64,000 bases of DNA from assembly GCA_934119965.1 (NCBI GenBank), contig CAKOTA010000005.1, positions 12,939 through 76,938 of the forward strand. The letters run 5' to 3'. Positions 1 to 64,000 of this stretch are shown here, in pieces. The stretch is from an uncultured Bacilli bacterium. Lineage in GTDB: Bacteria; Bacillota_I; Bacilli_A; RF39; UBA660. The notes beneath the pieces are model-generated. The model was given only the letters and a program-made list of their open reading frames with translations, did no database searches and was not told the origin of the DNA. Numbering within the stretch: the first letter of the stretch is position 1; each line of letters starts with the position of its first letter. A program made the position numbers and the translations under genes.

Positions 1-969
1 AAACATTTATCTTTATTGTTCCATTTTTTTCAATTGATTCTACACTATTTTTAATTAAATTAACTAGAACTTGTTTCAATCTATTATAGTCTGCTTCAAT
101 ATATAATTCATCTATATCAGTACAAATAAACTCGATATTTTTACTTTTTAAAATCATACTAAAATTATTTTTTATGTCTTCTAAAAGAAATCCTAAATCC
201 ATTTCTTCTTTTTCTATTTTAATTTTTGTTATGCTTAAGAAATCTTCTAATAGCATTAAAACTCTATTTATTTCTTCTCTTATTATTGGAATATATTTAT
301 TTGAATGTTCAATATTATTAACATCATACATATCTAAATAACCCTTTACTACTGCAATTGGATTTTTAATTTCATGAGTTATTTTAAATAATGAGTCTTT
401 TGATTCTTTATCCTCTTCGAAATTTTGTAATGATCTATACAATGAACAGATAGATTCTGTATTTTTGAATAAACTAATTAAAAATTTTGTTATTATATAA
501 GATACAAGAATTACAATTCCTAAAATTACAATGTTATTTTTATTAATGTACATACTATAAAATATCAAACTTCTTAAAATTAGTGAAATACTAATAAAAT
601 CAATCTTTTTATCTTCTATTATATTCAAAATATAAACTAAATAACTTAATATTAAAAAGATTAAATTAATATCAAATCGATTATTATAGTAATATAATAA
701 CAATATTAAAATTGTAATTATACTAAATTTTCTTTTTTTTATACAGGCTATTACAAATGGAATATCAAATAAAATTAATGGTATATCTTCATAAACTGTG
801 TAACCATATTTTAATGATAAATACACTGATGATATTAAAGCTACATCCAAAATCAATTCATTTCTTTTTTTATTAAATGTTTTTGTAAAAAACAAATAAA
901 CTATATAACATAAAATTGGAAATACAATTAGTGAAACATCTAAAACAATTATTTCAAATAAATTCAATT
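1..969 (-). CDS. Sensor histidine kinase, partial (C-terminal catalytic part lies beyond window start)
   Basis: The reverse-strand ORF is open to position 1, so it is not in the ORF track. Translation gives a polytopic N-terminal membrane domain followed by the HisKA phospho-acceptor motif H-E-I-K-N-P-I. A TTG start lies near 969. Confidence 0.6.
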
Positions 970-1040
970 TATCACCTTCCGACAAAATTATACAATTTAT
1001 TTATGTCATTTTTTGTCGAAAAAAAGCATTTTTAAATGCT

Positions 1041-1355
1041 TTATTTTAATTCATCTATGTATTTTTTTAATTGTTTTGCTTCTTCGCCAATTATAATTTT
1101 TAATTGATTATCAATTTCAACTATACCTTGAGCTCCCATTTTTTGAATTCCTTCTTTATTTACTATTTCAACATTCTTTAGAGTTACAATAAATCTTGAT
1201 TTAGAAAACTCATATTCTAAGATATTATCTTTTCCTCCCAAGTAAGTAACTAATTTATTAACATCCATTTTAAAATCTTTTTTCTTTGACTTTATAATTG
1301 CAAATGCTATTAAAAGTGCAACCACAATTATTATTAAATATTGTATATATTCCAT
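1041..1355 (-). CDS. Membrane-anchored PTS EIIB-like domain protein (degenerate active site)
   Basis: An N-terminal TM helix is followed by a glucose-type PTS EIIB fold signature (LVTYLGGKDNI...KMGAQGIVEIDNQLKIIIGEEAKQL). The phosphorylatable Cys of the CxTRLR motif is replaced (FSKSRF). Confidence 0.45.
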   Translation of the reverse strand: MEYIQYLIIIVVALLIAFAIIKSKKKDFKMDVNKLVTYLGGKDNILEYEFSKSRFIVTLKNVEIVNKEGIQKMGAQGIVEIDNQLKIIIGEEAKQLKKYIDELK

Positions 1356-1467
1356 ATTATCACCTAGTAATAATAATACTATAAATTAACAGATATTGCA
1401 AGTTTAAAAAAAATATCATCATATGTCGTTTTTGTTGAAATGATATATGATTTATTATAATATTTAA

Positions 1468-2595
1468 ATGGTGAATAATATGAATAAAAAAATTATGTCT
1501 AATTATAATAAACAATTATATGTTTTTTTAAGTTTGTTTATTATTATAAGTTTAGTTTCAATATATAGTGCTGAAACTATTTTAAGTTATAATAATCATT
1601 TTTTCATTAAACAAATTATCTGGTATTCTCTAGGAATTGTTTTAATTTTTTTATTAACCAAAATAGATAATAAAATTATATATAAGTATTCTATTTATTT
1701 ATATATTCTTGGCAATATCTTATTATTACTACTTTTATTTTTTGGAAATGAAGTTAATAATGCTAGGTGTTGGTTTATGATTCCATATATTGGTTCTTTC
1801 CAGCCTAGTGAATTTATGAAAATAATTTTAATCATTGTTCTTTCTAAAACAACAAGTGAATTCAATCAAAAGTATAACTCACCTACTATTAAAGAAGAAT
1901 TTATTTTTTTACTTAAAATATTAGGGATAGTTGCTATTCCTAGCATTTTGACTTTCTTGGAACCGGATACAGGTGTAGTTTTAATTTATGCTTTAATCAC
2001 TATTTTCATTTTATTTATATCTGGTATTAGAATTAGATGGTTTGTATTACTTTTTTCAGCTATTATTTTATCTATAGGTATTATCTTAGGAATTTATTTC
2101 TTAAATAAAGACTTATTTATTAAAATATTAGGAACTGATTTTTTCTTAAGAGTTGATCGTCTATTAGATTGGTCAAATAAATCAGGATATCAATTAGAAA
2201 ATGGTTTAATTGCTATTGGATCTGGAGGACTACTAGGACATGGTTTTAATCATACTCCAATATATTTTCCCGAACCACAAACCGATTTTATATTTGCTGT
2301 TTTTTCTAGTAATTTTGGATTTATTGGTTCATTAATTTTATTAATATTAATCCTATTTTTTGACTTGAATTTAATCAATCTAGCTAAAAGCAGTAATTTA
2401 ATTAATAAATATATAATTGCTGGAATACTGGGTATGTTAGTATATCAACAATTTCAAAATATCGGAATGACTTTAGGAATTATACCTATAACAGGAATTA
2501 CTCTGCCTTTTATCAGTTATGGTGGATCTAGTTTACTTAGTTATATGATTATTGTCGCACTTACTTTAAATATAAGTAAAGAAAAAATAAGCTAA
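1468..2595 (+). CDS. SEDS family peptidoglycan glycosyltransferase (FtsW/RodA/SpoVE)
   Basis: The protein is 375 aa and polytopic. SEDS motifs are present: PSEFMKI, GSGGLLGHGF, TDFIFA and PFISYGGSS. Confidence 0.85.
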   Translation: MVNNMNKKIMSNYNKQLYVFLSLFIIISLVSIYSAETILSYNNHFFIKQIIWYSLGIVLIFLLTKIDNKIIYKYSIYLYILGNILLLLLLFFGNEVNNARCWFMIPYIGSFQPSEFMKIILIIVLSKTTSEFNQKYNSPTIKEEFIFLLKILGIVAIPSILTFLEPDTGVVLIYALITIFILFISGIRIRWFVLLFSAIILSIGIILGIYFLNKDLFIKILGTDFFLRVDRLLDWSNKSGYQLENGLIAIGSGGLLGHGFNHTPIYFPEPQTDFIFAVFSSNFGFIGSLILLILILFFDLNLINLAKSSNLINKYIIAGILGMLVYQQFQNIGMTLGIIPITGITLPFISYGGSSLLSYMIIVALTLNISKEKIS

Positions 2596-2598
2596 CGC

Positions 2599-2964
2599 TT
2601 ATTCACAATCTCCAAAATTAAAATCATCATATTGACCATAAGCATCAACAGTAATTGATACTTTTTGATTCAAATCAATTGTTCCTCCTGTTTCAACATC
2701 AGTTAATGGTGTTTTTAAATAATTGGCATTTACTAATTCTTGTAATTTTATACAATAAGTATTTCCAGCTATTTTAGGATAACTTTCAACATTTTCATTC
2801 AAATATAAATCGGTTGCAGAATAAATCATATTTTTCATTGTATTACTTAGTTCTTCTTTTTTATTATTCACTTGATTTAACAAATTAGGAAGTATTATTA
2901 GCGTCATAAGAGCTAGTATTCCTATTACTGCTATCATTTCCATAAGTGTAAATCCTTTTTTCAT
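2599..2964 (-). CDS. Prepilin-type N-terminal cleavage/methylation domain protein (ComGC-like pseudopilin)
   Basis: The N-terminus MKKGFTLMEMIAVIGILAL matches the class III signal peptide motif G-F-T-L-x-E. Total length is 121 aa. Confidence 0.55.
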   Translation of the reverse strand: MKKGFTLMEMIAVIGILALMTLIILPNLLNQVNNKKEELSNTMKNMIYSATDLYLNENVESYPKIAGNTYCIKLQELVNANYLKTPLTDVETGGTIDLNQKVSITVDAYGQYDDFNFGDCE

Positions 2965-3009
2965 ATCATCACCTATTATAATTATAACTTTTTAATTAAA
3001 AAAAAGCAA

Positions 3010-3195
3010 CTATTTGCTTTCTTCCTTAGTTACTACTTCTTTGTTTTTATAAGTTCCACATTCTTTACAAACTCTATGTGGTTTTTTTGTTGCACCACAT
3101 TTTGGACAAGTTGTAGTAGCATTTTCACTTATTTTGTAATGAGTTCTTCTCATTCTACCTCTAGTTTTAGATACTTTTCTAAATGGTACTGCCAT
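3010..3195 (-). CDS. rpmF: 50S ribosomal protein L32
   Basis: The N-terminus is [19 protein letters not shown] and two CxxC pairs are present, consistent with L32. Confidence 0.9.
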
Positions 3196-3211
3196 ATTAA
3201 CACCTCTCTTT

Positions 3212-3697
3212 TCATTTTAATAAATCTTTTAATTTTTCTAGTTCTGGATTTGTTGAAGTTTCTTCATATTTATCAATCAACTTCCAACCATCCCCTTCCA
3301 GTTTAATGTTTTCATTTTTTTCATTAACTATACGAATGGGAATTTCCATTAATATATTTTCCCATATTATTGGAAAAATATCAATAGTAAATTCGGTTTT
3401 TTTTGAAGTTTCGCCAATTTCTTCCAATAATTCATCAATATTTCCGGCTATTTCAGTATTAAAGTGATAATTTGTTCTTTCTAATGTAATTGAGTCAGGT
3501 AAAATCATATCACCTTCAACATTAACATTTAGTTCATAATCATTATCACCAATTTCTGAAATACTACCCTTTACTGTTACATTGTTTAATTCAATTATAT
3601 TTGTTTTTTCTAACAATTCTTCACTAATTTCTAATTTTTCATCTATTTCAATACTGAATACATTTTGATTTTTGAGTTTTGTTATATCTATTATCAT
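3212..3697 (-). CDS. YceD/DUF177 family protein
   Basis: A 161-aa acidic protein sits immediately upstream of rpmF, which is the conserved yceD-rpmF arrangement. Confidence 0.7.
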
Positions 3698-3883
3698 TTA
3701 GTGCCTCCTATATCTAATTGTATCATTTTCTACTTTTTCTTGTTCATAACTATTTTTTACAAAAAATTGACCAAAAAATTTAATAAATTGTTCATCTTTT
3801 AAAAAATCATATTTACATTTTCTATGAATCTCATTTGTTGAATTATATGAGACTATTTTCAATTTAGATAGTGATATTTCCAT
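3698..3883 (-). CDS. Hypothetical small protein
   Basis: A 61-aa ORF abuts yceD with no recognizable motif. Confidence 0.25.
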   Translation of the reverse strand: MEISLSKLKIVSYNSTNEIHRKCKYDFLKDEQFIKFFGQFFVKNSYEQEKVENDTIRYRRH

Positions 3884-3962
3884 AATTACACCTACTCTTA
3901 CATTTTAGCACACTTTCCTATATTTTTCAATTGAAATGTGCTAAAATATAGATGGTGATAGT

Positions 3963-5114
3963 ATGAAGAGTGTTGGAATAATTTGTGAGTATAATCCTTT
4001 TCATAATGGTCATTTATATCATTTAAATAAAGTTAAAGAAATGTTTCCTGATTATACTATAATTTTGGTAATGAGTGGAAATTTTACTGAACGTGGTGAT
4101 ATGAGTATCATTAATAAGTGGGATAAAACCGATATTGCTTTGCATTATGGTGTTGATTTAGTTATTGAATTACCTTTTGTTTTTGCTAGTCAAAGCGCTG
4201 ATATATTTGCTAGAGGAAGCATTCAAATTTTAAATAGTTTAAATGTTGATTATTTAGTTTTTGGTAGTGAATCAAATGATTTAAGTAAGTTAATAGAAAT
4301 GGCTAAAATTCAATTAGATAATAAAAAATATAATTCATTAGTTAAAGATTATATGAGTGAAGGAATTAATTATCCAACTGCCCTATCCAAAGCATTATAT
4401 GATTTAACAGGAAAAAAAATTATTAAACCAAACGATATACTAGGTGTTACATATATACGAGAAATATTAAAATTAAACAGTAAAATTAAGCCTATTACGA
4501 TTAAACGAAATGATAATTACAATTGCACAGAATTAGAAGATTTTATGAGTAGTGCAACAAGTATTAGATATGCTTTAAAAAACAATTCTGATGTGTCTAA
4601 ACAAGTCCCTGAATATGTTTTACCATTCTTAAATAAATTGCATTTCATTGATGATTATTTTGGAATTTTAAAATATAATATTTTAAATAATATGGATTCT
4701 TTAGATAAATTTCAAACTGTTGATGAAGGTATTGACAACAGAATTAAGAAATACATAATCAATTCTAAAAGTTTAGATGAATTAATTTTAAAAATTAAAA
4801 CCAAAAGATATACTTATAATAAATTAAATAGAATGTTTACGCATATATTGTGTAACTTTACCAAAGAAGAAGCTAGTCTATTCAAAGATATAGAATATAT
4901 AAGAGTTTTAGGGTTCAGTAATAATGGTAGACTATATCTAAATAATATTAAAAAAGATGTCGATATACCTATAATTACAAATTTTTCTAGCATTAAAAGT
5001 AAAATGTTAGATGTAGAATTCAGAACTACATGTGTTTATGCTTGTTTATTAGAAGAAAAAGAAAAAATTAATCTAATTGAAAGTGAATATAAAAATTCAC
5101 CAATAATGAGATAA
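3963..5114 (+). CDS. tmcAL: tRNA(Met) cytidine acetate ligase TmcAL (YlbM/UPF0348 nucleotidyltransferase)
   Basis: The N-terminal HxGH-like nucleotidyltransferase signature CEYNPFHNGHLYHL and the overall YlbM-like sequence support TmcAL. An 8-bp inverted repeat TTAGCACA/TGTGCTAA overlaps the upstream extended -10. Confidence 0.8.
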   Translation: MKSVGIICEYNPFHNGHLYHLNKVKEMFPDYTIILVMSGNFTERGDMSIINKWDKTDIALHYGVDLVIELPFVFASQSADIFARGSIQILNSLNVDYLVFGSESNDLSKLIEMAKIQLDNKKYNSLVKDYMSEGINYPTALSKALYDLTGKKIIKPNDILGVTYIREILKLNSKIKPITIKRNDNYNCTELEDFMSSATSIRYALKNNSDVSKQVPEYVLPFLNKLHFIDDYFGILKYNILNNMDSLDKFQTVDEGIDNRIKKYIINSKSLDELILKIKTKRYTYNKLNRMFTHILCNFTKEEASLFKDIEYIRVLGFSNNGRLYLNNIKKDVDIPIITNFSSIKSKMLDVEFRTTCVYACLLEEKEKINLIESEYKNSPIMR

Positions 5115-5137
5115 AAAAAATAACTGAAAAGTTATTT

Positions 5138-6910
5138 TTAATTTTTTCTAATGAACCAAGTTTTTTTGATATCACAACTATCACTTGATGGTTGTGGGTT
5201 TGGTAAATCAAATTTTACTAATACAGGTACCTTAAAAGCTGTTCCAAATGCTATACAATTTCCTGGTTGTAATATTCTTAATTTTTTAACTACATCATTT
5301 GTAATATTAGGTACCATTAATTTAATATATTCAACATCTGTTGGATGTAACATTTTAAATATTAAGAAATTACTACATTGTGATAGTGCTGTTTCTGATA
5401 ATTCAGAAGGTCGTTGAGAAATTAATCCTAATAAAACTCCATATTTTCTTCCTTCTTTTGTTATTCGTTCAAATATATTGTAACCTAATAGATATTTATC
5501 ATTGTCATTTTGGACATATCTATGTGCTTCTTCTAATACTATATGAAATGGTAAACTAGCTCTATTTTTCATATTTTTAGCATAATCAAATAATAGTTTT
5601 GAATATATCTTTGTTATATTTTTGGCTAATCTATCATCTATATAATTGATATTAAAATTAATTATTTGAGCTTTTCCACCTGTTGGTGCTGTTAACAATT
5701 GTTTTATATATGAATCTCTATCAATATATTCAGGATAATCAAAATATACATTATTATCGCTATTAACTAATGAATGAAGTCTTACCCTTAAAACATTTGT
5801 ATCATCATATGTCTTTTCACTTTTTAATGTTCCCTCAGATATTAACGCAAAATCAAAGGCATCTTGTAAATCTTTCAAAGTAAATTTAAAACTTCCGTCA
5901 GGTAAAGACATTTCATATCCTTCTGCTAAATATTTTTCCATAAATGTCATTACCAATTCCATATCTCTCATTTTTCCTGAGGCGTCTATTAATAAACATT
6001 GTTTAATTGGTCGGCTATAACCTGGTTGATATATTATTGTTTCTAGATTAAGCTCAGATGTTTTATATGAGGACAATACTGATATTATTTGATCTCTTAT
6101 TTGTGAAGATGGTCTGCCACTAGATAATATATCAATAATGGCTCTAGCTATAATATCATTTTTAATTTTTATTACTTCTGATTCTTCCCTCGCAAATATA
6201 TTTACTAGTTTTAGGGCTTTTTCTATTATAGGCAATTGTGAATGATTTTCTACACCTAATAATAGAGCTATATCGTCTACACCTAATAACCATAAGGGAA
6301 TTCTAAGTAATTCACTATCAGTTATGCCTGTTTGTGTAGTATATTTTTTGAAATTTATTTGCGGTACTATTTTATTTAAATTACTAAATGCTGTATGATA
6401 TTCTCCATAGGCGTCAAATATAAATATACTGGCTTTATATGGAATAGCATTTCTTTTAGCAAATAGATTTTGAAATATTCTTGCTACACTACAAGATTTA
6501 CCACTTCCAGTAGAACCAAATATAGCAAAATGCGAATCAAAGAAAGAATCTATATCTACAGCAATATCAATATCTTTATATATTGGACTTTTACCAATAT
6601 ATAAATGACTTGCTTCATCATAATTTTCAACACTTATGATTTTTGAAACATCAGATGGATCTATTAATGTTACTTTAGAGGCAAATGATGGTCTTCTAAT
6701 AACACCAAATACAAATTCATTGTTTATTAGTTCTCCTAATAGATTTATATGCGCAATGCCATCATTTAAATCAGTGATTTCACCTACTATTTTACCGTCT
6801 GGATCATCTAATATAACATGTAAACTTATTAAATTTTTACTTTTTAGTATATCTTCTTTTACTTGAACATAAACAATATTTTCTTCAATTCCTATTACCT
6901 TACCTATCAT
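5138..6910 (-). CDS. HerA/FtsK-superfamily ATPase (HAS-barrel + DUF87-like P-loop)
   Basis: The N-terminal HAS-barrel-like beta region (MIGKVIGIEENIVYV...) is followed by Walker A FGSTGSGKS and a Walker B/DExx-like HIVLEEAHRY. The likely true start is the ATG at 6910 with RBS AGGAGTGATATT, downstream of the track start at 7003. Confidence 0.65.
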   Translation of the reverse strand: MIGKVIGIEENIVYVQVKEDILKSKNLISLHVILDDPDGKIVGEITDLNDGIAHINLLGELINNEFVFGVIRRPSFASKVTLIDPSDVSKIISVENYDEASHLYIGKSPIYKDIDIAVDIDSFFDSHFAIFGSTGSGKSCSVARIFQNLFAKRNAIPYKASIFIFDAYGEYHTAFSNLNKIVPQINFKKYTTQTGITDSELLRIPLWLLGVDDIALLLGVENHSQLPIIEKALKLVNIFAREESEVIKIKNDIIARAIIDILSSGRPSSQIRDQIISVLSSYKTSELNLETIIYQPGYSRPIKQCLLIDASGKMRDMELVMTFMEKYLAEGYEMSLPDGSFKFTLKDLQDAFDFALISEGTLKSEKTYDDTNVLRVRLHSLVNSDNNVYFDYPEYIDRDSYIKQLLTAPTGGKAQIINFNINYIDDRLAKNITKIYSKLLFDYAKNMKNRASLPFHIVLEEAHRYVQNDNDKYLLGYNIFERITKEGRKYGVLLGLISQRPSELSETALSQCSNFLIFKMLHPTDVEYIKLMVPNITNDVVKKLRILQPGNCIAFGTAFKVPVLVKFDLPNPQPSSDSCDIKKTWFIRKN

Positions 6911-6980
6911 AATATCACTCCTATTATTGTTATTATACCTTTTTTTAGATAAAAAAAAAAGTATTTTAGAAAAATACTTC

Positions 6981-7229
6981 TTATTTTCTTTTAATCTTTT
7001 CAATTTTATTTTTTAAATATGTATTTAATACTGGTCTAAATATTATCAATAACAATGTTCCTAGTATAATAAATGTCAACATTTCAATAATATAATTATC
7101 TATTAATATTGATAATATTAAAGATACCGCAGCACTTATTGCATACCATATTGTAGCAATATTACTAGTCATAAATTCACCAATTAACAATAAAATAATT
7201 GTTATTATCCATATATACATATACATCAC
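6981..7229 (-). CDS. Small two-TM membrane protein
   Basis: An 82-aa hydrophobic ORF lies directly upstream of the HerA-like gene on the same strand. Confidence 0.4.
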   Translation of the reverse strand: MMYMYIWIITIILLLIGEFMTSNIATIWYAISAAVSLILSILIDNYIIEMLTFIILGTLLLIIFRPVLNTYLKNKIEKIKRK

Positions 7230-7285
7230 CTATCTCGATTATACTATTTTTTTTAACAGAAAAAAAGATTTTTCACAAATCTTTT

Positions 7286-8590
7286 TTATTTAGTTTTAGA
7301 AACTTCTGGTTCTTCCAAATTCATTTGACTCGAAATTTGGAAATTTCTACCAAGTTCTCTAGTCATTGTAGCTAATGTAACTTTATAATCTTCTATTTTA
7401 GATTCATAATTTGCTATTCTACCATCTTTTTCAGCTATAGAAGTATTTAATTCTTGAATATTTTTATCACGAGTTGAAATTTCTTGATTTTTTCTTTCTA
7501 TTTCTTCTTTTAATGCCTTAATTTCTGCATCTTTTGAATCAATTGTTCTATTTTTTTCTTCTACAGTATTTAAAGATTGTTCATAGTGTGCCTTATATTG
7601 ATCTCTGTCTTTTTCTACTATTGCCTTTTCATCTAATACTCTTTGAGTATTATTGTTAGCATTATTAATTGCCTCTTTTGACACAGCAGTTATTTCCTCT
7701 ACTTGTCTATTAGCATATTTTTCTGTTTCAACCATAATTTTACTTACAATTGTTCCAAATTCTTTGCTAAAGTTTTCTGTATATTCATTTTGAATATTAG
7801 TTATACTATTTTTATAATCGTTTTGAATATTCATCATAACTTCTTCTTCAGGATCTTTTTGTTCAACTAAAGTAACTGGCTCTTCTTGAACTGGTGTTTC
7901 GGCTTTAGTTTCTACTGGTTCTTCTGGAATTTCTACTGGTTTTAATTCTTCGGTAGTATAATTATTGTCATAATTATCTGATTCTAATTCCTCTTTTGTT
8001 GCTTCTTCGATAGCTTGTTCGTAATCAATTGGTTTGATTTCTTCTTCACTTTCTACTGGTAATTCACTAGTTTCATTTGATTCCATTGGTAATTCAACGT
8101 CTGGTAATTCTTTTTCTTCCTCAGAATCAGCATCTTTAGGTATACTTGAATCATATTCATTTTCTTCTTGTTCAACATCATTTAATTCTTCTCTTGAATA
8201 TTTTTCTGACATAGCATCTTCTAGTTTTGAATTAACCTTTTCTTGTTGTTCTTTCAAAACATCTAAACCGCCTTGCATTTCAGATGCTAGAGAAAGAGAT
8301 TCATATGGAGTTAGAACTTCTTCTTTTCTATCATATTCGTCATTGATTTTTTTAACTGCTTTTTCTATAGTAATATTTTCGTTATTTAAAAATGCAATAT
8401 ACCCGTCTAAAGTTTCATCACTTAGTTTTTCTAAATCACGATTAGATTTAAAGATAATTATGTTTTTTATATATCTAAAGAATGTTTTAATTTTTGTAAT
8501 TAATGATGTTTTACCTTTACTTTTTCTGCTATCTTCTACTACATATGAACTATTATTTAAAGAAGATATTTTTATTTTTCCCATATTCAT
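7286..8590 (-). CDS. Hypothetical protein with acidic low-complexity linker and C-terminal coiled coil
   Basis: The 434-aa protein has a long E/D/P-rich central region and heptad-like C-terminal repeats. It follows the DUF1292 gene. Confidence 0.45.
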   Translation of the reverse strand: MNMGKIKISSLNNSSYVVEDSRKSKGKTSLITKIKTFFRYIKNIIIFKSNRDLEKLSDETLDGYIAFLNNENITIEKAVKKINDEYDRKEEVLTPYESLSLASEMQGGLDVLKEQQEKVNSKLEDAMSEKYSREELNDVEQEENEYDSSIPKDADSEEEKELPDVELPMESNETSELPVESEEEIKPIDYEQAIEEATKEELESDNYDNNYTTEELKPVEIPEEPVETKAETPVQEEPVTLVEQKDPEEEVMMNIQNDYKNSITNIQNEYTENFSKEFGTIVSKIMVETEKYANRQVEEITAVSKEAINNANNNTQRVLDEKAIVEKDRDQYKAHYEQSLNTVEEKNRTIDSKDAEIKALKEEIERKNQEISTRDKNIQELNTSIAEKDGRIANYESKIEDYKVTLATMTRELGRNFQISSQMNLEEPEVSKTK

Positions 8591-8596
8591 TTTGAA

Positions 8597-8863
8597 TTAC
8601 TCCTTCCAATCAACGACAATTTTTTTCATAATATTTTTAATCATTGTCCATTCTTCTTCTGTATCTATATTTTTAAATGTTGGTTGTTCACTTGATTCAT
8701 CAACTACTGAAGAATAAAGTGCTATCATACCAGTTTCGTCAGTTTCATTAAAAGTATATATTACATATTTTTTACCAGTCTCCTCAGATTCAAAGCATAA
8801 TACTACTTCTGCTTCTCTTTCTACACCATTTTTATCTGTAGTTTTTATTATTTCTTTATTCAT
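8597..8863 (-). CDS. DUF1292 (YrzB-like) family protein
   Basis: The 88-aa acidic protein has a VEREAEVVLCFESEETGKKYVIYT pattern typical of DUF1292. A consensus promoter (TTGATA-17-TATAAT) lies upstream at ~8895-8925. Confidence 0.6.
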   Translation of the reverse strand: MNKEIIKTTDKNGVEREAEVVLCFESEETGKKYVIYTFNETDETGMIALYSSVVDESSEQPTFKNIDTEEEWTMIKNIMKKIVVDWKE

Positions 8864-8949
8864 ACTTTCCTCCTATGGTTATTTTACTATTACAATTATA
8901 GCATAGTGTAAAGTGAATATCAACTAATTTTTGACAAAAAAAAGAGTTT

Positions 8950-9324
8950 TTAACTCTTATTACATTCATTACAAATTCCATCTATTTCTATTTTATGGTT
9001 TAGTATTTTAAACCCCTTCTCTTCAATATTTTCTATTGGACATATTTCTATTTCTTCTTTCTTATGGCATTTGATACATTTAATATAATGAATATGATTT
9101 TCCTTTATCCGAAAATATATCTCATCATTATAATTTAGGTTTTTTTCAATTACATTTTTTTCTAGTAATAATTCAATTATTCGATACATTGTTGAATTAT
9201 CTATTTTTATTTTATTTGAAATATTTTTTATTGTGGCATTATCATCTAATTCATTAATTAAATTTAATACTTCTAATCTTTGCTTTGTTACTTTTAAGTT
9301 ATTTTTTCTTAACAGTTCTTCCAT
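8950..9324 (-). CDS. Fur-family metalloregulator (Zur/PerR-like)
   Basis: The N-terminal winged helix (KVTKQRLEVLNLI) and C-terminal CxxC...CxxC structural Zn site are Fur-family features. The gene overlaps the upstream transporter-like gene by 1 nt. Confidence 0.8.
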   Translation of the reverse strand: MEELLRKNNLKVTKQRLEVLNLINELDDNATIKNISNKIKIDNSTMYRIIELLLEKNVIEKNLNYNDEIYFRIKENHIHYIKCIKCHKKEEIEICPIENIEEKGFKILNHKIEIDGICNECNKS

Positions 9325-10202
9325 TATATTACTCCTATTAGGTCAATTATGATGCCGCTTATTACCCCTATTCCATATACTGTGGATAATATTTCAAAGT
9401 TTTCTTTAATATCTTTATTTGTCTTGAATAGTATTAATATAGCTACACCACTTCCAGTTAATAGTCCTGCCATACACGAACCAAATGATATTGTATTATT
9501 TAAATATAATTCGGTTATGGCAACACTTGCACCACAATTAGGTATAAGTCCAATTAAACTTGATATAAATGAACTAAATATATTGTTTTTTAAAAATAAT
9601 TTTTCTATTGTTTCTTCACCAAGATATTCAAATCCTAAGTTTAATAAAAATGATATTATTATTATAAATATTGTTATATTTAATGTGTGTTTTAAAGCTG
9701 ATAAAAATATACTATGTTCACAATGACAATGATCGTGTTCACATAATTCTTTTATTTCTATTTTTTCTTTTTTTCTTAATAATAGATCAATTATAAACCC
9801 ACTAAACATTCCTATAAATACTTTTATTAGTAATATTTTTATAATTATTCCTATTTCTACATTATTACTTAGCATTATTGGAAGCATTTCATCACTTGTT
9901 GATAAATATACTGATATAAGTGTTCCTAGTGTAACTATTCTAGTAACATATAGATTTGTAATTGCTGCTCCAAAACCACATTGAGGAAATATTCCTAATA
10001 AACTACCAAACAGTGGTCCAAGTTTACCAGACGATGTTATTATTTTTTTATTATTTATTTTATGCTCAATTATTTCTATTAATATAAATGTTATTAATAA
10101 AAATGGCACTAATTTTAAACTGTCTATTAATGTATCTAATATTATTTCTTTCATTTTTATTTCCTTTCTAAATGCAAATTTATTGCATTTAGTATAACAC
10201 AT
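9324..10202 (-). CDS. Polytopic membrane protein with internal twofold repeat and His/Cys-rich loop (putative metal ion transporter)
   Basis: Two repeats carry P(Q/N)CGxxxAITxLY motifs. The central loop reads CEHDHCHCEH. The gene is co-operonic with the Fur-family regulator. Confidence 0.45.
   Translation of the reverse strand: MCYTKCNKFAFRKEIKMKEIILDTLIDSLKLVPFLLITFILIEIIEHKINNKKIITSSGKLGPLFGSLLGIFPQCGFGAAITNLYVTRIVTLGTLISVYLSTSDEMLPIMLSNNVEIGIIIKILLIKVFIGMFSGFIIDLLLRKKEKIEIKELCEHDHCHCEHSIFLSALKHTLNITIFIIIISFLLNLGFEYLGEETIEKLFLKNNIFSSFISSLIGLIPNCGASVAITELYLNNTISFGSCMAGLLTGSGVAILILFKTNKDIKENFEILSTVYGIGVISGIIIDLIGVI
10166..10186. promoter_or_regulatory. Palindromic operator candidate (Fur/Zur-box-like) overlapping the -10/TSS of the transporter-Fur operon
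   Basis: The sequence AAATGCAAAT-TT-ATTGCATTT is a 9-1/2-9 inverted repeat. It sits immediately downstream of a TATACT -10 and upstream of RBS AAAGGAAAT and the ATG at 10202. Confidence 0.4.
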
Positions 10203-10274
10203 ATATTTTTTTTAGACAATATTTTGGGTTTACTTTGAATATTAATAATGTTATAATTTTTTTCAGGTGATATT

Positions 10275-10646
10275 ATGCAATCTACACACTACTTTCTAAC
10301 ATTTGGTGTTAACGAAGGTTTTTCTAAAAATAATACGGAAGCTAATAAATTAGAGATTGGCGAAAAGATTAAAGAGTTGACTGATGAAGTTGAGAATGAA
10401 ACTGGTATTTATGTGTCTGGTGTTTTAATCAAAAATTCGGCTTTATATAAGAATGAATGGGATTGCCCATATGGTGGTGAGGTTACTTTCACTTATATGG
10501 GTGACCGAAATAATAATTTTTGCCATGATGATAAAGCGTATAGAGAAGCTGTCGTAATGCTTGCGACTAAGATTAAGAAAGAATTTAAACAGGAAGAAAT
10601 AATTGTTTCTTTTACACATTCTGATCTAGTTTATATTGATGATTAA
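10275..10646 (+). CDS. Hypothetical protein
   Basis: A 123-aa ORF is followed by an intrinsic terminator hairpin GAAACT-TTTAG-AGTTTC plus a T-run at ~10647-10675. Confidence 0.4.
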   Translation: MQSTHYFLTFGVNEGFSKNNTEANKLEIGEKIKELTDEVENETGIYVSGVLIKNSALYKNEWDCPYGGEVTFTYMGDRNNNFCHDDKAYREAVVMLATKIKKEFKQEEIIVSFTHSDLVYIDD

Positions 10647-10741
10647 GAAACTTTTAGAGTTTCTTTTTTATTTGTTATAAAGCAATTAATCATCATAAAA
10701 ATTTCTTAATAAATTATAGTGAGAAGGAATAAAACGATGTA

Positions 10742-12083
10742 ATGTATGAATATACTGATCAAAAAAAATTAGGTACTAATGATACTATATATGTTACTTC
10801 TTCTTATACCTCTAATGTCACCCTAAAAAATATAAAGGTTAATGGTTATAATTATTATGGAATTATTTATGTTCCTGAGGCAAGTGCCTATAAGAATACA
10901 GTTATCGAATATAATAATGTTACTTATAATGGCCCACAAATGAGCTTTAATCCTGTGGGAACTACTAGATTTATAGATTGTATTATTAATTATTCAAGAT
11001 AGTTATGCAAGTGGTAACGAGGTTGCAGAATGCAATAAAATTGAAATTGGTGGACATTCTACTATTACTCATAGTTCAACTGGTAATTCCTCTTTTTGGT
11101 TTCGTAATGATAATCCTTCTTTTACTATTTTAAAAGATGCTTCTTTTTCTGTTACTATATATAATGGACTTACATATGGAAATTATGGAACCAGGCAAAC
11201 TCTAATTGATGAGAATGCAAGTTTTTCTATCAAGCAAACTAATCGAAATGGTTCATATTCAACTTGGTATAGTTATGGTACTATTACTTTAAATAAAAAT
11301 TCCTCATTAGTTATAATAAATAATTACGAAAATATTAGTTCTAATAATTATAATATTTATTTTCAAGGTAAACGGTCTGGTCTTATTTTTAATGGTCCTC
11401 GTAATGTTTTCCTTTATAATAGTAACGCTAATATAATTAATACGACTGATGTTATTCCTTTTTCTTTTTCATTCTCAAGATTAAATTTATTTGATAAAGC
11501 AGTTAATTATTCAGATAATATTTCAAAGGATAGTCTTCCTACTTATTCTTGGTATAAAAGTGTTGATTTATCTAGTGTAAGTGGTACTTTTAATGGAACG
11601 ACAACAACTATTACTAATAATAATTATACTGAGGAAAAATTAAAGATTTTACCGAGTTTAAGTAATTTTATTTTTTCTAATAAAAAGTCTTTATCTATAG
11701 GAAATCTGTTGCTTCATATCAATTCTTTAACCGATTCTGACACTATTATGAAGGGAATAACTACTCCTAAGGCATCTATTTTAATTGAATATAATGATGT
11801 AAGTGTTGTAGTTGTTGCTGCTGATGATGGAAATTTTAGTTATACTTATAATGATACTTTACCAATTGGAACTAACATAAATTTTACTGTTAAAATGTAT
11901 GAAAGTTTAATTTATACTAGTAAAGAAATTCAAATTGTATATACTGGTGAAAATAATGGCGGTAGTGTTAAAATAACTAATATTTCTTGGAGTGAAGATA
12001 AAGGAATTCTTTTAAAGTTAAATAATCCGTTAGAAAATAATACCAAATATAGTGCAGAGATTACTTGGATTTTAGAAGAATAA
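10742..12083 (+). pseudogene. Frameshifted ORF encoding an Asn/Ser/Thr/Tyr-rich repeat (beta-helix/adhesin-like) protein fragment
   Basis: Frame 2 (10742-11002) stops at TAG 11000-11002. Frame 0 is continuously open from 10977 to the TAA at 12083 and contains the track ORF at 11709-12083. The frame switch lies between ~10977 and 10999. There is no signal peptide. Confidence 0.5.
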
Positions 12084-12085
12084 AA

Positions 12086-12113
12086 ATCACTTAATTTAAA
12101 GTGATTTTTTACA
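12086..12113. terminator. Bidirectional intrinsic terminator between convergent genes
   Basis: The hairpin AAAATCACTT-AATTT-AAGTGATTTTTT is flanked by an A-run on one side and a T-run on the other. Confidence 0.5.
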
Positions 12114-12855
12114 TTATTCCATATTCTCTAACAAATTTTATTTTATGTTTTTGTTTATTTTTTGCTTCAGTGGCTTGATTTAATGTTTCGATGTTTTTAC
12201 CAATATATTCGTTTAAATATTTTTTAAAGTAATATAAAAATTCTTTTATATTAGTATCTTTTTCAATATACATTTCATTTAATGTTTTATTTTTTTCAAC
12301 AAATTCATTAAAGTATGAATCTACTAAAAATAATTTTATTCCTATATTAAAGTTATATCTATTTTGTTTAAGAAGTTCATTATAGTTTAAGTCTGAATAA
12401 CAATATTCAGCTGTATCAATTATTTCTATTTTTCTGTTTCCATACATTGTATTATATAGTACATCATATGTTAAGATTCCATAGTCACTTATTATTTTAA
12501 TATCTTCTTCTACTTTTTCTACTGCTTGTATAAAATTATCTAGTTTTATTTTTAAAGGATTTATTTTATCTATCGTTTGTCCTTTTACAAGTGGACAAAT
12601 ATATCCTATTACTTTGTTATCTAATAACACTGCTTCTTCTATAAATATGTATGTTTTATTTTTACAATTTTTAAATTGCAATAATTCTTTTTCTTCTATT
12701 TCATAGTAATATTCATCATATTCAAAAACATCGTGAAATATTTTAACTACTTTTGACATTTTTGGATCATAATACGCTGTTCCTTGGGAACCGTCACCTA
12801 TTATCTTAAGTTTATTTATATAATTTATAAATTCTTGTTTATTTTTTACTTCCAT
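12109..12855 (-). CDS. Protein-kinase-like fold protein (atypical kinase)
   Basis: A glycine-loop-like IGDGSQGTAY, a VVKIF (VAIK-like) lysine and a YDVLYNTMYG...IIDTAEY catalytic/DFG-like region indicate a kinase-like fold. The gene overlaps the upstream gene by 10 nt. Confidence 0.5.
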   Translation of the reverse strand: MEVKNKQEFINYINKLKIIGDGSQGTAYYDPKMSKVVKIFHDVFEYDEYYYEIEEKELLQFKNCKNKTYIFIEEAVLLDNKVIGYICPLVKGQTIDKINPLKIKLDNFIQAVEKVEEDIKIISDYGILTYDVLYNTMYGNRKIEIIDTAEYCYSDLNYNELLKQNRYNFNIGIKLFLVDSYFNEFVEKNKTLNEMYIEKDTNIKEFLYYFKKYLNEYIGKNIETLNQATEAKNKQKHKIKFVREYGIM

Positions 12856-13826
12856 AATATTTTATTCCTTATTGATTGATTTTCTTTTATCTTTTGCAAC
12901 ACAAATTCATTGGCTTCATTTAATTCATTTAAATTATATTTTGTTTTTTTAGATAGTTTTTTTAGAGATATATTTTTAATGTAGTATTGTTCTAATACAT
13001 AGTTAACTATATCACTATTATCTTGAAATAATTTTTTTAATTCTGCTAATACCATTATTCTCCAATAATATTTTCTGTCTGGCGATAATTTATAATATTC
13101 TTCTGTTAATAAGTCATTTAATAATAACTCATATTGTAGTGGAGCTAAGACTGCTACAATTTTTTCTTTCGGAACTCTATTATAATAAATTACTTCTTTA
13201 TCTGATATTGAATAATTGAAACCACTATAATATACACTAGTTGGCGTTTTATCGGAATTAATCATAAATTCTTTATTTTCATTTATTTTTTCTCTGGAAC
13301 TTAGATCAAATGCAATTAAAACATTATCGTTGATTTGATCAAAAATTTTATTTATTTTACTTTCAACAACAACTACATTATTCTTTTCTTGTTCTTTATA
13401 ATAATGTTTTGTTTTTTCTAAATCTGTAGAAAAAGAAATCCAAGAATAATCCTTACCACTTCCGTTAGTAATATGGGCATTTTTGGTTGAAAGAATATCA
13501 TTAAATTGTCTTAATGCTTTTATATCATTAGTGGATATTAATTTTTTTAATATATTATCTATTTGTTCTTGATTTATATTTGCTTTATCTATTATTTCGG
13601 GAATATGAAGATTAATCACAAAGTTATTTCTTATTTCACGATATATTGAATTTAATTCTTGATTAGTCATTTGTGAAAGCGGATTATTTTTTTTGTGAAA
13701 ATTTGAATATAATAACAATTCATAGTCAGAGTATATTATTTCATCAATTATGGATTTTGCTATTAAACCATTTTTAGTTGGATCTATTTTTTCATCTAAT
13801 TCATTAATTGCTCTATAAATATACAT
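12846..13826 (-). CDS. Hypothetical protein (partner of the kinase-like gene)
   Basis: The 326-aa ORF is driven by a consensus promoter TTGCAT-17-TATAAT and RBS AAGGGGGAAG at 13827-13870. Confidence 0.45.
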   Translation of the reverse strand: MYIYRAINELDEKIDPTKNGLIAKSIIDEIIYSDYELLLYSNFHKKNNPLSQMTNQELNSIYREIRNNFVINLHIPEIIDKANINQEQIDNILKKLISTNDIKALRQFNDILSTKNAHITNGSGKDYSWISFSTDLEKTKHYYKEQEKNNVVVVESKINKIFDQINDNVLIAFDLSSREKINENKEFMINSDKTPTSVYYSGFNYSISDKEVIYYNRVPKEKIVAVLAPLQYELLLNDLLTEEYYKLSPDRKYYWRIMVLAELKKLFQDNSDIVNYVLEQYYIKNISLKKLSKKTKYNLNELNEANEFVLQKIKENQSIRNKILWK

Positions 13827-14153
13827 ATAATCTTCCCCCTTTATTGGCTTGATATTATATACCTTATTTTTCAGAAATGCAAGTTGAAATAAAAATTTTA
13901 ATCTTCTGTTTTAAAGGTGTCTTCTTTTCTTCATTATTCGATAAAAAATAATTTGCTGAAAAACGATGGGCCTTACTTTATCAAAATATCCTATATGTGA
14001 AAATAAAACATTTTTGTAAAATTTTTTCTTATTTGTTCCCATTTCTTTAGAATGCAACTCATCACTCCTGCAATTTTTCAAAGTCGTCTTTTATTATTAA
14101 AATAACTTTTTTATCAATTCAAATATTACTTTTATAATTCAAAGTATATTTTT

Positions 14154-15665
14154 CTATTCTGTAGTTATTTTATATTCACCACTTTGAATTATTTCATTAT
14201 TATTTGCAAATTCATCAAAGGAAATGTCATAACAATTATTTTTATTATTATCACACAATTGGTATATAGTTTCGTATTTATTAATCCAATTACCATATCC
14301 TTCACTATCATTATATTCACAATACCATTGGTTTCTATCTATTTTTTTAGTACAATTATGCTCCCCACAAATAAAATATTTATTTTCATATAAAGTTGTA
14401 TCTACAGGAGTTTCTCCCTCATCTAAAATTATATGAGTTGGAATAGCATTTGGTTTTAATAAATTAATATCAATTAATTTGAATCCATATATATCACATC
14501 TTATCTTAGTATTATATTCAATATCAGCTGTAGTTTGGGGAATTACTACTGTAGAATACTTAACATCATTAATATATATATATCCAATAGGATTAGTAAT
14601 AACAACTAATTCATTATCAACACCAACTTTTATATTAAACTTTTTCAAAACTCTTGCAATTTTACTCAATTTAGGTGTTATTTCAGTATTCCATACTCTA
14701 GCAATAGTCATTTTATCAGTCATACTTTTTGATTCTTCATCAGTATAGGAATGGATAGTAAAGTCTTTCTTTATATTACACTCCAATTCTTCGTTATTCA
14801 TATTACATTCATAAACAATACCATAATCTTCATCTTTTTTTAATTCTTCCCAAAGATTAACATAATAATTATCATTACTATTTTTTATTTGTTCATTATT
14901 TTTAATATTAGATAACAGATTACTTTTAGTACTACTATCTATATACTCAATAGAAATATAATCTTTTTTCTTAATTTCAACCTTATCGGTAGTTTTTATT
15001 TTAACACCATTAGATGTATCATATCCCTTTTCTTTAGATAGTTTATATAGATTATTAACACTTTCATCAATAGTTTTACCTTTAACATCTATTTCATTAT
15101 AAATCTCAATACAATCATCATTTAAACAGGCAACATCATTAACTTTGCCATTTTTAATAGTTAATACAAATGATGGATTAATTTCTATAAATACATAACT
15201 GATTTTTTCTTTTTCAATGTTGCTAATATTATCTTTAAATTTATTTATTTTTATATTAGTTATAAAATTATTAATAAAATATTTAACAAATAATAGTAGA
15301 ACAATAACTAATAATATTTTTCTAAATATATGTTTTTTCTTCTTAAATTCTATAACTACAAATCCATATTTATTTATATCATCATTATTGTAATTTTCTA
15401 TTAAACTATTATAATCAAAATTTTCTTTTTTCTTAAATCCTAACTCTTTTTTTTCTACATTTTTAGATAATTCATCTAAATTAGAGTAAAATCTAATGGC
15501 ATTTACTTTTTTATTAAATCTATCTACCTTTGCTTGAAGAGTTATTTTACTATTATTCTTCATTTTTTTAAAATCTTCATTATTATTTAAACGAATTAGG
15601 ATGGTTTGCTTACCTGATTTAATTTTTCTAAATTCTGTTTTTGAAACATTTATTTTACAGTTCAT
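14154..15665 (-). CDS. ASCH-domain N-terminus fused to a single-pass membrane protein with large Cys-containing ectodomain
   Basis: The N-terminal ~100 aa (ISVSKTEFRKIKSGKQTILIRL...) has an ASCH-like pattern, followed by a TM helix (ILLVIVLLLFVKYFI) and a ~370-aa extracytoplasmic region. Confidence 0.45.
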   Translation of the reverse strand: MNCKINVSKTEFRKIKSGKQTILIRLNNNEDFKKMKNNSKITLQAKVDRFNKKVNAIRFYSNLDELSKNVEKKELGFKKKENFDYNSLIENYNNDDINKYGFVVIEFKKKKHIFRKILLVIVLLLFVKYFINNFITNIKINKFKDNISNIEKEKISYVFIEINPSFVLTIKNGKVNDVACLNDDCIEIYNEIDVKGKTIDESVNNLYKLSKEKGYDTSNGVKIKTTDKVEIKKKDYISIEYIDSSTKSNLLSNIKNNEQIKNSNDNYYVNLWEELKKDEDYGIVYECNMNNEELECNIKKDFTIHSYTDEESKSMTDKMTIARVWNTEITPKLSKIARVLKKFNIKVGVDNELVVITNPIGYIYINDVKYSTVVIPQTTADIEYNTKIRCDIYGFKLIDINLLKPNAIPTHIILDEGETPVDTTLYENKYFICGEHNCTKKIDRNQWYCEYNDSEGYGNWINKYETIYQLCDNNKNNCYDISFDEFANNNEIIQSGEYKITTE

Positions 15666-15763
15666 TATATCAACCTCTCATATTTTAATGGCTTATTATA
15701 TTTAATGCATTCTTTATACCATTCTTTTTCAGACATTTTAACACCTTCACTAAAAATATTTTA

Positions 15764-16549
15764 TCATATTTTTCTTTTTTTGAATATATTTAATCTTTCA
15801 CAAAAGCGTTCTATTTGTGGCAAAAAAGAATTTACAATAATTACTATTCCTAATATCAACACACGTGTTGTATACTTAAATTCTATAACTATTGATTGAT
15901 TTTGTGAATATTGTGAAATTATTTTCTCAACACCAACAAACGATATCAATATAAATACGTTTAATAAAGTCTGCATTATTTTATAAATTAATTCAAAATT
16001 TTTATTATTTTCATTTATATTTTTCTTATATCCATTATGTATAGTCGTTAGTACAAAGAATAAATATGACCCAATTAATCCTATAGTTAAATCATTATTT
16101 TTTCTAATAAAAACTAGTAATGTAAAAAATAGCAAATTCAAAATAAAATTATCTCGAATAAATTTTATTAATTCATCTAAAAAAGTTTTTATACAAATTT
16201 TAAATTTCAAACATCTAGTACTAAAGTAGTTGATAAATATTATTAATGCAAAAAATATACTAAAATATAATATATTTAAAAATACTATTTTTATATCATT
16301 TTCATTGGATGTTACTTCCCATAAAACAATATCTACCAAGTAAACTATAATAAAAATCTTAACTATTTCAATTAGAACTCTAGAAATATATTTTAAATCA
16401 TTCTTTAGTTTATCATCTTTACCTTTATCAATTATAAGATTAATCAAAATTGATAATGTTATTGGAAAACCGAACAATAGAATAAAATAAATAATGTATA
16501 ACATCAAACACACTCCTTTACATAAACATAAGTAACTGCAACGGTACAA
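15764..16549 (-). CDS. Polytopic membrane protein, hypothetical
   Basis: The ORF has about 8 predicted TM segments. The likely true start is MLYIIYF at ~16504 with RBS AAGGAG. It is co-directional and immediately downstream of the small Cys/His peptide gene. Confidence 0.45.
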   Translation of the reverse strand: MYRCSYLCLCKGVCLMLYIIYFILLFGFPITLSILINLIIDKGKDDKLKNDLKYISRVLIEIVKIFIIVYLVDIVLWEVTSNENDIKIVFLNILYFSIFFALIIFINYFSTRCLKFKICIKTFLDELIKFIRDNFILNLLFFTLLVFIRKNNDLTIGLIGSYLFFVLTTIHNGYKKNINENNKNFELIYKIMQTLLNVFILISFVGVEKIISQYSQNQSIVIEFKYTTRVLILGIVIIVNSFLPQIERFCERLNIFKKRKI

Positions 16550-16617
16550 GTACAGGTTGGACTTAATGTTCCATCTTTACAGATTTATCTTCCCGAACTA
16601 CTGCAACCACTAACTCC

Positions 16618-16710
16618 TCAATGGTGAGAACAACACCCTCTTGCTGCTTCGATTTTCAAAGGTGAAAACAACATAACACATATTAAAACTAAGAATATCT
16701 TTTTCTTCAT
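16618..16710 (-). CDS. 30-aa secreted Cys/His peptide precursor (signal peptide + RGCCSHH)
   Basis: This ORF is not in the track because it is under 60 aa. The product is MKKKIFLVLICVMLFSPLKIEAARGCCSHH with RBS GAGGTAGGTG 5 nt upstream and a TTGACA-17-TATGAT promoter upstream. The conserved leader hairpin precedes it. Confidence 0.35.
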   Translation of the reverse strand: MKKKIFLVLICVMLFSPLKIEAARGCCSHH

Positions 16711-16729
16711 ATTAACACCTACCTCTAAC

Positions 16730-16778
16730 AAAAAAACGCCAATACAAAATCTATTAATCATAGACCTGTACTAGCGTC
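16730..16778 (-). promoter_or_regulatory. Conserved 5' leader hairpin + U-tract (attenuator/terminator-like), copy A
   Basis: On the minus strand the sequence reads GACGCUAGUACAGG-UCUAU-GAUUA-AUAGA-UUUUGUAUUGGCGU-U7 and sits directly 5' of the RBS. It shares CGCCAATACAAAA and CCTGTACTAGCG blocks with the copy at 20066-20114. Confidence 0.45.
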
Positions 16779-17384
16779 ATCGTTCATTAATTGTCTATAT
16801 TATATATCAAAATACAAAATTAAACAAATATTTTATTCAAAATTTCTATTTAACATCATAAATTACAATTATTTTCTTGACAAAACTATTAGTTTTTTAA
16901 CTTTTTTCAGCAGTTTTGTCAAATGTTTTATTTCATCACATATTTTTTTAGTTATCTAATAATGCTAGACAACTAAAACCATAGTTATAAAATATACTCT
17001 AAGTTGGTGACGAATCGTCAACGACTCAATTTTTGCAGGTAAAAAAATGAAACTCACTGAACATTTTTTCAAAAAAGATTTATCATAATATTAAATAAGT
17101 ATATTATTTTTCAATCAGCTATAAATTGTTCTCGATTAATTTCTTAATTTTATGTGCACAAAATTGTAACAAAAAATATTTAATAGACTTCAAATCCTTT
17201 AATACAAACAAAAACGAGAGCTTTTGCTCTCTTCAGGGGGAAATATTATTATCAGTTCGTAACAATTTAATAATTTGTTAAAGTCTTATAAAATAAGGCT
17301 TTTTATTTTATCAAAATTTACTAAATTTTATAAAAATAACTTTATTTTTGCGGTTTAGTATCTAGTTTTGGTATCTGGAATTAT

Positions 17385-17696
17385 TTATACATTAGTTTCA
17401 ACATTTTCTTCTTCAAAATCATTAATTCCTGTGACAATCTTTTCAATAACCTCAATTATATTACTGTATACAGCATTTGAAAGTTTATCATCGTCACCAA
17501 ATGAAGCATCTTTATCTATCTTAATATTATCTCCTTTTTCAAAATTTGAAAACAACGCATCATATAATTTTTTTCCATCAACACTTAATGTGCTTTTAGA
17601 AATTTCAAATATTTCTTCTGTCCCATTGTTAATTGTATATTTATCACTTTTATTATACATCGTATATGTTTTTGTCATATCTTTTCCACCTTTCAT
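17385..17696 (-). CDS. Small acidic protein, partner of PHP-ATPase (overlaps its 3' end by 44 nt)
   Basis: The 103-aa ORF is overlapped by the 797-aa gene on the same strand. A hairpin GAGAGC-AAAA-GCTCTC plus T-run terminator follows at ~17215-17240. Confidence 0.4.
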   Translation of the reverse strand: MKGGKDMTKTYTMYNKSDKYTINNGTEEIFEISKSTLSVDGKKLYDALFSNFEKGDNIKIDKDASFGDDDKLSNAVYSNIIEVIEKIVTGINDFEEENVETNV

Positions 17697-20046
17697 TAAT
17701 AGAATCTATTCCACCTTCTATGTTATCAGCAACAATTTTTAAAATATCATAATCCTTATCACAATATTCCAGTGCTCCATTTTGAATATATATTTTATCA
17801 TTTTCATCTTTTCCTATAAAAATAACATTATCAACATCTAAATTAACAATAAATTGGGGATTATGTGTAATTATAATGACCTGTCTATTTTTACTCATAT
17901 CATAAAAATCTCCAAGTATATTTTTCTTTATAGATGGTTGTGATACATCATCTTCAGGTTGATCAATTATATATATTCTATTATCATCAGTTTGATTAGA
18001 TATTAAATCAAAATAAATTTTAGAATTAAAACCTGATGATAATTCCTTTGTTACATCTTTATCACTAGCATCATTTATTGCTTTATCAATTAAAAAATAA
18101 TTATCTATTTCTTTATCTAATTCATTTTTTAGATTTATTAATTTATCATTATAAGAAATGTCTTTATTCCTATTACTAAATCTATCTGGGATAGTACTTG
18201 AATCAATTGAATTTATATCTTTTACACTTTTTCCTAAAACATTATTAATTAAAGTTAGTAAATTGGCGTTTGATACCTCTTTAGTTTTAGTCTTTGCAAC
18301 AAATCTGTATTTTCCAACCTTATTAGATGTTGTCGGTACTTTTTCCTCTTTTATATTAGGTTCATATTTAACTTTATTCCTGTTCTTATAATAGTAATTT
18401 ACAATATTTTCTGAAAAAGAATCCTTATTACTTTCATAATTTGCTATTTTTTCTGTTTCATCTGTTTTAGTCTTCTTTAGTACTTTATCTTTACTTGTGA
18501 ATTCATCATTAATAATATTTATTTTAGAAATTTCAAATAAATTTTGTTTAATTTTATTATTATATTTTGAAATTAATTTAATATTAGAATTTATACTATC
18601 ATTAATATATTTTTCATCTTCTTTATCAAAAAAATCATTTTCCTGTATTTTATCCAATAAAGAATTAATTGATTCAAAATATTCAACTATTTTACCTATT
18701 TTTTTTATTTTTGAATTAATACTAGTAATAGTTGCTTGAGTTACATTTTTAAAATTTAAAGATTTTGAAGTAGCCTCAATAACACATATATCAAAATTTG
18801 TTATTTTATTAAATGCATTACTTTTTTCTTCTTTATTTTTTAATATTGAAATATAATTTTCAATTTCAGATTTATAAATTTCAATATACTTGCTTACTAG
18901 TGGTTCTGCAGGGAAAAATCCATTTAAGAATTCATCACTGTCAAAAGTTTTATTTTCAAACATTTTTCTAATAGAACCTTGCCCATTGAATTTAGAAATA
19001 TTTGATTCAGGTATGGATGAGTTAATTTTAATTTTATTGTTTATTAAATATTCATCATAACTATCTTTAATTTTTTGGTCATTAAGGTAATTATAATTAG
19101 TTAACTTGTGAATAAGTAAAGATTTACCTATCGAATTATCTCCAATTATAACATTAATACCTTTAGAAAGCTTTATATCATATTTATTGTTGTCTATTTC
19201 AATATTAATACTATCTAAATATTTATCAGTAGTAGAATAAAAATTATTAACATAATTAATTCTTTTTGTATTTGTTACTGCCATTGCCAAACCTCTAAAT
19301 GTTGGTAAACATTTTAAATAAGTAAATGAAAAGTCATCATTTTCTTCTGGATATTTAGACCAATCATGACAATCAGAACCTGTTACGAATCTTAAAGTAA
19401 CATCTTTATACTTTTCTTTATTCTTTTCAATATAATTTTTATTAAATATTTCATTTCTTTTTCTCTTGAATTCAAACGATTCAAAATAATCCATGAAAAC
19501 TAATTCATCAAATTTTTCTTTTCCTAAACTCATTACATCGTGACTTCTTGTCTCTTTACTTGATAAGGTCTCTTTTTGATGTGCTATCATTACAACATTT
19601 AAATCTATATTTTTTAAAATATTAAGATATTTATTTTCAGAAAATGAATTTAATTCAATATCGTCATAAAATGGTTTATTGTTTTTTATATCAAATATTT
19701 CATTTTGTATTTTTTTTATTTTTTCTTCATCTTTATCATCAAAAATTGTAATTACATGTAAAACTTTTTTATCATATGTTACTGAAAATTCAACTGCAGG
19801 AAACACTTTTTTAATACTACCTTTGTTTTCTTCTTGCTTTAACTTATTATATATATTGAAATCAAAGTTATCGTGGTCTGAAATAGAACACATATTTATT
19901 TCTCTTTGATTTAGTTTTTCTATTAATAAATCTATATTATCTAAAGTAGATAAATCTACACAATCATCACTTTCTTTGTGTTTAGATGCAATAGAATGAA
20001 TATGAAAATCAACTTTATTCCCTGTTTCAATAATTTTTTCTATCAT
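17653..20046 (-). CDS. PHP-domain phosphoesterase fused to ABC/SMC-like (AAA_21/OLD-type) ATPase
   Basis: N-terminal PHP motifs are present (VDFHIHS, SISDHDNFD, AVEFSV, LHVITIF). The central Walker A is GDNSIGKSLL. The C-terminal Walker B/D-loop is IYIIDQPEDD and the H-loop is IIITHNPQF. Confidence 0.65.
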   Translation of the reverse strand: MIEKIIETGNKVDFHIHSIASKHKESDDCVDLSTLDNIDLLIEKLNQREINMCSISDHDNFDFNIYNKLKQEENKGSIKKVFPAVEFSVTYDKKVLHVITIFDDKDEEKIKKIQNEIFDIKNNKPFYDDIELNSFSENKYLNILKNIDLNVVMIAHQKETLSSKETRSHDVMSLGKEKFDELVFMDYFESFEFKRKRNEIFNKNYIEKNKEKYKDVTLRFVTGSDCHDWSKYPEENDDFSFTYLKCLPTFRGLAMAVTNTKRINYVNNFYSTTDKYLDSINIEIDNNKYDIKLSKGINVIIGDNSIGKSLLIHKLTNYNYLNDQKIKDSYDEYLINNKIKINSSIPESNISKFNGQGSIRKMFENKTFDSDEFLNGFFPAEPLVSKYIEIYKSEIENYISILKNKEEKSNAFNKITNFDICVIEATSKSLNFKNVTQATITSINSKIKKIGKIVEYFESINSLLDKIQENDFFDKEDEKYINDSINSNIKLISKYNNKIKQNLFEISKINIINDEFTSKDKVLKKTKTDETEKIANYESNKDSFSENIVNYYYKNRNKVKYEPNIKEEKVPTTSNKVGKYRFVAKTKTKEVSNANLLTLINNVLGKSVKDINSIDSSTIPDRFSNRNKDISYNDKLINLKNELDKEIDNYFLIDKAINDASDKDVTKELSSGFNSKIYFDLISNQTDDNRIYIIDQPEDDVSQPSIKKNILGDFYDMSKNRQVIIITHNPQFIVNLDVDNVIFIGKDENDKIYIQNGALEYCDKDYDILKIVADNIEGGIDSINERWKRYDKNIYDV

Positions 20047-20065
20047 TAATTACCACCTCACTACT

Positions 20066-20114
20066 AAAAAGCGCCAATACAAAAACTTATAAAATATAAG
20101 CCTGTACTAGCGCT
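20066..20114 (-). promoter_or_regulatory. Conserved 5' leader hairpin + U-tract, copy B (upstream of PHP-ATPase gene)
   Basis: On the minus strand the sequence reads AGCGCUAGUACAGG-CUUAUA-UUU-UAUAAG-UUUUUGUAUUGGCGCU-U5, followed by RBS GAGGTGG and the ATG at 20046. The outer stem is identical to copy A and the apical stem differs with compensatory changes. Confidence 0.45.
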
Positions 20115-20228
20115 TCCTTTTTATATATATTATTATAGCATAAATTCTGTTAATTTTATTATAAAATGACACTATGACGCATTGTTTGCGAGTACCCCAC
20201 TCATATTTTTGGTGTCATTGTGTCACTC

Positions 20229-20930
20229 TTAGCAGTTTTGATATTTAAATATTATTATTTTATGGTTTATTCTATTCTTTTTTATCTTATTTGCTATTTC
20301 TGGACCATATATTACTTCAAAACTTTTCTTAGCTTCATTATAAGAATTAAAATTAAAATATGTATCTATTTGTTTATCAACAGTAAAGCCATTGGATAAA
20401 ATCCAATTATTATAATCTCTAGTTCTACTATCTTTATTTCTATTTCTTATTTCTTCAAACTCACTATTTTCATCATTTTCAATTAATATGATTGTTCCAT
20501 TAGATTTTAATAATCGTTTTAACTCACTTAAACATTTATTTCTTTCAGTTATATCTATAATTGTACCTAATACCCACGAACAAACTATTAAATCTACTTT
20601 ATCACTTTCTAAATTGATTTTAGATAAATTAGAACATATAAATTCTGAAGTATCTTTTTTTGATTTTACTTTTGCTTTTTCTAGTTGTTTATCTGATAAA
20701 TCTATTCCAATATATTTTTTTGAATATTCCTCTAATATATTTAAAAACTTACCAGTTCCACATCCAGCATCTAAAACAATTTTATCTTTACATATATGTT
20801 CTAAATAAGAACCAACTTTATTTTCTCCATCTTCAGCAATACTAAAGATTTCATAATAATCATTATTTTCATAATATGCTTTAGAATCTTTTAAGAGATT
20901 TTTGGTATCCATTTTCTTCACCCTTTTCAT
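20229..20930 (-). CDS. Class I SAM-dependent methyltransferase
   Basis: Motif I reads VLDAGCGTGKF. The 233-aa gene is the last in the overlapping operon. Confidence 0.75.
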   Translation of the reverse strand: MKRVKKMDTKNLLKDSKAYYENNDYYEIFSIAEDGENKVGSYLEHICKDKIVLDAGCGTGKFLNILEEYSKKYIGIDLSDKQLEKAKVKSKKDTSEFICSNLSKINLESDKVDLIVCSWVLGTIIDITERNKCLSELKRLLKSNGTIILIENDENSEFEEIRNRNKDSRTRDYNNWILSNGFTVDKQIDTYFNFNSYNEAKKSFEVIYGPEIANKIKKNRINHKIIIFKYQNC

Positions 20931-21963
20931 ACATTTTAGTTTCAGGAAAAATCATATCAACCATATATTTAGCAATATTTTGTGATTTACCTATTGCAGG
21001 TCTGAAATGCATATGCACTCCAGGTACTGTGTTGATTTCAATTATTCTATAACTATCATCATTTTGTAATTTTTCTATTGAATTGGTCATATAATCAATT
21101 CCTACATATGGAAGTCCAGGAAATGCATCTAAAACTCTCATACCAATATCAATAACACTAGGATGTGCTCTATCAGTATAATCTTCACATATTCCTCCCA
21201 TAGCAACATTAGAATTTGGTCTTAAATATACTTTTTCTCCTAAAGTTGGAATAGTATCCATACTTATACCATTTGCTTTAATATATTTATACATTTCTTC
21301 ATCTACAAGTATTTCACATAAAGCATTTGTTCTTGGATTCATTCTACGATAATTTTCTATTGAAATTAATTCTTTTATAGAATGTTCCCCATCTCCATAT
21401 ACATGAGCAGGATCTCTATGAAGTACTGCATAATCTCCATTCTTTGTAACAAACACTCTATATTCTTTTGCATTAAAATATTCTTCTATTAGCACTTTAG
21501 TTTGTAATCCCCTATTTTGAGTTATCTTATCTATTGCTTTTAACAAATCGTTTTCAGAAGTTATATTTGTATAAACATCATAACCATGAGAACCAAAAAC
21601 AGGTTTTAAAACAACAGGGCAATCAAATACATTAAATGCTTTTAAAATATAGTCAGAGTCAGTTATATTGAATACTTCTCCCATAGGAACACTAATACCA
21701 TTATTTTGTAAAATATGTTTTGTTATTCCTTTATCTCCAGCAAGTATTGAAACATTATATGGCATTATTGATGAATCTCTATCATAGATTAATTCCTCAT
21801 GACCATTATAAGATGCTTTTATTAATTCTAAACTCTCATCTAATACTTCAACACTTATACCTCTTTTTAACATTTCATATATCAATATTTTTTGATTAGA
21901 ATGTAAATTTTTATAAATGTTTTCCATTTTACCATCTACTTTCGCCTGAATCGTGGCTTTCAC
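20881..21963 (-). CDS. ATP-grasp family ligase
   Basis: The 360-aa protein has an ATP-grasp fold pattern (VVLKPVFGSHGYDV..., EYRVFV, IEINTVPG). It overlaps the methyltransferase gene by 50 nt and the ESR-repeat gene by 35 nt. Confidence 0.7.
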   Translation of the reverse strand: MKATIQAKVDGKMENIYKNLHSNQKILIYEMLKRGISVEVLDESLELIKASYNGHEELIYDRDSSIMPYNVSILAGDKGITKHILQNNGISVPMGEVFNITDSDYILKAFNVFDCPVVLKPVFGSHGYDVYTNITSENDLLKAIDKITQNRGLQTKVLIEEYFNAKEYRVFVTKNGDYAVLHRDPAHVYGDGEHSIKELISIENYRRMNPRTNALCEILVDEEMYKYIKANGISMDTIPTLGEKVYLRPNSNVAMGGICEDYTDRAHPSVIDIGMRVLDAFPGLPYVGIDYMTNSIEKLQNDDSYRIIEINTVPGVHMHFRPAIGKSQNIAKYMVDMIFPETKMYEKGEENGYQKSLKRF

Positions 21964-22456
21964 TTGAACTACTATACGAAGTATAACTAGAACGAGTAGA
22001 ATCTTTTTTAGGTTTTGCAGGTTTTCTAACTAGTTTTTTTACACTACCTATAAGATCATCTAATTCATCATTAGATTGTTCTAACATTCTTAATTGTTTT
22101 TCTTCTTCTGATTCTCTTTTTGCTTCATCTCTTAATCTTTTTAATTCTTCAATTTTTTGTCTTCTTTGTTCTAAAGCTTGATTAATTCTAGGATTATTAG
22201 ATGTAATAGTAGGCATTTCTCTTTCTAACTTTTCTATTAAAGAATCAATATCATCCAAATTATTATATCTAGAATTATTTACTTGACCTCTAATATCACA
22301 TCTGCTTTCACTATCATTTCTACTTTCATTAGAAAAATTATTACTTGAATAACTACATCTACTTTCTCCAGTATCTCTACTTTCACTTGGTCTAGATACA
22401 TATGATGGAGTATATCTACTTCCTCTACTTTCACTATTATTTCTACTTTCTGACAT
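21929..22456 (-). CDS. ESR-repeat protein (Ser/Arg-rich termini, central coiled coil), candidate modification substrate
   Basis: The 175-aa protein carries seven ESR tripeptides (SESR/GESR/NESR) clustered at both termini and ends in ...SESHDSGESRW. The central segment is a charged helix. It lies 1 nt after the DUF3419 gene and overlaps the ATP-grasp gene. Confidence 0.5.
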   Translation of the reverse strand: MSESRNNSESRGSRYTPSYVSRPSESRDTGESRCSYSSNNFSNESRNDSESRCDIRGQVNNSRYNNLDDIDSLIEKLEREMPTITSNNPRINQALEQRRQKIEELKRLRDEAKRESEEEKQLRMLEQSNDELDDLIGSVKKLVRKPAKPKKDSTRSSYTSYSSSSESHDSGESRW

Positions 22457-22457
22457 T

Positions 22458-23306
22458 TTATTTTCCTCCTCTTTTTAAAATTAAAACACCATCTTTTTTA
22501 TCCTGCGAACTTCCTTCTAAAGCACTCTTAAATTCTACTTGTTGGAAGTTAAAAAATATCTCTTTTACTTTTCTTAAATCATCTATTTCTGTTCTAGGAT
22601 TAGAATTTCCTATATCGTATAAATAAGCAAAATATATTATATCTATTTTTTTTTGAAATTCAATTAATAAATCTCTATATTTTTTTAATATATCACAACT
22701 ATACATTAAACTTAAATAATCAGATATATTCGATAAAAACATATAATCGAAATGTTCATCTACTTTTAAATCTTTTAAACTTGTATTTATATAAGTAATA
22801 TTTGCATCCTTTATTTGTTGTTTTAATAAATTATACTTACTTTTTTCTAAATATAAATTTTGCCACAATTTGCTATTAGGATTAAAATATTTTGTATTAA
22901 ATAAAGAAGAGTTTCTTAATTCAATACCATTATTATCAAATTTAGATAATTGCTCTAACCAAAACATTTTACTTTCATCAGACATATCTAAACTTGAGAT
23001 AATACTATAATCTAAATTCATATTACTTTCAAACAAAAGTAAATTTATAAAATCTTCATAAGATAAATTTTTTAGAGCACTAATTTTTAGATCCATATAT
23101 GGTTTTGTTAATGGATTAATATCAAACGTTGTTATCTCAGCTGCTCCCTGTAATATTACATTTAATATATGGTCCGTTGAACCTGTTACTGTAATAACTT
23201 TTTTACCAGTTAAATTCAAATATTTCATATATCCAGCAATATTTTCAGAAGTAAAAGGATATATACTATTAAATCTTCCCATAACATTTTCCTTTACTTT
23301 TTGCAT
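22458..23306 (-). CDS. DUF3419 family protein (BtaA-like SAM-dependent 3-amino-3-carboxypropyl transferase fold)
   Basis: The 282-aa protein has the pattern VITVTGSTDHILNVILQGAAEITTFDINPLTKPYMDLKISALKNLSYEDF, which resembles the DUF3419 ITSAGxNxLDYL...AVDLNPxQ..LLELK signature. Confidence 0.5.
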   Translation of the reverse strand: MQKVKENVMGRFNSIYPFTSENIAGYMKYLNLTGKKVITVTGSTDHILNVILQGAAEITTFDINPLTKPYMDLKISALKNLSYEDFINLLLFESNMNLDYSIISSLDMSDESKMFWLEQLSKFDNNGIELRNSSLFNTKYFNPNSKLWQNLYLEKSKYNLLKQQIKDANITYINTSLKDLKVDEHFDYMFLSNISDYLSLMYSCDILKKYRDLLIEFQKKIDIIYFAYLYDIGNSNPRTEIDDLRKVKEIFFNFQQVEFKSALEGSSQDKKDGVLILKRGGK

Positions 23307-24738
23307 CTAAAAATCTTACTAAAACTTTATCTCTTTTAATTTCTTCTAAAGAATTATCTCTTAATGATTTAGTTGTGATACAAGTCTTATCACTTTCTAA
23401 TACCCAAGGGCATGGACTTACATTACCAAAATTATTTATATATATAAATTTATCTCCTGCAGGACATCTATGAACAAAATTAGGTTGTTTACCAAAATTG
23501 TAATTAACTATTATTTGTCCATTATATTTTTCTCTTAATTCATCAATTTGAGAAATTAATACTTCGTTTGGTACTGTCTTAACTAATGTTCTATCTTGTC
23601 CAGAAACTGGTTCCATTATTGAAAAGATTATTTCATCAGCTTGTAAACCTACTGAATCCAAAATCAAACTTTCTAAATCGTATTGATTATTTGAATGTAT
23701 AACAGAACCTATTCTTACTTTATTAACTGATTTTCTTAATGCTTCTAAACCTCTTATAGTTCTTTCATAAGTATTATTTCCTCTTACTGATTCATGTTCC
23801 AATTTATCTCCATCTAAACTAACATGTATCATTTTTAACTTTAATTGATTTAATAACTCTACTTTTTCAGGAGTTATTAAAGATGCATTAGTAGATATAT
23901 CAGTAATCAATCTTTCACTTGCATATTTTAAGATTTCTAAAATATCTTTTCTAATAAGTGGTTCTCCACCAGTTATCTTTAAATGTTTGAAATTATGTAA
24001 AACTAATTCATCTATAATATGATAACATTCTTCAGTAGTTAATTCCCCATCAATTTTTTTATTATTACAAGAAAATATACAATAAGAACAATTATAATTA
24101 CATTGATGTGTAATTTCCCAAATTGCCTTACCTTCATTATTTGGTAAAGTAAATTTACATTCCATACTATTTAAAAATTCATTAATTTTGTTTATATCAT
24201 AACCATTATCAGTATTAATTATTAAAAAGTTGTCTGAAAGATATTCTTCTAAATTATCTATTCTTTGTAGTTCAAATCTTTTTAATATATCCTCTTTGGA
24301 TAAATCACTTTCAATTAATCTCTCTAATCTTGTTTTATCAGAAGCAGTAACATAAATTATTTTATCAAACTTATCTCTTAGGTCATCATTAAGTATTAAT
24401 GCCCAATCAACAATTATTGTTTTATTATCAAAACAATCTAAATAATTAAATAAATATTTATACAATACCCCTTTATATTTTTCCATATATTCTTCATTAC
24501 TATAAATATATTTATTTAAAATTAAAGAATTTATTTCATCATATTCTTTTAATTCAGGAATTACATTTTTTAACTCTAAAATATATGAAGCATTTTTATA
24601 TAAACTTCTTCTAAAAATATCTACATCTACATAAATGTAATCAGGACTATATTTTAAAATATCCTCTGATATAGTTGTTTTTCCTGATGACATTCCACCT
24701 GTTATTCCTATTAATCTATTCATACCAACACATCCCAT
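23269..24738 (-). CDS. P-loop nucleoside/nucleotide kinase-like domain fused to radical SAM enzyme with SPASM/twitch-like C-terminus
   Basis: The N-terminal P-loop is GITGGMSSGKTT. The radical SAM cluster motif is CNYNCSYC and the GGEPL motif follows. Additional C-terminal Cys residues (HRCPAGD...SPCPW...CI) are present. Confidence 0.7.
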   Translation of the reverse strand: MGCVGMNRLIGITGGMSSGKTTISEDILKYSPDYIYVDVDIFRRSLYKNASYILELKNVIPELKEYDEINSLILNKYIYSNEEYMEKYKGVLYKYLFNYLDCFDNKTIIVDWALILNDDLRDKFDKIIYVTASDKTRLERLIESDLSKEDILKRFELQRIDNLEEYLSDNFLIINTDNGYDINKINEFLNSMECKFTLPNNEGKAIWEITHQCNYNCSYCIFSCNNKKIDGELTTEECYHIIDELVLHNFKHLKITGGEPLIRKDILEILKYASERLITDISTNASLITPEKVELLNQLKLKMIHVSLDGDKLEHESVRGNNTYERTIRGLEALRKSVNKVRIGSVIHSNNQYDLESLILDSVGLQADEIIFSIMEPVSGQDRTLVKTVPNEVLISQIDELREKYNGQIIVNYNFGKQPNFVHRCPAGDKFIYINNFGNVSPCPWVLESDKTCITTKSLRDNSLEEIKRDKVLVRFLDAKSKGKCYGKI

Positions 24739-26059
24739 ACTTTATTGGAGTAAATGCTGCTATTTTAGTATTCTTATCAGCATTCTCATATATATTCCAA
24801 TCTATATCATTTGAAACCATATTATAATTTTCTTTTTCTAATTCTTTTATAAGTTTATTTATTTCATTAGTTAAATCATTATTTTCTATATTAGGTTTAT
24901 TACTATGAATATATTGTGTTTTATTTACTACTTCTTTATTCTCGTTATATATTGGTGTACCAACACGATATGCTAAATAATGAAGTCTTAATTCGTGAGG
25001 CATTATTGATAAAATTAATTCTTTTGTTTTTATAATATCTTCTTTAGTTGATGATGGATAATCCAAAATAAAACTTGTTCTTATTCTATAACCAATTTTC
25101 TTTGTTTCTTCTATTACTTGTTTTATATAATTAATATCCATATCTTTATTCATTAATTTTAATAATCTTTCACTACCTGTTTCAATACCATAATGAACCC
25201 ATCTAAATCCAACTTTATACATATATTCTAAAAGTTCTTTATCATAACATTTAATACTACATAATGCCCCAAATAAACATTTGATATTTCTTTTTTCAAT
25301 TTCTTTACAAATTTCTATCATTCGTTCTTTATTGACAGTTGCATTATCATCTAAAAAGATTATTTTCTTTGTATTATATTTTTCTATTAACATTTCTATT
25401 TCATTTACAACATCTGTAACATTTCTTCCATTCCACTTACCAAAATAATATGGTGTAGTACAAAATTTACAAGTTCCAACACAACCTCTTGAAGTAATAA
25501 TAGTTCTTGTATCCATATATTTAGTAATATCTAATAAATCTCTATTAGGAATTGGTAACTTATTAAAATCATTTGTTAATATTTTCTTTTCAGTAAAGTA
25601 TATATCTTCTTTATTTTTTATAACTAAATTAGGAATACTTTTTAATTTATCTATATTATTAATATTTTCTATTACATCAGTAATAATTTCGTCTGCTATT
25701 CCTCTAATAACAACATCTATACCATTATCTAAAAATTTTTGATAAAAGTGAGTAGATGTTTTTCCTATCATTATGAATTTAGTAGGTTTATTTGTATTAT
25801 GAATTGTTTCAAATATATTTTGTATTGTTTCAGTAGTATGTAATGGTAATTGATAATCATAGACAAAAACAACTATATTTTCATCAGATAAATATTCATT
25901 AATATTATTATTCATTCTATTAACATCCATATCAATTACTTTTACTCTATCAAATTTTTTATTTATAATTGTTGCTATTTGTAATACATCTAATGGTTCA
26001 GCTAAAATAGACCTATTTGTAAATGGTTTATTTGCTGGATTAACTACTAAAACATTCAT
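24716..26059 (-). CDS. B12-binding domain radical SAM enzyme (class B rSAM)
   Basis: An N-terminal cobalamin-binding Rossmann-like region is followed by the radical SAM motif CVGTCKFC. The 447-aa gene is first in the operon and has an extended -10 TGCTATAAT upstream at ~26085-26110. Confidence 0.75.
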   Translation of the reverse strand: MNVLVVNPANKPFTNRSILAEPLDVLQIATIINKKFDRVKVIDMDVNRMNNNINEYLSDENIVVFVYDYQLPLHTTETIQNIFETIHNTNKPTKFIMIGKTSTHFYQKFLDNGIDVVIRGIADEIITDVIENINNIDKLKSIPNLVIKNKEDIYFTEKKILTNDFNKLPIPNRDLLDITKYMDTRTIITSRGCVGTCKFCTTPYYFGKWNGRNVTDVVNEIEMLIEKYNTKKIIFLDDNATVNKERMIEICKEIEKRNIKCLFGALCSIKCYDKELLEYMYKVGFRWVHYGIETGSERLLKLMNKDMDINYIKQVIEETKKIGYRIRTSFILDYPSSTKEDIIKTKELILSIMPHELRLHYLAYRVGTPIYNENKEVVNKTQYIHSNKPNIENNDLTNEINKLIKELEKENYNMVSNDIDWNIYENADKNTKIAAFTPIKYGMCWYE

Positions 26060-26198
26060 AATAAATCCCCCCTTAAAAGTTGGTTTCTATTATAGCACAA
26101 AATTCATTAAATAGCTATTCTTTTCTTGTTTTTATAAAAAAATACTATGATATAACTTATTTACCATTATTAGCAATAACATATCATAGTATTAATTT

Positions 26199-26498
26199 TT
26201 AATTTTTCTTAGGCAGTTTATCATAATCATACTTTTCCATAATTGGATTGAGTAAGTCATTTGCTTTTGTTAATTCTTCTACTGCTTGTTCTAGTGTATA
26301 TTCACTTTTACCTTCTTTAAGTAATTTTAAATGTTCTGTAACTTCAAATATTATAAATCCTACTTCTCTTGCTTTTTCTATTTTATTAAAATCAAATTGT
26401 AATAAATCAGTTTCTGATTCTTTATATTGTTCAATTAAGTCTTTTAAATCTTTACTGGATTTATTTGCATATTTATCTTTAGAAAAATAGAAAAGCAT
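26199..26498 (-). CDS. Hypothetical protein
   Basis: The 99-aa ORF is followed by a long hairpin terminator (ATACTATGATAT ... ATATCATAGTAT plus T7) at 26141-26195. GGTATCTA direct repeats lie upstream at 26596-26650. Confidence 0.4.
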   Translation of the reverse strand: MLFYFSKDKYANKSSKDLKDLIEQYKESETDLLQFDFNKIEKAREVGFIIFEVTEHLKLLKEGKSEYTLEQAVEELTKANDLLNPIMEKYDYDKLPKKN

Positions 26499-26677
26499 TT
26501 CTTCATTTTTTACTATTAATTATACTTTAATTCTATCATTTTTCAAAAAAATTGTCCACTTTACAATATTAAAATATAAGTTTATCAAAAAAATACCATA
26601 TTATTGGTATCTAAATATAATATTTAATATCTAGTGTGGTATCTAGATAAATCAAAAATAGTTAAAAATTCCTTATA

Positions 26678-26776
26678 AATAAAAGTATTCCCCTCTTTCG
26701 AGGGGAATTTCAGGGGGTTTTGGTTGCGCACTCTCATCTGTTGAATCGTAAGAGTGCTACGTGATATTATCACGCT
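26678..26776 (-). ncRNA. Candidate ~100-nt small RNA with consensus sigma-A promoter and intrinsic terminator
   Basis: On the minus strand, TTGACT-17-TATAAT sits at 26783-26811. Two internal hairpins follow (CGTGATA/TATCACG and GCACTCT/AGAGTGC), then the terminator UUCCCCUC-GAAA-GAGGGGAA plus a U-run. The unit lies directly downstream of the recG stop. Confidence 0.4.
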
Positions 26777-26822
26777 AGTATAATTATAGAGTATAATCTC
26801 TAAAAAGTCAAGTTGATATTCG

Positions 26823-28796
26823 TTAGTTCAAATCAATAGAATCTTCTAATAACCTAATTAAATTACTGTCTTTATTTTTTTCTAAATATTCCATCGCATC
26901 CTCTTTAGCTTTAAGCAAAATATTATAATCTTTTTTTATATCTGCTATCTTAAATACCATATCTCCACTTTGTCTTAATCCAAACAAATCTCCAGATCCT
27001 CTAAGTAAAAAATCTTCTTCGCTAACTTTAAAACCATCATTAGTTTTAGTTAAAACATTTAATCTTTCAGTTTCTCTATTACTAATTAGAATACAATATG
27101 ATTGTAAATTATTACGGCCCACTCTACCTCTTAATTGATGTAAGGCTGATAATCCAAATCTAAAAGCATCAAAAATAACAATCATTGTAGCATTTTTAAC
27201 ATCTATTCCTACTTCAATAACTGTAGTACTTATTAATATATTAATTTTATTATCTTTAAAATCATTCATTATTTTTTCTTTTTCGGCATTATCCATCTTA
27301 CCATGTAAAACACCTATTTTATATAATTTACCAAACGCTTTATTCATTTTTGTTTCTAATTCATAAACATTTTCTAAATCCGATTTATCACTTTCTTCAA
27401 TTAATGGAGCAATAACATACACTTGATGATTATTTGATAATTCATTATACATATCATTTAATACATCTTTTATTTCTTTTTCCTTTTTTAATTTTGTTAT
27501 TATTTCTTTTTTACCACTTGGTAATGTCCTAATGCTAGATACATCCATATCACCATATAATGTAATAGCATAAGTCCTTGGAATTGGGGTTGCACTCATA
27601 TACAAAATATCAGGAGTAATTCCTTTATTTTTCAAATTACTTCTTTGATTAACACCAAAACGATGTTGCTCATCAGTTATAACTAAACCTAAATTTTTAT
27701 ATTTAACATTATCACTAATTAAAGCATGAGTGCCAATTATAAAATCTATTTCACCATTTTCTAATTTAGAATACAATTCTTTTTTTTCTTTTGCTTTTAA
27801 TTTACCCGTCAATAAACCTACATTTATATTATAATTTCTAAATAACTCTTTTATATTTTCATAATGTTGAATAGCTAAAATTTCAGTGGGTGCCATTAAA
27901 GCAGATTGATAGCCGCTTAAATAATTAATATACATACTTATAATTGCTACTATTGTTTTACCGCTTCCAACATCACCCTGTAATAATCTATTCATTCGAT
28001 ATTTACTATTTAAATCTTTATATATATCCTCTACAGCTTTTAATTGATCAGTAGTTAAATCAAAACTTAAATTATCAATAAATTCAGAAACATCTTTATA
28101 ATCAACATTTCTAGTAAGTCCTATTTTATTTTTATTATTTTTTAAATAATTCATTTTTAACATAAACAAAAATAGTTCTTCATATTTAAATCTTGTTCTT
28201 GCTTTTTTTAATTCTAATAAATTATTAGGATGATGTAATATACTAATAGATTTGTTTTTATCTTCAAATTTATATTTTTCTTTTAAATAGTCAGGTATAT
28301 AATCAATAATACTATAATTTGTTTCTAAAGCTTGATCAATATATAATGATATATTTTTGCCACTTATACCATATGTAGAATGATATATTGGTTCTATTTT
28401 TTCTTTTAAGATTCTTCCAAATCTTATTTCTGATGTGACGATTGTGTTATGTTTTTTATCATACTTACCTATCACGGTAATACTTGTTCCAATTTTTAGG
28501 TTGGATTTTAAAAATCCTCTATTAAATATAATTATGTTAAATAAATTTGAACCACTATTTAATTTAAAACTCATTTTATCCATTTTTCGATTAAAGTGAA
28601 AAACATTAGGTACAGTTTCTACTACGCCATCCATTATTATTTTATCATTATCATTTAATTCTTCTATATTACTTCTTTTAATTACTTCATATCGAAATGG
28701 ATAAAAATTAACTAGGTCTTCAACTTTATTAATACCAAGTTTATTTAATAAATTTATTTTCTTAGGTCCAATTCCTTTGAGTGTACTAAGTTCCAA
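26823..28796 (-). CDS. recG: ATP-dependent DNA helicase RecG
   Basis: The protein has a LKGIGPK wedge/N-terminus, Walker A LQGDVGSGKT, DEQHRFGV, and RGRVGR. The likely start is the TTG at 28796 with RBS AAGGTGGTG. The track ORF extends to 28874 with an implausible hydrophobic N-terminus. Confidence 0.85.
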   Translation of the reverse strand: MELSTLKGIGPKKINLLNKLGINKVEDLVNFYPFRYEVIKRSNIEELNDNDKIIMDGVVETVPNVFHFNRKMDKMSFKLNSGSNLFNIIIFNRGFLKSNLKIGTSITVIGKYDKKHNTIVTSEIRFGRILKEKIEPIYHSTYGISGKNISLYIDQALETNYSIIDYIPDYLKEKYKFEDKNKSISILHHPNNLLELKKARTRFKYEELFLFMLKMNYLKNNKNKIGLTRNVDYKDVSEFIDNLSFDLTTDQLKAVEDIYKDLNSKYRMNRLLQGDVGSGKTIVAIISMYINYLSGYQSALMAPTEILAIQHYENIKELFRNYNINVGLLTGKLKAKEKKELYSKLENGEIDFIIGTHALISDNVKYKNLGLVITDEQHRFGVNQRSNLKNKGITPDILYMSATPIPRTYAITLYGDMDVSSIRTLPSGKKEIITKLKKEKEIKDVLNDMYNELSNNHQVYVIAPLIEESDKSDLENVYELETKMNKAFGKLYKIGVLHGKMDNAEKEKIMNDFKDNKINILISTTVIEVGIDVKNATMIVIFDAFRFGLSALHQLRGRVGRNNLQSYCILISNRETERLNVLTKTNDGFKVSEEDFLLRGSGDLFGLRQSGDMVFKIADIKKDYNILLKAKEDAMEYLEKNKDSNLIRLLEDSIDLN

Positions 28797-28928
28797 TATA
28801 TCACCACCTTGTAAAAAAATTATACAAAACATTTGTTCGTTTGTCAATCTAAAAACTTGGGAAATTAAAAACATAATTTCGTTTTTGTTAAATTTTTACA
28901 ATTTTTTAAAATTTCCCAAAAAAAAGAC

Positions 28929-29060
28929 TTGACTTTGCAAGCTTTTTCGGTTAGTATATAAGGCACCAGTTCGGAAAACGAATTGGTGCTAGTATCACAC
29001 TAGCCAACCCCTTTTTATTCTTTTATGAAACTGTCTCAGGGGGCAGTTTCTATTTTTTTA
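28929..29060 (+). ncRNA. Candidate small RNA (promoter TTGACT-17-TAGTAT, two hairpins, intrinsic terminator)
   Basis: The -35 is at 28929-28934 and the -10 at 28952-28957. The transcript from ~28964 contains GCACCAGUUCG-GAAAA-CGAAUUGGUGC and the terminator GAAACUG-UCUCAGGGGGC-CAGUUUC plus U8 at 29027-29060. There is no downstream ORF on this strand. Confidence 0.35.
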
Positions 29061-29117
29061 TTCTCTTATGAACTGACCCAGTCATATGCCTTATTTACTA
29101 TAACGAGTATATCATAG

Positions 29118-29150
29118 AAAAAAGAATACTAAAATATGTATTCTTTTTAT
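29118..29150. terminator. Bidirectional terminator downstream of rubrerythrin
   Basis: The hairpin AGAATAC-ATATTTTA-GTATTCT is flanked by A5 and T6. Confidence 0.5.
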
Positions 29151-29179
29151 TTTGTCAAATTTGACACAACTTTACAAGA

Positions 29180-29716
29180 TTAATAATTATTAGCTTTTTC
29201 TTCAAAGTAGCTTTGTGGATGATTACATACTGGACATACTTCTGGGGCTTTTTCACCAAAATGAATATGACCACAATTTCTGCAAATCCACATTTTTGGT
29301 TGTTCTTTTATAAATACTTTTCCTGATTCAATATTATCTAATAATTGTCTATATCTTTCTTCGTGTTCTTTTTCTATTTTACCTACTTCTGTAAATAGAT
29401 ATGCTATATCATCAAATCCTTCTTCTTTAGCTGTTTTAGCAAATCCTTCATACATATCTGTCCATTCATAGTTTTCCCCGTTAGCAGCATCTAACAAGTT
29501 AGCTTTTGTATCAGGCATTCCATTATGTAATAGTTTAAACCATATTTTTGCGTGTTCTTTCTCATTGTTTGCTGTTTCTTCAAAAATAGCAGCTATTTGT
29601 TCATAACCATCTTTTTTAGCTTTGCTTGCATAATAAGTATATTTATTACGAGCTTGTGATTCTCCTGCAAATGCAGTCATTAAGTTTTGTTCTGTTTTTG
29701 TTCCTTTTAATTCCAT
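29180..29716 (-). CDS. Rubrerythrin
   Basis: Ferritin-like diiron motifs (E...EKEH x2) are followed by a C-terminal rubredoxin-like CRNCGH...CPVCNHP. Confidence 0.85.
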
Positions 29717-29773
29717 ATTTTACCTCCTAAATATTGTCATTTAATTATATTTTATATATCTTTAATTGTCAAT

Positions 29774-30949
29774 CTATTTCACAATTATTTTTTTATTTTT
29801 TACTTCAATGCTTACTCTTTGTACCATTGCAAGTGATATCATAAGAGCTAGTGTAAATGAACCACCATATGATAGAAATGGTAATGGTACACCCGTTAAT
29901 GGCATCATTGCAAATAAACCACCTAAGTTGACTATTATATGAATTCCAATATAAGATCCTACACCATAACAAATGTATCTTCCTCTTACTGTATTTGCTC
30001 TACCAGCCAATTTAAATATTCGATATAGTAATACAATATATAAAATAAATATTATAGTACATACTATTAATCCATATTCTTCAGCAACAATTGCAAATAC
30101 ACTATCGGTATGTGATTCTGGTAAATATGATACTTGTTTACTGTTTCCAATTCCTAATCCAAGTATACCACCAGAATTTATTGCTATAAATCCATTACAT
30201 ATTTGATAGCCACCTTCTTCATACCTGCTACAAGGATTGGTAAATGTTAGCCTACTTTTTTGGGCTTCACTTAGTAATGTACCTTTGGTTGATAGTAGTC
30301 CTACCATAGCCACTAAAACTACTATTATGGCAAATATTATTGATTGATATTTTTCTTTTTTTCTAATCGGTCCTAACAAATACATTATTCCAAATATAGC
30401 CGTTATAATTATAGCTGTTCCTAAATCCTTTTGTAGTAAAACTATTCCGATATATAGTGTAGCTGGTATCAAGATTATTCCTAACAATGAAAAGATTAAT
30501 TTTGATTCAACATTTTTATTGTTTAATTTTTTATAAAATTTATCAAATAATATTGCTGTGACCATTACAAGGACTGGTTTTGCAAATTCACTAGGTTGAA
30601 TACTCATAGGTCCTACTTTAATCCAGTTTTTTGAACCTTGATGGGTTGTTCCAAACAAATATAAATATACTAATAATCCTAATATTGTTAAATATGATAG
30701 TATGCTTATTTTGGAATATTTTTTAGTTGGTATTCTAAGTATAAATAGTGTTATGAATACTCCTAATATTATTGATATCAATTGTTTATTAAAGTATTCG
30801 TATAATGATTGGTTATATCTTATAACTACAGCTTGACTTGATGCATTTACTATATTTAATAAACCAAACACAAATAAAATAATTGATATTATTAAAATAC
30901 CTTTATCCATATCCCTTATTAGTTTTTTCATACTATCACCTATTATCAT
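29774..30949 (-). CDS. SEDS family peptidoglycan glycosyltransferase (second FtsW/RodA/SpoVE paralog)
   Basis: The 391-aa polytopic protein has the SEDS motifs PSEFAKP, NSGGILGLGIG, TDSVFA and PFLSYGGS. Confidence 0.85.
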   Translation of the reverse strand: MIIGDSMKKLIRDMDKGILIISIILFVFGLLNIVNASSQAVVIRYNQSLYEYFNKQLISIILGVFITLFILRIPTKKYSKISILSYLTILGLLVYLYLFGTTHQGSKNWIKVGPMSIQPSEFAKPVLVMVTAILFDKFYKKLNNKNVESKLIFSLLGIILIPATLYIGIVLLQKDLGTAIIITAIFGIMYLLGPIRKKEKYQSIIFAIIVVLVAMVGLLSTKGTLLSEAQKSRLTFTNPCSRYEEGGYQICNGFIAINSGGILGLGIGNSKQVSYLPESHTDSVFAIVAEEYGLIVCTIIFILYIVLLYRIFKLAGRANTVRGRYICYGVGSYIGIHIIVNLGGLFAMMPLTGVPLPFLSYGGSFTLALMISLAMVQRVSIEVKNKKIIVK

Positions 30950-31076
30950 AATAATACCACAATATCAAAATATCTACAATGAACTTAACTAAATTTAATC
31001 AAAATATAGACTAATTTATTAACTAATTATATTTAATTTAATAAAATATATTGAGAATAGATAGGAGGGGAACTTT

Positions 31077-31241
31077 ATGTATTATTATGGTGGATACCAA
31101 GGATATGGAAATAGTTGTGGTCAATGTGGTGGATATCCTTCTTATGGAGGATATGGAACAGGATACGGAGCAGCTATTATATTAGTTCTATTCATTTTAT
31201 TAGTTATAATTATTGGTGCTAGAAGTTGGGGAAATAATTAA
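31077..31241 (+). CDS. YjcZ-like small sporulation protein (Gly/Tyr-rich + C-terminal TM)
   Basis: This 54-aa ORF is missing from the track. The product is MYYYGGYQGYGNSCGQCGGYPSYGGYGTGYGAAIILVLFILLVIIIGARSWGNN with RBS AGGAGGGG. A terminator AACTCTATC-AATTAA-GATAGAGTT plus T8 follows. Confidence 0.5.
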   Translation: MYYYGGYQGYGNSCGQCGGYPSYGGYGTGYGAAIILVLFILLVIIIGARSWGNN

Positions 31242-31315
31242 TGTATTTAACTCTATCAATTAAGATAGAGTTTTTTTTAATTTTATGTTATAATATATGC
31301 GAATGAGGTGATTGT

Positions 31316-31864
31316 ATGTTTAAGAAGTTAGATATTTTAGATGATACTCATAAGGTATTAAGACAAGTGAGTAAGGAAGTATCTTTCCCACTTTCTAGCG
31401 AAGATAAACAAACTATTGATGATATTATTAAACATCTTACCTATAGCCAAATTGAAAAATATGAAAAACAATACGATTTAAGACCTGGCATGGGGCTTGC
31501 TTTTGTTCAATTAGGTATTTTAAAAAGAATTATTGTTATTGTTGATGAATATGAAAAAGGTAAATTTGATAACTATGTTGTTATTAATCCTAAAATAGTC
31601 AGTAATTCTGTTGAAATGGTTGCTGCTGATGCTGGTGAAGGTTGTTTAAGTGTTAATAGAGAAATTGAAGGTCATGTACCAAGATATGCAAGAGTTACAG
31701 TTGAAGGTTATGATATTGATGGTAATAAAATAAGTATTAGAGCCAGAGAAGAATTATCAATTGCTTTCCAACATGAGATTGATCACTTAAATGGTATTTT
31801 ATTCTATGATAGAATTGATAAGAATAAACCATTTTATACAGAGGATGAAATTAGATTATTATAG
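31316..31864 (+). CDS. def: Peptide deformylase
   Basis: The conserved motifs GMGLAFVQLG, EGCLSV and HEIDHLNG are all present. Confidence 0.9.
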   Translation: MFKKLDILDDTHKVLRQVSKEVSFPLSSEDKQTIDDIIKHLTYSQIEKYEKQYDLRPGMGLAFVQLGILKRIIVIVDEYEKGKFDNYVVINPKIVSNSVEMVAADAGEGCLSVNREIEGHVPRYARVTVEGYDIDGNKISIRAREELSIAFQHEIDHLNGILFYDRIDKNKPFYTEDEIRLL

Positions 31865-31872
31865 GAGGATAC

Positions 31873-31956
31873 ATGAAGAAATATATAATTAAATTAGTTT
31901 TACTAATATTACTAGCTTGTATTTGTTCAATTCTTATTTATTATAGTTTTAATTAA
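31873..31956 (+). CDS. 27-aa hydrophobic peptide with lipobox-like LLAC, co-transcribed after def
   Basis: The product is MKKYIIKLVLLILLACICSILIYYSFN. RBS AGGAGG lies 6 nt upstream and a bidirectional terminator (AGTAGAG-TTTAAG-CTCTACT) follows. Confidence 0.25.
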   Translation: MKKYIIKLVLLILLACICSILIYYSFN

Positions 31957-31981
31957 AAAAAGTAGAGTTTAAGCTCTACTT

Positions 31982-32419
31982 TTATTCTGCATCTAATTCT
32001 TCTTCATCTAAGATTGCTAAATCATCGATGTCATCATCATCGTCATCAATTATTTCTGCATCATCATCATATAATTCTTCTGATTCTTCATTTTCGATTG
32101 GTTCTTCTTCTGTTTCTTCATCTAATTCTTCAATATCATCGTCATCTTCTTCATCTAGTTCTATTTTTATTGAATGATTGTCTCTTATATCCCATTCATT
32201 GTTTTCTAATAAAACAAATCTTTTATCTAATGTTAAAGATGTATAATAGTCTCCTATTTTATCAGCATATTCACTATCAGTGTATTCTAATAAATTACAG
32301 ATTTCTCTAAATAAATTAGCTGTATTCATTGTTTTTTTTGTTTCTTTTAATAATTTATATGTCAAATCAGTATAAGATAGTAATTCTAATTCTTCTTTAC
32401 TCATTTCACTTAAATTCAT
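31982..32419 (-). CDS. rpoE: DNA-directed RNA polymerase subunit delta
   Basis: An N-terminal HARE-HTH-like region (EELELLSYTDLTYKLL...) and a highly acidic D/E-rich C-terminal tail identify the delta subunit. Confidence 0.8.
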   Translation of the reverse strand: MNLSEMSKEELELLSYTDLTYKLLKETKKTMNTANLFREICNLLEYTDSEYADKIGDYYTSLTLDKRFVLLENNEWDIRDNHSIKIELDEEDDDDIEELDEETEEEPIENEESEELYDDDAEIIDDDDDDIDDLAILDEEELDAE

Positions 32420-32444
32420 AATATTTCCTCCTAAATATATTTTT

Positions 32445-34142
32445 TTACATAATTGTAGGTATATCTATTGCAATTAAAGATAACATTTCTTTTAATATAT
32501 TATTAGTTAAACTAATTATATATAACCAATCGTTTTTATTTTCTTCATTATCACAATTTGCAATATGATTGTTTTGATAGAAGTTGTTAGCAGATACTGC
32601 TAGATTATAAATATAGTCGGCTATATAACTTGGCATTCTTTCATTAAATGCTTTATTTATAGCTTCATCAAATTCTAATATTTTTAATCTTAATTTTCTA
32701 TCTACAACATTATATATATTATTTGATAAATTGTAAATAGTTTTTTCATTATTTATTATTTTATTAAATCTTAAATATGTATATAGGATATATGGTCCTG
32801 TTTTACCAACTACTTGAGAAAATTTTAAGACATCAAATATATAGTCTTTGTCTCTCCCATTTTGTAGATCAGCAAATTTAATTATGGCATTTACTATTTT
32901 GTCTATATCAGAATCTTTCATCTCTTTATTTGTTTCTTTTAAACTCAAGAAAGTTTCTTTTACTAAGTTAAATAGTTCCCCTAATTTAGGAGCATTACCA
33001 GCTCTTGTTTTAAATGGTTTACCATCAGTACCATTTATTGTACCATTATAAGCATGTTCTAAAGAGTTGTATGGAATAATATCTGCTAAATCACTTACTC
33101 TAAATACTTGTTCAAAATGTAAGTTTTGTCTAAAGTCTGTTACATATATTATATGGTCTGGATTAAATTTTTGTTTTCTTTCTAAGATGGTTGCTAAATC
33201 AGTTGAATCATAAACATAGGCACCATTACTTTTTTTAAACATCATAGGTGGCATAGGTTTATTATCAGTTTCTTTTTTTACATTAACTACTAATGCTCCT
33301 TCACTTAATTCCAATAAATTTTTCTCTTTTAATATTTTTTCGGTGTCAGGTAAATATTTATAGGCATCACTTTCGCCTTCCCATAAATCAAAACTTACTC
33401 CTAAATAATTACAAATTGACTTAGCGTCTTCTATTGATACTTCAAGTATTTTATCCCATATTATTTTGTATTCTTTATTACCTTCTTGTAATTCTTTAGT
33501 TATGGTAGCACATTTTTCTTTTATTTCTTCATTTTCTTTACATAGTCCACTTATTTCTGGATATATTTTATTTAAGTAATCTATTGTTATTTCTTCAGTT
33601 TTTATGTTGTCTCTTTTTATTCCATAAATTACTTGACCCATTTGTAATCCATAATCTCCTAAATGAACATCTGCTATTACATTATGTCCTTTATATTTTA
33701 TGATTCTTTTAATAGATTCTCCTATTATTGTAGGTCTTAAATGTCCTATATGTAATGGTTTAGCAATGTTATATCCACCATAATCTATTACGAATGTTTC
33801 TTGTTTGTCTGGTTCATTCAATCCAAATTTAGGACTGTTATTCATTTTTGTTAGTATTTCATTTATAAATTTATTACTTAGTGTTATATTAATGAATCCT
33901 GGTTTACAAAATTCTACTTTATCAAAATATTTACTAAAGTTTTCAATTTTGTTTATTTTTTCTACTATTTTTTCACCTATTTCAATTGGATTTGTATGAT
34001 TTTCTTTAGCTATTTTAAAGATATCATCGCATTGATAATCGCATAAGTCTGGTTTATTTGATTTTTTTATTGTTATTTGGTTATTATAACCTAACTCTTT
34101 AAATTGCTCTCCTATAATACTTTCTAATATATTTGTAACCAT
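32445..34142 (-). CDS. argS: Arginine--tRNA ligase
   Basis: The class I HIGH motif PLHIGHLRPTIIG, a length of 565 aa and a C-terminal ...IPTIM are consistent with ArgS. Confidence 0.9.
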   Translation of the reverse strand: MVTNILESIIGEQFKELGYNNQITIKKSNKPDLCDYQCDDIFKIAKENHTNPIEIGEKIVEKINKIENFSKYFDKVEFCKPGFINITLSNKFINEILTKMNNSPKFGLNEPDKQETFVIDYGGYNIAKPLHIGHLRPTIIGESIKRIIKYKGHNVIADVHLGDYGLQMGQVIYGIKRDNIKTEEITIDYLNKIYPEISGLCKENEEIKEKCATITKELQEGNKEYKIIWDKILEVSIEDAKSICNYLGVSFDLWEGESDAYKYLPDTEKILKEKNLLELSEGALVVNVKKETDNKPMPPMMFKKSNGAYVYDSTDLATILERKQKFNPDHIIYVTDFRQNLHFEQVFRVSDLADIIPYNSLEHAYNGTINGTDGKPFKTRAGNAPKLGELFNLVKETFLSLKETNKEMKDSDIDKIVNAIIKFADLQNGRDKDYIFDVLKFSQVVGKTGPYILYTYLRFNKIINNEKTIYNLSNNIYNVVDRKLRLKILEFDEAINKAFNERMPSYIADYIYNLAVSANNFYQNNHIANCDNEENKNDWLYIISLTNNILKEMLSLIAIDIPTIM

Positions 34143-34489
34143 TAAATCACCTCGTATTCTACTTCATATATATATTTTTCATTATTTAATAGATATTCTA
34201 TATTTATTCTACTATTTTCTAATGTTTTTGTTATTATTTTTAATTCTAATTCAATTCTTCCTTCTTTTATATCAATATATCCTTTTTCTTCTAATATATG
34301 TAAGTTAATTTCATAATCGTCATTTTTTCTTGTTATTATTAAATTTTCTTTATCTATTGTTGTTGTTATTCCATTATCACTATATATTATTTTATTGTTA
34401 TTAAGTATTCCTAAACAATTATTATTTAGATTTTGGCTAGAATTTTTTAAATTATATTTTATTTTAATTTTACTCATAATATCACTCAT
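34142..34489 (-). CDS. DUF1934 (YwiB-like) protein
   Basis: The 115-aa gene lies immediately upstream of argS, overlapping by 1 nt. This is the conserved position of ywiB-like genes. Confidence 0.45.
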   Translation of the reverse strand: MSDIMSKIKIKYNLKNSSQNLNNNCLGILNNNKIIYSDNGITTTIDKENLIITRKNDDYEINLHILEEKGYIDIKEGRIELELKIITKTLENSRINIEYLLNNEKYIYEVEYEVI

Positions 34490-34572
34490 TACGCTTGTAA
34501 TTATACCATATATTTTATATTGTTCAATATTTTTTCATAAATTTATGTAAAAAAAAGAGATTAATTAATCTC

Positions 34573-34839
34573 TTAGTTTAATGCATCTTTTAATTTAGAT
34601 CCTGCTTTAATTGTAACAGCAGTTCTTGCAGCAACTGGAACAGTAGCACCAGTTTTTGGATTACGAGCAGTTGTAGCTTCTTTATGTTTAGCTGTAAAAG
34701 TAACGAATCCAGTTAAAGTAACTTTACCATTTTCTTTTAATAATTTTGCTACTCCATTTGTCATAGCATCCATAGCTCTTTTAGCGTCTGCTTTTGTTAA
34801 TCCTGTTTCTTCAGCAATATAATTTACTAATTCTTGCAT
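34573..34839 (-). CDS. hup: DNA-binding protein HU
   Basis: The product reads MQELVNYIAEETGLTKADAKRAMDAM...GFVTFTAKHKEATTARNPKTGATV. The true start is the ATG at 34839 with RBS AGGAGG. The track ORF is 5'-extended. Confidence 0.9.
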   Translation of the reverse strand: MQELVNYIAEETGLTKADAKRAMDAMTNGVAKLLKENGKVTLTGFVTFTAKHKEATTARNPKTGATVPVAARTAVTIKAGSKLKDALN

Positions 34840-34993
34840 AAATAACCTCCTATAATTATTGTTTAAGCACATATCTTGCTTACACTCTAAGAATACCATT
34901 TTTAAGTATTAAAATCAATACTTTTTAATAAAAAACTACTATTTTTATTAAAATATATGTTGATATTTTTCATATAATTAAACAGGTGATTAT

Positions 34994-36151
34994 ATGAAAA
35001 AAATATTTATTATATTTGTTTTACTTTTAATTACAGGCTGCTCTAACAAACTGGAATATATAGATACTATTGTAATTGAAAATGATGATCTTTTAGTTAA
35101 TATTAATTATCCAGTAACAGGAACAGAATTAGATTTAAATATCAAAAAAGATGTAAAGAATATATATAATAAATATAAATATCTGAATGGTGAGTTAAAT
35201 ATTGATTATTTATACTACAAGGTTGATAATTTTATTTCAGTTGCTCTATTTATATATGTTAATGGTGATAATATAAATAAAAATTATGTAAAAACTTATT
35301 TCTATAATAACAAAATAAATAACATTGAAAGTTTTGTTGATATAAATAAATTAAATAGGATATTAATAAATAAAATCAAAAATACTAGTTTAAATATAGA
35401 TATAGCAAATAACTATGAATTTAGTTTTGATGATACAAATTTATATGTATATTTTAATTATGATAATAATTATGAAACTATTGATATTCCATTGGCTAAT
35501 TTAAATATATTTTTTGAAAAAGAGAAAAAGGTTATTAATGAAATAATCTTACCTAACAATGACATTAATTATAGTGAAAAAGTAATTGCTCTTACTTTTG
35601 ATGATGGTCCAAGTAAGTATACTGATGATCTAATAGAGTATTTACATCAAAATGATTGTAAAGCAACGTTTTTCATTCTAGGTAATAAAGTAAGTAATTA
35701 TCAAGATACTCTAAATAAAAGTATTAGTTATGGCAATGAAATTGGAAATCATTCATATAATCACAAATGGTTAATCAAACTTAAAAAGGAAGAAATGATT
35801 AATCAAATAGAAAAAACTCAAAACCTTATTTACGAGTATACAGGTTATATTCCTACATTGATTAGACCTACTTATGGATCTGTTAATTCAACTTTAAAAA
35901 ATAGTACTAATTTAAAAATTGTATTATGGAATGTTGATACTTTAGATTGGAAATATAAAAGTGTTGACAAGATTGTAGCCAGGGCCACTAAAAATTTAAA
36001 ATCTGGTAATATCATTTTAATGCATGATATTTATAAAAGAACTTATGATGCTGTTAAGAAAATTGTTCCTATTTTAAAGGAAAATGGTTATAAATGTGTT
36101 ACCATAAGTGAATTGAAAGAAATTAATGATATGAGAAATTTATATGAATAA
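34994..36151 (+). CDS. Lipoprotein with C-terminal NodB-type polysaccharide deacetylase domain
   Basis: The lipobox signal is MKKIFIIFVLLLITGCS. NodB motifs are present: ALTFDDGPS, IGNHSYNH, LIRPTYGS and LMHD. Confidence 0.75.
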   Translation: MKKIFIIFVLLLITGCSNKLEYIDTIVIENDDLLVNINYPVTGTELDLNIKKDVKNIYNKYKYLNGELNIDYLYYKVDNFISVALFIYVNGDNINKNYVKTYFYNNKINNIESFVDINKLNRILINKIKNTSLNIDIANNYEFSFDDTNLYVYFNYDNNYETIDIPLANLNIFFEKEKKVINEIILPNNDINYSEKVIALTFDDGPSKYTDDLIEYLHQNDCKATFFILGNKVSNYQDTLNKSISYGNEIGNHSYNHKWLIKLKKEEMINQIEKTQNLIYEYTGYIPTLIRPTYGSVNSTLKNSTNLKIVLWNVDTLDWKYKSVDKIVARATKNLKSGNIILMHDIYKRTYDAVKKIVPILKENGYKCVTISELKEINDMRNLYE

Positions 36152-36518
36152 TAAAGAAAAAAAATTATTAGAACAGCAAATGATAACTACTATTATATAT
36201 TTACTTACATTATTTGTTTCACTTTCTCTTACATATAATGATATTTTAAATTTAGATGATAAATATATTTATAATGATGAACTTGCCGAAAAAATAGGTA
36301 TCACTAATAGAACTATTGTTTTAGTTCTTACTCTGTCATATTTATATATTAATTATCAAAATAGAGAAATAGCAAAATCAAAGAAAAAAGACTTGAAATT
36401 TTCAAATCTTCAATTAACAGCTAGTTCTTTATCTACTATTGCTGCTATTATCGTTCTATATGTTGTTATAAGTAGTGGTAAATACACTGTTATAAGTGCG
36501 GGAAATCCTAATTTATAA
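36144..36518 (+). CDS. Small membrane protein, hypothetical
   Basis: The 124-aa ORF has 3 TM segments and overlaps the deacetylase stop. Confidence 0.35.
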   Translation: MNNKEKKLLEQQMITTIIYLLTLFVSLSLTYNDILNLDDKYIYNDELAEKIGITNRTIVLVLTLSYLYINYQNREIAKSKKKDLKFSNLQLTASSLSTIAAIIVLYVVISSGKYTVISAGNPNL

Positions 36519-36553
36519 TTTAAAAAAAGACAGAATCTTCTGCCCATTTTTAA

Positions 36554-36760
36554 TTATTTTGATTGGTAGTTAGAACCACTTAATTGTTGTTCAGCCATAC
36601 GAACTAATCTTTTTGTGATTTCTCCACCTACAGAACCGTTAGCTCTACTTGTAGCATCTGGACCCATTGTAACACCTAATTCAGTAGCTATTTCATATTT
36701 CATTTTGTCGATAGCTTGTTTAGCACCAGGTGCAACCATTTTATTGTATTTGTTATTCAT
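36554..36760 (-). CDS. Alpha/beta-type small acid-soluble spore protein (SASP)
   Basis: The product is [40 protein letters not shown]. The true start is the ATG at 36760 with RBS AGGAGGTG. A sigma-G-like promoter (GTATT-17-CATCATA) lies upstream. Confidence 0.85.
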
Positions 36761-36830
36761 TGTACTCACCTCCTGTACATTAATATGATGTACGGATGTG
36801 ACAAATAAATACATTTTTTTAATTGGTAAT

Positions 36831-38009
36831 TTATAGCAATTCGCTATAATTTTTTTTATCCAATTCTGTTATTACTTCTATATTATTAATACATTCATCG
36901 ATTAAAGTTTCATAATCGAAGTTTGTTTCATATAATAAACATTTGTCTAATTCTGGATTAATTACTGGATGTTTTGGTAGAAATATTGTACAACAATCTT
37001 CATATGGTAAAATACTTGTTTCATATGTATTTATTTTATTTGCTATATCAATTATTTCTAATTTATCCATACAAGCAACTGGTCTAATTACTGGTAAATT
37101 AGTTACATTATTTATAACTATCATACTTGATAATGTTTGTGAAGCTACTTGTCCAATAGATTCACCATTAATTATTATTTTTAAGTTATTTTTTATACAT
37201 AATTTATGAGCTATACGATACATCATTCTTCGCATTATGGTAATAATATAATTATCAGGTACATTTTTATATATTGCTTCTTGTAATTTTGTAAAAGGTA
37301 CAACATTTACTTTTATATTACCTGAATATTCATTAATAATGCGCGCTAATTCAATTACTTTATTTTTAGCTTCAACACTAGTATGTGGAGGAGATTCAAA
37401 ATATAAACATTCTAAATCAACGCCTCTTTTTAATGATAAGTATCCAGCAACTGGTGAATCTATTCCACCACTTAACATTAGTAAACCTTTACCTTGAACG
37501 CCAACAGGATAACCACCAATTCCCTTGATTTCATCTAAGTAAATAAATGTTCCTTCCATTCTAATTTCAATATGAATATTAATGTCTGGATTATGAACAT
37601 CAACTTTTAGATTTGTATTTTTTAAAACGAATCCACCTATTACATTATTAAAATCCATACTACTTATTTCAAATCTTTTGTCAGCTCTTTTAGTAATTAC
37701 TTTAAATGTTTTATTAGATTCATTTTTTATTAATTCTAATACTTTGGATTTTATTTCATCAGTATTATTATTTACTTTATGTGCGACTACTATACCATGT
37801 ATTCCAAATACTTTTTTCAATTTATTTACGACTTGATTTAAGTCTTCATTGGAACATTCAATATACATTCTTACTCGATCTTTTGTTATTTTTATATCAA
37901 AATCTTTTAAGATTTTTTTAATATTGTTATCTAATATTTGAATGAATAACTTTCTATTTGCTTTTTTTGTTGTTAATTCTCCATATTTAATCATTATCAA
38001 TTTATTCAT
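36831..38009 (-). CDS. thiI: tRNA 4-thiouridine synthase ThiI
   Basis: A THUMP-like N-terminus and the PP-loop [16 protein letters not shown] are present. Confidence 0.85.
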
Positions 38010-38124
38010 AAAATCACCTGTTAAAATTATACATTAATTAGTTTTTTAAATCAATAAAAAAGCATTTGATTAATATTCAAATGTTCTTTTAATATCAATA
38101 CGATATCCACTTTTATATTTTTCT

Positions 38125-39027
38125 CTATCTTCCTAATTTTAAACCAAGTTGAATACCATCTTCAATAGTTTCTTTAGAAATAGGAATTCTATTTTTATGA
38201 TTTATTAAAATATTGGGATCTTTTTCTTCTATTTTCTTATAATATGTTATTCGCCTAAATTCATTTTCTAGTAAATGAATATAAGAACTAAAATCAATTG
38301 AAATCAGTTCCCTAGCAGCTATAAGATGCATTCTTTTTAATGTATTTTCAATCGTATGAGGTTCTTCATCATATTCTTTTTCTAAAATGAAATCTCCACC
38401 TCCGATTTTACAGGCTGCTAATCCTAAATTTTCATCTTGATTGTATAACATAACTAAATTAGCTATCATCGCTTTACAAATTGTATATGTATCTTCAGTA
38501 TTATATAAATCAAATCTATAACTTGGATTAGGTACATAAGCTCCATAACCTAGTTCAGAAGAAGCAATACATCTTGCTTGATAAATATATGGTGTTAAAA
38601 AAGCTTCTCTATATCCATTAGAAAAATAATTCGTTGGACATACTATCAAATCAGGATTTCTTTTTGCAAGCATATTCAAATTTTCGTATTCTTTTTTTAC
38701 AGTGCCAAATTCAACATTTGGTTGTCCTACCAATAAAGTTCTTTTGTAGCCAAGTTCATCAATGACATATACCAATTCTGTATCACCATAATTAATAAAA
38801 TTTATATTAAAAACATCATTGAATTCTTTAGGATGGTTTACTACAACCCAGTTTAAAAATTCTTCTGTTTTTAAAAATTCCTCTCCACGATTTTGATGTT
38901 CACCAATATTATGGTAAATATAGCCATTATCTGGAATACCTAATTTTTCTTGTTCATCTATTTCTAAATTTAGATAATTACGTAGTAGATTTTCAATAAG
39001 TTCTTTTTTATTCGAATAATTTTCCAT
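38125..39027 (-). CDS. Hypothetical protein
   Basis: A 300-aa ORF with no confident motif. Confidence 0.35.
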   Translation of the reverse strand: MENYSNKKELIENLLRNYLNLEIDEQEKLGIPDNGYIYHNIGEHQNRGEEFLKTEEFLNWVVVNHPKEFNDVFNINFINYGDTELVYVIDELGYKRTLLVGQPNVEFGTVKKEYENLNMLAKRNPDLIVCPTNYFSNGYREAFLTPYIYQARCIASSELGYGAYVPNPSYRFDLYNTEDTYTICKAMIANLVMLYNQDENLGLAACKIGGGDFILEKEYDEEPHTIENTLKRMHLIAARELISIDFSSYIHLLENEFRRITYYKKIEEKDPNILINHKNRIPISKETIEDGIQLGLKLGR

Positions 39028-39187
39028 ACTAAATCTCCGTTTCTAGTGTAAATTTGAGAATACTATGTACAAATTTTCTAAATCGTCATAATTCATTTTA
39101 GAAATTGATGACTATTATAACACATTTATTAGTATAATAAAACTCGAACCTTAAATAAATTTTAAAAGTCCGAGTTTTTTATCAATA

Positions 39188-39273
39188 TGGTACCGGCCAA
39201 GGGACTTGAACCCTCACGATATTGCTACCAATGGATTTTGAATCCATCGCGTCTACCATTCCGCCAGACCGGT
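39188..39273 (-). tRNA. tRNA-Leu (anticodon CAA), type II with long variable arm
   Basis: The minus-strand sequence is ACCGGTCTGGCGGAATGGTAGACGCGATGGATTCAAAATCCATTGGTAGCAATATCGTGAGGGTTCAAGTCCCTTGGCCGGTACCA. A 7-bp acceptor stem, the CAA anticodon in a 7-nt loop, a long variable stem-loop, the T-loop GGTTCAAGTCC and an encoded CCA end are all visible. Confidence 0.85.
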
Positions 39274-39301
39274 ATATAAAGATTATAGCACATAACTATA
39301 A

Positions 39302-39856
39302 TTAATTCAATTCTTTATATTTAGATTCAAACAAATCTTTTTCAGTATCTTCTACTTCTGTTTCTTCTATTTTAGGTAAATCTTCAATACTTTTTAATCC
39401 AAAATAATCTAAAAAATTTTCTGTAACATTATATAATATTGGTCGACCTGGTTTATCAGATCTTCCAACATCTTTTATTAAATTTTTAAGTAATAATTTT
39501 CTTACTAAATGACTACTATTAATTCCTCTTATTTCATCAATTTCTATTCTTGTAACTGGTCCATTATAAGCTATGATTGCTAAAGTTTCTAAAGCCGCAT
39601 TACTTAATAATGAATTTGCTTCTTCATCAACTAATTTTTCGTAATATTTTTTATGTTCAGGTTTAGTGGTTAATTTTATTCTTTTACCAAACAACTCAAC
39701 ATTTAATCCTCTTTCACTACTACTATAATTATCTATAAGTTCTCTGATTAATTCTTTTAATTCTTCATCAGTTATTTCAAGAATATTTTTTATAGTTTCT
39801 AATTCTATTCCTTCATCACCGGATATAAATAGTAAACCCTCTAAAACTGCTATCAT
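39302..39856 (-). CDS. scpB: Segregation and condensation protein B
   Basis: The 184-aa protein starts with the ScpB signature MIAVLEGLLFISGDEGIEL. It overlaps the scpA stop by 4 nt. Confidence 0.85.
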   Translation of the reverse strand: MIAVLEGLLFISGDEGIELETIKNILEITDEELKELIRELIDNYSSSERGLNVELFGKRIKLTTKPEHKKYYEKLVDEEANSLLSNAALETLAIIAYNGPVTRIEIDEIRGINSSHLVRKLLLKNLIKDVGRSDKPGRPILYNVTENFLDYFGLKSIEDLPKIEETEVEDTEKDLFESKYKELN

Positions 39857-40587
39857 TCTTCACCTCTTAATGAAAGAATTATTTTACTAAAATTATTATC
39901 TTGTGTTATTTTTAATTCTTGTCTTTTAGCAAGTGTTAAAATTGATAAAAATGTTACAACAATATAATCTTTGTTAACTTCTTCAAATAATTCTTCAAAT
40001 TCTATTTTTTTCTTTTGTTTTAAAATATTTCTAATTTCAGTACTTCTTTCACCTACGGAATATTCTTTTTTTGTAATCTTTGTATTTAAAGGTTGCTCCA
40101 ATTTCTTTCTTTCTAGGAACTTATTAAAGGCATTCATTAAATCTTCAATACCAATATCGCCTAAGTCAATATTTTCTTCTACTATTTTAAAATGACTTAA
40201 ATCGCTTGGATCTTTACTAAACACTTGTTTTCTATCCATTTCTAGTTGTTTGAATTCCGGTAATTTCTCTTTATATTGTTTATATTCAATTAACCTTCTA
40301 ATTAATTTTTCTCTTGGATCTTCTTCATATTCATCTTCTTCTATTTCTTGTTTTGGCAATAATATAGAAGATTTCATTTCAATAAGTTCAGCTGCCATTA
40401 TTAAATATTCGCTAGCAATATCTAAATCTAATTTTTCCATTTCATTTATGTAATCTAAATATTGTTTAGTTATTTCTTCAATGCTTATATCACAAATATT
40501 AATATCTGATTTTTTTATTAAATGAAGTAATAAATCCATTGGACCTTCAAATTCATTAATCATTATTTTATAATCCATAAGTTTCAC
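39853..40587 (-). CDS. scpA: Segregation and condensation protein A
   Basis: The 244-aa protein has a kleisin-like N-terminus MINEFEGPMDLLLHLI. Confidence 0.85.
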   Translation of the reverse strand: MKLMDYKIMINEFEGPMDLLLHLIKKSDINICDISIEEITKQYLDYINEMEKLDLDIASEYLIMAAELIEMKSSILLPKQEIEEDEYEEDPREKLIRRLIEYKQYKEKLPEFKQLEMDRKQVFSKDPSDLSHFKIVEENIDLGDIGIEDLMNAFNKFLERKKLEQPLNTKITKKEYSVGERSTEIRNILKQKKKIEFEELFEEVNKDYIVVTFLSILTLAKRQELKITQDNNFSKIILSLRGEE

Positions 40588-40686
40588 ATCCTTAATAATT
40601 ATAACATAATTTTTATTTTTTTTACATATTCATTTTCTTTTATATCGTTAAATTTCTTATTATTTTAATTATATGTTATAATCTAT

Positions 40687-41001
40687 TTGGTGAATGAAAT
40701 GAAAAAATTTAATATGATAGATGAAGAATTTATTTGTGAAAATTGTGGTAAAAATGTTCCAAAATCTAATTATACAGCTAGAGACCATTGTCCTCATTGC
40801 TTATATTCTAAACACGTAGATATTAATCCTGGTGATAGATTGAATGATTGTCTTGGATTATTGGAACCAATTGGGATTGAAAAATTTAAAAATACATATA
40901 AAATTATATACAAATGTGAAAAGTGTAAAAAATTACATAAAAACATTATGGCTAATGACGATAATATGGATTTAATAATTAATTTATCAATAAAAAAATA
41001 G
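40687..41001 (+). CDS. RNHCP-domain zinc-ribbon protein
   Basis: Motifs FICENCGK and RDHCPHCLYSKHVD are present, with further CxxC pairs. Confidence 0.5.
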   Translation: MVNEMKKFNMIDEEFICENCGKNVPKSNYTARDHCPHCLYSKHVDINPGDRLNDCLGLLEPIGIEKFKNTYKIIYKCEKCKKLHKNIMANDDNMDLIINLSIKK

Positions 41002-41015
41002 GCTTTGCCTATTTT

Positions 41016-41381
41016 TTATAATGCTATAAGTGGTATTAATATAATTATTATTAATAAAAATAATCCTAACATTAATACTTTCATTAATGATTTATTTCCC
41101 TTCAAATCAACTTTAATGTCTTTAGGATCTATTTGTTCTGGCTCTTCCTCTTCTTTATTTAAATTTACTTTAGCACTTGGATTTTCATTAATTTCTGTAT
41201 CTATCTTTTTATCTTCAATTTTTCGATTATTAACTATATCATCATAGGTTTCAACAGGTGCTTCTTCATACATTGGTTCTAATGGAACTGGTTTAACTTC
41301 TTGTTTTGCTTTTTCCATTTCTTCCTTTATATTTGAAAAATCTAATTCTTCTGTATATCCGTTTTCTAAATTATTGTTCAT
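41016..41381 (-). CDS. C-terminally membrane-anchored acidic protein, hypothetical
   Basis: The 121-aa ORF has RBS GGGAGGAAAGT. It lies directly downstream of ezrA and has a C-terminal TM segment. Confidence 0.4.
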   Translation of the reverse strand: MNNNLENGYTEELDFSNIKEEMEKAKQEVKPVPLEPMYEEAPVETYDDIVNNRKIEDKKIDTEINENPSAKVNLNKEEEEPEQIDPKDIKVDLKGNKSLMKVLMLGLFLLIIIILIPLIAL

Positions 41382-41393
41382 ACTTTCCTCCCT

Positions 41394-43121
41394 TTAATTT
41401 CCTTTAGAATATAAATTTAATAATTTATCATATATTCCAGGTTCTACTTTATTTAGTGAATTAATTGTTATTTCTAATGATTTTTGATATTCTCCATTAT
41501 AAAATAGCTTCTCAGAATAAGTTAAATACTTGTCTAATTCTTCTTCACTACTTCTATATCTATTTCCATAGACTATAGCCATTTCAGCAAACATAGCAGT
41601 TCTCATCATTTCTTTTGTTGTTTTAAATAATTTAAGAACTAAATCACGAGCAGTATCCACTCTTGTATTTAAAACATCAATTGTTATTGGTTTCTTATCC
41701 AATTCTTTAATAATTTCTTTAATGGCAGTTTGAGCTTCACTTAATTCAACAAAATAAGTTTTAGGAATAACTGGTAAGTTATATTCTCTAATTTTATTTT
41801 TAGAATCATGAAGAATAATTTTAATTTCCTCCAATTGTTGTCTTGCTCTTATTTCATCATCTTTCATACTACCAATAGAATTTAATACCATATCTACTCT
41901 TTCCTCAGAATTTGCTAACTTAAGTGATAAATTTTCTATTTCTTTAGTTAGTTTAGAATAAGCAAATGTGTTATTTCCAGTATGATCATTTAATACTTTA
42001 TAATCATTATTTAAATTTTCAACATCAATTCTTACTTGTTCTAATATATCTATTTCTTCTGGTTTTAAATTATAAACAGCTTTTATTTCATCTAATTGGT
42101 TAAATAATTCTGTCATCAAACGATTATTTTTCTTAAGTTTTTTCTCAAATACAATACTTGTTTCTTCATATGTTTTTTTGTCAACTTTTTCTTTTTCAAA
42201 ATCTGTAAATACTGAATCAAAATAATCAGATAATACTTTCAATTCAAATAAGCTATCTTCTAAGTTTAACACATTAGCTCTATCTTTGATATCGTCAATT
42301 TTTTTATTTGCTTCATCTATATTATACTCAATATTTAAATAATCTAACGGATATCCTTCTTCTGTCATCTGATCATATTCTTCTTTTATATCAGATATTT
42401 TTTTAGGTAATACTGTATTAACCATTAAATAGATACTTGGTAATTCTTCAAGTACAATTTCCATATGTTTTAACATTTCATCAATTGATTTTACAACATT
42501 TGGAACTTCTGTATATTCATTATTTTCCATTAAAGTTTCAAAGCTCTCAAATCTTGTAGCAATATTCTCAAATTGTAAATCTATTGGTTCACTATATTCG
42601 CCAAACTCTGATTTTGTTTCTTTATACTTATCATATAAATCACGATATTTTCCTTTTAAACTAGTAATTATTGCTCTATTTCTTTCTTCACTTGTTGTTA
42701 TTTCTTTTATTTCATTAAGCAAGAATTCACTATTAGTTCTTACTTTATATATTTCCATTTCAAGTTTAGCAATTTTATAAATTGTATCTTTATAATCTTG
42801 TTGTGATAGTGAGTAATTAGCATCCAATAACATATCAGTTATTTTAGGAATTTGATTAGTTCTAATTACATCTAATCTATCTTTCCATTTATTATACATT
42901 GTTTCTAATTTTTCGTTTTTAACTAATGATTCTACTTTAGTAAGTTCTGGAATTATTGGTGAACTATCAATTTTATTTTTTTCGATTTCAAGATTTGATA
43001 ATTGTTTTTTAATTTTTGCTGTTTTTTTCTTTTGAAGTAATATTAATACTGTTACTATTAATATTAAAGCTAAAATCATCAAGGATATAATTGATATTAT
43101 AATTGTATCCACTAGAACCAC
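41394..43121 (-). CDS. ezrA: Septation ring formation regulator EzrA
   Basis: A single N-terminal TM helix is followed by ~550 aa of coiled-coil repeats. The total length is 575 aa. Confidence 0.8.
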   Translation of the reverse strand: MVLVDTIIISIISLMILALILIVTVLILLQKKKTAKIKKQLSNLEIEKNKIDSSPIIPELTKVESLVKNEKLETMYNKWKDRLDVIRTNQIPKITDMLLDANYSLSQQDYKDTIYKIAKLEMEIYKVRTNSEFLLNEIKEITTSEERNRAIITSLKGKYRDLYDKYKETKSEFGEYSEPIDLQFENIATRFESFETLMENNEYTEVPNVVKSIDEMLKHMEIVLEELPSIYLMVNTVLPKKISDIKEEYDQMTEEGYPLDYLNIEYNIDEANKKIDDIKDRANVLNLEDSLFELKVLSDYFDSVFTDFEKEKVDKKTYEETSIVFEKKLKKNNRLMTELFNQLDEIKAVYNLKPEEIDILEQVRIDVENLNNDYKVLNDHTGNNTFAYSKLTKEIENLSLKLANSEERVDMVLNSIGSMKDDEIRARQQLEEIKIILHDSKNKIREYNLPVIPKTYFVELSEAQTAIKEIIKELDKKPITIDVLNTRVDTARDLVLKLFKTTKEMMRTAMFAEMAIVYGNRYRSSEEELDKYLTYSEKLFYNGEYQKSLEITINSLNKVEPGIYDKLLNLYSKGN

Positions 43122-43264
43122 CTCGTTATTATAATTTTACCACAAATTGTGTTTTTTTTACATATTTTTTATTCTTATTATATAGTTATTGTATCATATT
43201 TTATTTTTTTTGTACATTTTAATTTAAAATTTCATATAATTATGTAGTTAACGCTTGACTTATA

Positions 43265-43444
43265 AGGGGAAAATATATATAATTATAGGTGCTTAAAACG
43301 TTGGCAGCGTTATTTTGAAAATTGTAATGTGTTTATTACCCTGTGGGTTATTGTGTAGCTTTAGCTGCAAAGTGAAGATATTAAAATAAACACCCTACAG
43401 TTTGGCAAGATAACCTTTATGTTTAGGCAGAAAGGAGAGATTTT
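43265..43444 (+). promoter_or_regulatory. rpsD promoter and structured 5' leader (candidate S4 autoregulatory element)
   Basis: The promoter TTGACT-17-TATAAT sits at ~43256-43290. The ~150-nt leader has local stems (AACG..CGTT, ACCC-TGT-GGGT) and a long-range pairing GTGTTTATT/AATAAACAC before RBS AAAGGAGAG. Confidence 0.35.
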
Positions 43445-44044
43445 ATGTCAAGATATACTGGTTCTACTTATAGAAAATCACGTAGACTTGGTTTTTCTGT
43501 TTTAGAAAACGGAAAAGAATTAGCAAGAAGACCATATGCACCTGGTCAACACGGATCTGATCGTAAAAAGGTTTCTGATTATGGTGTTCAATTACAAGAA
43601 AAACAAAAAGTTAGATTTATGTATGGTCTAAATGAAAAACAATTTAGAAAAATATTTGATGAAGCTGGTAAGATGAAAGGTGTTCATGGTGAAAACTTCT
43701 TAAGATTACTAGAAAGTCGTCTAGATAACTTAGTTTATCGTATCGGTTTTTCTACTACAAGAAAAGGTGCTAGACAACTTGTTAACCACGGACATATTAC
43801 TGTAAATGGTAAAAAAGTTGATATTCCTTCTTACAGAGTTAAACCTGGTGATGTAATCAGTGTTAAAGATTCTGATAAAGAATTAGCAATTATTAAATCT
43901 TCATTAGAAGCTACTCATAACAGAGTTGAATATGTTACTTATGATGATAAAAAAATGGTTGCTACTTATGTTAGATATCCTGAAAGAAGCGAATTAAATG
44001 CTGATATCAATGAATCATTAATTGTTGAATTCTACAACAGATAA
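43445..44044 (+). CDS. rpsD: 30S ribosomal protein S4
   Basis: The N-terminus is [19 protein letters not shown]. An S4 domain is present and the length is 199 aa. Confidence 0.9.
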
Positions 44045-44077
44045 TGTTAAAAAGATAAGTTTGAAACTTATCTTTTT

Positions 44078-46198
44078 TTAATCTATTTCTATTCTCAATG
44101 TGTTAATGCCCATCTCGAACAATTTATTAGAATCAAGTTCTATTTTTTCATAATTTTTAATATGAATTAAATTATCTCTTTTAATTAATTTAAATTCTTT
44201 ATTATTTATATCTTTTAAATAACCACTATTAGTATTATATTTTTTTAATATATCATATTTTGTAATCATTATCTCTGGATAACTAGATATAATAACTTCT
44301 AAATTAGGATTTTGATTATACCTCTTTTTATAATTATCGATTAATAATTTGATATCATCATATTTCATTTCATATGATAAAGTAACTCTTTTAACTCCTA
44401 AACTATTTAAAAAAGCAACACCATACGAATTAACTATATTTAAAGAAAAATCAGATACTCCTTTATTTAAGTAGACACTACCTATTTCACTATTTAAATA
44501 ATTACCACTAGGAATATCTTTAATCACCCTAGGTAATTTATAAATAATTTCATCATTAATTAACTCTTTATTTTCTGTATAAATATATTTATAATCTTTA
44601 ATATTCAATTTTTCTTTATCATTGATTAAATATGAAAAACCTGGCTTTTCTATATATTCAGTAGTATTAATATAATAATCTTTTTTCAAATAATTAGTTT
44701 TATATATTCTTTTTTTATTTAGTTCTAATACAGCATTTCTTCTTAGATCATTTAAATCAGAAATTCTAACAAATATATTTTCATCTCTTTTAATATCAAA
44801 TTCATCTATTGTGTAAACAGTATCACCTAACTTATTTATTTGTTTCATTATATCTTCATTTTTCATATTAATTTTATTAGATTTTTGAACTAATTCACCA
44901 AATACTTCTATTTTATTTATCCCATCATTAAATATAAGTTTTAATGGTTTATCTATATATAATTCAATAAAACAATTAATTTTCACTTTTCTTAAATTTA
45001 ATTTAATCTTATTATCAATCTCATTCAACTGCTTTATATCCGTTGTCTTCAAAACAACATCATTTACTTTAACATCATAATTATTATCTAACTCTATTAT
45101 TTCATTTTGTAAAGCACTACTTACTAATTTACCTTTTTTGTACATTTTATTGACAATTCCGCCATCTTCAGTTTTACCAATAAATCTAATTCCATCACCT
45201 TGATTTAAATTATCGGTTAATTTTATTTTGATTTTTTTGCCAACTGAGGTAACAGAACCAATCTTAATTCCCATATGATTAGGTCTAAATTCATTAGTAA
45301 AATCATTATTGTTTTCATTAAAAATAAATCCTTTAGTAAATTCACGATTAAATATTTTTTTCATTTCTTTTATATCATTATCGGTTATTCTTGTTTCTTT
45401 GTATTTTAAATAATTATCTATTGCTTTACGATATAAACTAGTAATTAAATAAACATATTCTGGTCTTTTCATTCGGCCTTCTATTTTTAAACTATCTACT
45501 CCTATATCAATAAGCTTACCAATATTTAAAATAGTATTTAAATCTTTAGTACTTAATAAATATTTATCTTTATTCAATTTATGATCACTATATAAATCAT
45601 ATTTCATTCTACAAGGTTGACTACAAGTTCCTCTATTACCACTTCTACCAGTTAAAAAATAACTCATTAAACATTCACCAGAATAACTTATACATAAGGC
45701 CCCATGAATAAATATTTCTAGCTCAATATTGGTATTTTTTTTAATATTACTAATTGTATCAATATCTGTTTCCCTAGCTAAAACTACTCTTTTTATTCCC
45801 ATATCAGTTGCGAATTTAACACCTTCTAAGTTATGAATATGCATTTGTGTAGAAGCGTGTATTTCTAAATTAGGATATGTTTTTCTAACTAAATCCATCA
45901 TCCCTAAATCTTGAATTATAATAGCATCAACATTATTTTTATGAAGAAAATCAATATAATTCATAAATTCACTTATCTCTTTATCGTAAACTAAAGTATT
46001 AACTGTTACATATACTTTTACACCATATAAATGGGCATATTTAATTGCTTCAATTATTTCTTCTTCATTAAAGTTTCCGGCGTAACTTCTAGCTCCAAAC
46101 ATAGTACCACCAATGTATACTGCATCACATCCAGCTTGAATAGCAGCAATTAAACATTCCATATTACCAGCTGGCGCTAACAACTCAGGTTTCTTCAT
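44078..46198 (-). CDS. Peptidase U32 family protein (collagenase-like, long form)
   Basis: The N-terminus MKKPELLAPAGNMECLIAAIQAGCDAVYIGG and the motif EGRMKRPEY are U32 signatures. The length is 706 aa. Confidence 0.8.
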   Translation of the reverse strand: MKKPELLAPAGNMECLIAAIQAGCDAVYIGGTMFGARSYAGNFNEEEIIEAIKYAHLYGVKVYVTVNTLVYDKEISEFMNYIDFLHKNNVDAIIIQDLGMMDLVRKTYPNLEIHASTQMHIHNLEGVKFATDMGIKRVVLARETDIDTISNIKKNTNIELEIFIHGALCISYSGECLMSYFLTGRSGNRGTCSQPCRMKYDLYSDHKLNKDKYLLSTKDLNTILNIGKLIDIGVDSLKIEGRMKRPEYVYLITSLYRKAIDNYLKYKETRITDNDIKEMKKIFNREFTKGFIFNENNNDFTNEFRPNHMGIKIGSVTSVGKKIKIKLTDNLNQGDGIRFIGKTEDGGIVNKMYKKGKLVSSALQNEIIELDNNYDVKVNDVVLKTTDIKQLNEIDNKIKLNLRKVKINCFIELYIDKPLKLIFNDGINKIEVFGELVQKSNKINMKNEDIMKQINKLGDTVYTIDEFDIKRDENIFVRISDLNDLRRNAVLELNKKRIYKTNYLKKDYYINTTEYIEKPGFSYLINDKEKLNIKDYKYIYTENKELINDEIIYKLPRVIKDIPSGNYLNSEIGSVYLNKGVSDFSLNIVNSYGVAFLNSLGVKRVTLSYEMKYDDIKLLIDNYKKRYNQNPNLEVIISSYPEIMITKYDILKKYNTNSGYLKDINNKEFKLIKRDNLIHIKNYEKIELDSNKLFEMGINTLRIEID

Positions 46199-46222
46199 AA
46201 AATCACCAATATTATCTTATCA

Positions 46223-47029
46223 TTATTCTTCTAAATGTTCAACGATATTAGTAATTGTAAATCCCTTATTTTTTATATATTTAATTATTATATCTAAATT
46301 ATCGATTAAATTATTACTTACTTTATAACTAATTAAACTTCCACTATCTAAAATTTTTTTTGTTTCATATAGATAGTTATTATCAATAGTGTTTACTAAT
46401 ATAGTATTCATTTTTTCTTTAGAGCAATTTTTTAAAAATTCTTTATTCTTATCTGATACAAAACAATAATTTTTTTGTTTTAGAACATCTTTTATAACTG
46501 AATTCAAATGTTTATTTTTATCTCTAATTATAAAATTATGATTTTTTTGCGCTAAAGATAGTAATAAATCACCATTTTTTTCAAGCCAAACATTGTTAAT
46601 TGCAAAAGTCACTTTTATTTCATTATTATCAATTATTTTTTTGATTTCTTCTATATCAGTATTACCATCTAATACAAATATTAAACTAACCATATTTTTA
46701 GTTTTATTACCACTTATTATATATTTATCATAATTATTTTTTAATGATCCTTTATTATCAATTTTTTCATATACTAATAGTTTTTCATTATAAACGCCAT
46801 TTTGTTTCATTTTTCTATAGCTTTCATTTATATTAATCTTTTTTTCCAAAATACCAGGTATGATTGTATCTTTATCAATCTTACTATCTAATGCCGGAAT
46901 ATTATTTTGTTCTTTTATTTTAATCATTATTTCATCATATTCTCTAACAACCATTACTGTTTTTTCAGTATAAACAAAACTTATTATCACTAGTCCAATT
47001 ATTCCTATGGCATTAAAGACTTTCTTCAT
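46223..47029 (-). CDS. Hypothetical secreted/membrane-anchored protein
   Basis: The 268-aa protein has an N-terminal signal/anchor. There is a weak resemblance to a degenerate polysaccharide-deacetylase-like fold (VTFAINNVWL), which is not convincing. Confidence 0.35.
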   Translation of the reverse strand: MKKVFNAIGIIGLVIISFVYTEKTVMVVREYDEIMIKIKEQNNIPALDSKIDKDTIIPGILEKKININESYRKMKQNGVYNEKLLVYEKIDNKGSLKNNYDKYIISGNKTKNMVSLIFVLDGNTDIEEIKKIIDNNEIKVTFAINNVWLEKNGDLLLSLAQKNHNFIIRDKNKHLNSVIKDVLKQKNYCFVSDKNKEFLKNCSKEKMNTILVNTIDNNYLYETKKILDSGSLISYKVSNNLIDNLDIIIKYIKNKGFTITNIVEHLEE

Positions 47030-47046
47030 TGTATCACCTAATCAAA

Positions 47047-47093
47047 TATATGAAAAAAAATAGTTAATTAAAACTATTTTAAATCATAATTTA
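47047..47093. repeat. 47-bp direct repeat copy 1 (duplicate of aminopeptidase 3' end + bidirectional terminator)
   Basis: This sequence is identical to 47490-47536. It contains the hairpin AATAGTT-AATTAA-AACTATT flanked by A8 and a T-rich tract. Confidence 0.7.
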
Positions 47094-47139
47094 TATCTTT
47101 AATTTTTATACAATTAAATTTATAAAATAAATTAATTAA

Positions 47140-47151
47140 GAACATATGTTC
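47140..47151 (+). promoter_or_regulatory. Cheo-box (Firmicute LexA operator) GAACATATGTTC within promoter of toxin-like peptide gene
   Basis: The sequence is a perfect GAAC-N4-GTTC palindrome (AGAACATATGTTCT). It lies immediately upstream of the extended -10 TGGTATAAT at 47152-47160. Confidence 0.55.
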
Positions 47152-47214
47152 TGGTATAATTAACTTAGGAATATTTTAACAGTTGAGTGCTCGCCTCCGA
47201 AAGGAGGTGGTGAA

Positions 47215-47289
47215 ATGACTAAGAAAGATTTTTTAATCTTTGCTCTAATCATTATCATCATTCTACTTATACTTCTATTATTCAAGTGA
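47215..47289 (+). CDS. 24-aa hydrophobic type-I-toxin-like peptide
   Basis: The product is MTKKDFLIFALIIIIILLILLLFK. Its SD GGAGG is sequestered in the hairpin CCUCC-GAAA-GGAGG at 47196-47209, and the ATG lies 6 nt after it. The 5' AGTTGAGTGC is complementary to the 3' flank AGCACTCAAT. Confidence 0.5.
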   Translation: MTKKDFLIFALIIIIILLILLLFK

Positions 47290-47300
47290 TAATGAATTAT

Positions 47301-47406
47301 AAAAAAAAGCACTCAATCTAACAAGATTAAGTGCGTAACCAATTGGCAAGTACTCAACTTTGCGATGTTAAGTATTCCTTTTTTATATTATGCAAGTTTC
47401 CTTGAT
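47301..47406 (-). ncRNA. Convergent antisense small RNA (candidate antitoxin) overlapping the peptide mRNA 3' region
   Basis: The minus-strand promoter is TTGTCA (47436-47441), a 17-nt spacer and TACTAT (47413-47418). The intrinsic terminator GCACUUAAUCU-UGUU-AGAUUGAGUGC plus U8 ends at ~47301, 12 nt after the peptide stop. Confidence 0.4.
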
Positions 47407-47489
47407 ATATCCATAGTAACACAAAAAATATTTTTTGACAAGTTTTCTATTTTGATGATATCAATATAATACCTACTTTAAGAAATTAT

Positions 47490-47536
47490 TATATGAAAAA
47501 AAATAGTTAATTAAAACTATTTTAAATCATAATTTA
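47490..47536. repeat. 47-bp direct repeat copy 2 (native aminopeptidase stop + terminator)
   Basis: This copy is identical to 47047-47093. It contains the TAG stop of the aminopeptidase gene at 47517-47519. Confidence 0.7.
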
Positions 47537-48650
47537 GATGCAATAATTCGGGTAATACAAATTTTCCATCTTTTCTAATCAATGTATGATCAAAGTATAT
47601 TTCTCCTCCACCATATTCTTCTCTTTGAATTAAAACTAAATCCCAATGAATTCCTGAATCATTACCATTATAAGCATCTTTATAAGCCTGACCTGGTGTA
47701 AAATGAATACTTCCTATTATTTTTTCATCATATAGTATATCACCCATTGGATTTCTAATTAATGGATTTAATCCAAATGAAAATTCTCCTACATATCTAG
47801 CTCCTTCATCAGTATTAAATATCTTATTAAGTTCTTCATTATTTTCGTCACATTTTGCTTCAATTATTTTTCCATCTTTAAATAGTAAAGAAACTTTATG
47901 ATAAATATTACCATTATAAGGACTAGGCGTATTATAAGTTATTAAACCATTAACAGATTCCCTAACAGGCGCTGTATAAATTTCACCATCAGGTAGATTA
48001 GCCTCACCAACACAAGGAATAACAGGAATATCTTTAATACTAAATTCAATATCCGTATTTGGACCAGTTATTCTTACAATATCTGTTTGTTCCATTAATT
48101 TTTTTAATGGAGCAATATCATTACTCATTTTTTCATAGTCAAATATCATAACATCTAAAGCATAGTTTTTATATGTATCAGTTGTCATTTTAGCTTTATA
48201 AGCATCAACATTGCTTGGATAATTTAGTAATACCCATTTTCTCTCATTTATTCTTATATAATCACTTTCTTTTGTTGTTAGTGCAATATTTTTTAAAGTG
48301 TTTTCATCAATATTTTTTTTACTATAATCATTAGTTGTATATCTAATATTGATAAAAATATCATAATTATTTACATCATCTAATCCATGTTGTTTTATTT
48401 CTTGATATCTATTTTCACTAGCAGTTTCTAATAAATAACTATTTATACTTTCATCATTTATTCTTACAAAAGGAATTCCTTTATTTAAAGTAATATAGTA
48501 AATTAATCTTTTAATAAAGAAACCATCATTTACATATGTATTTATTAATACTCTTTCATTAACATTCACTTTTACTGAATAATTAACTATTTTTTTAGCT
48601 AATTCATCTAATTTTGATTCCATTTTCTCACTCTTTTCTTTTTTTATCAT
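47517..48650 (-). CDS. Aminopeptidase, M29 (AmpS/PepS) family
   Basis: The 377-aa protein has an N-terminus LAKKIVNYSVKVNVNERVLI typical of the thermophilic-aminopeptidase family. Confidence 0.7.
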   Translation of the reverse strand: MIKKEKSEKMESKLDELAKKIVNYSVKVNVNERVLINTYVNDGFFIKRLIYYITLNKGIPFVRINDESINSYLLETASENRYQEIKQHGLDDVNNYDIFINIRYTTNDYSKKNIDENTLKNIALTTKESDYIRINERKWVLLNYPSNVDAYKAKMTTDTYKNYALDVMIFDYEKMSNDIAPLKKLMEQTDIVRITGPNTDIEFSIKDIPVIPCVGEANLPDGEIYTAPVRESVNGLITYNTPSPYNGNIYHKVSLLFKDGKIIEAKCDENNEELNKIFNTDEGARYVGEFSFGLNPLIRNPMGDILYDEKIIGSIHFTPGQAYKDAYNGNDSGIHWDLVLIQREEYGGGEIYFDHTLIRKDGKFVLPELLHLNYDLK

Positions 48651-48675
48651 AATATATTATGAAAGGGGATTTATT

Positions 48676-48864
48676 ATGTACAGATATTATCCAAATATGC
48701 CTATAAGAAATAATGATAGATTTGTTGGTGGTTTCTTAGGTCCATTTGTTTTAGGTGGTATTACTGGTGGTTTATTAGCGCCTGCTTTCTATAATGGCCC
48801 TGCATATAGACCTTGTTATGGTCCATATTGTTCTTATCCATACTACGGTCCATATTATAGATAA
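48676..48864 (+). CDS. Gly/Tyr/Pro-rich small protein (spore-coat-like low-complexity peptide)
   Basis: The 62-aa product has YGPY repeats (CYGPYCSYPYYGPYYR) and a glycine-zipper-like GGFLGPFVLGGITGG. Confidence 0.35.
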   Translation: MYRYYPNMPIRNNDRFVGGFLGPFVLGGITGGLLAPAFYNGPAYRPCYGPYCSYPYYGPYYR

Positions 48865-48885
48865 AACGTATCAACCAGATACGTT

Positions 48886-49428
48886 TTAATATTCATACAT
48901 TCCATTAATCTTCATTCTATCAGTTTCGCTTAAATCATCCATTTTCCATTCATTATCAACTTTAGTTAAGTATATATTTAATGTATATTTAACTTTATCA
49001 GTTGATTTTTTTAATTGTTCTAAACGATAACTAGTAAATAATGATTCATCATATTCATTTTTATCATTGTTGAATTCTTCTTTATGTTCATTTAAATAAG
49101 TTTCCGCATCTTTTAGTGTTTTAGAATAATCTTTGACTTCTATTTCAACTGTTACGGTTGCTGTATCACCATCTACTATTTCATCTTTTATTTCATATTT
49201 TAAGTCTTGATAATGTTTTTTCATTAAGTCTACATATTCTTTTCTTTGTGTGGAATTGAATAATTCTTCTTCATTAGCGACATCATTTAATTGTTTTACA
49301 ACGCTATCATCTAATGATTGGTAGTTGGCAAAAAACATTTCTACTTTTTTGGTTGGTGTATTCATCATTTTACCACCACAACCTACTAATAAGAATGGTA
49401 TAAATAACATCATAACAAATTTTTTCAT
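48886..49428 (-). CDS. Lipoprotein, hypothetical
   Basis: The signal with lipobox is MKKFVMMLFIPFLLVGCGG. The length is 180 aa. Confidence 0.5.
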   Translation of the reverse strand: MKKFVMMLFIPFLLVGCGGKMMNTPTKKVEMFFANYQSLDDSVVKQLNDVANEEELFNSTQRKEYVDLMKKHYQDLKYEIKDEIVDGDTATVTVEIEVKDYSKTLKDAETYLNEHKEEFNNDKNEYDESLFTSYRLEQLKKSTDKVKYTLNIYLTKVDNEWKMDDLSETDRMKINGMYEY

Positions 49429-49468
49429 ATTTTCCTCCTCATTAGTATTTTGTTTTGTTTATTTTTTT

Positions 49469-50092
49469 TTATACATTTTTTATATTAACAAAATCATTTA
49501 TTTTATTAATTATATTTTTATTTTCTATTTTTTTATTTAATTCTTTTATTATTTCTTCGATTGAATCATTTTTCTTATCAAAACATTCATAATATAAATA
49601 TTTTAATTTTTCAGGATTATTTTCATTTAAAATATTTTTTAGAACTTTTTTAGCTGTACTAATTTGTTCTAATTCTTTTCTTGTTTTAAATTCTTCTTTT
49701 TCTTTTGAGCCAATTATTTTAAATGGAATATCAACTTCTTTCATATGTAAACTCATATTTGTTACTTCAAATTCTTCATCTAATAATAATTTACTATATG
49801 TTGTCCTTTTTCCAATATTTATTCCTATTACTTCAGTACTATCAGTAAACAAACAAGCATAATCAATATGTCTATTTTTTCTTGATGTAAATTCTTCTGT
49901 TTTATTATATATTTTTTCTAGAAAAGTTTCTTCAAATATTATTTTATTTGTCTTTAATTGTTTCATTTTTTTTGAGTCAATTTTAAATATTGGAATTTTT
50001 TTAATATGTTTTATATTATCCGTTTTATTCCAATCATAAAATTCATAAATATTTTCATTAAAATTTAATAATAAATCATAAATGTAGTTCAT
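49469..50092 (-). CDS. Hypothetical protein
   Basis: A 207-aa ORF with no motif recognized. Confidence 0.35.
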   Translation of the reverse strand: MNYIYDLLLNFNENIYEFYDWNKTDNIKHIKKIPIFKIDSKKMKQLKTNKIIFEETFLEKIYNKTEEFTSRKNRHIDYACLFTDSTEVIGINIGKRTTYSKLLLDEEFEVTNMSLHMKEVDIPFKIIGSKEKEEFKTRKELEQISTAKKVLKNILNENNPEKLKYLYYECFDKKNDSIEEIIKELNKKIENKNIINKINDFVNIKNV

Positions 50093-50306
50093 AGTTTCCT
50101 CCTGGTAAATAAATTGAAAGAAAAATTAATGTTAAGCCTAACAAGGTATATAAACATTCAATTCTTCTAAATATAAAATTTACATATTCAAAAAAATTAT
50201 ACCCTATTGCTATCAAATTTAAATAACTTATTACATATATTAATCCTATTATAGTTAATGCATATCCTAACAAAAAAATAAATATTCGTGCAAGCATAAG
50301 CACCAC
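50076..50306 (-). CDS. Small membrane protein, hypothetical
   Basis: The 76-aa ORF has 2 TM segments and overlaps the downstream gene by 17 nt. Confidence 0.3.
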   Translation of the reverse strand: MVLMLARIFIFLLGYALTIIGLIYVISYLNLIAIGYNFFEYVNFIFRRIECLYTLLGLTLIFLSIYLPGGNYELHL

Positions 50307-50382
50307 CTATTTAATTTTATTTAAATATTTTATTTTTATTTATTTTTTTTTAGTTTTATTATATAATTAGATAGGTGATGAT

Positions 50383-51189
50383 ATGTTATTATTAAAGTAT
50401 ATTTTATTAGGATTTATTCAAGGAGTTACGGAGGCTTTACCTATATCTTCAAGTGGACACCTACTTATTTTTAAAACTTTACTAAATGTTGATGTTGATT
50501 TTGATACATTAGCAATTATTACTAATGCTGGTAGTTTACTTGCTGTAGTAATTATATTCTGGAAAGATATTATAGAATTAATAAATAGTTTCTTCAAATA
50601 TTTAAAAACTAAAGATTCTAAATATAAAACAGATTATAATTATTGTTGGTTAATTGTTTTAGGATGTATTCCAGCTGGTATTATCGGATTATTAGTAAAA
50701 AAATTTAATATATTTTCGTTACTAGAAAATAATGTCAAAATTGTTGGATTATCTTTATTAATTACTGCTTTGATGCTATTTATTATTAAAGATTTTAAAG
50801 GTAGAAAAGATAAAGAAGATATGAAAGTTAAAGATGCTTTAACTGTTGGTTTATTTCAAGTATTAGGAGTTTTTCCTGGTATTAGTAGAAGTGGTTCAAC
50901 AATAGTTGGTGGTATGGCTACTGGGTTAAAAAGAGATACTGCTTTTAAGTATTCATTTATGTTATATATTCCAATTAGTTTAGCAGCTACAGTAGTTGAA
51001 CTAAAAGATTTATTATCTGTTAGTATTAGTTCTACATTATGGATATATTATATTGTAGCAACTATTATTGCTTTCATCTTTACAGCTATATGTATTAAAT
51101 GGTTTAGAAAAATTGTTAACGAAGGTAAATTAAGTGGATTTGTTTATTATTGTTTAATCGTTGGATTATTAGTGATTATATTTTTATAA
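50383..51189 (+). CDS. uppP: Undecaprenyl-diphosphate phosphatase
   Basis: BacA signatures are present: GFIQGVTEALPISSSGHL and PGISRSGSTI. Confidence 0.9.
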   Translation: MLLLKYILLGFIQGVTEALPISSSGHLLIFKTLLNVDVDFDTLAIITNAGSLLAVVIIFWKDIIELINSFFKYLKTKDSKYKTDYNYCWLIVLGCIPAGIIGLLVKKFNIFSLLENNVKIVGLSLLITALMLFIIKDFKGRKDKEDMKVKDALTVGLFQVLGVFPGISRSGSTIVGGMATGLKRDTAFKYSFMLYIPISLAATVVELKDLLSVSISSTLWIYYIVATIIAFIFTAICIKWFRKIVNEGKLSGFVYYCLIVGLLVIIFL

Positions 51190-51242
51190 GTAGAGAAATC
51201 TACTTTTTTTATAAAATAAAAGAATGAATTTTTATCATTCTT

Positions 51243-51917
51243 TTATTTACTTAAATATTTTTGAAATTCTAAATTCATTCCTTCAACTACTTGTCGTTCA
51301 TCATAATTAATTGATTCAAGATAATTATTAAAATCATTTTTAAAATCAGGATTATTAGAAGCATTAACAATTTCCTCTAATAGTGGTATTATTGAACACA
51401 AATCTATTCTCTTTCTTCCATTTGGTTTAAAATCTTGAAGTGTTACATTTTTTACTTGTTCATAAAAGCTTTTATTATCTTTTATATAATCATCCTTACT
51501 ACATTTATATACATTAGTTGGAGAACAGATTTTATAATAGACATCTTTTTCAAATCTTAATAGTAATGTTGGATCATAAACATAATTATCAATTTCAATC
51601 CATCCGTGACCAGCATCTTCTTTACCATAAAGCAATTCTAATTCTTTATTATTGCCTCTGACTAATAAAGCATCATCAAAGCATAAAAACATATAAAGAC
51701 TTCTATCAAAACATCGTCCTGGAGTAATAATTGGTCTTAAATATTTAATATGCATAGAAACTGGGATACAAGAAATATATGTATGAGACATTTTTTCATA
51801 TAGTTGTTTATCAAATGGGACAATACTACCATTTAATAATCCTTGTTTAATCAATAAATCCCTCTTATTAAAATAGTATAATTTTTTTAAATTATCGAAC
51901 ATATTACTCAACTCCAA
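51243..51917 (-). CDS. Transglutaminase-like/cysteine-peptidase-fold protein (putative)
   Basis: A Cys (GRCFDRSLY) and a downstream His motif (AGHGWIEIDNYVYDP) are arranged like a transglutaminase-like catalytic core. Confidence 0.35.
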   Translation of the reverse strand: MELSNMFDNLKKLYYFNKRDLLIKQGLLNGSIVPFDKQLYEKMSHTYISCIPVSMHIKYLRPIITPGRCFDRSLYMFLCFDDALLVRGNNKELELLYGKEDAGHGWIEIDNYVYDPTLLLRFEKDVYYKICSPTNVYKCSKDDYIKDNKSFYEQVKNVTLQDFKPNGRKRIDLCSIIPLLEEIVNASNNPDFKNDFNNYLESINYDERQVVEGMNLEFQKYLSK

Positions 51918-52033
51918 TTCATCTATTAAAATATTAAATTTTTATTGTCCTATATACTATCATAAAAATTGATTTTGCGCAAATTATAGTTTATTCTAAA
52001 CTTTGACAAAAAAAGAACTGGAAAATCCAATTC

Positions 52034-52447
52034 TTACATAATATCATCCATTTCACCATTAATAATTTTAGCTGCCTTTTCATCATCAAGTTTTAGATCC
52101 TTTAAATCTTCGGCTCCTTCAACTCTTATTTTTTTTCTTTGAAAACCATATATATCTATCTTAGCCATCGCATTTTTTAAATCAACATATTCATCATATA
52201 TTTTTTTAAAATCTATCAATGATTGTTCATATTTTAATTCAATTTCTTTTATCTTTGTTTTATATTCTTCACTATTCTTTTTTAGTTTAGCTTTTTTTAA
52301 ATTTTTTAAATCTTCTTTATATATTTCTTCTGCATTATCTGCTTCAATTTTATCTTCTAATTCAATGACTTGATTTTTTAAACTATCATATTCAGCTATT
52401 TTTGAATCATACTTTTCAATCAAAACTTGTTTAACTTGTTCTAACAT
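52034..52447 (-). CDS. Coiled-coil protein downstream of ftsEX, hypothetical
   Basis: The 137-aa product is helical and charged. RBS AAGGAGGGT is present. Confidence 0.4.
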   Translation of the reverse strand: MLEQVKQVLIEKYDSKIAEYDSLKNQVIELEDKIEADNAEEIYKEDLKNLKKAKLKKNSEEYKTKIKEIELKYEQSLIDFKKIYDEYVDLKNAMAKIDIYGFQRKKIRVEGAEDLKDLKLDDEKAAKIINGEMDDIM

Positions 52448-52456
52448 ATACCCTCC

Positions 52457-53377
52457 TTATATCTTTAAATATTTTTTAACTGCTCTTAAACTTCCTATCA
52501 TACCAACTACTATACCAATGATAATTAATAAACCTGAAACCATATAGACAAATGGTGTTGGTTCTATTAATTTAATAAATGGTGAGAATAATTGACCATT
52601 AAATTCTTCATATAAAGTTGCATAAGCATAAACTGTTAATAATACTGGTATTATTGAACCAAACAATCCTAAAAAGAATCCTTCAAATATAAATGGTATT
52701 TTAATATTTATATTTGATGCCCCAACTAATCTCATAATTTCAATTTCTCTTTTTCTTGAATAAATTGTAATTTTTATTGTATTAGCAATTAAGAAAGCAG
52801 TAACAATGATTAAAGCAACAACCATACCAATTGAAATATTTTTAACAATATCAAATACGGAAATTAATTGTTCAACCATTCCCTCTCCATATTTAACAAC
52901 ATTTACTTTATCTAGTTTTCCTATTTTCTTAGCTGTATCTCCAATTTTTTCAATATCTTTTACTTTTACTGTATAAGTATCTTGTAATGGATTTTCTTCT
53001 GGAGTCCAGTTTTGCATAATGTTTTTAAATACTTCTGATGATTCCATCATTTCTTCAGATATTTTTGTTTTTGATTCAAATGTTACAGATTCAATATTGT
53101 CTAATTTTTTTATTTCTGACAATATCTTTTCTCTTCCAGCATCATCGATATCTACATCCAGAAAAGCAACTATTGTAACATCTTTTTCAACTAAAGTAGT
53201 AAAATTATTAACATTGTATGAAAGAATTATTGAAATAGCAACTACAATTAAAGTAATCGTAATACAAGAAATAGACGCTAAAGAAAGTGAAAAATTTCTA
53301 AATACTCCTTTAAAGGAATCTCTTATGCTTCTATTTATTATTCTTAATGCTCTCATGATTATAAGTTCCTTTCTCAA
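52457..53377 (-). CDS. ftsX: Cell division ABC transporter permease FtsX
   Basis: Four TM helices and a large extracellular loop give the FtsX topology. It overlaps ftsE by 47 nt. Confidence 0.85.
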   Translation of the reverse strand: MRKELIIMRALRIINRSIRDSFKGVFRNFSLSLASISCITITLIVVAISIILSYNVNNFTTLVEKDVTIVAFLDVDIDDAGREKILSEIKKLDNIESVTFESKTKISEEMMESSEVFKNIMQNWTPEENPLQDTYTVKVKDIEKIGDTAKKIGKLDKVNVVKYGEGMVEQLISVFDIVKNISIGMVVALIIVTAFLIANTIKITIYSRKREIEIMRLVGASNINIKIPFIFEGFFLGLFGSIIPVLLTVYAYATLYEEFNGQLFSPFIKLIEPTPFVYMVSGLLIIIGIVVGMIGSLRAVKKYLKI

Positions 53378-54038
53378 AATCTCTTAATATTCTTCCACTA
53401 TCTAATAAAATTGTTCTTTTCTTTAATTTATTTACTATTTCAGTATCGTGAGTTACCATTATTATAGTTGTACCCATTTTATTAATTTCTTCTAATACTT
53501 TCATAATTTCCATACTTGTTACTTCATCTAAGTTTCCTGTTGGTTCGTCACAAATTAATAACTTTGGTCCATTTACAATTGAACGGGCGATTGCTACCCT
53601 TTGTTGTTCTCCACCTGATAATTGATGGGGATAATTATTTGCTTTATGTTTTAATCCAACTAAATCCAAGGCTTTTAATACTTTAGGATAAATTTCAGAT
53701 TTAGGTTGACCTAAAACTTCCAAAGCAAAAGCTACATTTTCATATACTGTTGATTTGGAAAGTAACTTGTAATCTTGGAAAACAACTCCTATTTTTCTTC
53801 TTAATTTATAAACTTTGCTATTTTTAAGTTTTCCTACATCTAAACCACCAATATTTATTTTACCACTAGTTGGTTTTTCTTCACGATACATCATTTTTAT
53901 TAATGTTGATTTACCACAACCAGTAGATCCAATTATAAATACAAAATCGCCTTTTTCAATATTTAAGCTCATATCATATATAGCTGTTACGCCAGTTTTA
54001 TATGTTTTTTTTACATTTCTTATTTCTATCAAATTCAT
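53331..54038 (-). CDS. ftsE: Cell division ATP-binding protein FtsE
   Basis: Walker A GSTGCGKST, the ABC signature LSGGEQQR and Walker B LLICDEPTGNLD are present. Confidence 0.9.
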   Translation of the reverse strand: MNLIEIRNVKKTYKTGVTAIYDMSLNIEKGDFVFIIGSTGCGKSTLIKMMYREEKPTSGKINIGGLDVGKLKNSKVYKLRRKIGVVFQDYKLLSKSTVYENVAFALEVLGQPKSEIYPKVLKALDLVGLKHKANNYPHQLSGGEQQRVAIARSIVNGPKLLICDEPTGNLDEVTSMEIMKVLEEINKMGTTIIMVTHDTEIVNKLKKRTILLDSGRILRDFEKGTYNHESIKNNK

Positions 54039-54039
54039 A

Positions 54040-54948
54040 TTATCGCCTCAAACTTCCTCCAGACACTTCATAAGCGTCTGTTACTAAGAAAAATGCTTTA
54101 GGATCTATTCCTAAGATTCCTTCTTTAGCTAAAAAATAATCTTTTGTTGGTATAATACACATTATTACTTTTTGATGATTACCAGTATAACCACCACGAC
54201 CATCTAATACCGTAACCCCTTGACTTAAATGTTCCATTATAAATTTTTTAACTGATGTTTCGTGTTCAGTAACAATATAAAATGCTTTACATTGAGATAT
54301 TCCTAATATTACTTTATCAGCCATTAAACTTATTATATATAATACTATTACAGCATACATTACATTTTCCCAAGCATAAACATTATTATTTAGAAAAAAT
54401 CCTGCGGCTAAAACTATAATACCATCAGACATCAACATTGATTTTCCAATAGATACTTTTCCATATTTCGCAATTATTTGATTTATTATGTCAGTACCAC
54501 CTGTTGAAAACCCAGATTTAAAATTAGTTCCTGATCCTAATCCTGCAATTACGGCTCCAAATACAACTATTAAAATCATATTATCAATATTAAAATTAAT
54601 ATATTCACCCAAATTAGCAGTTAATTTAATACATAATGGATACATTATTGAACCAGCAATTGATCCTTTTGTTTTTTCCCAGCCTAATGTAAAATAACTC
54701 AATATTAATAATAACATTGAAACTATGAATACAAATAGTGAGGTATCTATTCCAAATAGTTTATTAACAACAATAGCAATACCTGATACACCACCATAGA
54801 CAATACTACGAGGTAAGAAAAATACATTGAAGGCAATTGAAACTAATAAACACCCAATAAATAGTGTAAAGTATCTTTTAATTTTATTTTTATTATATAT
54901 TTTTTCAATTATTTCATCTAATTTTTCTTTTTTCTTAAAAATACTCAT
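54040..54948 (-). CDS. YitT family membrane protein (DUF161 + DUF2179)
   Basis: A polytopic N-terminal domain and a C-terminal DUF2179-like region are present. The length is 302 aa. Confidence 0.65.
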   Translation of the reverse strand: MSIFKKKEKLDEIIEKIYNKNKIKRYFTLFIGCLLVSIAFNVFFLPRSIVYGGVSGIAIVVNKLFGIDTSLFVFIVSMLLLILSYFTLGWEKTKGSIAGSIMYPLCIKLTANLGEYINFNIDNMILIVVFGAVIAGLGSGTNFKSGFSTGGTDIINQIIAKYGKVSIGKSMLMSDGIIVLAAGFFLNNNVYAWENVMYAVIVLYIISLMADKVILGISQCKAFYIVTEHETSVKKFIMEHLSQGVTVLDGRGGYTGNHQKVIMCIIPTKDYFLAKEGILGIDPKAFFLVTDAYEVSGGSLRR

Positions 54949-56049
54949 TTTGTTTTTCCTTTCAAATTATCATTTATAAATTTATCAATTTCTCCATCTA
55001 ATACTTTTACAACATTAGTTTCTTCAGTATTTGTTCTATGGTCTTTTACTAATGAATATGGATGCATTACATAGCTCCTGATTTGTGATCCAAAATTAAT
55101 ATCTGATAAATTACCTTTTATATCCATTAGTTCTTTATTTCTTTTTTCTAATTCTAAGTTATATAGTTTATTTTTTAGTACTTCCATAGCTGTTTCTTTG
55201 TTTTGAATTTGACTTCTTTCATTTTGACAAGTAACTACTATTTTAGTAGGTAAATGGGTTATTCTAACTGCCGAATCAGTTGTATTTACTCCTTGTCCAC
55301 CTTTACCACTACTTCTATATACATCTATTCTTAAATCTGCTTCATTTATTTCTATATCAATATTTTCTTTTTCAAATAATGGTGTTACATCAACTGAAGC
55401 AAATGAAGTATGTCTTCTTGAGTTAGAATCAAATGGTGATATTCTAACTAGTCTATGAACTCCTTTTTCATTTTTTAAATATCCATAAGCATTAATTCCT
55501 TTTACTATCAATGTTATACTCTTTATTCCAGCTTCATCACCATATTCGCAATCAATGACATCTACTTTATATTTCTTTTTATTACACCATCTGTCATACA
55601 TTCTATATAACATATTTACCCAGTCGCAAGCTTCTGTTCCGCCAGCCCCAGAATGTAGTTCTAAAACAGCATCTAACTTATCATATGGTCCATTTAATAA
55701 TATTTCAATTTCTAGATCTTGAATAGTTTCATTTATTTCATTAACATCATTTTCAATTAATGATTTTAATTCATCATCATTAGAATCTTTTAATTCTTTT
55801 ATTATTTCAAAATTATCATTGATTTTTTGTTTTAAAGTTTCAACTTTTTCTACTTTATTTTTTAAATCGTTCAATTCATTTATTATTTTTTCGCTTAATC
55901 TTTTATCATTCCAAAAATTAGGTTCATTCATTTTTTCTTCTAATTCTTTTATTCTAATTTTTTTCTTGTCTGGTTCAAAGAGCCCTCCATAATTCTTCAA
56001 TTCTATTAGAATAATTCAAATATGTGTTATAAAGTTCATTTAATTCCAT
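54945..56049 (-). CDS. prfB: Peptide chain release factor 2 (requires programmed +1 frameshift)
   Basis: The SPF motif (RISPFDSNSRRHTSF) and GGQ motif (GKGGQGVNTTDSAVRITH) are present. Frame 0 runs from the ATG at 56049 (RBS AGGAGG) as MELNELYNTYLNYSNRIEELWRAL then meets TGA. The +1 frame continues as FEPDKKK, matching the track ORF. Confidence 0.85.
55985..55990 (-). other. prfB +1 programmed frameshift site CTT TGA A with upstream internal SD GGAGGG
   Basis: The minus-strand sequence is TGG AGG GCT CTT TGA ACC. This is the classic RF2 autoregulatory shift site, with an SD-like element 3 nt upstream of the CUU. Confidence 0.8.
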
Positions 56050-56212
56050 TTTATAACCTCCTACTCTTATTAATTATAACATTTTATAGATAAAAAAAAA
56101 AGAATTTTTATGATAAAAATTCTTACTATAAATATATTTATTAAATAAATTTTATTATTATTCGACAAATTATAATATTTACTTTTTTATATTGATGTGT
56201 TATTATGTATAT

Positions 56213-56317
56213 AGATGAGTTATCGCTCATATAATAAAAGGGAACATTCATTATGAATGTCTACCTATATTTGGTGAGACATTTAAGTCATCGACTTAAG
56301 TGTCATTTTTTTATTAC
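56213..56317 (+). ncRNA. Candidate small RNA (copy 1), antisense to the 3' end of a toxin-like ORF
   Basis: The -35 TTTACT is at 56178-56183 and the -10 TATTAT at 56201-56206. The terminator GACAUUUAAGUC-AUC-GACUUAAGUGUC plus U7 sits at 56277-56317. Confidence 0.4.
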
Positions 56318-56395
56318 TAAAACCAATATTATTAGTTGTAATAAAATAAAGGAGAAAGAAGAAAGTATTTTTAAATAAAACTCTCTTTTTTTCAT
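56303..56395 (-). CDS. 30-aa hydrophobic type-I-toxin-like peptide (present only in copy 1)
   Basis: The product is MKKREFYLKILSSFSFILLQLIILVLVIKK. RBS GGAGG lies 7 nt upstream of the ATG at 56395. The stop overlaps the plus-strand sRNA terminator. In copy 2 the RBS and ATG are replaced (…AATATTAAAAGAAGAG…). Confidence 0.4.
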   Translation of the reverse strand: MKKREFYLKILSSFSFILLQLIILVLVIKK

Positions 56396-56493
56396 CTTTA
56401 AACCTCCTTTCTTTTTTTAGATAAGAGGTAGACACCCATTAAATGTTCCATTTTATATTTTATAATATTTAAAACAAAAAGTAATTATTTTTC

Positions 56494-56745
56494 GTTCGAC
56501 AAAATTAGACATAGTTATAATATTTACTTTTTTTTATTGGTGTGTTACTATGTATATAGATGAGTTATTGCTCATATAATAAAAAAGGAACATTCATTAT
56601 GAATGTCTACCAAAATTTGACTAGACATTTAAGTCATCGACTTAAGTGTCATTTTTTTATTACTAAAACTAATATTATTAGCTGTAATAAAATAAAGGAG
56701 AAAGAAAAAAGTATTTTTAAATAAAACTCTCTTTTCTCTTCTTTT
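56494..56745. repeat. Tandem duplication unit, copy 2
   Basis: This is a direct repeat of 56161-56400 with a ~10-nt insertion near its start and substitutions that remove the minus-strand RBS/ATG. Confidence 0.6.
56558..56657 (+). ncRNA. Candidate small RNA (copy 2)
   Basis: The -35 TTTACT is at 56523-56528, the -10 TACTAT at 56546-56551, and the same terminator hairpin plus T7 ends at ~56657. Confidence 0.35.
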
Positions 56746-56822
56746 AATATTCTTTTTCGATTAAGAAATAGTGTTTTATAGCAAAAAAAGAATCTATTAT
56801 TTTTATTATATTGCTTATAATT

Positions 56823-57260
56823 TTATATTTTTTTTCTTAAGATAGTTGTAAAATTTAAAAAATTATTATTTTTATACAAATTTATTGCATTTTGATTTTT
56901 ATCAAATGCTTGCACATCAATAAATTTTACATTTCGAGATTTTAGCTCTAATTCCATCTTTTTTAGAAGTTCAGTAGCTATTCCTTGTTTTCGGTATTCT
57001 TTATTAACATATAAGAAATTAATTTTTGCGATATTATTTATATTAATATCTCTCTTGATAATGCTTGAATATATAAACCCACATATCATATTGTTTTTTT
57101 CAAATACAAAAATGATAATATTTTCATCCAAACCGTATGATAAACTTTTAAATTTGAATTTTTTATTATAATTTTCATCATACTTTGCCTCTTCAAAAAG
57201 AAATTTTTTAAATAAATAATCAAGTTCAATAAAATCTCTATTCTCTGCTTTTCTTATCAT
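56823..57260 (-). CDS. GNAT family N-acetyltransferase
   Basis: The acetyl-CoA binding motif RKQGIATELLKKME is present. The length is 145 aa. Confidence 0.75.
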   Translation of the reverse strand: MIRKAENRDFIELDYLFKKFLFEEAKYDENYNKKFKFKSLSYGLDENIIIFVFEKNNMICGFIYSSIIKRDININNIAKINFLYVNKEYRKQGIATELLKKMELELKSRNVKFIDVQAFDKNQNAINLYKNNNFLNFTTILRKKI

Positions 57261-57303
57261 ATTTTAGTTTCTCTTTTTTATTACTTTATAATATATTCAA
57301 ATT

Positions 57304-57579
57304 TTATTCTTTTTCTAAAATAAAATATTTACAATCATAAGCACAATTATTTCTTAAATAATCTTTTCTTTTTTCAAAATCATTTATTTCTTTATATAGT
57401 TTATTTTCTTTCTTACAAAAACCCTTTAGTCTTAATTTGCCATAGGCCCAATCACCTAATACATAATCATAATCATAAAAATAATCAGTTAATTTATTTT
57501 CTACTTCTTCTTGATCAAATCCATCCTTATAATTTGTAATTAAGTTATATTTAATATCATTTATTACAACCATTTTCAT
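57304..57579 (-). CDS. yutD: YutD-like protein (DUF1027)
   Basis: The product VVINDIKYNLITNYKDGFDQEE...YDYVLGDWAYGKLRLKGF resembles B. subtilis YutD. The true start is the ATG at 57579 with RBS AGGTGAT. Confidence 0.6.
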   Translation of the reverse strand: MKMVVINDIKYNLITNYKDGFDQEEVENKLTDYFYDYDYVLGDWAYGKLRLKGFCKKENKLYKEINDFEKRKDYLRNNCAYDCKYFILEKE

Positions 57580-57610
57580 TATATCACCTATTAAAATTAT
57601 AACATATTTT

Positions 57611-58324
57611 TTAACTTGAAGAAAGTGTATATGGGTTAAAATAGTATCCTGGAACTGTTCCATTTATAATTTTTATTGATATTGGCACTACTGTTTCTAC
57701 TTGAATTTGTTTTGTATCAAATGGTAGTATTACTTGTTCTTCAGCTATTATTTTTACCCCTAATTCAATTACAGCATTATTAATTCCATACTCTTTTATA
57801 TCTGTTACTATATCGGTTGTTATATCACCAATTAAACTCAATTTGACTGGTATTTTGGGTCCTAAATTAGCAAGCAATCCATTATTAAATATAATTCCTG
57901 ATGGTACTTGATAAATAATGCCACTCTTCAATTTTTCTGAATTAACATTAATATTTTCATTATCGGATAACCCAATATCTCCTAATTCACCCTTCTCTAA
58001 TTTTCTTAAATATTCTTTAACATTTATACTAACTTCTTTTAAAATATTATTAATCTCATATGTATTATAATTTGTTTCTTTTCCATCAGTTATAAATAAA
58101 TTATCACTTTTAAATTTTTCACCTAACTCATTATCAATAGCATTTCCGATTACTAAAACTGCTATTTTTTTTGCCTGTTTTTCAGCATAATTCATTATAA
58201 TTGGAGTTAACTTTTTTCCTATAAAATTAAACACTACAAATAATGTAATTATAATCATTACAATTAATAAAATTATAACATTGTGATTTTTGTTTTTTTT
58301 CTTTTTTAGTTTTATCTTTCTCAT
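57611..58324 (-). CDS. Sporulation protein YunB-like
   Basis: An N-terminal TM anchor is followed by a ~200-aa domain with a YunB-like pattern (AEKQAKKIAVLVIGNAIDNEL...). The length is 237 aa. Confidence 0.45.
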   Translation of the reverse strand: MRKIKLKKKKNKNHNVIILLIVMIIITLFVVFNFIGKKLTPIIMNYAEKQAKKIAVLVIGNAIDNELGEKFKSDNLFITDGKETNYNTYEINNILKEVSINVKEYLRKLEKGELGDIGLSDNENINVNSEKLKSGIIYQVPSGIIFNNGLLANLGPKIPVKLSLIGDITTDIVTDIKEYGINNAVIELGVKIIAEEQVILPFDTKQIQVETVVPISIKIINGTVPGYYFNPYTLSSS

Positions 58325-58362
58325 AATTAATTATATAATAAAAAACAGAATAAAATTCTGTT

Positions 58363-58911
58363 TTAAACAAATAAATATTTGCCTCTTTTAACTTCTTGTT
58401 CATTGTACTTATCTACTATTACAATTTCATTTTTTATTAATGACTGTTGAACATCGATAATTCTTTGATTTTTTGAACCTCTATATGGGGCTTCATAAGT
58501 TTTTTCTTCTAGAACAAACTTACCATCAATTAGGACATCAATATTTTTTAATAATTCAATTATGACTGGTTTCGTTCTCCCAAGTGTCTTTAATTGGTCA
58601 AATGTAAAACCTGTATATGTCCATACATTTAAGCCTATCTTTTTAGCAAACTTAGCTATTTCTAAACAAGCGTCTGGTTGCATAAATGGGTCGCCTCCTG
58701 ACAAGGTTATACCATCTTGGAATTTTAAGTTCATCAATTCCTTTTTTATATCCTCAATATCTATCAAGGCACCACCATTAAAATCGTGAGTTTCTGGATT
58801 ATGACATCCTTTACAATTATGACTACAACCTTGGGTCCAAATTACAGTTCTTATTCCTTCACCATCTACAACACTATCATATTGAAGTGGAGCAGCTAAT
58901 CTAATTTTCAT
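58363..58911 (-). CDS. nrdG: Anaerobic ribonucleoside-triphosphate reductase activating protein
   Basis: The radical SAM motif is GCSHNCKGCHNPETH and the length is 182 aa. Its ATG overlaps by 1 nt (TAATG) the stop of the upstream glycyl-radical ORF. Confidence 0.85.
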   Translation of the reverse strand: MKIRLAAPLQYDSVVDGEGIRTVIWTQGCSHNCKGCHNPETHDFNGGALIDIEDIKKELMNLKFQDGITLSGGDPFMQPDACLEIAKFAKKIGLNVWTYTGFTFDQLKTLGRTKPVIIELLKNIDVLIDGKFVLEEKTYEAPYRGSKNQRIIDVQQSLIKNEIVIVDKYNEQEVKRGKYLFV

Positions 58912-59084
58912 TAGCTAGCCTTCTTTTCAACAGAATATTCATTTAGGTCTTTTAAACTATGTTTAACTCTATCTCTTTCTTCAGCTCTTTTAGCATTATT
59001 AAATCTTTTTACATCTCCTGCTAAATAACCTGTTACTCTTCTAATTCTTTCGAATCCTACATTTTCACCTACTACTTTTTCCAT
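58911..59084 (-). CDS. Stand-alone NrdD C-terminal glycyl-radical segment (57 aa)
   Basis: This ORF is not in the track. The product is MEKVVGENVGFERIRRVTGYLAGDVKRFNNAKRAEERDRVKHSLKDLNEYSVEKKAS and carries the RVxGY glycyl radical motif. Its own SD AGGAGG lies 7 nt upstream of the ATG, which is 10 nt after the nrdD TAG and in a different frame. Confidence 0.55.
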   Translation of the reverse strand: MEKVVGENVGFERIRRVTGYLAGDVKRFNNAKRAEERDRVKHSLKDLNEYSVEKKAS

Positions 59085-59094
59085 ATATTGCCTC

Positions 59095-61377
59095 CTACTT
59101 ATCTAATAATATACCTTCAAATTCTCTTCTTCCACATTTTGGACATACATCTTTAATAATTCCAACATATCCACAAACAGGATCTCTATCTACTGGGTGG
59201 TTAATTGCTCCATAACCAATTCCAGATTCTTTCATTAATCTTATTACTTTTTCGAATGCTTCAACATTTTGAGTTAAATCTCCGTCCATTTCAATATAAC
59301 TAATATGTCCAGCATTAGTTAAAGCATGGAATGGAGCTTCTTTTTTAATTTTATTTACTATTGAAGTATTGTAATAAACCGGTACATGGAATGAATTTGT
59401 ATAATAATCTCTATCAGTTACACCTTTAATTTTTCCATATATTGCTTTATCAATATTAACAAATCTACCTGATAAACCTTCAGCTGGAGTTGCTAAACAA
59501 GTAAAATTCAAATTGTATTTTTCACTATATTCATCACATTTATCACGCATAAATTTAATGATTTTAATTCCTAGTTTTTCAGCCTCATCACTTTCTCCGT
59601 GATGTTCACCGATTAGAGCTTTTAATGTTTCAGCTAAACCAATAAATCCAATTGATAGTGTACCATGTTTAAGTACTCTTCTAATTCTATCATTTGGTTT
59701 TAATGTTTCCCCATCATTCCATACTCCTTCTCCTAATAAGAATGGAAAATTATAAACTTTTTTACTACATTGAATTTCAAATCTTTCTAATAATTGGTCT
59801 TTAACTAATTCCATTGTTTCTTCTAATTCATTAAAGAAACCTTTCATATCAGCTTTATCTCTTTCTTTTAAACAAATACCATGTTTAATACCAATTCTTG
59901 GTAAGTTAATTGAAGTGAATGATAAATTTCCTCTTCCTGTTACTATTTGATTTTGTTTATCAGTAACATCTCCAATAACTCTTGTACGACATCCCATATA
60001 AGATATTTCTGTATTATAATCATCTGGTTTATAGTAAATTATGTTGTGTGGAGCATCTATAAAAGAGAAATTTGGAAATAATCTTTTAGCAGATACTTTA
60101 CAAGCTAATTTAAATAAATCATAATTTGGATCTCCGGGATTATAGTTTATTCCTTCTTTTACTTTAAATATAGATACTGGGAATATTGGAGTTTCTCCCA
60201 TTCCTAGTCCAGCATCTGTTACTTTTAAGAAATTATCTATTACCATTCTCCCTTCTTTTGAAGTACAAGTACCAAAGTTAATTGATGAGAAAGGTACTTG
60301 GGCACCAGCACGGGAATGCATTGTATTTAAATTATGAATAAATGCTTCCATTGCTTGATATGTCATTCGATCAGTTTTTTGTAATGCTTTTTCATAAGAT
60401 AAATCGAATATTCTTTTTACTTCTTTTGATTCTTTATAAAATGGTGCGAATAATTCTATATCTAATTCAATTGTATCAAGTTTATCTATTTCTTTTATTA
60501 CTCTATCAAAGTTTACAAATGAAATGAAATCACTATATTCTAATAAATCATATAATTGTTGTTTAAATTGTTTTTTAAATGTTTTTACAACTCCTGGTGC
60601 CATATAATAATCAAATGCTGGAATTGATTGACCACCATGTTGATCATTTTGATTTGCTTGAATTGCAATGGCTGCAAGTGCTGAATACGACATTATATCA
60701 TTTGGTTCTCTTAGGTGTCCATGACCTGTATCAAATCCACCTTTAAATAATTTTTCTAGATTTATTTGACAACAAGTTGTTGTTCCCATTGGTAGAAAGT
60801 CCATATCGTGAATATGAATTTCACCGCTATCGTGTGCTTCAGCAAATTTTGGTTTCATTAAATATGCTTTAGCAAATTCTTTTGATACAGTTGAACCATA
60901 TTGTAACATTGTTCCCATAGCTGTATCTCCATCGATATTAGCATTTTCTCTTTTAGCGTCTTCTTCATTAGCTGATTTAAGTCCTAAAGATTCTATTGAT
61001 TTTAAAAATTTATGAGTTTTCTTTTCTCCGAAGAATAATTCTCTTGAAGAATTTCTTCTTTCTCTATATTCGGAAAAAGATTTATATACATCGTTGTATC
61101 CTTTTTTTTCTAATTCCTCTTCAATTAAATCTTGAATTTGTTCAATTTTAATTTTTGTTTCATTTTTGAAATCTTTTTCGATTCTGTTCATTACAGATTG
61201 ATATACTTTTTGAATATCTTTCTCATTATATACCTTTGTTTCTCCATCATCATCTGTATCATTTACGATACTATCAAAGCCTTTTTTTATGGCAATTGCT
61301 ATTTTTGATCCATCAAAATCTACTTTTTTGCCATTTCTTTTTTCTACTTTTAATGTAGCTAATAATTCTTCAACCAT
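59095..61377 (-). CDS. nrdD: Anaerobic ribonucleoside-triphosphate reductase (class III), body lacking glycyl-radical tail
   Basis: An N-terminal ATP-cone (KVDFDGSKIAIAIKKG) and the large catalytic barrel are present. The C-terminal Zn ribbon CGYVGIIKDVCPKCG is present. The ORF ends 12 aa after CPKC without the RVxGY motif. Confidence 0.85.
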   Translation of the reverse strand: MVEELLATLKVEKRNGKKVDFDGSKIAIAIKKGFDSIVNDTDDDGETKVYNEKDIQKVYQSVMNRIEKDFKNETKIKIEQIQDLIEEELEKKGYNDVYKSFSEYRERRNSSRELFFGEKKTHKFLKSIESLGLKSANEEDAKRENANIDGDTAMGTMLQYGSTVSKEFAKAYLMKPKFAEAHDSGEIHIHDMDFLPMGTTTCCQINLEKLFKGGFDTGHGHLREPNDIMSYSALAAIAIQANQNDQHGGQSIPAFDYYMAPGVVKTFKKQFKQQLYDLLEYSDFISFVNFDRVIKEIDKLDTIELDIELFAPFYKESKEVKRIFDLSYEKALQKTDRMTYQAMEAFIHNLNTMHSRAGAQVPFSSINFGTCTSKEGRMVIDNFLKVTDAGLGMGETPIFPVSIFKVKEGINYNPGDPNYDLFKLACKVSAKRLFPNFSFIDAPHNIIYYKPDDYNTEISYMGCRTRVIGDVTDKQNQIVTGRGNLSFTSINLPRIGIKHGICLKERDKADMKGFFNELEETMELVKDQLLERFEIQCSKKVYNFPFLLGEGVWNDGETLKPNDRIRRVLKHGTLSIGFIGLAETLKALIGEHHGESDEAEKLGIKIIKFMRDKCDEYSEKYNLNFTCLATPAEGLSGRFVNIDKAIYGKIKGVTDRDYYTNSFHVPVYYNTSIVNKIKKEAPFHALTNAGHISYIEMDGDLTQNVEAFEKVIRLMKESGIGYGAINHPVDRDPVCGYVGIIKDVCPKCGRREFEGILLDK

Positions 61378-61757
61378 ATTCTGTACCTCACTTTATTGTT
61401 ACCTAAATTGTAGTTCATATTTGAGTGACTGTCAATACATTTTTGTAAAAAAAACTGAATTTATGTTCGTGTATGTCATTTTGCCCTTATTTTTCAATAA
61501 TTTTTGTTTTTCAAAAGTTTACATTTTTATTTTTTTAATTTTTTCTATTTTTTAGTTTTTATTTTTTTTATAAATTATTGCTATTTTTCTTTATTTTATA
61601 AAGGCTTGTCCAATTTTACTATTTTTATACAAAAAAATATTTTTTTATATTTTTCCGTATTTTTTTATTTTCCTATTTTTATTTTTCATCTTTTTTTGTT
61701 TTTTATGTTGTTGCCCAACTAGAGATAAATCATATAATATTCTAGGAGGATGCCATA

Positions 61758-62000
61758 ATGAATTTTAGTGATAATTTTTTTAAAAGAGTTGAGAAAAAAA
61801 CTAATGTTGGAAAGGATACAATTCTTTCTTTAGCAACTAAACTTCAACAAAATAATTTAAAGGATGAGAAGACTTTAAGAGAGGTAATTCAAGAACTAGG
61901 AAAAATGACTGGTAAAGTTGTTGATAAAGAGAAAGAGGACAAAATTATAAGTGCTGTCCAAAATGATAAAGTTCCAAAAGATATTGATAAATTAATATAA
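61758..62000 (+). CDS. spoVIF: Stage VI sporulation protein F-like (SpoVIF/YjcC family)
   Basis: The product is MNFSDNFFKRVEKKTNVGKDTILSLATKLQQNNLKDEKTLREVIQEL, which matches the FFKxIEKKTGV...LQNANFKDE pattern of SpoVIF. It lies immediately upstream of spoIVA. Confidence 0.55.
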   Translation: MNFSDNFFKRVEKKTNVGKDTILSLATKLQQNNLKDEKTLREVIQELGKMTGKVVDKEKEDKIISAVQNDKVPKDIDKLI

Positions 62001-62077
62001 GCTTTTAACTTATATTTTTTTTGAATATATTTATTTTTTAATACATATAGTTTATTGATACAGAAAGTAGGGATTAA

Positions 62078-63553
62078 ATGGATAAATTAGAAATAGTTAA
62101 AAGTATTGCTGCAAGGTCAAATGGAGATTTATATCTTGGGATAGTTGGTGCTGTCAGAACTGGAAAGTCAACTTTTATCAAAAAAACTATTGAAACTTTA
62201 GTGGTTCCTAATATAGAAGATGAATATGAAAAGAAAAGAACTTTAGATGAAATTCCTCAAAGTTCTGCTGGTAGAACGATTATGACTACAGAACCTAAGT
62301 TTATACCGAGCAATGCTGCTAAAATTAAAATTGATGATTTTGAAACTAATATTAGATTAGTTGATTGTGTTGGTTATGTTATTAAGGATGCTAAAGGATA
62401 CGAGGATGAAAATGGTCCTCGAATGGTTAAATGTCCTTGGTATGATGAAGAAATACCTTTTATAGAAGCGGCTGAAATTGGTACTGAAAAAGTTATTAGA
62501 GACCACTCTTCTATTGGTATTGTTATAACTACTGATGGTTCTTTTGGTGAAATAAGCAGAAGTAGCTATATTGAAGCTGAGGAGAAAGTTGTTTCTGAAT
62601 TAAAGGAAATAGGTAAACCTTTTATAGTAGTTTTAAATTCAAGTCACCCAATGCTTCCTGAAACAGAAAGATTAGCTGAAAAATTAAGAGAAGACTATAA
62701 TGTTCCAGTTTTACCAATGAGTGTTGAGAATATGACTGAAAGAGATATTTATTCTGTTTTAAGAGAAGCTTTATATGAATTTCCAGTTGTCGAGGTAAAA
62801 GTTAGTATGCCAGAATGGATTGCTTGTTTATCACCTAGTAACTGGTTAAAAAAAGAATATATTTCTAAGATTAGGGAAAGCGTTGTTGAAATTGATAAAT
62901 TAAGAGATATTAATACTATAACTACTCATTTTGAGAATTCAGAATATATCAGTAAAGCATATTTATCAGATGTTGATACTTCAACTGGAGTTGTTACTAT
63001 GAGTTTAGAAGCACCTGACGAATTATATAGTAAAGTTTTAAAAGAATTCATTGATATTGATATCAATAATAAAGTAGAGGTTCTTAAATTATTCCAAGAT
63101 TATAGTGAATCTAAACAAGAGTATGATCAAGTTAAAGATGCTATTAAGATGGTTAAACAAACTGGATATGGTATTGCCTCTCCAACTTTAATGGATATGA
63201 AATTAGATACGCCAGAGATAATTAAACAAGGTAGCCGATATGGTATAAAACTAAAAGCAGTTGCTCCTTCTATTCATATGATTAGAGTCGATGTTGAGTC
63301 TACTTTTGAACCAATTATCGGATCTGAGTTACAAAGTAAGGAATTAATTGATTATTTAATGAAGGATTATGATACAAATCCATCTAATATTTGGAAAAGT
63401 GAGATTTTTGGAAGAAGTTTAGACATCATTGTTAAGGAAGGAATTCAAGCAAAATTATCACTTATGCCTGATAATATAAGGTTTAAACTTAACCAAACTT
63501 TAACTAAATTAGTTAATAAGGGTTCTAACAATTTATTTGCAGTTGTACTATAA
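62078..63553 (+). CDS. spoIVA: Stage IV sporulation protein A
   Basis: The product begins MDKLEIVKSIAARSNGDLYLGIVGAVRTGKSTFIKK, carries a Walker A and is 491 aa long, which is canonical for SpoIVA. Confidence 0.9.
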   Translation: MDKLEIVKSIAARSNGDLYLGIVGAVRTGKSTFIKKTIETLVVPNIEDEYEKKRTLDEIPQSSAGRTIMTTEPKFIPSNAAKIKIDDFETNIRLVDCVGYVIKDAKGYEDENGPRMVKCPWYDEEIPFIEAAEIGTEKVIRDHSSIGIVITTDGSFGEISRSSYIEAEEKVVSELKEIGKPFIVVLNSSHPMLPETERLAEKLREDYNVPVLPMSVENMTERDIYSVLREALYEFPVVEVKVSMPEWIACLSPSNWLKKEYISKIRESVVEIDKLRDINTITTHFENSEYISKAYLSDVDTSTGVVTMSLEAPDELYSKVLKEFIDIDINNKVEVLKLFQDYSESKQEYDQVKDAIKMVKQTGYGIASPTLMDMKLDTPEIIKQGSRYGIKLKAVAPSIHMIRVDVESTFEPIIGSELQSKELIDYLMKDYDTNPSNIWKSEIFGRSLDIIVKEGIQAKLSLMPDNIRFKLNQTLTKLVNKGSNNLFAVVL

Positions 63554-63580
63554 AAAACCACTTTAGTGGTTTTTTTCTTT
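63554..63580. terminator. Bidirectional intrinsic terminator
   Basis: The hairpin AAAAAACCACT-TTA-GTGGTTTTTTTC sits between convergent spoIVA and the downstream minus-strand gene. Confidence 0.55.
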
Positions 63581-64000
63581 TAATAGGCTGATTATATTAA
63601 TTGATATTTTGGGATTTAAATCAGTTACTTTTTTAAATGATTTGATGTTTTCTTCTAAGAAGTATTTTAGTTTACGATGTTTATAGGGATATTCACTATT
63701 ATTTATTTTTTCTAAAACTATTTTAATTTCACTATCCAATTTTTTAATTTCATTTATTATTTGTTTACCATCAACATTTTTATTTCGTTCATATATTAAA
63801 GAGTACTCATCGATGTTCATATTTATATATTCTTTAAATGCTGCATTGTTTCGTTTAATATTATCTTTATTCTTTTTTTCTAGTTGTTCTAATTCCAATT
63901 CTTCGTCTTTAATTTTATTTTCTAGATATTCTATTTCATTTATTAGTTCGTTTAGTTTATTAATTCTTTTTATGTTTGTTTTTTTGGATATTTGATTTAA
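63563..64000 (-). CDS. Coiled-coil protein, partial (N-terminus beyond window end)
   Basis: The minus-strand frame is open from 64000 down to the stop at 63563. The track ORF (TTG start at 63898) is only the C-terminal part. The product is rich in E/K/L/N heptads. Confidence 0.4.
   Translation of the reverse strand, partial: LNQISKKTNIKRINKLNELINEIEYLENKIKDEELELEQLEKKNKDNIKRNNAAFKEYINMNIDEYSLIYERNKNVDGKQIINEIKKLDSEIKIVLEKINNSEYPYKHRKLKYFLEENIKSFKKVTDLNPKISINIISLLKEKNH

Follow-up and report, generated by a model that had tools for sequence, protein, structure and literature searches.

The ESR protein, an ES[RH]-repeat product encoded in the window (the whole stretch of 64,000 nucleotides from an uncultured Bacilli bacterium that was analysed here), appears to be the ribosomally made partner of a self-contained cassette of modifying enzymes, dedicated to them and probably their covalent substrate. 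In uncultured gut bacteria it is always found in one and the same enzyme operon of five to six genes, which makes it most likely the target of these enzymes. The invariant locus, the coupling to its neighbours, the strong SD and the conservation of its motifs and core therefore make it a well supported candidate substrate. The features of the cassette are listed in Table 1.

Table 1. Positions of the ESR cassette features, numbered from the first base of the window
Feature	Position	Strand	Basis or remark
Promoter-like extended -10, TGcTATAAT	26089..26097	-	Consensus match only, read from sequence
B12-type (class B-like) radical SAM enzyme, 447 aa, CVGTCKFC cluster motif	24716..26059	-	Pfam Radical_SAM 3.9e-19
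CoaE-like P-loop kinase fused to radical SAM/SPASM(twitch)	23269..24738	-	Pfam CoaE 3e-12, Radical_SAM 3e-23, SPASM 2.5e-3
DUF3419-family SAM-dependent transferase-like protein, 282 aa (274 aa from ATG 23282)	22458..23306	-	Pfam PF11899
ES[RH]-repeat protein (ESR protein), 175 aa	21929..22456	-	ORF read from sequence
Disordered N-terminal tail, residues 1-61, three ESR doublets	22274..22456	-	pLDDT <50
N-tail motifs	22442-22450, 22424-22432, 22376-22384, 22358-22366, 22319-22327, 22301-22309	-	
Conserved helical core, residues 62-142, family signature YNNLDDIDSLIEKLE	22031..22273	-	AlphaFold2 and homologues
Disordered C-terminal tail, residues 143-175, ending in SESHDSGESRW	21932..22030	-	AlphaFold2
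C-tail motifs	ESH 21953-21961; ESR 21935-21943	-	
Stand-alone ATP-grasp ligase, cyanophycin-synthetase G-domain/GshB type, 348 aa from conserved ATG	20881..21927	-	Longest ORF from GTG 21963
Class I SAM methyltransferase, facultative, 233 aa (227 aa from ATG 20912)	20229..20930	-	Methyltransf_11 7e-21

The ESR protein and its family

A first-pass annotation of this DNA had described a 175-aa product with seven ESR tripeptides clustered near both ends and a charged helix in the centre, and closer analysis agreed on each count. ESR is located at residues 3, 9, 25, 31, 44, 50 and 172 and ESH at residue 166, which places six ESR within the first 52 residues and one ESH plus one ESR within the last 10. 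The repeat is real, as none of 200,000 composition-preserving shuffles of the protein reached seven ESR; in the window, the ORFs of 150 aa or more (45 ORFs, 15,833 aa) contain only eight ESR in total, seven of them in this protein. The tripeptide itself was, however, too narrow a unit: the fuller motif is [S/G]-E-S-[R/H/N], mostly arranged in doublets with 6-residue spacing, which the annotation had missed. The AlphaFold2 model, built with a 39-sequence alignment, predicted helices at residues 66-78 and 88-142 (pLDDT ~72-85), with residues 1-61 and 143-174 disordered.

The ESR family is small and unnamed, with about 104 clusters among 1.84 billion representatives and a length range of 117-230 aa. 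No relatives of the ESR protein were found in Pfam, NCBIfam or the PDB, and searches of Pfam, NCBIfam and PADLOC with the protein and seven variants, and a profile search of the PDB, returned only sub-threshold coiled-coil noise (CENP-F, SMC, JetC and LmuB). The helical core (YNxLxxIDxLIxxLE...) is conserved in family members, whose tails are disordered and carry 2-9 motifs; the core signature was present in 58 diverse cluster representatives, with Y63, N64, L66, D68, I69, D70, L72, I73 and L76 as invariant columns. Depending on the subfamily, the motif-bearing tail is N-terminal only, C-terminal only or at both ends, and the enzyme set is constant throughout.

Conservation of the ESR repeat among homologues had been put forward as a check on the first-pass annotation, and the repeat is indeed conserved: the N-terminal MSESR is invariant in homologues, and in 86 cluster representatives with 420 motifs no tripeptide is more frequent than ESR (366), with an S or G before it in 82% of the cases. 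A spacing of 6 is the commonest by far in homologues (119 cases); many family members have no doublets and show a spacing of 9-16 or single motifs. The motif Ser is encoded by AGY in 63 of 66 cases, against a background of 42% in the window; a Ser that was never free to change would be expected to show this. At the C-terminus, ES[HR]DSGESRW is near-invariant and Trp directly follows the C-terminal doublet in all 50 complete type-A homologues; whole subfamilies that have the same enzymes are without this tail, their proteins finishing in ...KGFHR or ...NKLK. The possibility that ES[RHN] forms a composite motif with an aromatic residue was also considered and rejected as inconsistent, such a residue being present at +1 in only 86 of the 420 motifs. 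The copy number in the tails changes by in-frame indels, including strain-level deletions such as a 117-aa allele found on more than 23 contigs. Where the ESR proteins are 36-42% identical the enzymes are 50-75% identical, and the motifs, termini and core persist.

Gene order and expression signals

In all, 41 loci were gathered, with the ESR protein as well as the enzymes as starting points. Wherever the contig extends, the gene order is B12-radical-SAM, CoaE-radical-SAM, DUF3419, ESR protein and ATP-grasp, usually followed by the methyltransferase, which is absent from two loci (L014 and L018). The outer flanks are unrelated, and no conserved protease or transporter was found among the flanking genes, which differ between loci. 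An ESR protein occurring without the enzymes elsewhere would have told against the first-pass annotation; in all 41 loci it is enzyme-flanked where flanks exist, and neither in these loci nor among the 1.84 billion representatives was the family ever found away from the enzymes. The pattern expected of a RiPP locus, a candidate precursor gene adjoining modifying enzymes across taxa, is thus seen in the 41 loci. Single enzyme alleles were seen on hundreds of contigs from human-gut metagenomes. A mobile-element origin was considered and rejected: phage and plasmid collections held no homologue of the kinase-radical-SAM fusion, only similarity to its radical SAM domain of at most 31% (the best plasmid-borne match being MftC, with 30% identity).

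The stop codon of the DUF3419 gene is separated from the ESR start by a 1-nt gap (TAA-A-ATG), exactly as first annotated. The 35-nt overlap with the ATP-grasp start reported at the other end is an artefact of the longest ORF, as it exists only when GTG 21963 is taken as the start; the N-terminus common to all ATP-grasp homologues is MENIYKNLHSNQK, read from ATG 21927, 1 nt past the ESR stop. Both junctions of the ESR gene are 1-nt gaps or TAATG overlaps. An SD (GGAGG) lies 8 nt upstream of the ESR gene, within the end of the DUF3419 gene, and is kept in 14 of 14 loci at a distance of 6-10 nt from the ATG. These sequence signals indicate strong translation of the ESR gene and translational coupling with the genes on either side. 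Ahead of the first cassette gene, the extended -10 is followed by the SD AAGGGGGG, and no riboswitch was found upstream of the operon at the Rfam gathering score. A terminator-like hairpin was also seen past recG, at 26687-26708.

Enzymes of the cassette

Among NCBIfam models, the B12-type radical SAM enzyme best matched ApyD (2e-38) and the MCR glutamine C-methyltransferase family (3e-32), with scores far short of the cut-offs (132 versus 750 and 112 versus 360 for the MgmA/ApyD-type families). Its nearest solved structure is MgmA (9CCB, 8.6e-15). The B12-binding domain PF02310 was matched weakly, and on a homologue only.

The second enzyme, the CoaE-radical-SAM fusion, likely starts at ATG 24723, giving 484 aa, and its nearest solved structures are SkfB (1e-13) and PqqE (6e-9). 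Over 25 sequences of 62-90% identity, the P-loop residues G10, G13, G18, K19 and T21, D39, the cluster cysteines C212/C216/C219 and the auxiliary cysteines C424/C442/C484 are invariant. In the cassette as a whole, the kinase and both radical SAM clusters have catalytic motifs that are intact or invariant. In NCBIfam the radical SAM domain of the fusion matched AhbD, MftC and StsB, which are maturases of peptides or cofactors, at 5.6e-31 to 1.5e-29, and more weakly MoaA (~1e-20) and the prokaryotic viperin of PADLOC (pVip, 1.5e-21); the NCBIfam model viperin_w_prok gave 59.5 bits versus a cut-off of 180. A defence-system reading was rejected, as the pVip matches are weaker than the generic maturase ones and neither the ATP-grasp nor the DUF3419 protein fits a PADLOC model.

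The DUF3419 protein matched PF11899 with 56.6 bits against a gathering score of 28.2, a match that covers only positions 6-129 of the 385 in the profile. A homologue is named 'DUF3419 family protein' by NCBI, and no sequence relatives were found in the PDB. Its AlphaFold2 model is poor (pLDDT 61), with only weak class-I methyltransferase matches.

The ATP-grasp ligase is most similar to cyanophycin synthetase (TIGR02068, 1e-68, 231.9 bits versus a cut-off of 850, over positions 165-475 of 862) and to GshAB (6e-58, 197 bits versus 425). It is 34-35% identical to the GshB module of GshAB over 93% of its own length, and in the PDB it matched the cyanophycin synthase 7wac (5e-41) and also 3ln7. 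The PDB matches of the methyltransferase are generic. All cassette enzymes fall below the curated cut-off of every specific NCBIfam family, and the reaction types assigned to them are therefore extrapolations.

Proposed function of the ESR protein

The first-pass annotation had taken repeated motifs beside an ATP-grasp ligase as a hallmark of graspetide and RimK-type substrates. Synteny and motif conservation support well the part of this proposal that makes the ESR protein a candidate substrate, but the hallmark does not apply, as the ATP-grasp is cyanophycin-synthetase/GshB-like. The lone His and the C-terminal Trp, which had also been named as plausible sites, cannot be obligatory ones, since the same enzymes also accompany whole subfamilies that have no C-terminal tail. 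For the same kind of reason, the C-terminal Trp carboxylate as acceptor of the ATP-grasp (the pearlin/RimK logic) was rejected as a general mechanism: the tail-less subfamilies keep a 69-75% identical ATP-grasp.

In the mechanism we propose, the helical core would act as a handle with a leader-like role in enzyme docking and/or oligomerisation, and the motifs would be repeated acceptor sites in which the invariant Glu and Ser react. The B12-radical-SAM enzyme may C-methylate an sp3 carbon, like its relatives MgmA (on a protein) and ApyD (on a peptide), and the SPASM enzyme may abstract a hydrogen, leading to a cross-link or oxidation. The fused P-loop kinase would phosphorylate a hydroxyl, for which Ser is the obvious candidate, and the DUF3419 enzyme could move a methyl or a 3-amino-3-carboxypropyl group from SAM. 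The ATP-grasp would turn a carboxylate into an acyl phosphate and couple it to an amine or hydroxyl; since no terminus is conserved across subfamilies, this carboxylate is probably the side chain of the motif Glu. The methyltransferase would add an optional cap. With no protease or exporter conserved nearby, the product would therefore be an intact modified intracellular protein, or a small molecule freed by a housekeeping hydrolase.

The substrate reading is favoured by the enzyme relatives that modify peptides or proteins (MgmA, ApyD, SkfB, PqqE and MftC). Several observations speak against it. No PqqD-like RiPP recognition element (RRE) was detected in any cassette enzyme with Pfam and NCBIfam, searches that sequence-divergent RREs could escape, and the absence of a conserved protease or transporter also counts here. 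The characterised proteins closest to the ATP-grasp (the GshB module and the G domain of cyanophycin synthetase) and CoaE have small molecules or alpha-carboxylates as their substrates, not protein side chains, and the ESR proteins, at 117-230 aa and with a folded core, exceed the usual size of a RiPP precursor. Furthermore, the only characterised members of DUF3419 act on lipid, as betaine lipid synthase (PMC10685587).

More tentatively, the cassette might put a new multi-site modification on the Glu-Ser motifs, or carve a new peptide-derived cofactor or metabolite from them, with enzyme types never seen on polypeptides (a CoaE-like kinase-SPASM fusion, a BtaA-like DUF3419 protein and a GshB-like ATP-grasp). 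The product would then fill a conserved role, much like one in primary metabolism, in uncultured low-GC Bacilli that are abundant in the gut; we consider this reading possible rather than probable. If the substrate reading is right, the cassette is an undescribed substrate-plus-maturase system that has neither a Pfam or NCBIfam model nor a PDB relative, and a literature search for such a system returned nothing relevant. Its hosts are common in human-gut metagenomes and its enzymes are conserved like housekeeping genes. New chemistry would then be expected from the kinase-fused SPASM enzyme, from a DUF3419 enzyme with a protein acceptor and from a GshB-like ligase acting on a protein, and the precursor, unusual in joining a folded helical handle to multi-core tails that can be placed at the N- or the C-terminus, could serve engineering.

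Alternative explanations

The ESR protein could instead be a re-used carrier of the LysW/LysX style, to which the ATP-grasp tethers an amine metabolite through the motif Glu; the cassette enzymes would act on the tethered molecule and a hydrolase encoded elsewhere would free it, the repeats raising throughput as tandem ACPs do. The pairing of an ATP-grasp with a kinase and the invariant Glu fit such a carrier, as do the freely variable copy number of the motifs, the mostly small-molecule enzymes of the ATP-grasp, CoaE and DUF3419 families, and a cassette with neither protease nor exporter. LysX is among the ATP-grasp matches (2.9e-9), but weakly, with 36.4 bits versus a cut-off of 275.6. The ESR protein has neither the zinc-finger globule of LysW nor its C-terminal EDWGE, a releasing hydrolase is not conserved, and the Ser that is invariant beside the Glu, together with the peptide-modifying relatives of the SPASM and B12 enzymes, favours direct modification. 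We thus regard a carrier role as unlikely.

Another explanation is that the ESR protein is a non-covalent accessory, that is, a scaffold, chaperone or regulator for a pathway of small molecules derived from nucleotides or amino acids, with the motifs as binding epitopes. The enzymes could assemble on the conserved helical core, and the radical SAM domain, which is fused to a nucleotide-kinase fold, resembles the nucleotide-modifying MoaA and prokaryotic viperin; these scores are, however, below those of AhbD, MftC and StsB given above. Invariant tripeptides in variable number, carried on disordered tails at either end, are usual for enzyme recognition or acceptor sites but not for scaffolds, and the strong SD suggests that the ESR protein is made in excess over the enzymes. 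An accessory role is accordingly doubtful in our judgement, a little more so than that of a carrier.

Graspetide or RimK-type chemistry would produce Ser-Glu macrolactones within the 6-residue doublets, or a poly-amino-acid tail at the C-terminus. Both Glu and Ser are invariant, the fixed 6-residue spacing of the doublets suits a small ring, and the ATP-grasp passes the Pfam RimK ATP-grasp domain, a generic domain model, with 27.8 bits versus a cut-off of 21. However, none of its 24 NCBIfam matches at E<=0.01 is a graspetide maturase model (MdnB/MdnC, MvdC/D or SAV_5884 type), the best being cyanophycin synthetase and GshAB; the RimK family TIGR00768 reached 47.9 bits versus a cut-off of 143.4, and RimK in the PDB (3vpd) was matched at 7e-4. 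Many family members have no doublets and many have no conserved C-terminus, and this chemistry is very unlikely here.

The idea of a generic low-complexity coiled-coil protein that sits in the operon by chance, with a function unrelated to the enzymes, draws on the coiled-coil noise that makes up its sole database matches, and is close to refuted by the invariant position and coupling in 41 of 41 loci, the confinement of the family to these loci and a count of seven ESR that no shuffle reached.

Comparison with known systems

Repeated short core motifs combined with radical SAM/SPASM maturases are found in RiPP-type cassettes such as the His-Xaa-Ser repeat system HxsA-D and those of the cyclophane peptides with three-residue motifs; to our knowledge, HxsA-D is still uncharacterised. 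As in these cassettes, a tripeptide-rich ribosomal polypeptide is here translationally coupled within an operon that has two radical SAM enzymes, one of them SPASM/twitch. Unlike them, the ESR polypeptide is 117-230 aa long with a folded helical core and tails at either end, and RRE, protease and exporter are lacking. HxsB gave 59.2 bits versus a cut-off of 370 and the ESR protein matches no NCBIfam family, so the cassette is not an HxsABCD system; its enzyme set (CoaE-fused radical SAM, DUF3419 and GshB-like ATP-grasp) has no described counterpart.

With mycofactocin (MftA/MftC) and PQQ (PqqA/PqqE) the ESR cassette shares a SPASM enzyme with a co-encoded polypeptide, a primary-metabolism-like conservation and the lack of an exporter. 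However, MftC scored 103.9 versus 265 and PqqE 75.1 versus 381, and neither is therefore an equivalog. The precursors of mycofactocin and PQQ are 20-30 aa with one core, an architecture different from that of the ESR protein, and a chaperone of the MftB/PqqD type or a peptidase is absent from the ESR cassette.

By sequence, the ATP-grasp is closest to the G domain of cyanophycin synthetase and to the GshB module of the bifunctional GshAB, with which it presumably shares acyl-phosphate chemistry. As a stand-alone enzyme of 348 aa, with neither the Mur-ligase-like M domain nor a GshA domain, it cannot be assigned to CphA1 or CphA2. Cyanophycin synthetase and GshB extend the alpha-carboxylate of a small peptide, whereas the ESR family has no conserved terminus.

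In LysW/LysX and in RimK with ribosomal protein S6, an ATP-grasp acts on Glu carboxylates in the tail of a small acidic protein, and in the LysW pathway a kinase acts next. The LysW/LysX logic is compatible with the ESR cassette. The differences are an ATP-grasp outside the RimK/LysX subfamily, multiple internal motifs versus one C-terminal Glu, and the presence of radical SAM enzymes. Moreover, the RimK/S6 acceptor ends in Glu, whereas the ESR protein ends in Trp, or in Arg or Lys in the tail-less subfamilies.

The betaine-lipid synthase BtaA/BTA1 catalyses SAM-dependent alkyl transfer to a hydroxyl, and a class I methyltransferase then carries out N-methylation (PMC10685587), and the ESR cassette likewise pairs a DUF3419 protein with a closing class I methyltransferase. 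Unlike BtaA, its DUF3419 protein matches only the N-terminal third of the profile and is 274-282 aa versus ~400 aa, and a protein would take the place of diacylglycerol as acceptor. Among characterised enzymes, the first cassette enzyme is closest to MgmA, which forms 2-methylglutamine in methyl-coenzyme M reductase (PMC11796369), and to ApyD, which forms beta-methyltyrosine in aminopyruvatide (PMC10635010); both use polypeptide substrates.

The ES[RH]-repeat protein and its family

The window has a G + C content of 24%, and its 175-aa repeat protein carries ESR at residues 3, 9, 25, 31, 44, 50 and 172 and ESH at residue 166. Seven ESR tripeptides, the number counted in the first-pass annotation, did not arise in any of 200,000 composition-preserving shuffles of the sequence, and one ESR in total is found among the 44 other window ORFs with a length of 150 aa or more. 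AlphaFold2 prediction from a 39-sequence alignment placed helices at residues 66–78 and 88–142 (pLDDT about 72–85), in line with the central helix proposed in that annotation, and predicted disorder at residues 1–61 and 143–174. Profile searches of Pfam, NCBIfam, PADLOC and PDB returned sub-threshold coiled-coil noise only.

Among 5.8 billion proteins, a word-indexed search revealed 71 relatives, none with a name or Pfam domain, and a profile search reading all 1.84 billion representatives of 50% clusters matched no more than 104 clusters. The family is real, small and unnamed. The N-terminal MSESR is invariant, the C-terminal ES[HR]-D-S-G-E-S-R-W is nearly invariant, and the helical core (residues 62–142) has the sharp signature Y-N-x-L-x-x-I-D-x-L-I-x-x-L-E; the remainder of the tails varies freely, with many Ser, Tyr, Gly and Asn residues. 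The motif, best written [S/G]-E-S-[R/H/N], is kept among homologues: 86 representatives hold 420 copies (R 366, N 31 and H 23), of which 82% follow an S or G, and ESR is the commonest tripeptide in the family. In the window's subfamily the motifs form doublets with 6-residue spacing, followed by Trp at the C-terminal doublet (50 of 50) and most often by Tyr, Cys or Phe at internal ones.

The motif is almost always encoded as GAA-AGT-AGA in the window gene and its homologues. Its Ser uses AGY in 63 of 66 cases, versus 42% for all window Ser, which fits unbroken selection on that residue. The purine-rich nonamer is also similar to the extended Shine-Dalgarno (SD) sequence GAAAGGAGG.

Conservation of the cassette

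The repeat gene is the fourth in a tightly packed minus-strand operon. Forty-one loci were fetched by exact look-ups of distant repeat-family members, a scan with one genome per species, a scan of metagenome contigs and, as an unbiased control, look-ups that took the kinase-radical-SAM enzyme and not the repeat protein as their starting point. As far as the contigs extend, all 41 have the same gene order with an ES[RHN] protein between DUF3419 and ATP-grasp, and the outer flanks vary by locus. The cassette occurs in uncultured Bacilli or Bacillota MAGs with 24–28% G + C, most of them of human-gut origin. Enzyme identity is still 50–75% where that of the repeat protein is down to 36–42%. Two otherwise complete cassettes (L014 and L018) lack the methyltransferase and have an Amidase_3 gene or YibE_F genes after ATP-grasp in its place; thus the other five genes constitute the core cassette.

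Coordinates of the features in the window and in homologous loci (L) or family members (P)
Feature	Location	Strand	Remark
B12-type radical SAM	window 24716–26059	-	
CoaE-like kinase/radical SAM/SPASM fusion	window 23269–24738	-	
DUF3419 protein	window 22458–23306	-	
Repeat protein	window 21929–22456	-	175 aa, MSESRNNSESRGSRYTPSYVSRPSESRDTGESRCSYSSNNFSNESRNDSESRCDIRGQVNN...SSSESHDSGESRW
ATP-grasp	window 20881–21927	-	
Class I methyltransferase	window 20229–20930	-	
TrlF-family ATPase and 103-aa ORF	window 17385–20046	-	
99-aa ORF	window 26199–26498	-	
503-aa ORF	window 14154–15665	-	
tRNA gene	window 39191–39273	-	
Strain-level deletion allele P0018	L015 6001–6354		
Strain-level deletion allele P0015			
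Strain-level deletion allele P0020			
Out-of-frame tail remnant	L018 8716–8736		GAAAGTAGATGGTAA
Repeat gene with in-frame stop	L024 5998–6525		
NUDIX gene pair	L001 14088–15427		
NUDIX gene pair	L003 1963–3272		

Translation signals

In the window, the first cassette gene has an SD and an extended -10 element upstream. As first annotated, the repeat gene begins 1 nt after the DUF3419 stop, and its GGAGG SD sits within the last DUF3419 codons. The reported 35-nt overlap with ATP-grasp holds for the longest ORF only (GTG 21963); the N-terminus common to every homologue, MENIYKNLHSNQK, begins in the window at ATG 21927, 1 nt past the repeat-protein stop. Across loci the SD ahead of the repeat gene is kept, as is the 3′ junction, either as a 1-nt gap or as a TAATG overlap.

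Tail layouts and alleles

Three layouts were found: both tails (the window type), N-terminal tail only, and C-terminal tail only. N-tail-only members stop shortly past the core (...KGFHR or ...NKLK), some having ESN[YF]G or ESH motifs, and C-tail-only members begin at the core and end with GESRW. In-frame deletion alleles occur inside the window's own species complex, among relatives of about 90% identity; a 117-aa allele (MSESRNN-NLDDID...), missing nearly the whole N-terminal tail, is present on more than 23 contigs. Other strain-level alleles were shortened through recombination between repeat codons. The L018 member lacks the C-terminal tail, and an out-of-frame remnant (ESRW-stop) lies immediately before the ATP-grasp ATG, indicating that tail-less forms originate by deletion and suggesting that the same bases also act as the ATP-grasp translation-initiation region. 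Taken together, tail number, position and length are fluid; the motif and core are not.

In one metagenome assembly (L024), codon 37 of an otherwise 91%-identical gene is an in-frame stop, which reflects either a sequencing error or a pseudogene allele. Some N-tail-only members (P0208, P0218, P0221, P0233, P0245, P0252, P0255 and P0265; loci L035 and L041) carry a conserved insert, (L/G)(T/S)YEDWLKTDPWIARGGLSSxxEMHxAYxEW, between motifs and core, in two copies in L041/P0265; a Pfam search with it gave no match.

Relatives of the cassette enzymes

No cassette enzyme reached the cut-off of any specific characterised family in NCBIfam. For the B12-radical-SAM protein the best family matches, both below cut-off, were ApyD (2e-38), which forms beta-methyltyrosine within a RiPP (PMC10635010), and the MCR glutamine C-methyltransferase family (3e-32). 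Among solved structures it is nearest to MgmA (9CCB), which forms 2-methylglutamine within a protein (PMC11796369). The fused kinase retains the P-loop, catalytic Asp and lid arginines, and the radical SAM and auxiliary-cluster cysteines of the fusion are invariant in 25 sequences. The nearest solved relatives of its SPASM part are SkfB and PqqE, and the best plasmid-borne match is MftC; no counterpart of the fusion was found in phage or plasmid collections. ATP-grasp matched TIGR02068 (1e-68), PDB 7wac (5e-41) and 3ln7 (3e-37), and across 93% of its own length it shares 34–35% identity with the GshB module of GshAB. These matches place it clearly in the cyanophycin-synthetase G-domain/GshB type and not in the RimK or graspetide type. 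For the DUF3419 protein the Pfam match exceeded the threshold but covered no more than the N-terminal, SAM-binding third of the profile, and the predicted structure of the protein was too poor to add to the assignment; the family's sole functional link is betaine-lipid synthase (PMC10685587).

Genes outside the cassette

The gene directly downstream encodes a TrlF-family AAA-like ATPase of 797 aa (NCBIfam, 1.2e-36; the PADLOC matches, to Ppl, GajA and PtuA, are weak) and is overlapped by a 103-aa ORF without a family; the two resemble a gene pair of the defence type. L010 and L011 have an ATPase with weak similarity to this one (23% identity) just upstream of the cassette. The 99-aa ORF between recG and the cassette has promoter-like sites upstream (26519–26558) and no family match; its conservation stops at the closest relative (L006, 84%), so it is probably outside the cassette. 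Two distant loci have an NrtR-like NUDIX regulator with a second NUDIX gene close to the cassette, on its downstream side in one locus and on its upstream side in the other; the window cassette has no such pair nearby. The 503-aa ORF had no PADLOC match, and the tRNA gene is the window's sole Rfam match at gathering score.

Proposed function

The repeat protein is most likely a covalent substrate of the cassette. Five lines of evidence together favour this reading: strict synteny; translational coupling with a strong SD; short invariant motifs within fast-evolving disordered tails; tails that were moved, multiplied and trimmed while the enzymes stay; and, for the radical SAM enzymes, nearest characterised relatives that act on peptides or proteins as modifying enzymes. 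Reaction would take place at Glu-Ser of the motif, and the helical core would act as the constant handle. Since no terminus is conserved across subfamilies, ATP-grasp would most plausibly activate the motif Glu side chain and not the C-terminal carboxylate, and the kinase would most plausibly target Ser. We infer all these reactions from family resemblance.

A LysW-like covalent carrier, with intermediates tethered to Glu, is a serious, though unlikely, alternative. A non-covalent scaffold serving a small-molecule pathway, slightly less likely still, is another; what suggests it is that CoaE, GshB and DUF3419 come from families with a small-molecule pedigree and that the cassette lacks an RRE, protease or exporter. 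The graspetide/RimK analogy of the first-pass annotation failed the family tests, given the ATP-grasp type, and such a system is improbable. A generic coiled-coil passenger is close to excluded.

The system is absent from Pfam, NCBIfam, PDB and the searchable literature, in which the precursor design and enzyme combination have no described counterpart. The cassette is a solid, testable genome-mining lead, not a demonstrated discovery. Its logic is a known one, that of a repeated-core polypeptide encoded amid radical SAM and ATP-grasp maturases.

Follow-up and report, generated by a model that had tools for sequence, protein, structure and literature searches.

A CoaE-like kinase fused to a radical SAM enzyme in a conserved six-gene operon of uncultured gut bacteria, with a Glu-Ser-Arg repeat protein as candidate substrate

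The described enzymes closest to the protein reported here belong to two groups. Among radical SAM (rSAM) enzymes they are the SPASM/Twitch maturases SkfB, PqqE, SuiB, MftC and StsB, which act on peptides, as does ApyD, the beta-C-methyltransferase of a penultimate Tyr and a relative of the separate B12-rSAM enzyme of the operon described below. The seven-Cys motif of SPASM is CX9-15GX4C ... CX2CX5CX3C ... C, and in SuiB and SkfB the recognition domain is N-terminal. Among kinases the closest is CoaE (dephospho-CoA kinase), for which mutagenesis of the M. tuberculosis (Mtb) enzyme has highlighted the importance of K14, D32, L114 and R140, L114 being a residue that lines the adenine pocket (PMC3019153). 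In the window (i.e. the whole 64-kb stretch of DNA analysed here, from an uncultured Bacilli bacterium), relatives of both groups are joined in one protein. This kinase-rSAM fusion is encoded by gene 2 of a tightly coupled six-gene operon, in the order B12-rSAM enzyme, kinase-rSAM fusion, DUF3419 (BtaA-like) protein, ESR-repeat protein, CphA/GshB-type ATP-grasp ligase and methyltransferase.

The fusion ORF (23269..24738, stop codon 23269-23271) was delineated from the ORF list, Pfam and NCBIfam matches and homologues, and its longest reading is a single frame of 489 aa on the minus strand, while the plus strand in the same frame is crowded with stops. The coordinates given in the preliminary description were thus right, but the gene had to be reassigned to the minus strand, where all of the motifs quoted in that description (GITGGMSSGKTT, CNYNCSYC, GGEPL, HRCPAGD and SPCPW) are present. 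Translation probably begins at the ATG at 24723 and yields a protein of 484 aa, since nearly all homologues are of this length and begin with MNRLIG, and since the upstream gene, stop included, then shares 8 nt with this reading (ATGAATAG). Pfam profiles matched CoaE at residues 9-165 (47.0 bits; GA 27), Radical_SAM at residues 208-347 (83.4 bits; GA 29.5) and SPASM at residues 425-485 (18.5 bits, under the GA of 21.5). More than 120 protein clusters of 62-99% identity have equal length and Pfam architecture, and the fusion was found on hundreds of contigs, one of which measures 1.41 Mb (ERZ28761299:contig_5479), indicating that the fusion is genuine and conserved rather than an assembly or frameshift artefact. 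No curated NCBIfam family matched it above cut-off and a literature search returned no paper describing the fusion or its operon; accordingly, the architecture does not belong to an already characterised family that we could find. The pairing of a kinase with an rSAM domain as such has a precedent in the PADLOC model 'viperin-kinase fusion', though the protein studied here is no viperin. The NCBI name for MFR5904249.1, a member of a 99%-identical protein cluster, is 'dephospho-CoA kinase'.

The CoaE-family P-loop kinase domain (24166..24723, minus strand; residues 1-186 from the M at 24723) was defined by PF01121, TIGR00152, a residue signature and Foldseek, which matched it to CoaE 1uf9 (TM 0.69 on target). 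Its Walker A motif, GGMSSGKTT (24673..24699, minus strand; residues 9-17), is accompanied by a DxD motif (D33, D35), L109, the lid residue R135, R149 and Q153, all of them retained. T8, G9, G14, K15 and T17 show no variation across 25 fused homologues, while G14 and K15 are unchanged throughout a comparison of 151 sequences from the clade and from typical CoaEs. K15, D35 and L109 are invariant in the clade and R135 is present in 36 of its 38 members; these four residues are equivalent to K14, D32, L114 and R140 of Mtb CoaE, so that the N-terminal CoaE-like P-loop domain recognised earlier is upheld and, on checking, proves not to be degenerate. The lid arginines, R132 and R135, are missing from two standalone members, P0175 and P0179. 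In contrast to the catalytic residues, those of the typical CoaE consensus at A38, F74, N84, H88-P89, E112 and R139 are changed to R38, Y74, K84, Y88, K89, N112/D113 and S139, so that the acceptor-side CoaE motif set (A38, F74, N84, H88-P89, E112, R139-D140) is not found in the fusion, whereas R38, N70, Y74, K84, W107 and D113 are invariants specific to the subfamily. On a nine-position signature, each of the 38 clade members scored 6-9, as against 0-1 for 106 of the 113 representatives of typical CoaEs. The NCBIfam equivalog TIGR00152 gave 59.7 bits on the window protein, about 6 bits short of its cut-off of 65.55, and the typical-CoaE profile gave 70-112 bits on the equivalent domains of close homologues. 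By these sequence markers the kinase is a discrete CoaE subfamily, in which the acceptor-side motifs have been swapped for other invariant residues. Judged by the same signature, there is at least one lineage in which it does not serve as the housekeeping enzyme, since contig L103 carries both a kinase-rSAM fusion of the clade type and a PPAT-CoaE gene of the typical type. A second CoaE was detected neither in the 64-kb window nor in the flanks of related loci, and none of the typical-CoaE loci retrieved from metagenomes belonged to an organism closely related to that of the window.

The radical SAM core (23608..24138, minus strand; approximately residues 196-372) was identified by PF04055 and by a predicted structure in which the pLDDT of this region is mostly >90, and Foldseek matched it to SuiB, PqqE, SkfB, BlsE, viperin, MoaA and anSME. 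The CxxxCxxC motif CNYNCSYC (24079..24102, minus strand) supplies C208, C212 and C215, the predicted ligands of the radical SAM [4Fe-4S] cluster, which are unvarying in 24 fused and 20 split homologues, and GGEP at residues 252-255 is likewise invariant; together with the Radical_SAM score, these motifs place the domain within the radical SAM superfamily. The C-terminal domain (23272..23481, minus strand) is Twitch-like, i.e. half a SPASM, as indicated by its Cys conservation and by the PF13186 score below threshold. It contains C420-x12-G-x4-C438 and C480, corresponding to the first half of the motif and one C-terminal Cys, and CxxCx5Cx3C is not found. The Cys-rich region noted previously, with HRCPAGD and SPCPW, is thus real, yet it does not amount to a full SPASM. 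C189 (24157-24159) sits just upstream of the core and, like C420, C438 and C480, is kept in fused and split forms; these four conserved residues are predicted to be enough for one auxiliary Fe-S cluster. Conservation of C219, C233 and C448 is limited to the fused lineage. None of the MftC, PqqE, SkfB, StsB, AhbD and NirJ equivalogs reached its cut-off on the fusion (AhbD 108/500, MftC 104/265, StsB 103/625, PqqE 75/381 and SkfB 68/300). The kinase domain occupies the N-terminal slot that the peptide-recognition domain usually takes in RiPP rSAM maturases.

The operon opens with a B12-binding-type radical SAM enzyme of 447 aa (24716..26059, minus strand), recognised by NCBIfam and by synteny in all loci, whose best profile matches, ApyD (132 bits; cut-off 750) and MCR glutamine C-methyltransferase (112 bits), are all under cut-off and whose orthologues carry a weak precomputed B12-binding Pfam match. 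Alignment of the upstream regions of 10 loci revealed an extended -10 promoter element, TG-C-TATAAT (26089..26097, minus strand), whose end is separated by 29 nt from the downstream ATG of this gene and which is followed by a GGGGGG ribosome-binding site; a sporulation promoter was considered and dropped, as the conserved element is of the housekeeping extended -10 type. Downstream of the fusion lies the DUF3419 (BtaA-like, SAM-dependent) protein of 282 aa (22458..23306, minus strand; PF11899 56.6 bits, GA 28.2), which is syntenic, aligns over residues 12-129 to positions 6-129 of the 385 in the profile, and is called in orthologues from an internal Met at about 23282. The ATP-grasp ligase of cyanophycin-synthetase G-domain/GshB type (20881..21963, minus strand) is also syntenic, was matched by NCBIfam to cyanophycin synthetase (232 bits, profile 165-475) and GshAB (197 bits), both under cut-off, and probably starts at about 21927, immediately past the stop of the ESR gene, as suggested by the gene calls in L098. 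The last gene, equally syntenic, encodes a class I SAM methyltransferase (20229..20930, minus strand; Methyltransf_11, 75 bits), and a separate TGCTATAAT element, at 20132-20140, belongs to the gene that follows it. A defence-like TrlF-family ATPase is encoded next in the window, but its adjacency to the operon is not conserved, and a C39-type ABC transporter follows the operon in L003 only. Among the six conserved genes, Pfam and NCBIfam profiles detected no domain of the RRE (PqqD-like), protease or transporter type, no Rfam riboswitch family matched near the operon, and a search for an RF2 frameshift site near prfB gave nothing relevant.

The ESR-repeat protein, the candidate substrate (175 aa; 21929..22456, minus strand), was recognised from its sequence and belongs to a family of 70 clusters. 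It contains seven ESR tripeptides, where 20,000 shuffles gave 0.49 on average and never more than 5, begins with MSESR and ends with SESHDSGESRW; a central YNNLDDIDSLIE motif is followed by a charged region predicted to be helical. Across the family the proteins measure 100-250 aa and bear (S/G)-E-S-R motifs repeated at both termini, with an MSESR start in 66 and an ESRW end, often in the form GESRW, in 54 of the 70 clusters. ESR codons differ between distant loci, by which a repeat acting at the DNA level was ruled out. The gene adjoins the maturase genes in 15 of 18 loci examined and, where embedded in the six-gene loci, always lies between the DUF3419 and ATP-grasp genes; moreover, the contig-length fingerprints of the ESR protein agree with those of the fusion. 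No ESR gene was found in L102-L104, of which L102 is a 7.9-kb contig and L103/L104 have none within 9 kb.

The operon is syntenic across many low-GC Bacilli/Mollicutes MAGs, with the order of the six genes kept in L001-L005, L017-L019 and L097-L099, while the genes flanking it vary among loci. In L006 and L020 the full gene set is present with the kinase and rSAM as separate neighbouring genes, in L100 they are split and the methyltransferase is missing, and in Clostridia MAGs they are separate but adjacent, the kinase lying between two radical SAM genes. In another lineage (P0177), a kinase of the same subfamily is fused to the operon methyltransferase. L103 and L104 hold an intact B12-rSAM, kinase-rSAM and DUF3419-methyltransferase fusion and the ATP-grasp only as a fragment; the contig of L103, which carries the fusion and PPAT-CoaE, is probably archaeal. 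One 90% cluster comprises 435 member sequences, and one of its members occurs on 342 contigs. Gut metagenomes of humans and animals commonly contain the operon, which constitutes an uncharacterised six-gene system of common gut bacteria that have never been cultured. A match in L016 (22% identity, residues 4-307) was set aside as an unrelated Rossmann-rSAM protein in a polysaccharide locus, and plasmid and phage collections yielded no fused homologue, with generic rSAM matches only (best MftC, 30%).

We tentatively favour, at somewhat less than an even chance, the reading that the fusion is a pathway-specific kinase-rSAM subunit of a six-gene, translationally coupled modification machine whose most likely substrate is the ESR-repeat protein. 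As parts of this reading, sequence comparison suggests that the kinase may be a neofunctionalised paralogue of dephospho-CoA kinase and that the rSAM part may be of the PqqE/SkfB/MftC/SuiB type with one auxiliary Fe-S cluster. The reading draws on the intact catalytic residues, the remodelled acceptor site, operon synteny and the alternative kinase fusion. A peptide substrate is suggested by the position of the ESR gene, by the conservation of the ESR motifs as protein despite differing codons, by the matching contig-length fingerprints, and by the peptide substrates of the nearest characterised relatives of the two radical enzymes; hence, the operon probably functions to modify its co-encoded Glu-Ser-Arg repeat protein. 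In the following scheme each chemical step is inferred, as are the substrate and the atom that receives the phosphate. The kinase domain would transfer phosphate from ATP to a hydroxyl within or attached to the ESR motif, in the simplest case that of Ser, and the adjoining rSAM domain would abstract hydrogen from a neighbouring residue, leading to a cross-link or other rearrangement, with the phosphate as a possible recognition handle or leaving group. The B12-rSAM enzyme might add a C-methyl group, DUF3419 and the methyltransferase an aminocarboxypropyl or methyl group, and the ATP-grasp ligase might form an amide bond. A mechanistic coupling between phosphorylation and the radical step, as suggested at the outset, is plausible, but it is weakened as a necessary reading by the occurrence of the same kinase subfamily as a separate protein beside an rSAM or fused to the operon methyltransferase; the fusion thus marks membership of one pathway or complex, and not necessarily one coupled reaction. 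A more specific proposal, which we regard as possible but rather doubtful, is that a CoaE-derived kinase was retargeted from the nucleotide ribose to a peptide hydroxyl, priming the fused rSAM enzyme (for example for radical-triggered phosphate elimination or cross-linking) in a new multi-step modification of the ESR motifs and termini of a ribosomally made protein. Several observations speak against the favoured reading: no ESR gene was found on L102 or within 9 kb in L103/L104, so that the ESR protein is not always adjacent; by Pfam and NCBIfam the conserved operon is without a RiPP recognition element, protease or exporter; the nearest relatives of the kinase act on a ribose 3'-OH and not on protein, and L109 is retained; it is chiefly for reactions on small molecules or lipids that the ATP-grasp, DUF3419 and methyltransferase families are known; and TIGR00152 is missed by so little, while NCBI names a 99%-identical protein 'dephospho-CoA kinase'.

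It is unlikely that the operon instead serves a small-molecule pathway (a nucleoside or amino-acid conjugate) with cryptic phosphorylation of a ribose hydroxyl by the CoaE-like domain, in which one of the radical enzymes would make an adenosyl- or ribose-containing intermediate for elaboration by the ATP-grasp, DUF3419 and methyltransferase proteins, and the ESR protein would be a scaffold, an accessory factor or unrelated. The adenosine 3'-OH is the target of the CoaE family and the adenine-pocket Leu equivalent is conserved, the rSAM domain also resembles the nucleoside/nucleotide enzymes BlsE, AbmM, MoaA and viperin, the ATP-grasp resembles GshB and CphA G domain ligases, and L103/L104 have no ESR gene nearby; furthermore, sinefungin offers a precedent, in which a B12-rSAM enzyme adenosylates arginine and a kinase then performs 2'-phosphorylation, but the family of that kinase, SinF, is not named in the paper or its supplement (bioRxiv 10.64898/2026.05.21.726688). 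Such a pathway is difficult to reconcile with an ESR gene inside the operon in 15 of 18 loci and with strongly conserved ESR termini and repeats, with acceptor-side kinase motifs altered throughout, including the replacement of A38 by an invariant Arg in the cleft, and with an operon in which Pfam and NCBIfam profiles found no arginase, phosphatase, transporter or nucleoside-specific enzyme. We attach little probability to the N-terminal domain being the cell's dephospho-CoA kinase, fused to an rSAM in a reduced genome with little bearing on radical chemistry. The NCBI name, the PF01121 match above the gathering threshold, the near miss of TIGR00152, the retention of every mutationally defined catalytic residue and the lack of another CoaE in the window or related-locus flanks would all agree with this, and reduced genomes are reported to keep, in many cases, only the last CoA-synthesis steps (PMC8721197). 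Yet the kinase forms a discrete subfamily with the H-P, E112 and R139 motifs replaced, is always found within the operon, also as a separate gene in Clostridia, is fused to the operon methyltransferase in another lineage, and has a canonical PPAT-CoaE alongside it on L103.

The possibility that the P-loop domain is no kinase here, acting as a nucleotide-binding or ATP-dependent substrate-recruitment module that replaces a RiPP recognition element, is similarly improbable: its N-terminal placement is that of the recognition domains of the closest structural matches, SuiB and SkfB, no RRE was detected in the operon by Pfam and NCBIfam, and P0175 and P0179 have lost their lid arginines, but the strict Walker A Lys, catalytic Asp and lid Arg (36/38) argue for phosphoryl transfer, and the standalone and methyltransferase-fused forms imply that the domain works untethered from the rSAM. 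A lipid head-group pathway, in which DUF3419 and the methyltransferase would act like BtaA/BtaB while the kinase and radical enzymes modify the lipid, is very improbable. DUF3419, which we take to be the BtaA family, aligns with the first third of its Pfam profile, the DUF3419-methyltransferase fusion in L103 parallels the BtaA/BtaB domains of eukaryotic Bta1, and there are weak matches of the B12-rSAM enzyme to a lipid B12-rSAM family and of the fusion's rSAM domain to GDGT-MAS; however, the alignment of DUF3419 with the family profile spans only 118 residues, genes for membrane or acyl handling are absent, and the ESR protein and the peptide-type rSAM relatives would be left without explanation. 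Hardly any likelihood is accorded to a viperin-like antiviral module, in which the kinase would make a nucleoside triphosphate for conversion by the rSAM to a chain-terminating analogue, after the manner of prokaryotic viperin-kinase pairs. The PADLOC models 'viperins associated with kinases' (75 bits) and 'viperin-kinase fusion' (34 bits) matched, in a library without thresholds, viperin structures are among the Foldseek matches and the TrlF-family ATPase is next in the window. In contrast, the score with the NCBIfam prokaryotic viperin model NF038283, whose cut-off is 180, was 59.5, the partners conserved in the operon are biosynthetic and do not have the TrlF-like gene as a constant neighbour, and the fusion has an auxiliary-cluster domain with a conserved Cys set, a domain which, to our knowledge, viperins do not have.

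Should the favoured reading of a pathway-specific kinase-rSAM enzyme be true, a universal enzyme of coenzyme A synthesis would have given rise to a new P-loop kinase subfamily that works for a peptide or natural-product pathway, as part of a new radical SAM maturation class that unites an unusual set of B12-rSAM, Twitch-rSAM, BtaA-like transferase and cyanophycin-type ligase with a candidate substrate striking for its MSESR and GESRW termini and ESR repeats. If the kinase has indeed been retargeted to a peptide, gut Bacilli/Clostridia that are abundant, uncultured and small in genome, and apparently an archaeon as well, would possess a new cofactor derived from a peptide or a new structural modification. 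The operon product could matter for the physiology or interactions of these never-cultured gut carriers, and the automatic label 'dephospho-CoA kinase' would, if the domain has changed its substrate, wrongly credit reduced genomes with a CoA step.

In comparison with known systems, the likeness to the sinefungin SinC/SinF pair, namely a B12-rSAM and a kinase in one cluster with phosphorylation as a handle required by later enzymes, lies in logic, no relationship in sequence having been established: an arginase, PEARLs, a phosphatase and a corrinoid adenosyltransferase belong to the sinefungin cluster but are all absent from the operon here, and that cluster is without a second rSAM, DUF3419 or ESR protein. 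The PADLOC pVip and pVip-kinase models share the domain order of P-loop kinase then radical SAM, and match at 34-75 bits, but the fusion differs in the sub-threshold viperin score, the auxiliary-cluster tail, the CoaE-like kinase and the biosynthetic, non-defence partners. BtaA/BtaB (Bta1) resemble the operon in combining DUF3419 with a class I methyltransferase, fused in L103/L104, yet only the first ~120 DUF3419 residues align to the profile and the operon has no lipid context. With regard to the precursor peptide with a conserved core that adjoins the maturases in RiPP clusters, the ESR protein is adjacent in 15/18 loci and has strongly conserved motifs; it is also long, and is absent from L102-L104. 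A recognition element, leader protease and exporter, likewise expected of such clusters, are not among the six conserved genes by Pfam and NCBIfam. The SPASM/Twitch maturases SkfB (E 5e-14), SuiB (Foldseek E 8e-14), PqqE, MftC (104 bits, near full-length alignment) and StsB are the best matches to approximately residues 196-484 of the fusion, with which they share C-x12-G-x4-C, auxiliary Cys ligands and a small protein with hyper-conserved motifs encoded alongside; the fusion differs from them in having one auxiliary Cys set and not the seven-Cys SPASM, in reaching no family cut-off, in carrying an N-terminal kinase in place of the peptide-recognition element, and in a candidate substrate of 100-250 aa with motifs repeated at both termini. 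With CoaE (PF01121/TIGR00152; PDB 1uf9, 2if2, 1jjv) the kinase has in common the fold, the three-part kinase layout, the Walker A motif, the catalytic Asp, the lid Arg and the cleft Leu, whereas direct sequence matches to solved CoaEs are weak (E ~1e-5), the TIGR00152 cut-off is missed and the kinase is always found in one operon, joined, where fused, to the rSAM or the methyltransferase.

The kinase-radical SAM (rSAM) fusion is encoded by a single 489-aa minus-strand ORF (23269–24738, from the ORF list), in which every motif quoted in the preliminary description was found; the plus strand carries many stops in the same frame. Pfam analysis of this ORF identified a CoaE domain at residues 9–165 (47 bits; gathering score 27) and a Radical_SAM domain at residues 208–347 (83 bits; gathering score 29.5), together with a SPASM match at residues 425–485 that, at 18.5 bits, is under its gathering score of 21.5. 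The NCBIfam dephospho-CoA kinase (DPCK) equivalog TIGR00152 scored 59.7 bits, below its cut-off of 65.55, and the rSAM/SPASM models were all far under theirs (AhbD, 108 against 500; MftC, 104 against 265; StsB, 103 against 625; PqqE, 75 against 381; SkfB, 68 against 300). Since nearly all fusion homologues comprise 484 aa and start with MNRLIG, and since, in ATGAATAG, the ATG at 24723 and the stop of the preceding gene overlap, residues are numbered below from this codon. The fusion is genuine and no artefact, as more than 120 protein clusters (62–99% identity) display an equal length and Pfam architecture; one cluster holds 435 members, and single members occur on up to 342 contigs, one of them of 1.41 Mb.

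Residues T8, G9, G14, K15, T17, D35, R38, L109, R132, R135, D140, R149 and Q153 of the kinase domain are invariant in 25 fused homologues. Mutagenesis of the M. tuberculosis CoaE defined four critical residues, namely K14 (ATP), D32 (Mg2+/catalysis), L114 (acceptor cleft) and R140 (transition state) (PMC3019153), and their counterparts in the fusion, K15, D35, L109 and R135, are all conserved; the P-loop domain, whose possible degeneracy the preliminary description had raised, is therefore not degenerate. Its closeness to CoaE varies with the method used: a profile from typical low-GC CoaEs yielded 70–112 bits on the equivalent domains of close homologues, Foldseek matched the AlphaFold model of the fusion (mean pLDDT 84.6, pTM 0.60) to the CoaE 1uf9, and direct sequence matches to solved CoaEs were weak (E of about 1e-5). 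Among 1.84 billion representatives scanned, the close relatives were few and comprised fused as well as standalone proteins (about 180–200 aa), and ordinary CoaEs at 23–35% identity came next. When 38 members of this kinase clade were compared with 113 typical CoaE representatives, the catalytic and donor-side residues were common to both, and the most conserved acceptor-side positions of the typical sequences (A38, F74, N84, H88-P89, E112 and R139) were replaced in the clade, where R38, N70, Y74, K84, Y88, K89, W107, D113 and S139 are invariant or nearly so. All clade members possess 6–9 positions of the nine-position signature, as against 0–1 in 106 of the 113 typical sequences; the signature also exposed four more clade members concealed in the 'typical' set, and there were almost no intermediates. 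From these comparisons we infer that the phosphoryl-transfer machinery is retained and the acceptor site rebuilt, and we speculate that the new charged cleft residues R38, K84 and D113 would suit a Glu-Ser-Arg (ESR) motif.

In the rSAM part, C208, C212, C215 and the GGEP motif are invariant; C189 (just upstream of the core), C420, C438 and C480 are kept in fused and split forms, and C219, C233 and C448 are conserved in the fused lineage only. The SPASM-like tail reported previously can be upheld insofar as C-x12-G-x4-C is present, but the tail is no full SPASM domain, its score being sub-threshold and CxxCx5Cx3C being absent. Because the one motif occurs without the other, the tail is, judged from its sequence, a Twitch-like half-SPASM with a predicted capacity for one auxiliary cluster. 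The rSAM part matched SkfB (5e-14), BlsE, AbmM, PqqE and MoaA among PDB sequences, SuiB, PqqE, SkfB, BlsE, viperin, MoaA and anSME by structure (Foldseek), and MftC (30% identity) as a plasmid match; its relatives are peptide maturases and nucleoside/nucleotide enzymes, with the peptide maturases on top.

The fusion is the second of six minus-strand genes whose starts and stops overlap or abut, and which encode, in order, a B12-type rSAM protein (24716–26059), the fusion, a DUF3419 protein (22458–23306), an ESR-repeat protein of 175 aa (21929–22456), an ATP-grasp protein of the cyanophycin-synthetase G-domain/GshB type (20881–21963; 232 and 197 bits) and a class I methyltransferase (20229–20930). 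A conserved extended -10 element, TGCTATAAT, lies ahead of the B12-rSAM gene (26089–26097, minus strand), the upstream RecG gene ends in a terminator-like hairpin, and no Rfam elements were found near the operon. The same six genes in identical order are present in loci L001–L005, L017–L019 and L097–L099 (Bacilli/Mollicutes MAGs and gut or rumen metagenomes; 64–99% identity), with flanking genes that vary from locus to locus.

Between RecG and the operon promoter lies a 99-aa ORF (26199–26498, minus strand), which has no family match and is conserved in the closest relative only (L004, 84%), and a strong promoter-like site, TTGAAA-16-TATAAT, is located at 26546–26519. Directly 3' of the operon in L003, from a Mollicutes MAG, is a 704-aa ABC transporter (12862–14976, plus strand) with an N-terminal stretch that appears by eye to be C39-peptidase-like, putatively of the bacteriocin-exporter type, and two ABC exporter genes lie 5' of the operon in L100; among the loci compared, the operon has no conserved exporter. 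In one strain (L097), the position 5' of the operon that FtsA, FtsZ and RecG occupy in related strains is taken by an island (3451–8176, plus strand) encoding a glycosyltransferase, an APH/fructosamine-type kinase, another rSAM protein (381 aa) and a NUDIX hydrolase. The first gene downstream of the operon in the window encodes a PHP-domain and AAA-like ATPase of 797 aa (17653–20046, minus strand) and has its own TGCTATAAT element (20132–20140); the protein scored 127 bits against the TrlF family (cut-off 350), matched the anti-phage Ppl, GajA and PtuA models weakly, and was not detected by tblastn beside the operon in L001–L006.

The source organisms are uncultured, low-GC (24%), anaerobic Bacilli. 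This small-genome 'Bacilli' lineage, whose contigs reach 1.41 Mb, apparently forms endospores, because Stage IV sporulation protein A (SpoIVA; 62078–63553, plus strand; 695 bits, over cut-off) and YunB (57611–58324, minus strand) are present. The anaerobic ribonucleotide reductase NrdD (59095–61377, minus strand) and its activase NrdG (58363–58911, minus strand) are consistent with a strict anaerobe; rubrerythrin is encoded at 29180–29716. RF2 (prfB, 54945–56000) is present, UGA is therefore a stop codon, and translation table 11 is appropriate. A single tRNA gene (39191–39273, minus strand) was the sole Rfam match at the gathering threshold in the 64-kb window.

In the Clostridia MAG loci L006, L020 and L100/L101, the kinase (about 185 aa) and rSAM protein (313–314 aa) are separate, overlapping neighbours in the same operon position, and the split-form rSAM belongs to a large family of at least 120 clusters (69–100% identity); L100 is without the methyltransferase. 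In protein P0177, a clade kinase is instead fused to the operon methyltransferase (43% identical to that of the window), and this 413-aa protein (L102:1297–2538, plus strand) is flanked by the B12-rSAM and a 293-aa rSAM, in the order B12-rSAM, kinase-methyltransferase, rSAM; the contig, having a GC content of 36%, represents yet another lineage. A distant kinase-rSAM fusion, P0192 (37% identity), bears the clade signature, is preceded by a B12-rSAM and is followed by a DUF3419-methyltransferase fusion of 530 aa (L103:10562–12154, plus strand) and a C-terminal ATP-grasp fragment reduced to residues 233–343 (L103:12197–12568, plus strand). L104, from a second sample, has the same arrangement, and the operon is either rearranged or decaying in these loci. 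L103 is probably archaeal, because it encodes ribosomal L7Ae and S28e (Pfam matches; 1063–2193, minus strand, and 1–351, with PPAT-CoaE), in which case the operon would occur in both domains of life; the CoaE domain of its PPAT-CoaE fusion protein carries the typical signature. From the split, methyltransferase-fused and L103 forms we conclude that this kinase belongs obligately to the pathway, that in the L103 lineage, if not in others, it is a paralogue existing beside the housekeeping enzyme, and that its fusion partner can vary, so that a fusion is a sign of a shared pathway or complex. The coupling of phosphorylation to the radical step, as previously suggested, is plausible but weakened as a necessary reading, and a single coupled reaction is not proven by a fusion whose partner varies.

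The window's ESR-repeat protein contains seven ESR tripeptides, whereas 20,000 shuffles averaged 0.49 and never gave more than 5. Across 70 protein clusters the mean is 5.1 per protein, an MSESR start is found in 66 and an ESRW end in 54 (GESRW in 47 of those, typically ...SESHDSGESRW), and 333 of the 357 ESR tripeptides have S or G immediately before them. After the N-terminal repeats come YNNLDDIDSLIE, a central motif, and a charged stretch of helical appearance; in split-type proteins MSESRGGESR and a YTPSY-like stretch are retained, and the ESRW end is absent. The ESR codons differ between distant loci, so selection acts at the protein level. Contig-length fingerprints place the ESR proteins on contigs shared with the fusion; there are two exceptions, no ESR ORF being found within 9 kb in L103/L104 or on the short contig L102.

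Among characterised enzymes, the closest relatives of the two radical enzymes modify ribosomal peptides, in several cases at aromatic residues of the C-terminus. MftC targets a C-terminal Tyr. ApyD forms beta-methyl-Tyr in the penultimate position (PMC10635010). ATP-grasp enzymes form amide bonds at carboxylates, and DUF3419 is the BtaA family, in which a hydroxyl receives the 3-amino-3-carboxypropyl group from SAM before BtaB N-methylates the product. BtaA and BtaB form one protein in eukaryotic Bta1 (PMC10685587), much as DUF3419 and the methyltransferase are fused in L103. Because of these peptide-acting relatives and the ATP-grasp and BtaA-like chemistry, and proceeding by inference beyond the domain anatomy, we tentatively favour, at slightly less than even confidence, a protein or RiPP-like modification of the ESR protein. 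The kinase domain would phosphorylate a hydroxyl of the ESR motif and the rSAM domain would abstract a hydrogen nearby, the phosphate possibly serving as a handle or leaving group.

The main rival is cryptic phosphorylation within a small-molecule or nucleoside pathway; it is unlikely though of some weight, given the precedent of sinefungin, in which arginine is adenosylated by a B12-rSAM and the product 2'-phosphorylated by a kinase (bioRxiv 10.64898/2026.05.21.726688). That the kinase domain serves as the housekeeping DPCK is improbable, weakened as this is by the rebuilt acceptor site, the discrete signature, and the fused and split topologies, including that of L103. A non-catalytic recruitment role for the P-loop domain is likewise doubtful, and a lipid pathway is very unlikely. 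Least probable is a viperin-like role, for which the NF038283 score was 59.5 against a cut-off of 180 and PADLOC matches were modest.

None of the six operon proteins reached an NCBIfam cut-off, no source named the proteins more specifically than 'dephospho-CoA kinase' and generic rSAM labels, and full-text searches, which took in the graspetide survey, revealed no description of the fusion or operon. Kinases are known in RiPP and nucleoside pathways, and viperin-kinase fusions (PADLOC) provide a precedent for the kinase-rSAM architecture, which is therefore not categorically new.

Follow-up and report, generated by a model that had tools for sequence, protein, structure and literature searches.

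An insert of 396 bp (module A, positions 47094-47489) in the 64-kb window, the whole stretch of DNA analysed, carries what we read as a self-contained type I toxin-antitoxin (TA) cassette of bsrG/SR4 architecture, strain-variable in its distribution and probably equipped with its own SOS (LexA) control. To this combined reading, much of which is predicted from sequence, we assign a probability of roughly 0.5. We consider a type I TA-like module quite probable here; granted this, control of the toxin by LexA is the mildly favoured option, judging from the promoter sequence. A sequence-only reading of the same DNA had proposed an SOS-controlled module with a txpA/bsrG-style 3' antisense RNA and a Shine-Dalgarno (SD)-sequestering hairpin. 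Overall it is partly supported, and its type I TA half is well supported in silico because paralogous modules share the layout, the structures are conserved on different sequences, the substitution pattern between strains agrees and the architecture matches that of bsrG. The elements it listed were all recovered; it had missed 47-nt flanking repeats, related copies near 56 kb and a terminator-like end on the plus strand (47349-47384).

The insert lies between two exact copies of a 47-nt direct repeat. The right copy (47490-47536) is the genuine 3' end and terminator of an aminopeptidase gene on the minus strand (47517-48650), and the left copy (47047-47093), which holds the last aminopeptidase codons, the stop and the AT-rich terminator hairpin, is the duplicated target; taken over 50 nt, identity with 47490-47539 is 98%. 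Within the insert, the peptide ORF described below is the only ORF, and no recombinase is encoded. Comparison with related genomes, which the sequence-only reading had proposed as a check, found module A in two other strains (L011 and L012), making three carriers with the window; samples with the filled site include the Hadza samples that gave L012 and ERZ27287164. Exactly one repeat copy occupies the empty site in ten of ten same-species loci shown (L037-L046), and module A is absent from about 20 same-species contigs (these ten loci plus ten further similar places listed) and from every related species examined; among the latter, a one-copy empty site was found in seven loci (L009, L010, L015, L017, L019, L020 and L021), that of L021 being deduced from gene coordinates. 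Because the insertion varies between strains and has a 47-nt duplication at its flanks, module A is an accessory cassette rather than a core SOS gene. Target-duplicating direct repeats and an empty site in relatives are the marks of a site-specifically integrated element or its remnant.

The toxin gene would be transcribed from a plus-strand promoter (47132-47160) consisting of a -35 element TTAATT (47132-47137), a 17-nt spacer and an extended -10 element TGGTATAAT (47152-47160). The predicted mRNA of about 220 nt (47167-47388, plus strand), whose start is placed from the -10 element and whose end is placed from a U-run at 47379-47384, folds with a minimum free energy of -65 kcal/mol (z = -7.1), and none of 200 dinucleotide shuffles was as stable. 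Its two ends are predicted to be joined by a closing helix of 27 bp, P1, in which the 5' strand (47167-47195) pairs with 47345-47379; the 5'/3' complementarity noticed in the sequence-only reading (47182-47191 with 47310-47318) does exist, the longer P1 helix being preferred. The SD sequence (47203-47207) is enclosed in the perfect hairpin CCUCC-GAAA-GGAGG (CCTCCGAAAGGAGG, 47194-47207, plus strand), which is unique in the window against 0.02 occurrences expected, and the ATG (47215) stands 7 nt after GGAGG, where 6 nt had been stated. According to the fold prediction, the probability that the SD is unpaired is at most 0.04 with or without the 3' UTR blocked. The ORF (47215-47289 including the stop, plus strand), also confirmed from the sequence-only reading, encodes a hydrophobic peptide of 24 aa (MTKKDFLIFALIIIIILLILLLFK) in which a charged N-terminus is followed by a stretch of 18 residues without charge, mostly aliphatic (Phe6-Phe23), and then by a C-terminal Lys, and it has the form of the small hydrophobic membrane-spanning peptides (under about 60 aa) of type I TA systems. 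The predicted 3' end of the mRNA (47345-47384, plus strand) combines the P1 3' strand, a local hairpin that could form instead (47349-47358 with 47368-47377) and the U-run; as a terminator it is weak, with two G-C pairs, and the terminator scanner does not call it. From 5' to 3', the predicted layout is P1, a first stem-loop (SL1) with the SD, a stem in the ORF, and a hairpin (SL3) facing the antitoxin terminator. Two other roles for the short ORF were rejected: that of a leader peptide or attenuator for a downstream gene, since the gene next along the plus strand is convergent, and that of a YneA/SosA-type SOS cell-division inhibitor, such inhibitors being set apart by their larger size and their extracellular domains.

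On the opposite strand, every element of the convergent promoter and short, strongly terminated RNA previously proposed was confirmed in the sequence. The promoter TTGTCA-17-TACTAT (47413-47441, minus strand) has an extended -10 element, preceded by TG, and would drive an antisense (antitoxin) RNA of about 105 nt (47300-47406, minus strand), whose predicted fold reaches z = -5.1 against dinucleotide shuffles. This RNA would end at an intrinsic terminator (47301-47334, minus strand) made of an 11-bp stem (47334-47309) and a U8 tract (47308-47301), the sole terminator-like site in 800 nt, where shuffles give 0.0. Over about 88 nt the predicted RNA is fully complementary to the 3' UTR of the toxin mRNA, and the plus-strand copy of its terminator bases is SL3 itself. 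The locus contains, by prediction, what a type I TA system calls for: a complementary antisense RNA whose gene is served by a separate promoter and terminator. A further minus-strand promoter-like site, TTGTTA-17-TATAAT, lies in the antisense terminator; the paralogous modules do not share it, and it probably arises incidentally from the U-run.

These paralogues, B1 and B2, lie in tandem on the minus strand. Module B2 (56160-56505) has an SD hairpin, a closing helix, a 30-aa ORF (MKKREFYLKILSSFSFILLQLIILVLVIKK, 56395-56303, minus strand) and a convergent plus-strand antisense RNA (promoter 56178-56206, terminator 56278-56304 followed by T7). Module B1 (56506-56851) holds a toxin copy without SD and start codon, hereafter the pseudo-toxin, and an intact antisense gene (terminator 56624-56650, plus strand). 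The order of parts in both is that of module A, and the helix sequence differs. The B2 mRNA folds like that of A (z = -8.6) with the same arrangement at the 3' end, its inner P1 being formed by an unrelated sequence (GGGUGUCUACC with GGUAGACAUUC); the outer P1 helix is recovered by RNAalifold, and here A and B2 differ by one compensatory and two wobble changes. The antisense RNA of B2 has the same four-hairpin layout as that of A, and the 12-mer that spans the antisense -10 element, TGTGTTACTATG, is identical in A and B1. Similarity between the 3' halves of A and B1 is significant (local z = 6.8, 0 of 500 shuffles), and a pattern shared by the modules matches exactly three places in the window (A, B1 and B2), with 0 expected by chance. 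Both the A and the B2 peptide have the motif basic-basic-acidic-Phe at the N-terminus (KKDF and KREF, respectively) and Lys at the C-terminus. As single-sequence nhmmer finds no link between A and B, we claim their relationship only through shared short blocks, shuffle statistics and architecture. The pseudo-toxin state of B1 is identical in every strain examined, and one strain (L030) has lost the intact B toxin. Duplication in tandem, an antitoxin retained beside a pseudo-toxin and a copy number that varies from strain to strain are all typical of type I TA loci. The modules are dispensable, as most strains of the species are without module A and one is without an intact B toxin.

Substitutions between strains largely spare the predicted functional elements. 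The window and L011/L012 differ by ten substitutions in module A, nine of which lie outside predicted functional positions although these make up 45% of the total (P = 0.02). Both changes in the ORF, at 47244 and 47286, are synonymous; the SD hairpin differs in its loop alone, which reads GAAG in the other strains, and the antisense RNA region has a single substitution (47347) among the three carriers.

Among known systems, the architecture resembles most that of bsrG/SR4 from the Bacillus subtilis SPbeta prophage (compare txpA/RatA, bsrE/SR5 and yonT/SR6). Structure probing of the bsrG mRNA revealed a P1 helix joining the 5' and 3' ends and an SD within SL1, and SR4 makes its first contact through its terminator loop (PMC3834814). 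Both systems have convergent genes with overlapping 3' ends and a toxin mRNA in which a long P1 brings the two ends together, SL1 hides the SD and a hairpin faces the antitoxin terminator loop; for module A, as for B2, the folds are predictions. Both also encode a short hydrophobic peptide in a low-GC Firmicute host. At the sequence level, an Rfam scan (1.5 kb, 4227 families) returned four sub-threshold matches, in which the sole type I toxin model was BsrG (RF01412): module A scores 14.7 bits (E = 1) against a gathering score of 55 bits and falls outside the family, the weak alignment extending over the 5' strand of the helix, the hairpin with the SD and the initial Met-Thr. Gathering score was reached in the window by a tRNA only. 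Several differences separate the two systems. The A peptide has 24 aa where BsrG has 38 and shows no detectable similarity to it, the A antisense RNA has about 105 nt against 183 nt for SR4, and the A P1 helix runs straight into the U-tract without a separate terminator stem-loop. Moreover, bsrG is heat-shock responsive, with no LexA box reported, and resides in a prophage, whereas module A lies outside any recognisable one. Searches of the A and B2 peptides against Pfam, NCBIfam and PHROG gave noise only at E <= 10 and matched no curated toxin family, the A peptide showing no homology to BsrG or TxpA there.

The Fst/RNA II system (pAD1 par) shares with module A convergent transcription, a small hydrophobic Firmicute peptide as toxin and, as predicted for A, an RNA interaction through the terminator loop and a 5' structure burying the ribosome-binding site. 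Module A differs in having neither the DRa/DRb direct repeats for 5' complementarity nor a shared bidirectional terminator: repeat analysis finds its 5'/3' repeat to be inverted rather than direct, and its two terminators to be separate. Its peptide lacks the conserved Trp followed by a charged tail that is described as the Fst/Ldr signature (PMC2887945), and it matches neither the Fst nor the Ldr model.

These elements suggest the following mechanism. The minus-strand promoter would be constitutive and supply the antisense RNA, while the plus-strand promoter would yield a toxin mRNA that folds into an inert form, P1 joining its ends and the CCUCC/GGAGG hairpin locking the SD. The antisense RNA would pair over the 3' UTR and cover the P1 3' strand together with SL3; the SL3 loop is complementary to the antisense terminator loop, and pairing probably begins loop to loop. 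Such pairing would probably lead to cleavage of the duplex by an RNase III-type activity and to decay of the mRNA. Whenever the mRNA exceeded the antisense RNA, the transmembrane peptide would be made and would damage or depolarise the membrane. Toxicity, like the transcripts and their ends, is here a matter of inference from the parts. LexA bound in the promoter spacer most likely represses the toxin promoter; if so, an increase of the toxin mRNA would be confined to cells with damaged DNA, as for tisB and dinQ in Escherichia coli.

The case for SOS control is the box itself, which is perfect, well placed and conserved among strains. A 14-nt palindrome, AGAACATATGTTCT (47139-47152), fills part of the promoter spacer; its core, GAACATATGTTC, lies at 47140-47151 and abuts the extended -10 element, exactly where a perfect Firmicute LexA core had been claimed between -35 and -10. 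The Firmicute LexA motif is GAAC-N4-GTTC (PMC4234289), and the box reproduces this 12-nt core perfectly with an ATAT centre, adding symmetric flanks. It is the only occurrence of GAAC-N4-GTTC in the window. As members of the Firmicute LexA regulon do, module A has a putative Cheo-type operator that overlaps the promoter and is conserved in orthologous loci. In the other carriers, the -35 element reads TTGATT and the extended -10 element reads CGGTATAAT, the differing positions being 47134 and 47152; a better -35 is traded for a lost TG, and the two changes offset each other. The operator core is identical in all three strains while these promoter positions on either side of it vary.

An alternative, less probable but carrying a substantial minority of the weight, is that the same type I TA cassette is controlled post-transcriptionally only, as bsrG/SR4 is, and that the palindrome does not function as a LexA operator, whether it arose by chance, serves another dimeric regulator or is left over from a delivery element. 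The B modules work, or once worked, without the box, which no B copy of any strain contains; SOS control is accordingly not a family feature, the LexA box being confined to module A. Chance would provide 0.29 occurrences of GAAC-N4-GTTC per window, and at least one occurred in 25 of 100 shuffled windows. Within the 64-kb window, neither a lexA gene nor another SOS promoter was found. Against these points stand the completeness of the core and flanks and the exact placement in the spacer, which, estimated from the window expectation, has a chance of about 1e-4 for this particular promoter of some 30 nt. The core has also remained untouched while both adjacent promoter positions changed. Furthermore, LexA is generally found in spore-forming Bacillota, and this organism has genes for sporulation.

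Precedents for a LexA-controlled type I toxin are tisB/istR-1 and dinQ/agrB of E. coli. There, as putatively in module A, a gene encoding a hydrophobic peptide of less than 30 aa has a LexA operator in its promoter, and the RNA antitoxin is constitutive (predicted for A). The primary toxin transcript is translationally inert through its structure, as one account of these systems describes (PMC5066626) and as predicted for A. The operators differ (CTGT-N8-ACAG in E. coli, GAAC-N4-GTTC in A), as does the pairing: the divergently encoded E. coli antitoxins target the 5' UTR or standby site, and that of A is a cis-antisense RNA over the 3' UTR. The hosts belong to different phyla, there is no sequence similarity, and LexA control in A is a prediction; the A peptide matches neither the TisB nor the DinQ model, and no divergent trans-acting antitoxin of the tisB/dinQ type is present. 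The reviews consulted report the combination of a LexA operator with a type I TA module for E. coli only and name no SOS-inducible type I TA elsewhere. This weighs against the box being functional; if it does function, module A would be a new instance. Were the toxin under LexA control, the coupling of DNA damage to a depolarising peptide would have arisen independently on a bsrG/SR4-type RNA chassis in a Gram-positive gut anaerobe, with a bearing on persister formation after quinolones or metronidazole in gut Firmicutes. The locus offers a clean natural experiment: same-species strains differ by exactly the 396-bp insert, paralogues in the same genome are without the LexA box, and one of them (B1) has lost the toxin and kept the antitoxin.

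Homologues of the module were found neither in GTDB species-representative genomes nor in the JGI, IMG/VR, phage and plasmid collections. A scan for the LexA box, the -10 element and the CCUCC/GGAGG hairpin gave no match in IMG/VR, six in GTDB species representatives and four in JGI metagenomes, all ten unrelated to module A. Eight of them are high-GC (69-75%) sequences with actinobacterial-type TCGAAC-N4-GTTCGA promoters; the two others are of medium GC, one from a Butyricicoccus sp. (L005) and one within an array of Cheo-like boxes (L024). By blastn, module A has no match in phages and one in plasmids, limited to 60 nt of low complexity. The pattern shared by the three modules has no match in IMG/VR.

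The sharp borders of the insert and its 47-nt target duplication invite the question of what moves TA cassettes this small. The 396-bp unit might be a mobile, cargo-only cassette of toxin, antitoxin RNA and LexA switch that enters the terminator hairpin at a gene 3' end, duplicates 47 nt, and is spread or lost between strains of one species, for instance in the form of a circle generated when the repeats recombine, or through a recombinase acting in trans. We hold this to be unlikely. Like non-autonomous att-flanked elements of the CIME type, which are remnants of ICEs or prophages, module A has repeats in which the target gene's 3' end recurs, is present or absent according to strain and has no recombinase of its own. 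It differs in that its unique part is only 396 bp: neither a recombinase in the insert nor an intact relative with the same attachment sequence in phages, plasmids or IMG/VR was found, and a 31-mer of the direct repeat has zero matches in IMG/VR. If true, a mobile cassette would represent a minimal selfish element without a described counterpart among type I TA systems, for which an absence of horizontal spread has been argued (PMC2887945), and in it DNA damage would couple toxin expression to the state of the host.

It is improbable that the locus is instead a gene for a small membrane protein with a cis-antisense RNA and no TA function, such as a modulator of a membrane complex tuned by its antisense RNA. 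Many short hydrophobic peptides of bacteria are harmless at native levels, and no toxin family was matched; however, the closing 5'-3' helix, the buried SD and the dedicated convergent antisense RNA together form a set characteristic of toxin mRNAs. The decay of the B1 toxin start with its antisense gene kept and the loss of the intact toxin in L030 speak for a TA system, and the accessory, insertion-borne location suits a selfish module better.

Least probable is an inert scar left by the decay of a larger integrative element, whether prophage, ICE or CIME-like, aimed at the aminopeptidase 3' end: the repeats do look like a trace of site-specific integration, and the insert is polymorphic within the species and free of recombinase genes, but substitutions spare the predicted functional positions and are only synonymous in the ORF, the promoter, SD and terminator elements are all intact, and neither insert nor repeat is matched in phage, plasmid or IMG/VR sequence. 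A remnant origin would not preclude function, as TA modules are often what survives.

The aminopeptidase gene itself calls for a brief comment. In the window its ORF spans 377 aa and the gene as called 368 aa. In a relative with 88% aminopeptidase identity (L008, L013 and L014), other sequence lies beside the aminopeptidase stop, and the contigs break at the repeat.

Within module A, the 396-bp insert at 47094-47489, a putative toxin ORF (MTKKDFLIFALIIIIILLILLLFK, 47215-47289, plus strand) is preceded by the Shine-Dalgarno (SD) hairpin CCTCCGAAAGGAGG (47194-47207, plus strand), which occurs once in the window against 0.02 expected. The sequence-only reading had proposed that this hairpin sequesters the SD; the hairpin stands, but GGAGG lies 7 nt, not 6, from the ATG at 47215. 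Taken from a predicted start at about 47167 as far as the U-run at 47379-47384, the plus-strand RNA has a fold z of -7.1. In bsrG naming, the predicted fold comprises a 27-bp closing helix, P1 (47167-47195 with 47345-47379), ending right at the U-run; the CCUCC/GGAGG hairpin SL1, which contains the SD and leaves it unpaired with a probability of no more than 0.04, both with the 3' UTR blocked and with it free; an ORF stem pairing the start-codon region to the ORF interior; and SL3 (47309-47334), the mirror of the antisense terminator. The 5'/3' pairing first noted, of AGTTGAGTGC with 47310-47318, does exist, but as a shorter alternative to P1 for the same 5' strand.

The convergent minus-strand promoter, TTGTCA-17-TACTAT (47441-47413) with TG preceding the -10, and the strong terminator (11-bp stem and a run of eight T, 47334-47301) were both found as claimed. 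This terminator is the sole terminator-like site within 800 nt (0.0 in shuffles), and the predicted antisense RNA (about 47406-47300, minus strand) forms four hairpins with z = -5.1. Described at the outset as antisense to the toxin mRNA 3' region, it has a predicted complementarity to about 88 nt of the 3' UTR, the 3' strand of P1 included. Within the antisense terminator lies another promoter-like sequence, TTGTTA-17-TATAAT (47296-47324, minus strand; 10/12 matches), which, if active, would permit antisense reading across the entire toxin ORF toward the deacetylase gene. Probably a by-product of the U-run and not conserved in the paralogous B modules, it was rejected as a real promoter.

The toxin promoter, whose -35 is TTAATT given a 17-nt spacer, contains the LexA-type box AGAACATATGTTCT (47139-47152), adjoining TGGTATAAT at 47152-47160; the operator core sits between the -35 and the extended -10, as originally read. 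Because the box falls within the promoter spacer, a repressor bound there would exclude RNA polymerase. The putative site is centred on ATAT, with symmetric flanks; the LexA operator is GAAC-N4-GTTC in B. subtilis and GAAC-N4-GTT(C/T) in Clostridia (PMC4234289). The 64-kb window holds one GAAC-N4-GTTC site against 0.29 expected, and 25 of 100 shuffles hold at least one anywhere; arithmetic from the shuffle counts puts the chance of one landing inside this particular toxin promoter at ~1e-4. Some observations weigh against LexA control: the other GAAC-N4-GTTT matches of the window lie within ORFs, the B modules have no LexA-type box in any strain examined, and neither lexA nor canonical SOS genes were found within the window. 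The host is an uncultured human-gut bacterium of low GC (24%), with MAGs labelled 'Bacilli bacterium' as nearest named relatives, and its visible genes include those for sporulation (SpoIVA, YunB, PdaB-like), the anaerobic ribonucleotide reductase NrdD and RF2; bacteria of this kind normally encode LexA. Given a type I toxin-antitoxin-like module, we slightly favour, with a probability of roughly 0.55-0.6, a toxin promoter under LexA control.

Module A constitutes a clean insertion polymorphism. Its 396 unique bases lie between exact 47-nt direct repeats (47047-47093 and 47490-47536), and the repeat comprises the final codons, stop and terminator hairpin of the aminopeptidase gene (47517-48650, minus strand). 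In related species (L009, L015, L017, L019-L021), the same gene pair is 44-56 nt apart and the repeat sequence is single-copy. Within the species, the site is filled in the window and in the strain loci L011 and L012, and empty in all 10 of the loci displayed (L037-L046; another 10 similar places were listed only); in the three measured (L037, L040, L042), the flanking genes have 98-99% nucleotide identity to the window. Short contigs from other samples end within the repeat. No recombinase was found within the insert, and neither insert nor repeat matched phages, plasmids or IMG/VR. A small circle integrating in Campbell fashion, or a larger element that left a CIME-like remnant, would yield such a structure. 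In a relative represented by L008 (4470-4577), L013 and L014 (1-33), with 88% identity in the aminopeptidase and 80% in the deacetylase, the sequence just past the aminopeptidase stop differs and includes a better terminator; as these contigs break within the repeat sequence, the site may hold another insert.

The inserts of L011 and L012 differ from that of the window at 10 positions. The LexA core is identical in all three carriers, and the -10, SD, anti-SD, antisense promoter and antisense terminator are likewise unchanged. Both ORF changes are synonymous, and the strains that have lost the extended -10 TG have a better -35 (TTGATT for TTAATT). Only one of the 10 substitutions falls within the 45% of positions classed as functional by prediction (P = 0.02, post hoc test).

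A scan for short hydrophobic ORFs with an SD ahead led to the B modules, two tandem 346-nt units, B1 and B2 (56160-56851, minus strand), of a related type I toxin-antitoxin-like module, with a GNAT acetyltransferase gene on one side and prfB on the other. In both units a convergent antisense gene on the plus strand ends in a terminator with a 12-bp stem and T7, and B2 carries an intact, SD-preceded ORF for a putative toxin, a hydrophobic 30-aa peptide (MKKREFYLKILSSFSFILLQLIILVLVIKK, 56395-56303, minus strand). The antisense extended -10 of the B units, TGTGTTAYTATG, is the module A 12-mer; one shared pattern matches exactly three window sites (A, B1 and B2; 0 expected), and A and B1 are locally similar over their 3' halves (z = 6.8, equalled in 0/500 shuffles). 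Single-sequence nhmmer gave no match between A and B. The B2 mRNA (predicted fold, z = -8.6) has the P1, SD hairpin and SL3 layout of A, and its antisense RNA the same four-hairpin shape; its inner P1 (GGGUGUCUACC with GGUAGACAUUC) is unrelated in sequence to A. RNAalifold on a MAFFT alignment recovered the outer part of P1, where one change is compensatory and two are wobble changes. B1 has lost SD and ATG in every strain examined and retains its antisense gene. At L030 (1047-1390) the B locus is a single recombinant unit without intact toxin, and at L027 (3752-6384) an insertion of ~1.7 kb in the B2 leader, with three genes (59 aa, 120 aa and a 198-aa GNAT) and GAAAGGAG at both edges, is followed by a third, antitoxin-only copy. 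Type I toxin-antitoxin loci typically form multi-copy families with recombination-driven variation and orphan antitoxins.

In the experimentally determined bsrG mRNA, P1 pairs nt 1-35 with nt 232-262, the SD lies inside SL1, and the SR4 terminator loop touches loop 3 (PMC3834814). Module A, known from predicted folds, matches this layout. The Rfam BsrG alignment to it reached a sub-threshold 14.7 bits (gathering score 55), and in the Rfam scan of the window a tRNA alone attained gathering. As Rfam and protein-family tests were negative, we place module A outside bsrG/SR4, tisB/istR-1 and dinQ/agrB; its architecture resembles that of the first, and its predicted SOS logic that of tisB/istR-1 or dinQ/agrB. 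Scans of GTDB species-representative genomes, JGI and IMG/VR gave no homologues in other taxa.

By analogy with bsrG/SR4 and tisB, we infer from the sequence that LexA would silence the toxin promoter in unstressed cells, with constitutive synthesis of the antisense RNA. Upon DNA damage, toxin mRNA would be made yet inert, with its 5' end masked by P1 and its SD by SL1. The antisense RNA would dock, probably via the complementary loops of SL3 and the antisense terminator, then zip along the 3' UTR and lead to double-strand-specific cleavage. Peptide would be made only with mRNA excess or mRNA processing, and would insert into the membrane.

Several observations lie apart from module A. A metagenome contig unrelated to the window (L024, UMFP01014618.1, 52% GC) carries at 1046-1270, in the ~200 nt that precede a CCCUCC/GGAGGG hairpin, eight perfect GAAC-N4-GTTC boxes plus near-matches, an array resembling an unusually dense cluster of LexA operators. 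In the window, a HerA-like anti-phage-associated helicase (5138-7003, minus strand) and a TrlF/Spaf_1101-family AAA-like ATPase (17653-20046, minus strand), both scoring under their family cut-offs, may be defence genes. Clustered at 20229-26059 (minus strand) are a methyltransferase, an ATP-grasp ligase, a DUF3419 protein and two radical SAM enzymes, one of SPASM type fused to a dephospho-CoA-kinase-like domain and one B12-binding; together these resemble a cluster for peptide modification (RiPP-like) or for a cofactor. Two small Gly/Tyr/Pro-rich ORFs, at 48676-48864 (plus strand, 62 aa), conserved beside the aminopeptidase gene in every relative examined, and at 31077-31241 (plus strand, 54 aa, with a hydrophobic tail), may encode spore-coat-like proteins.
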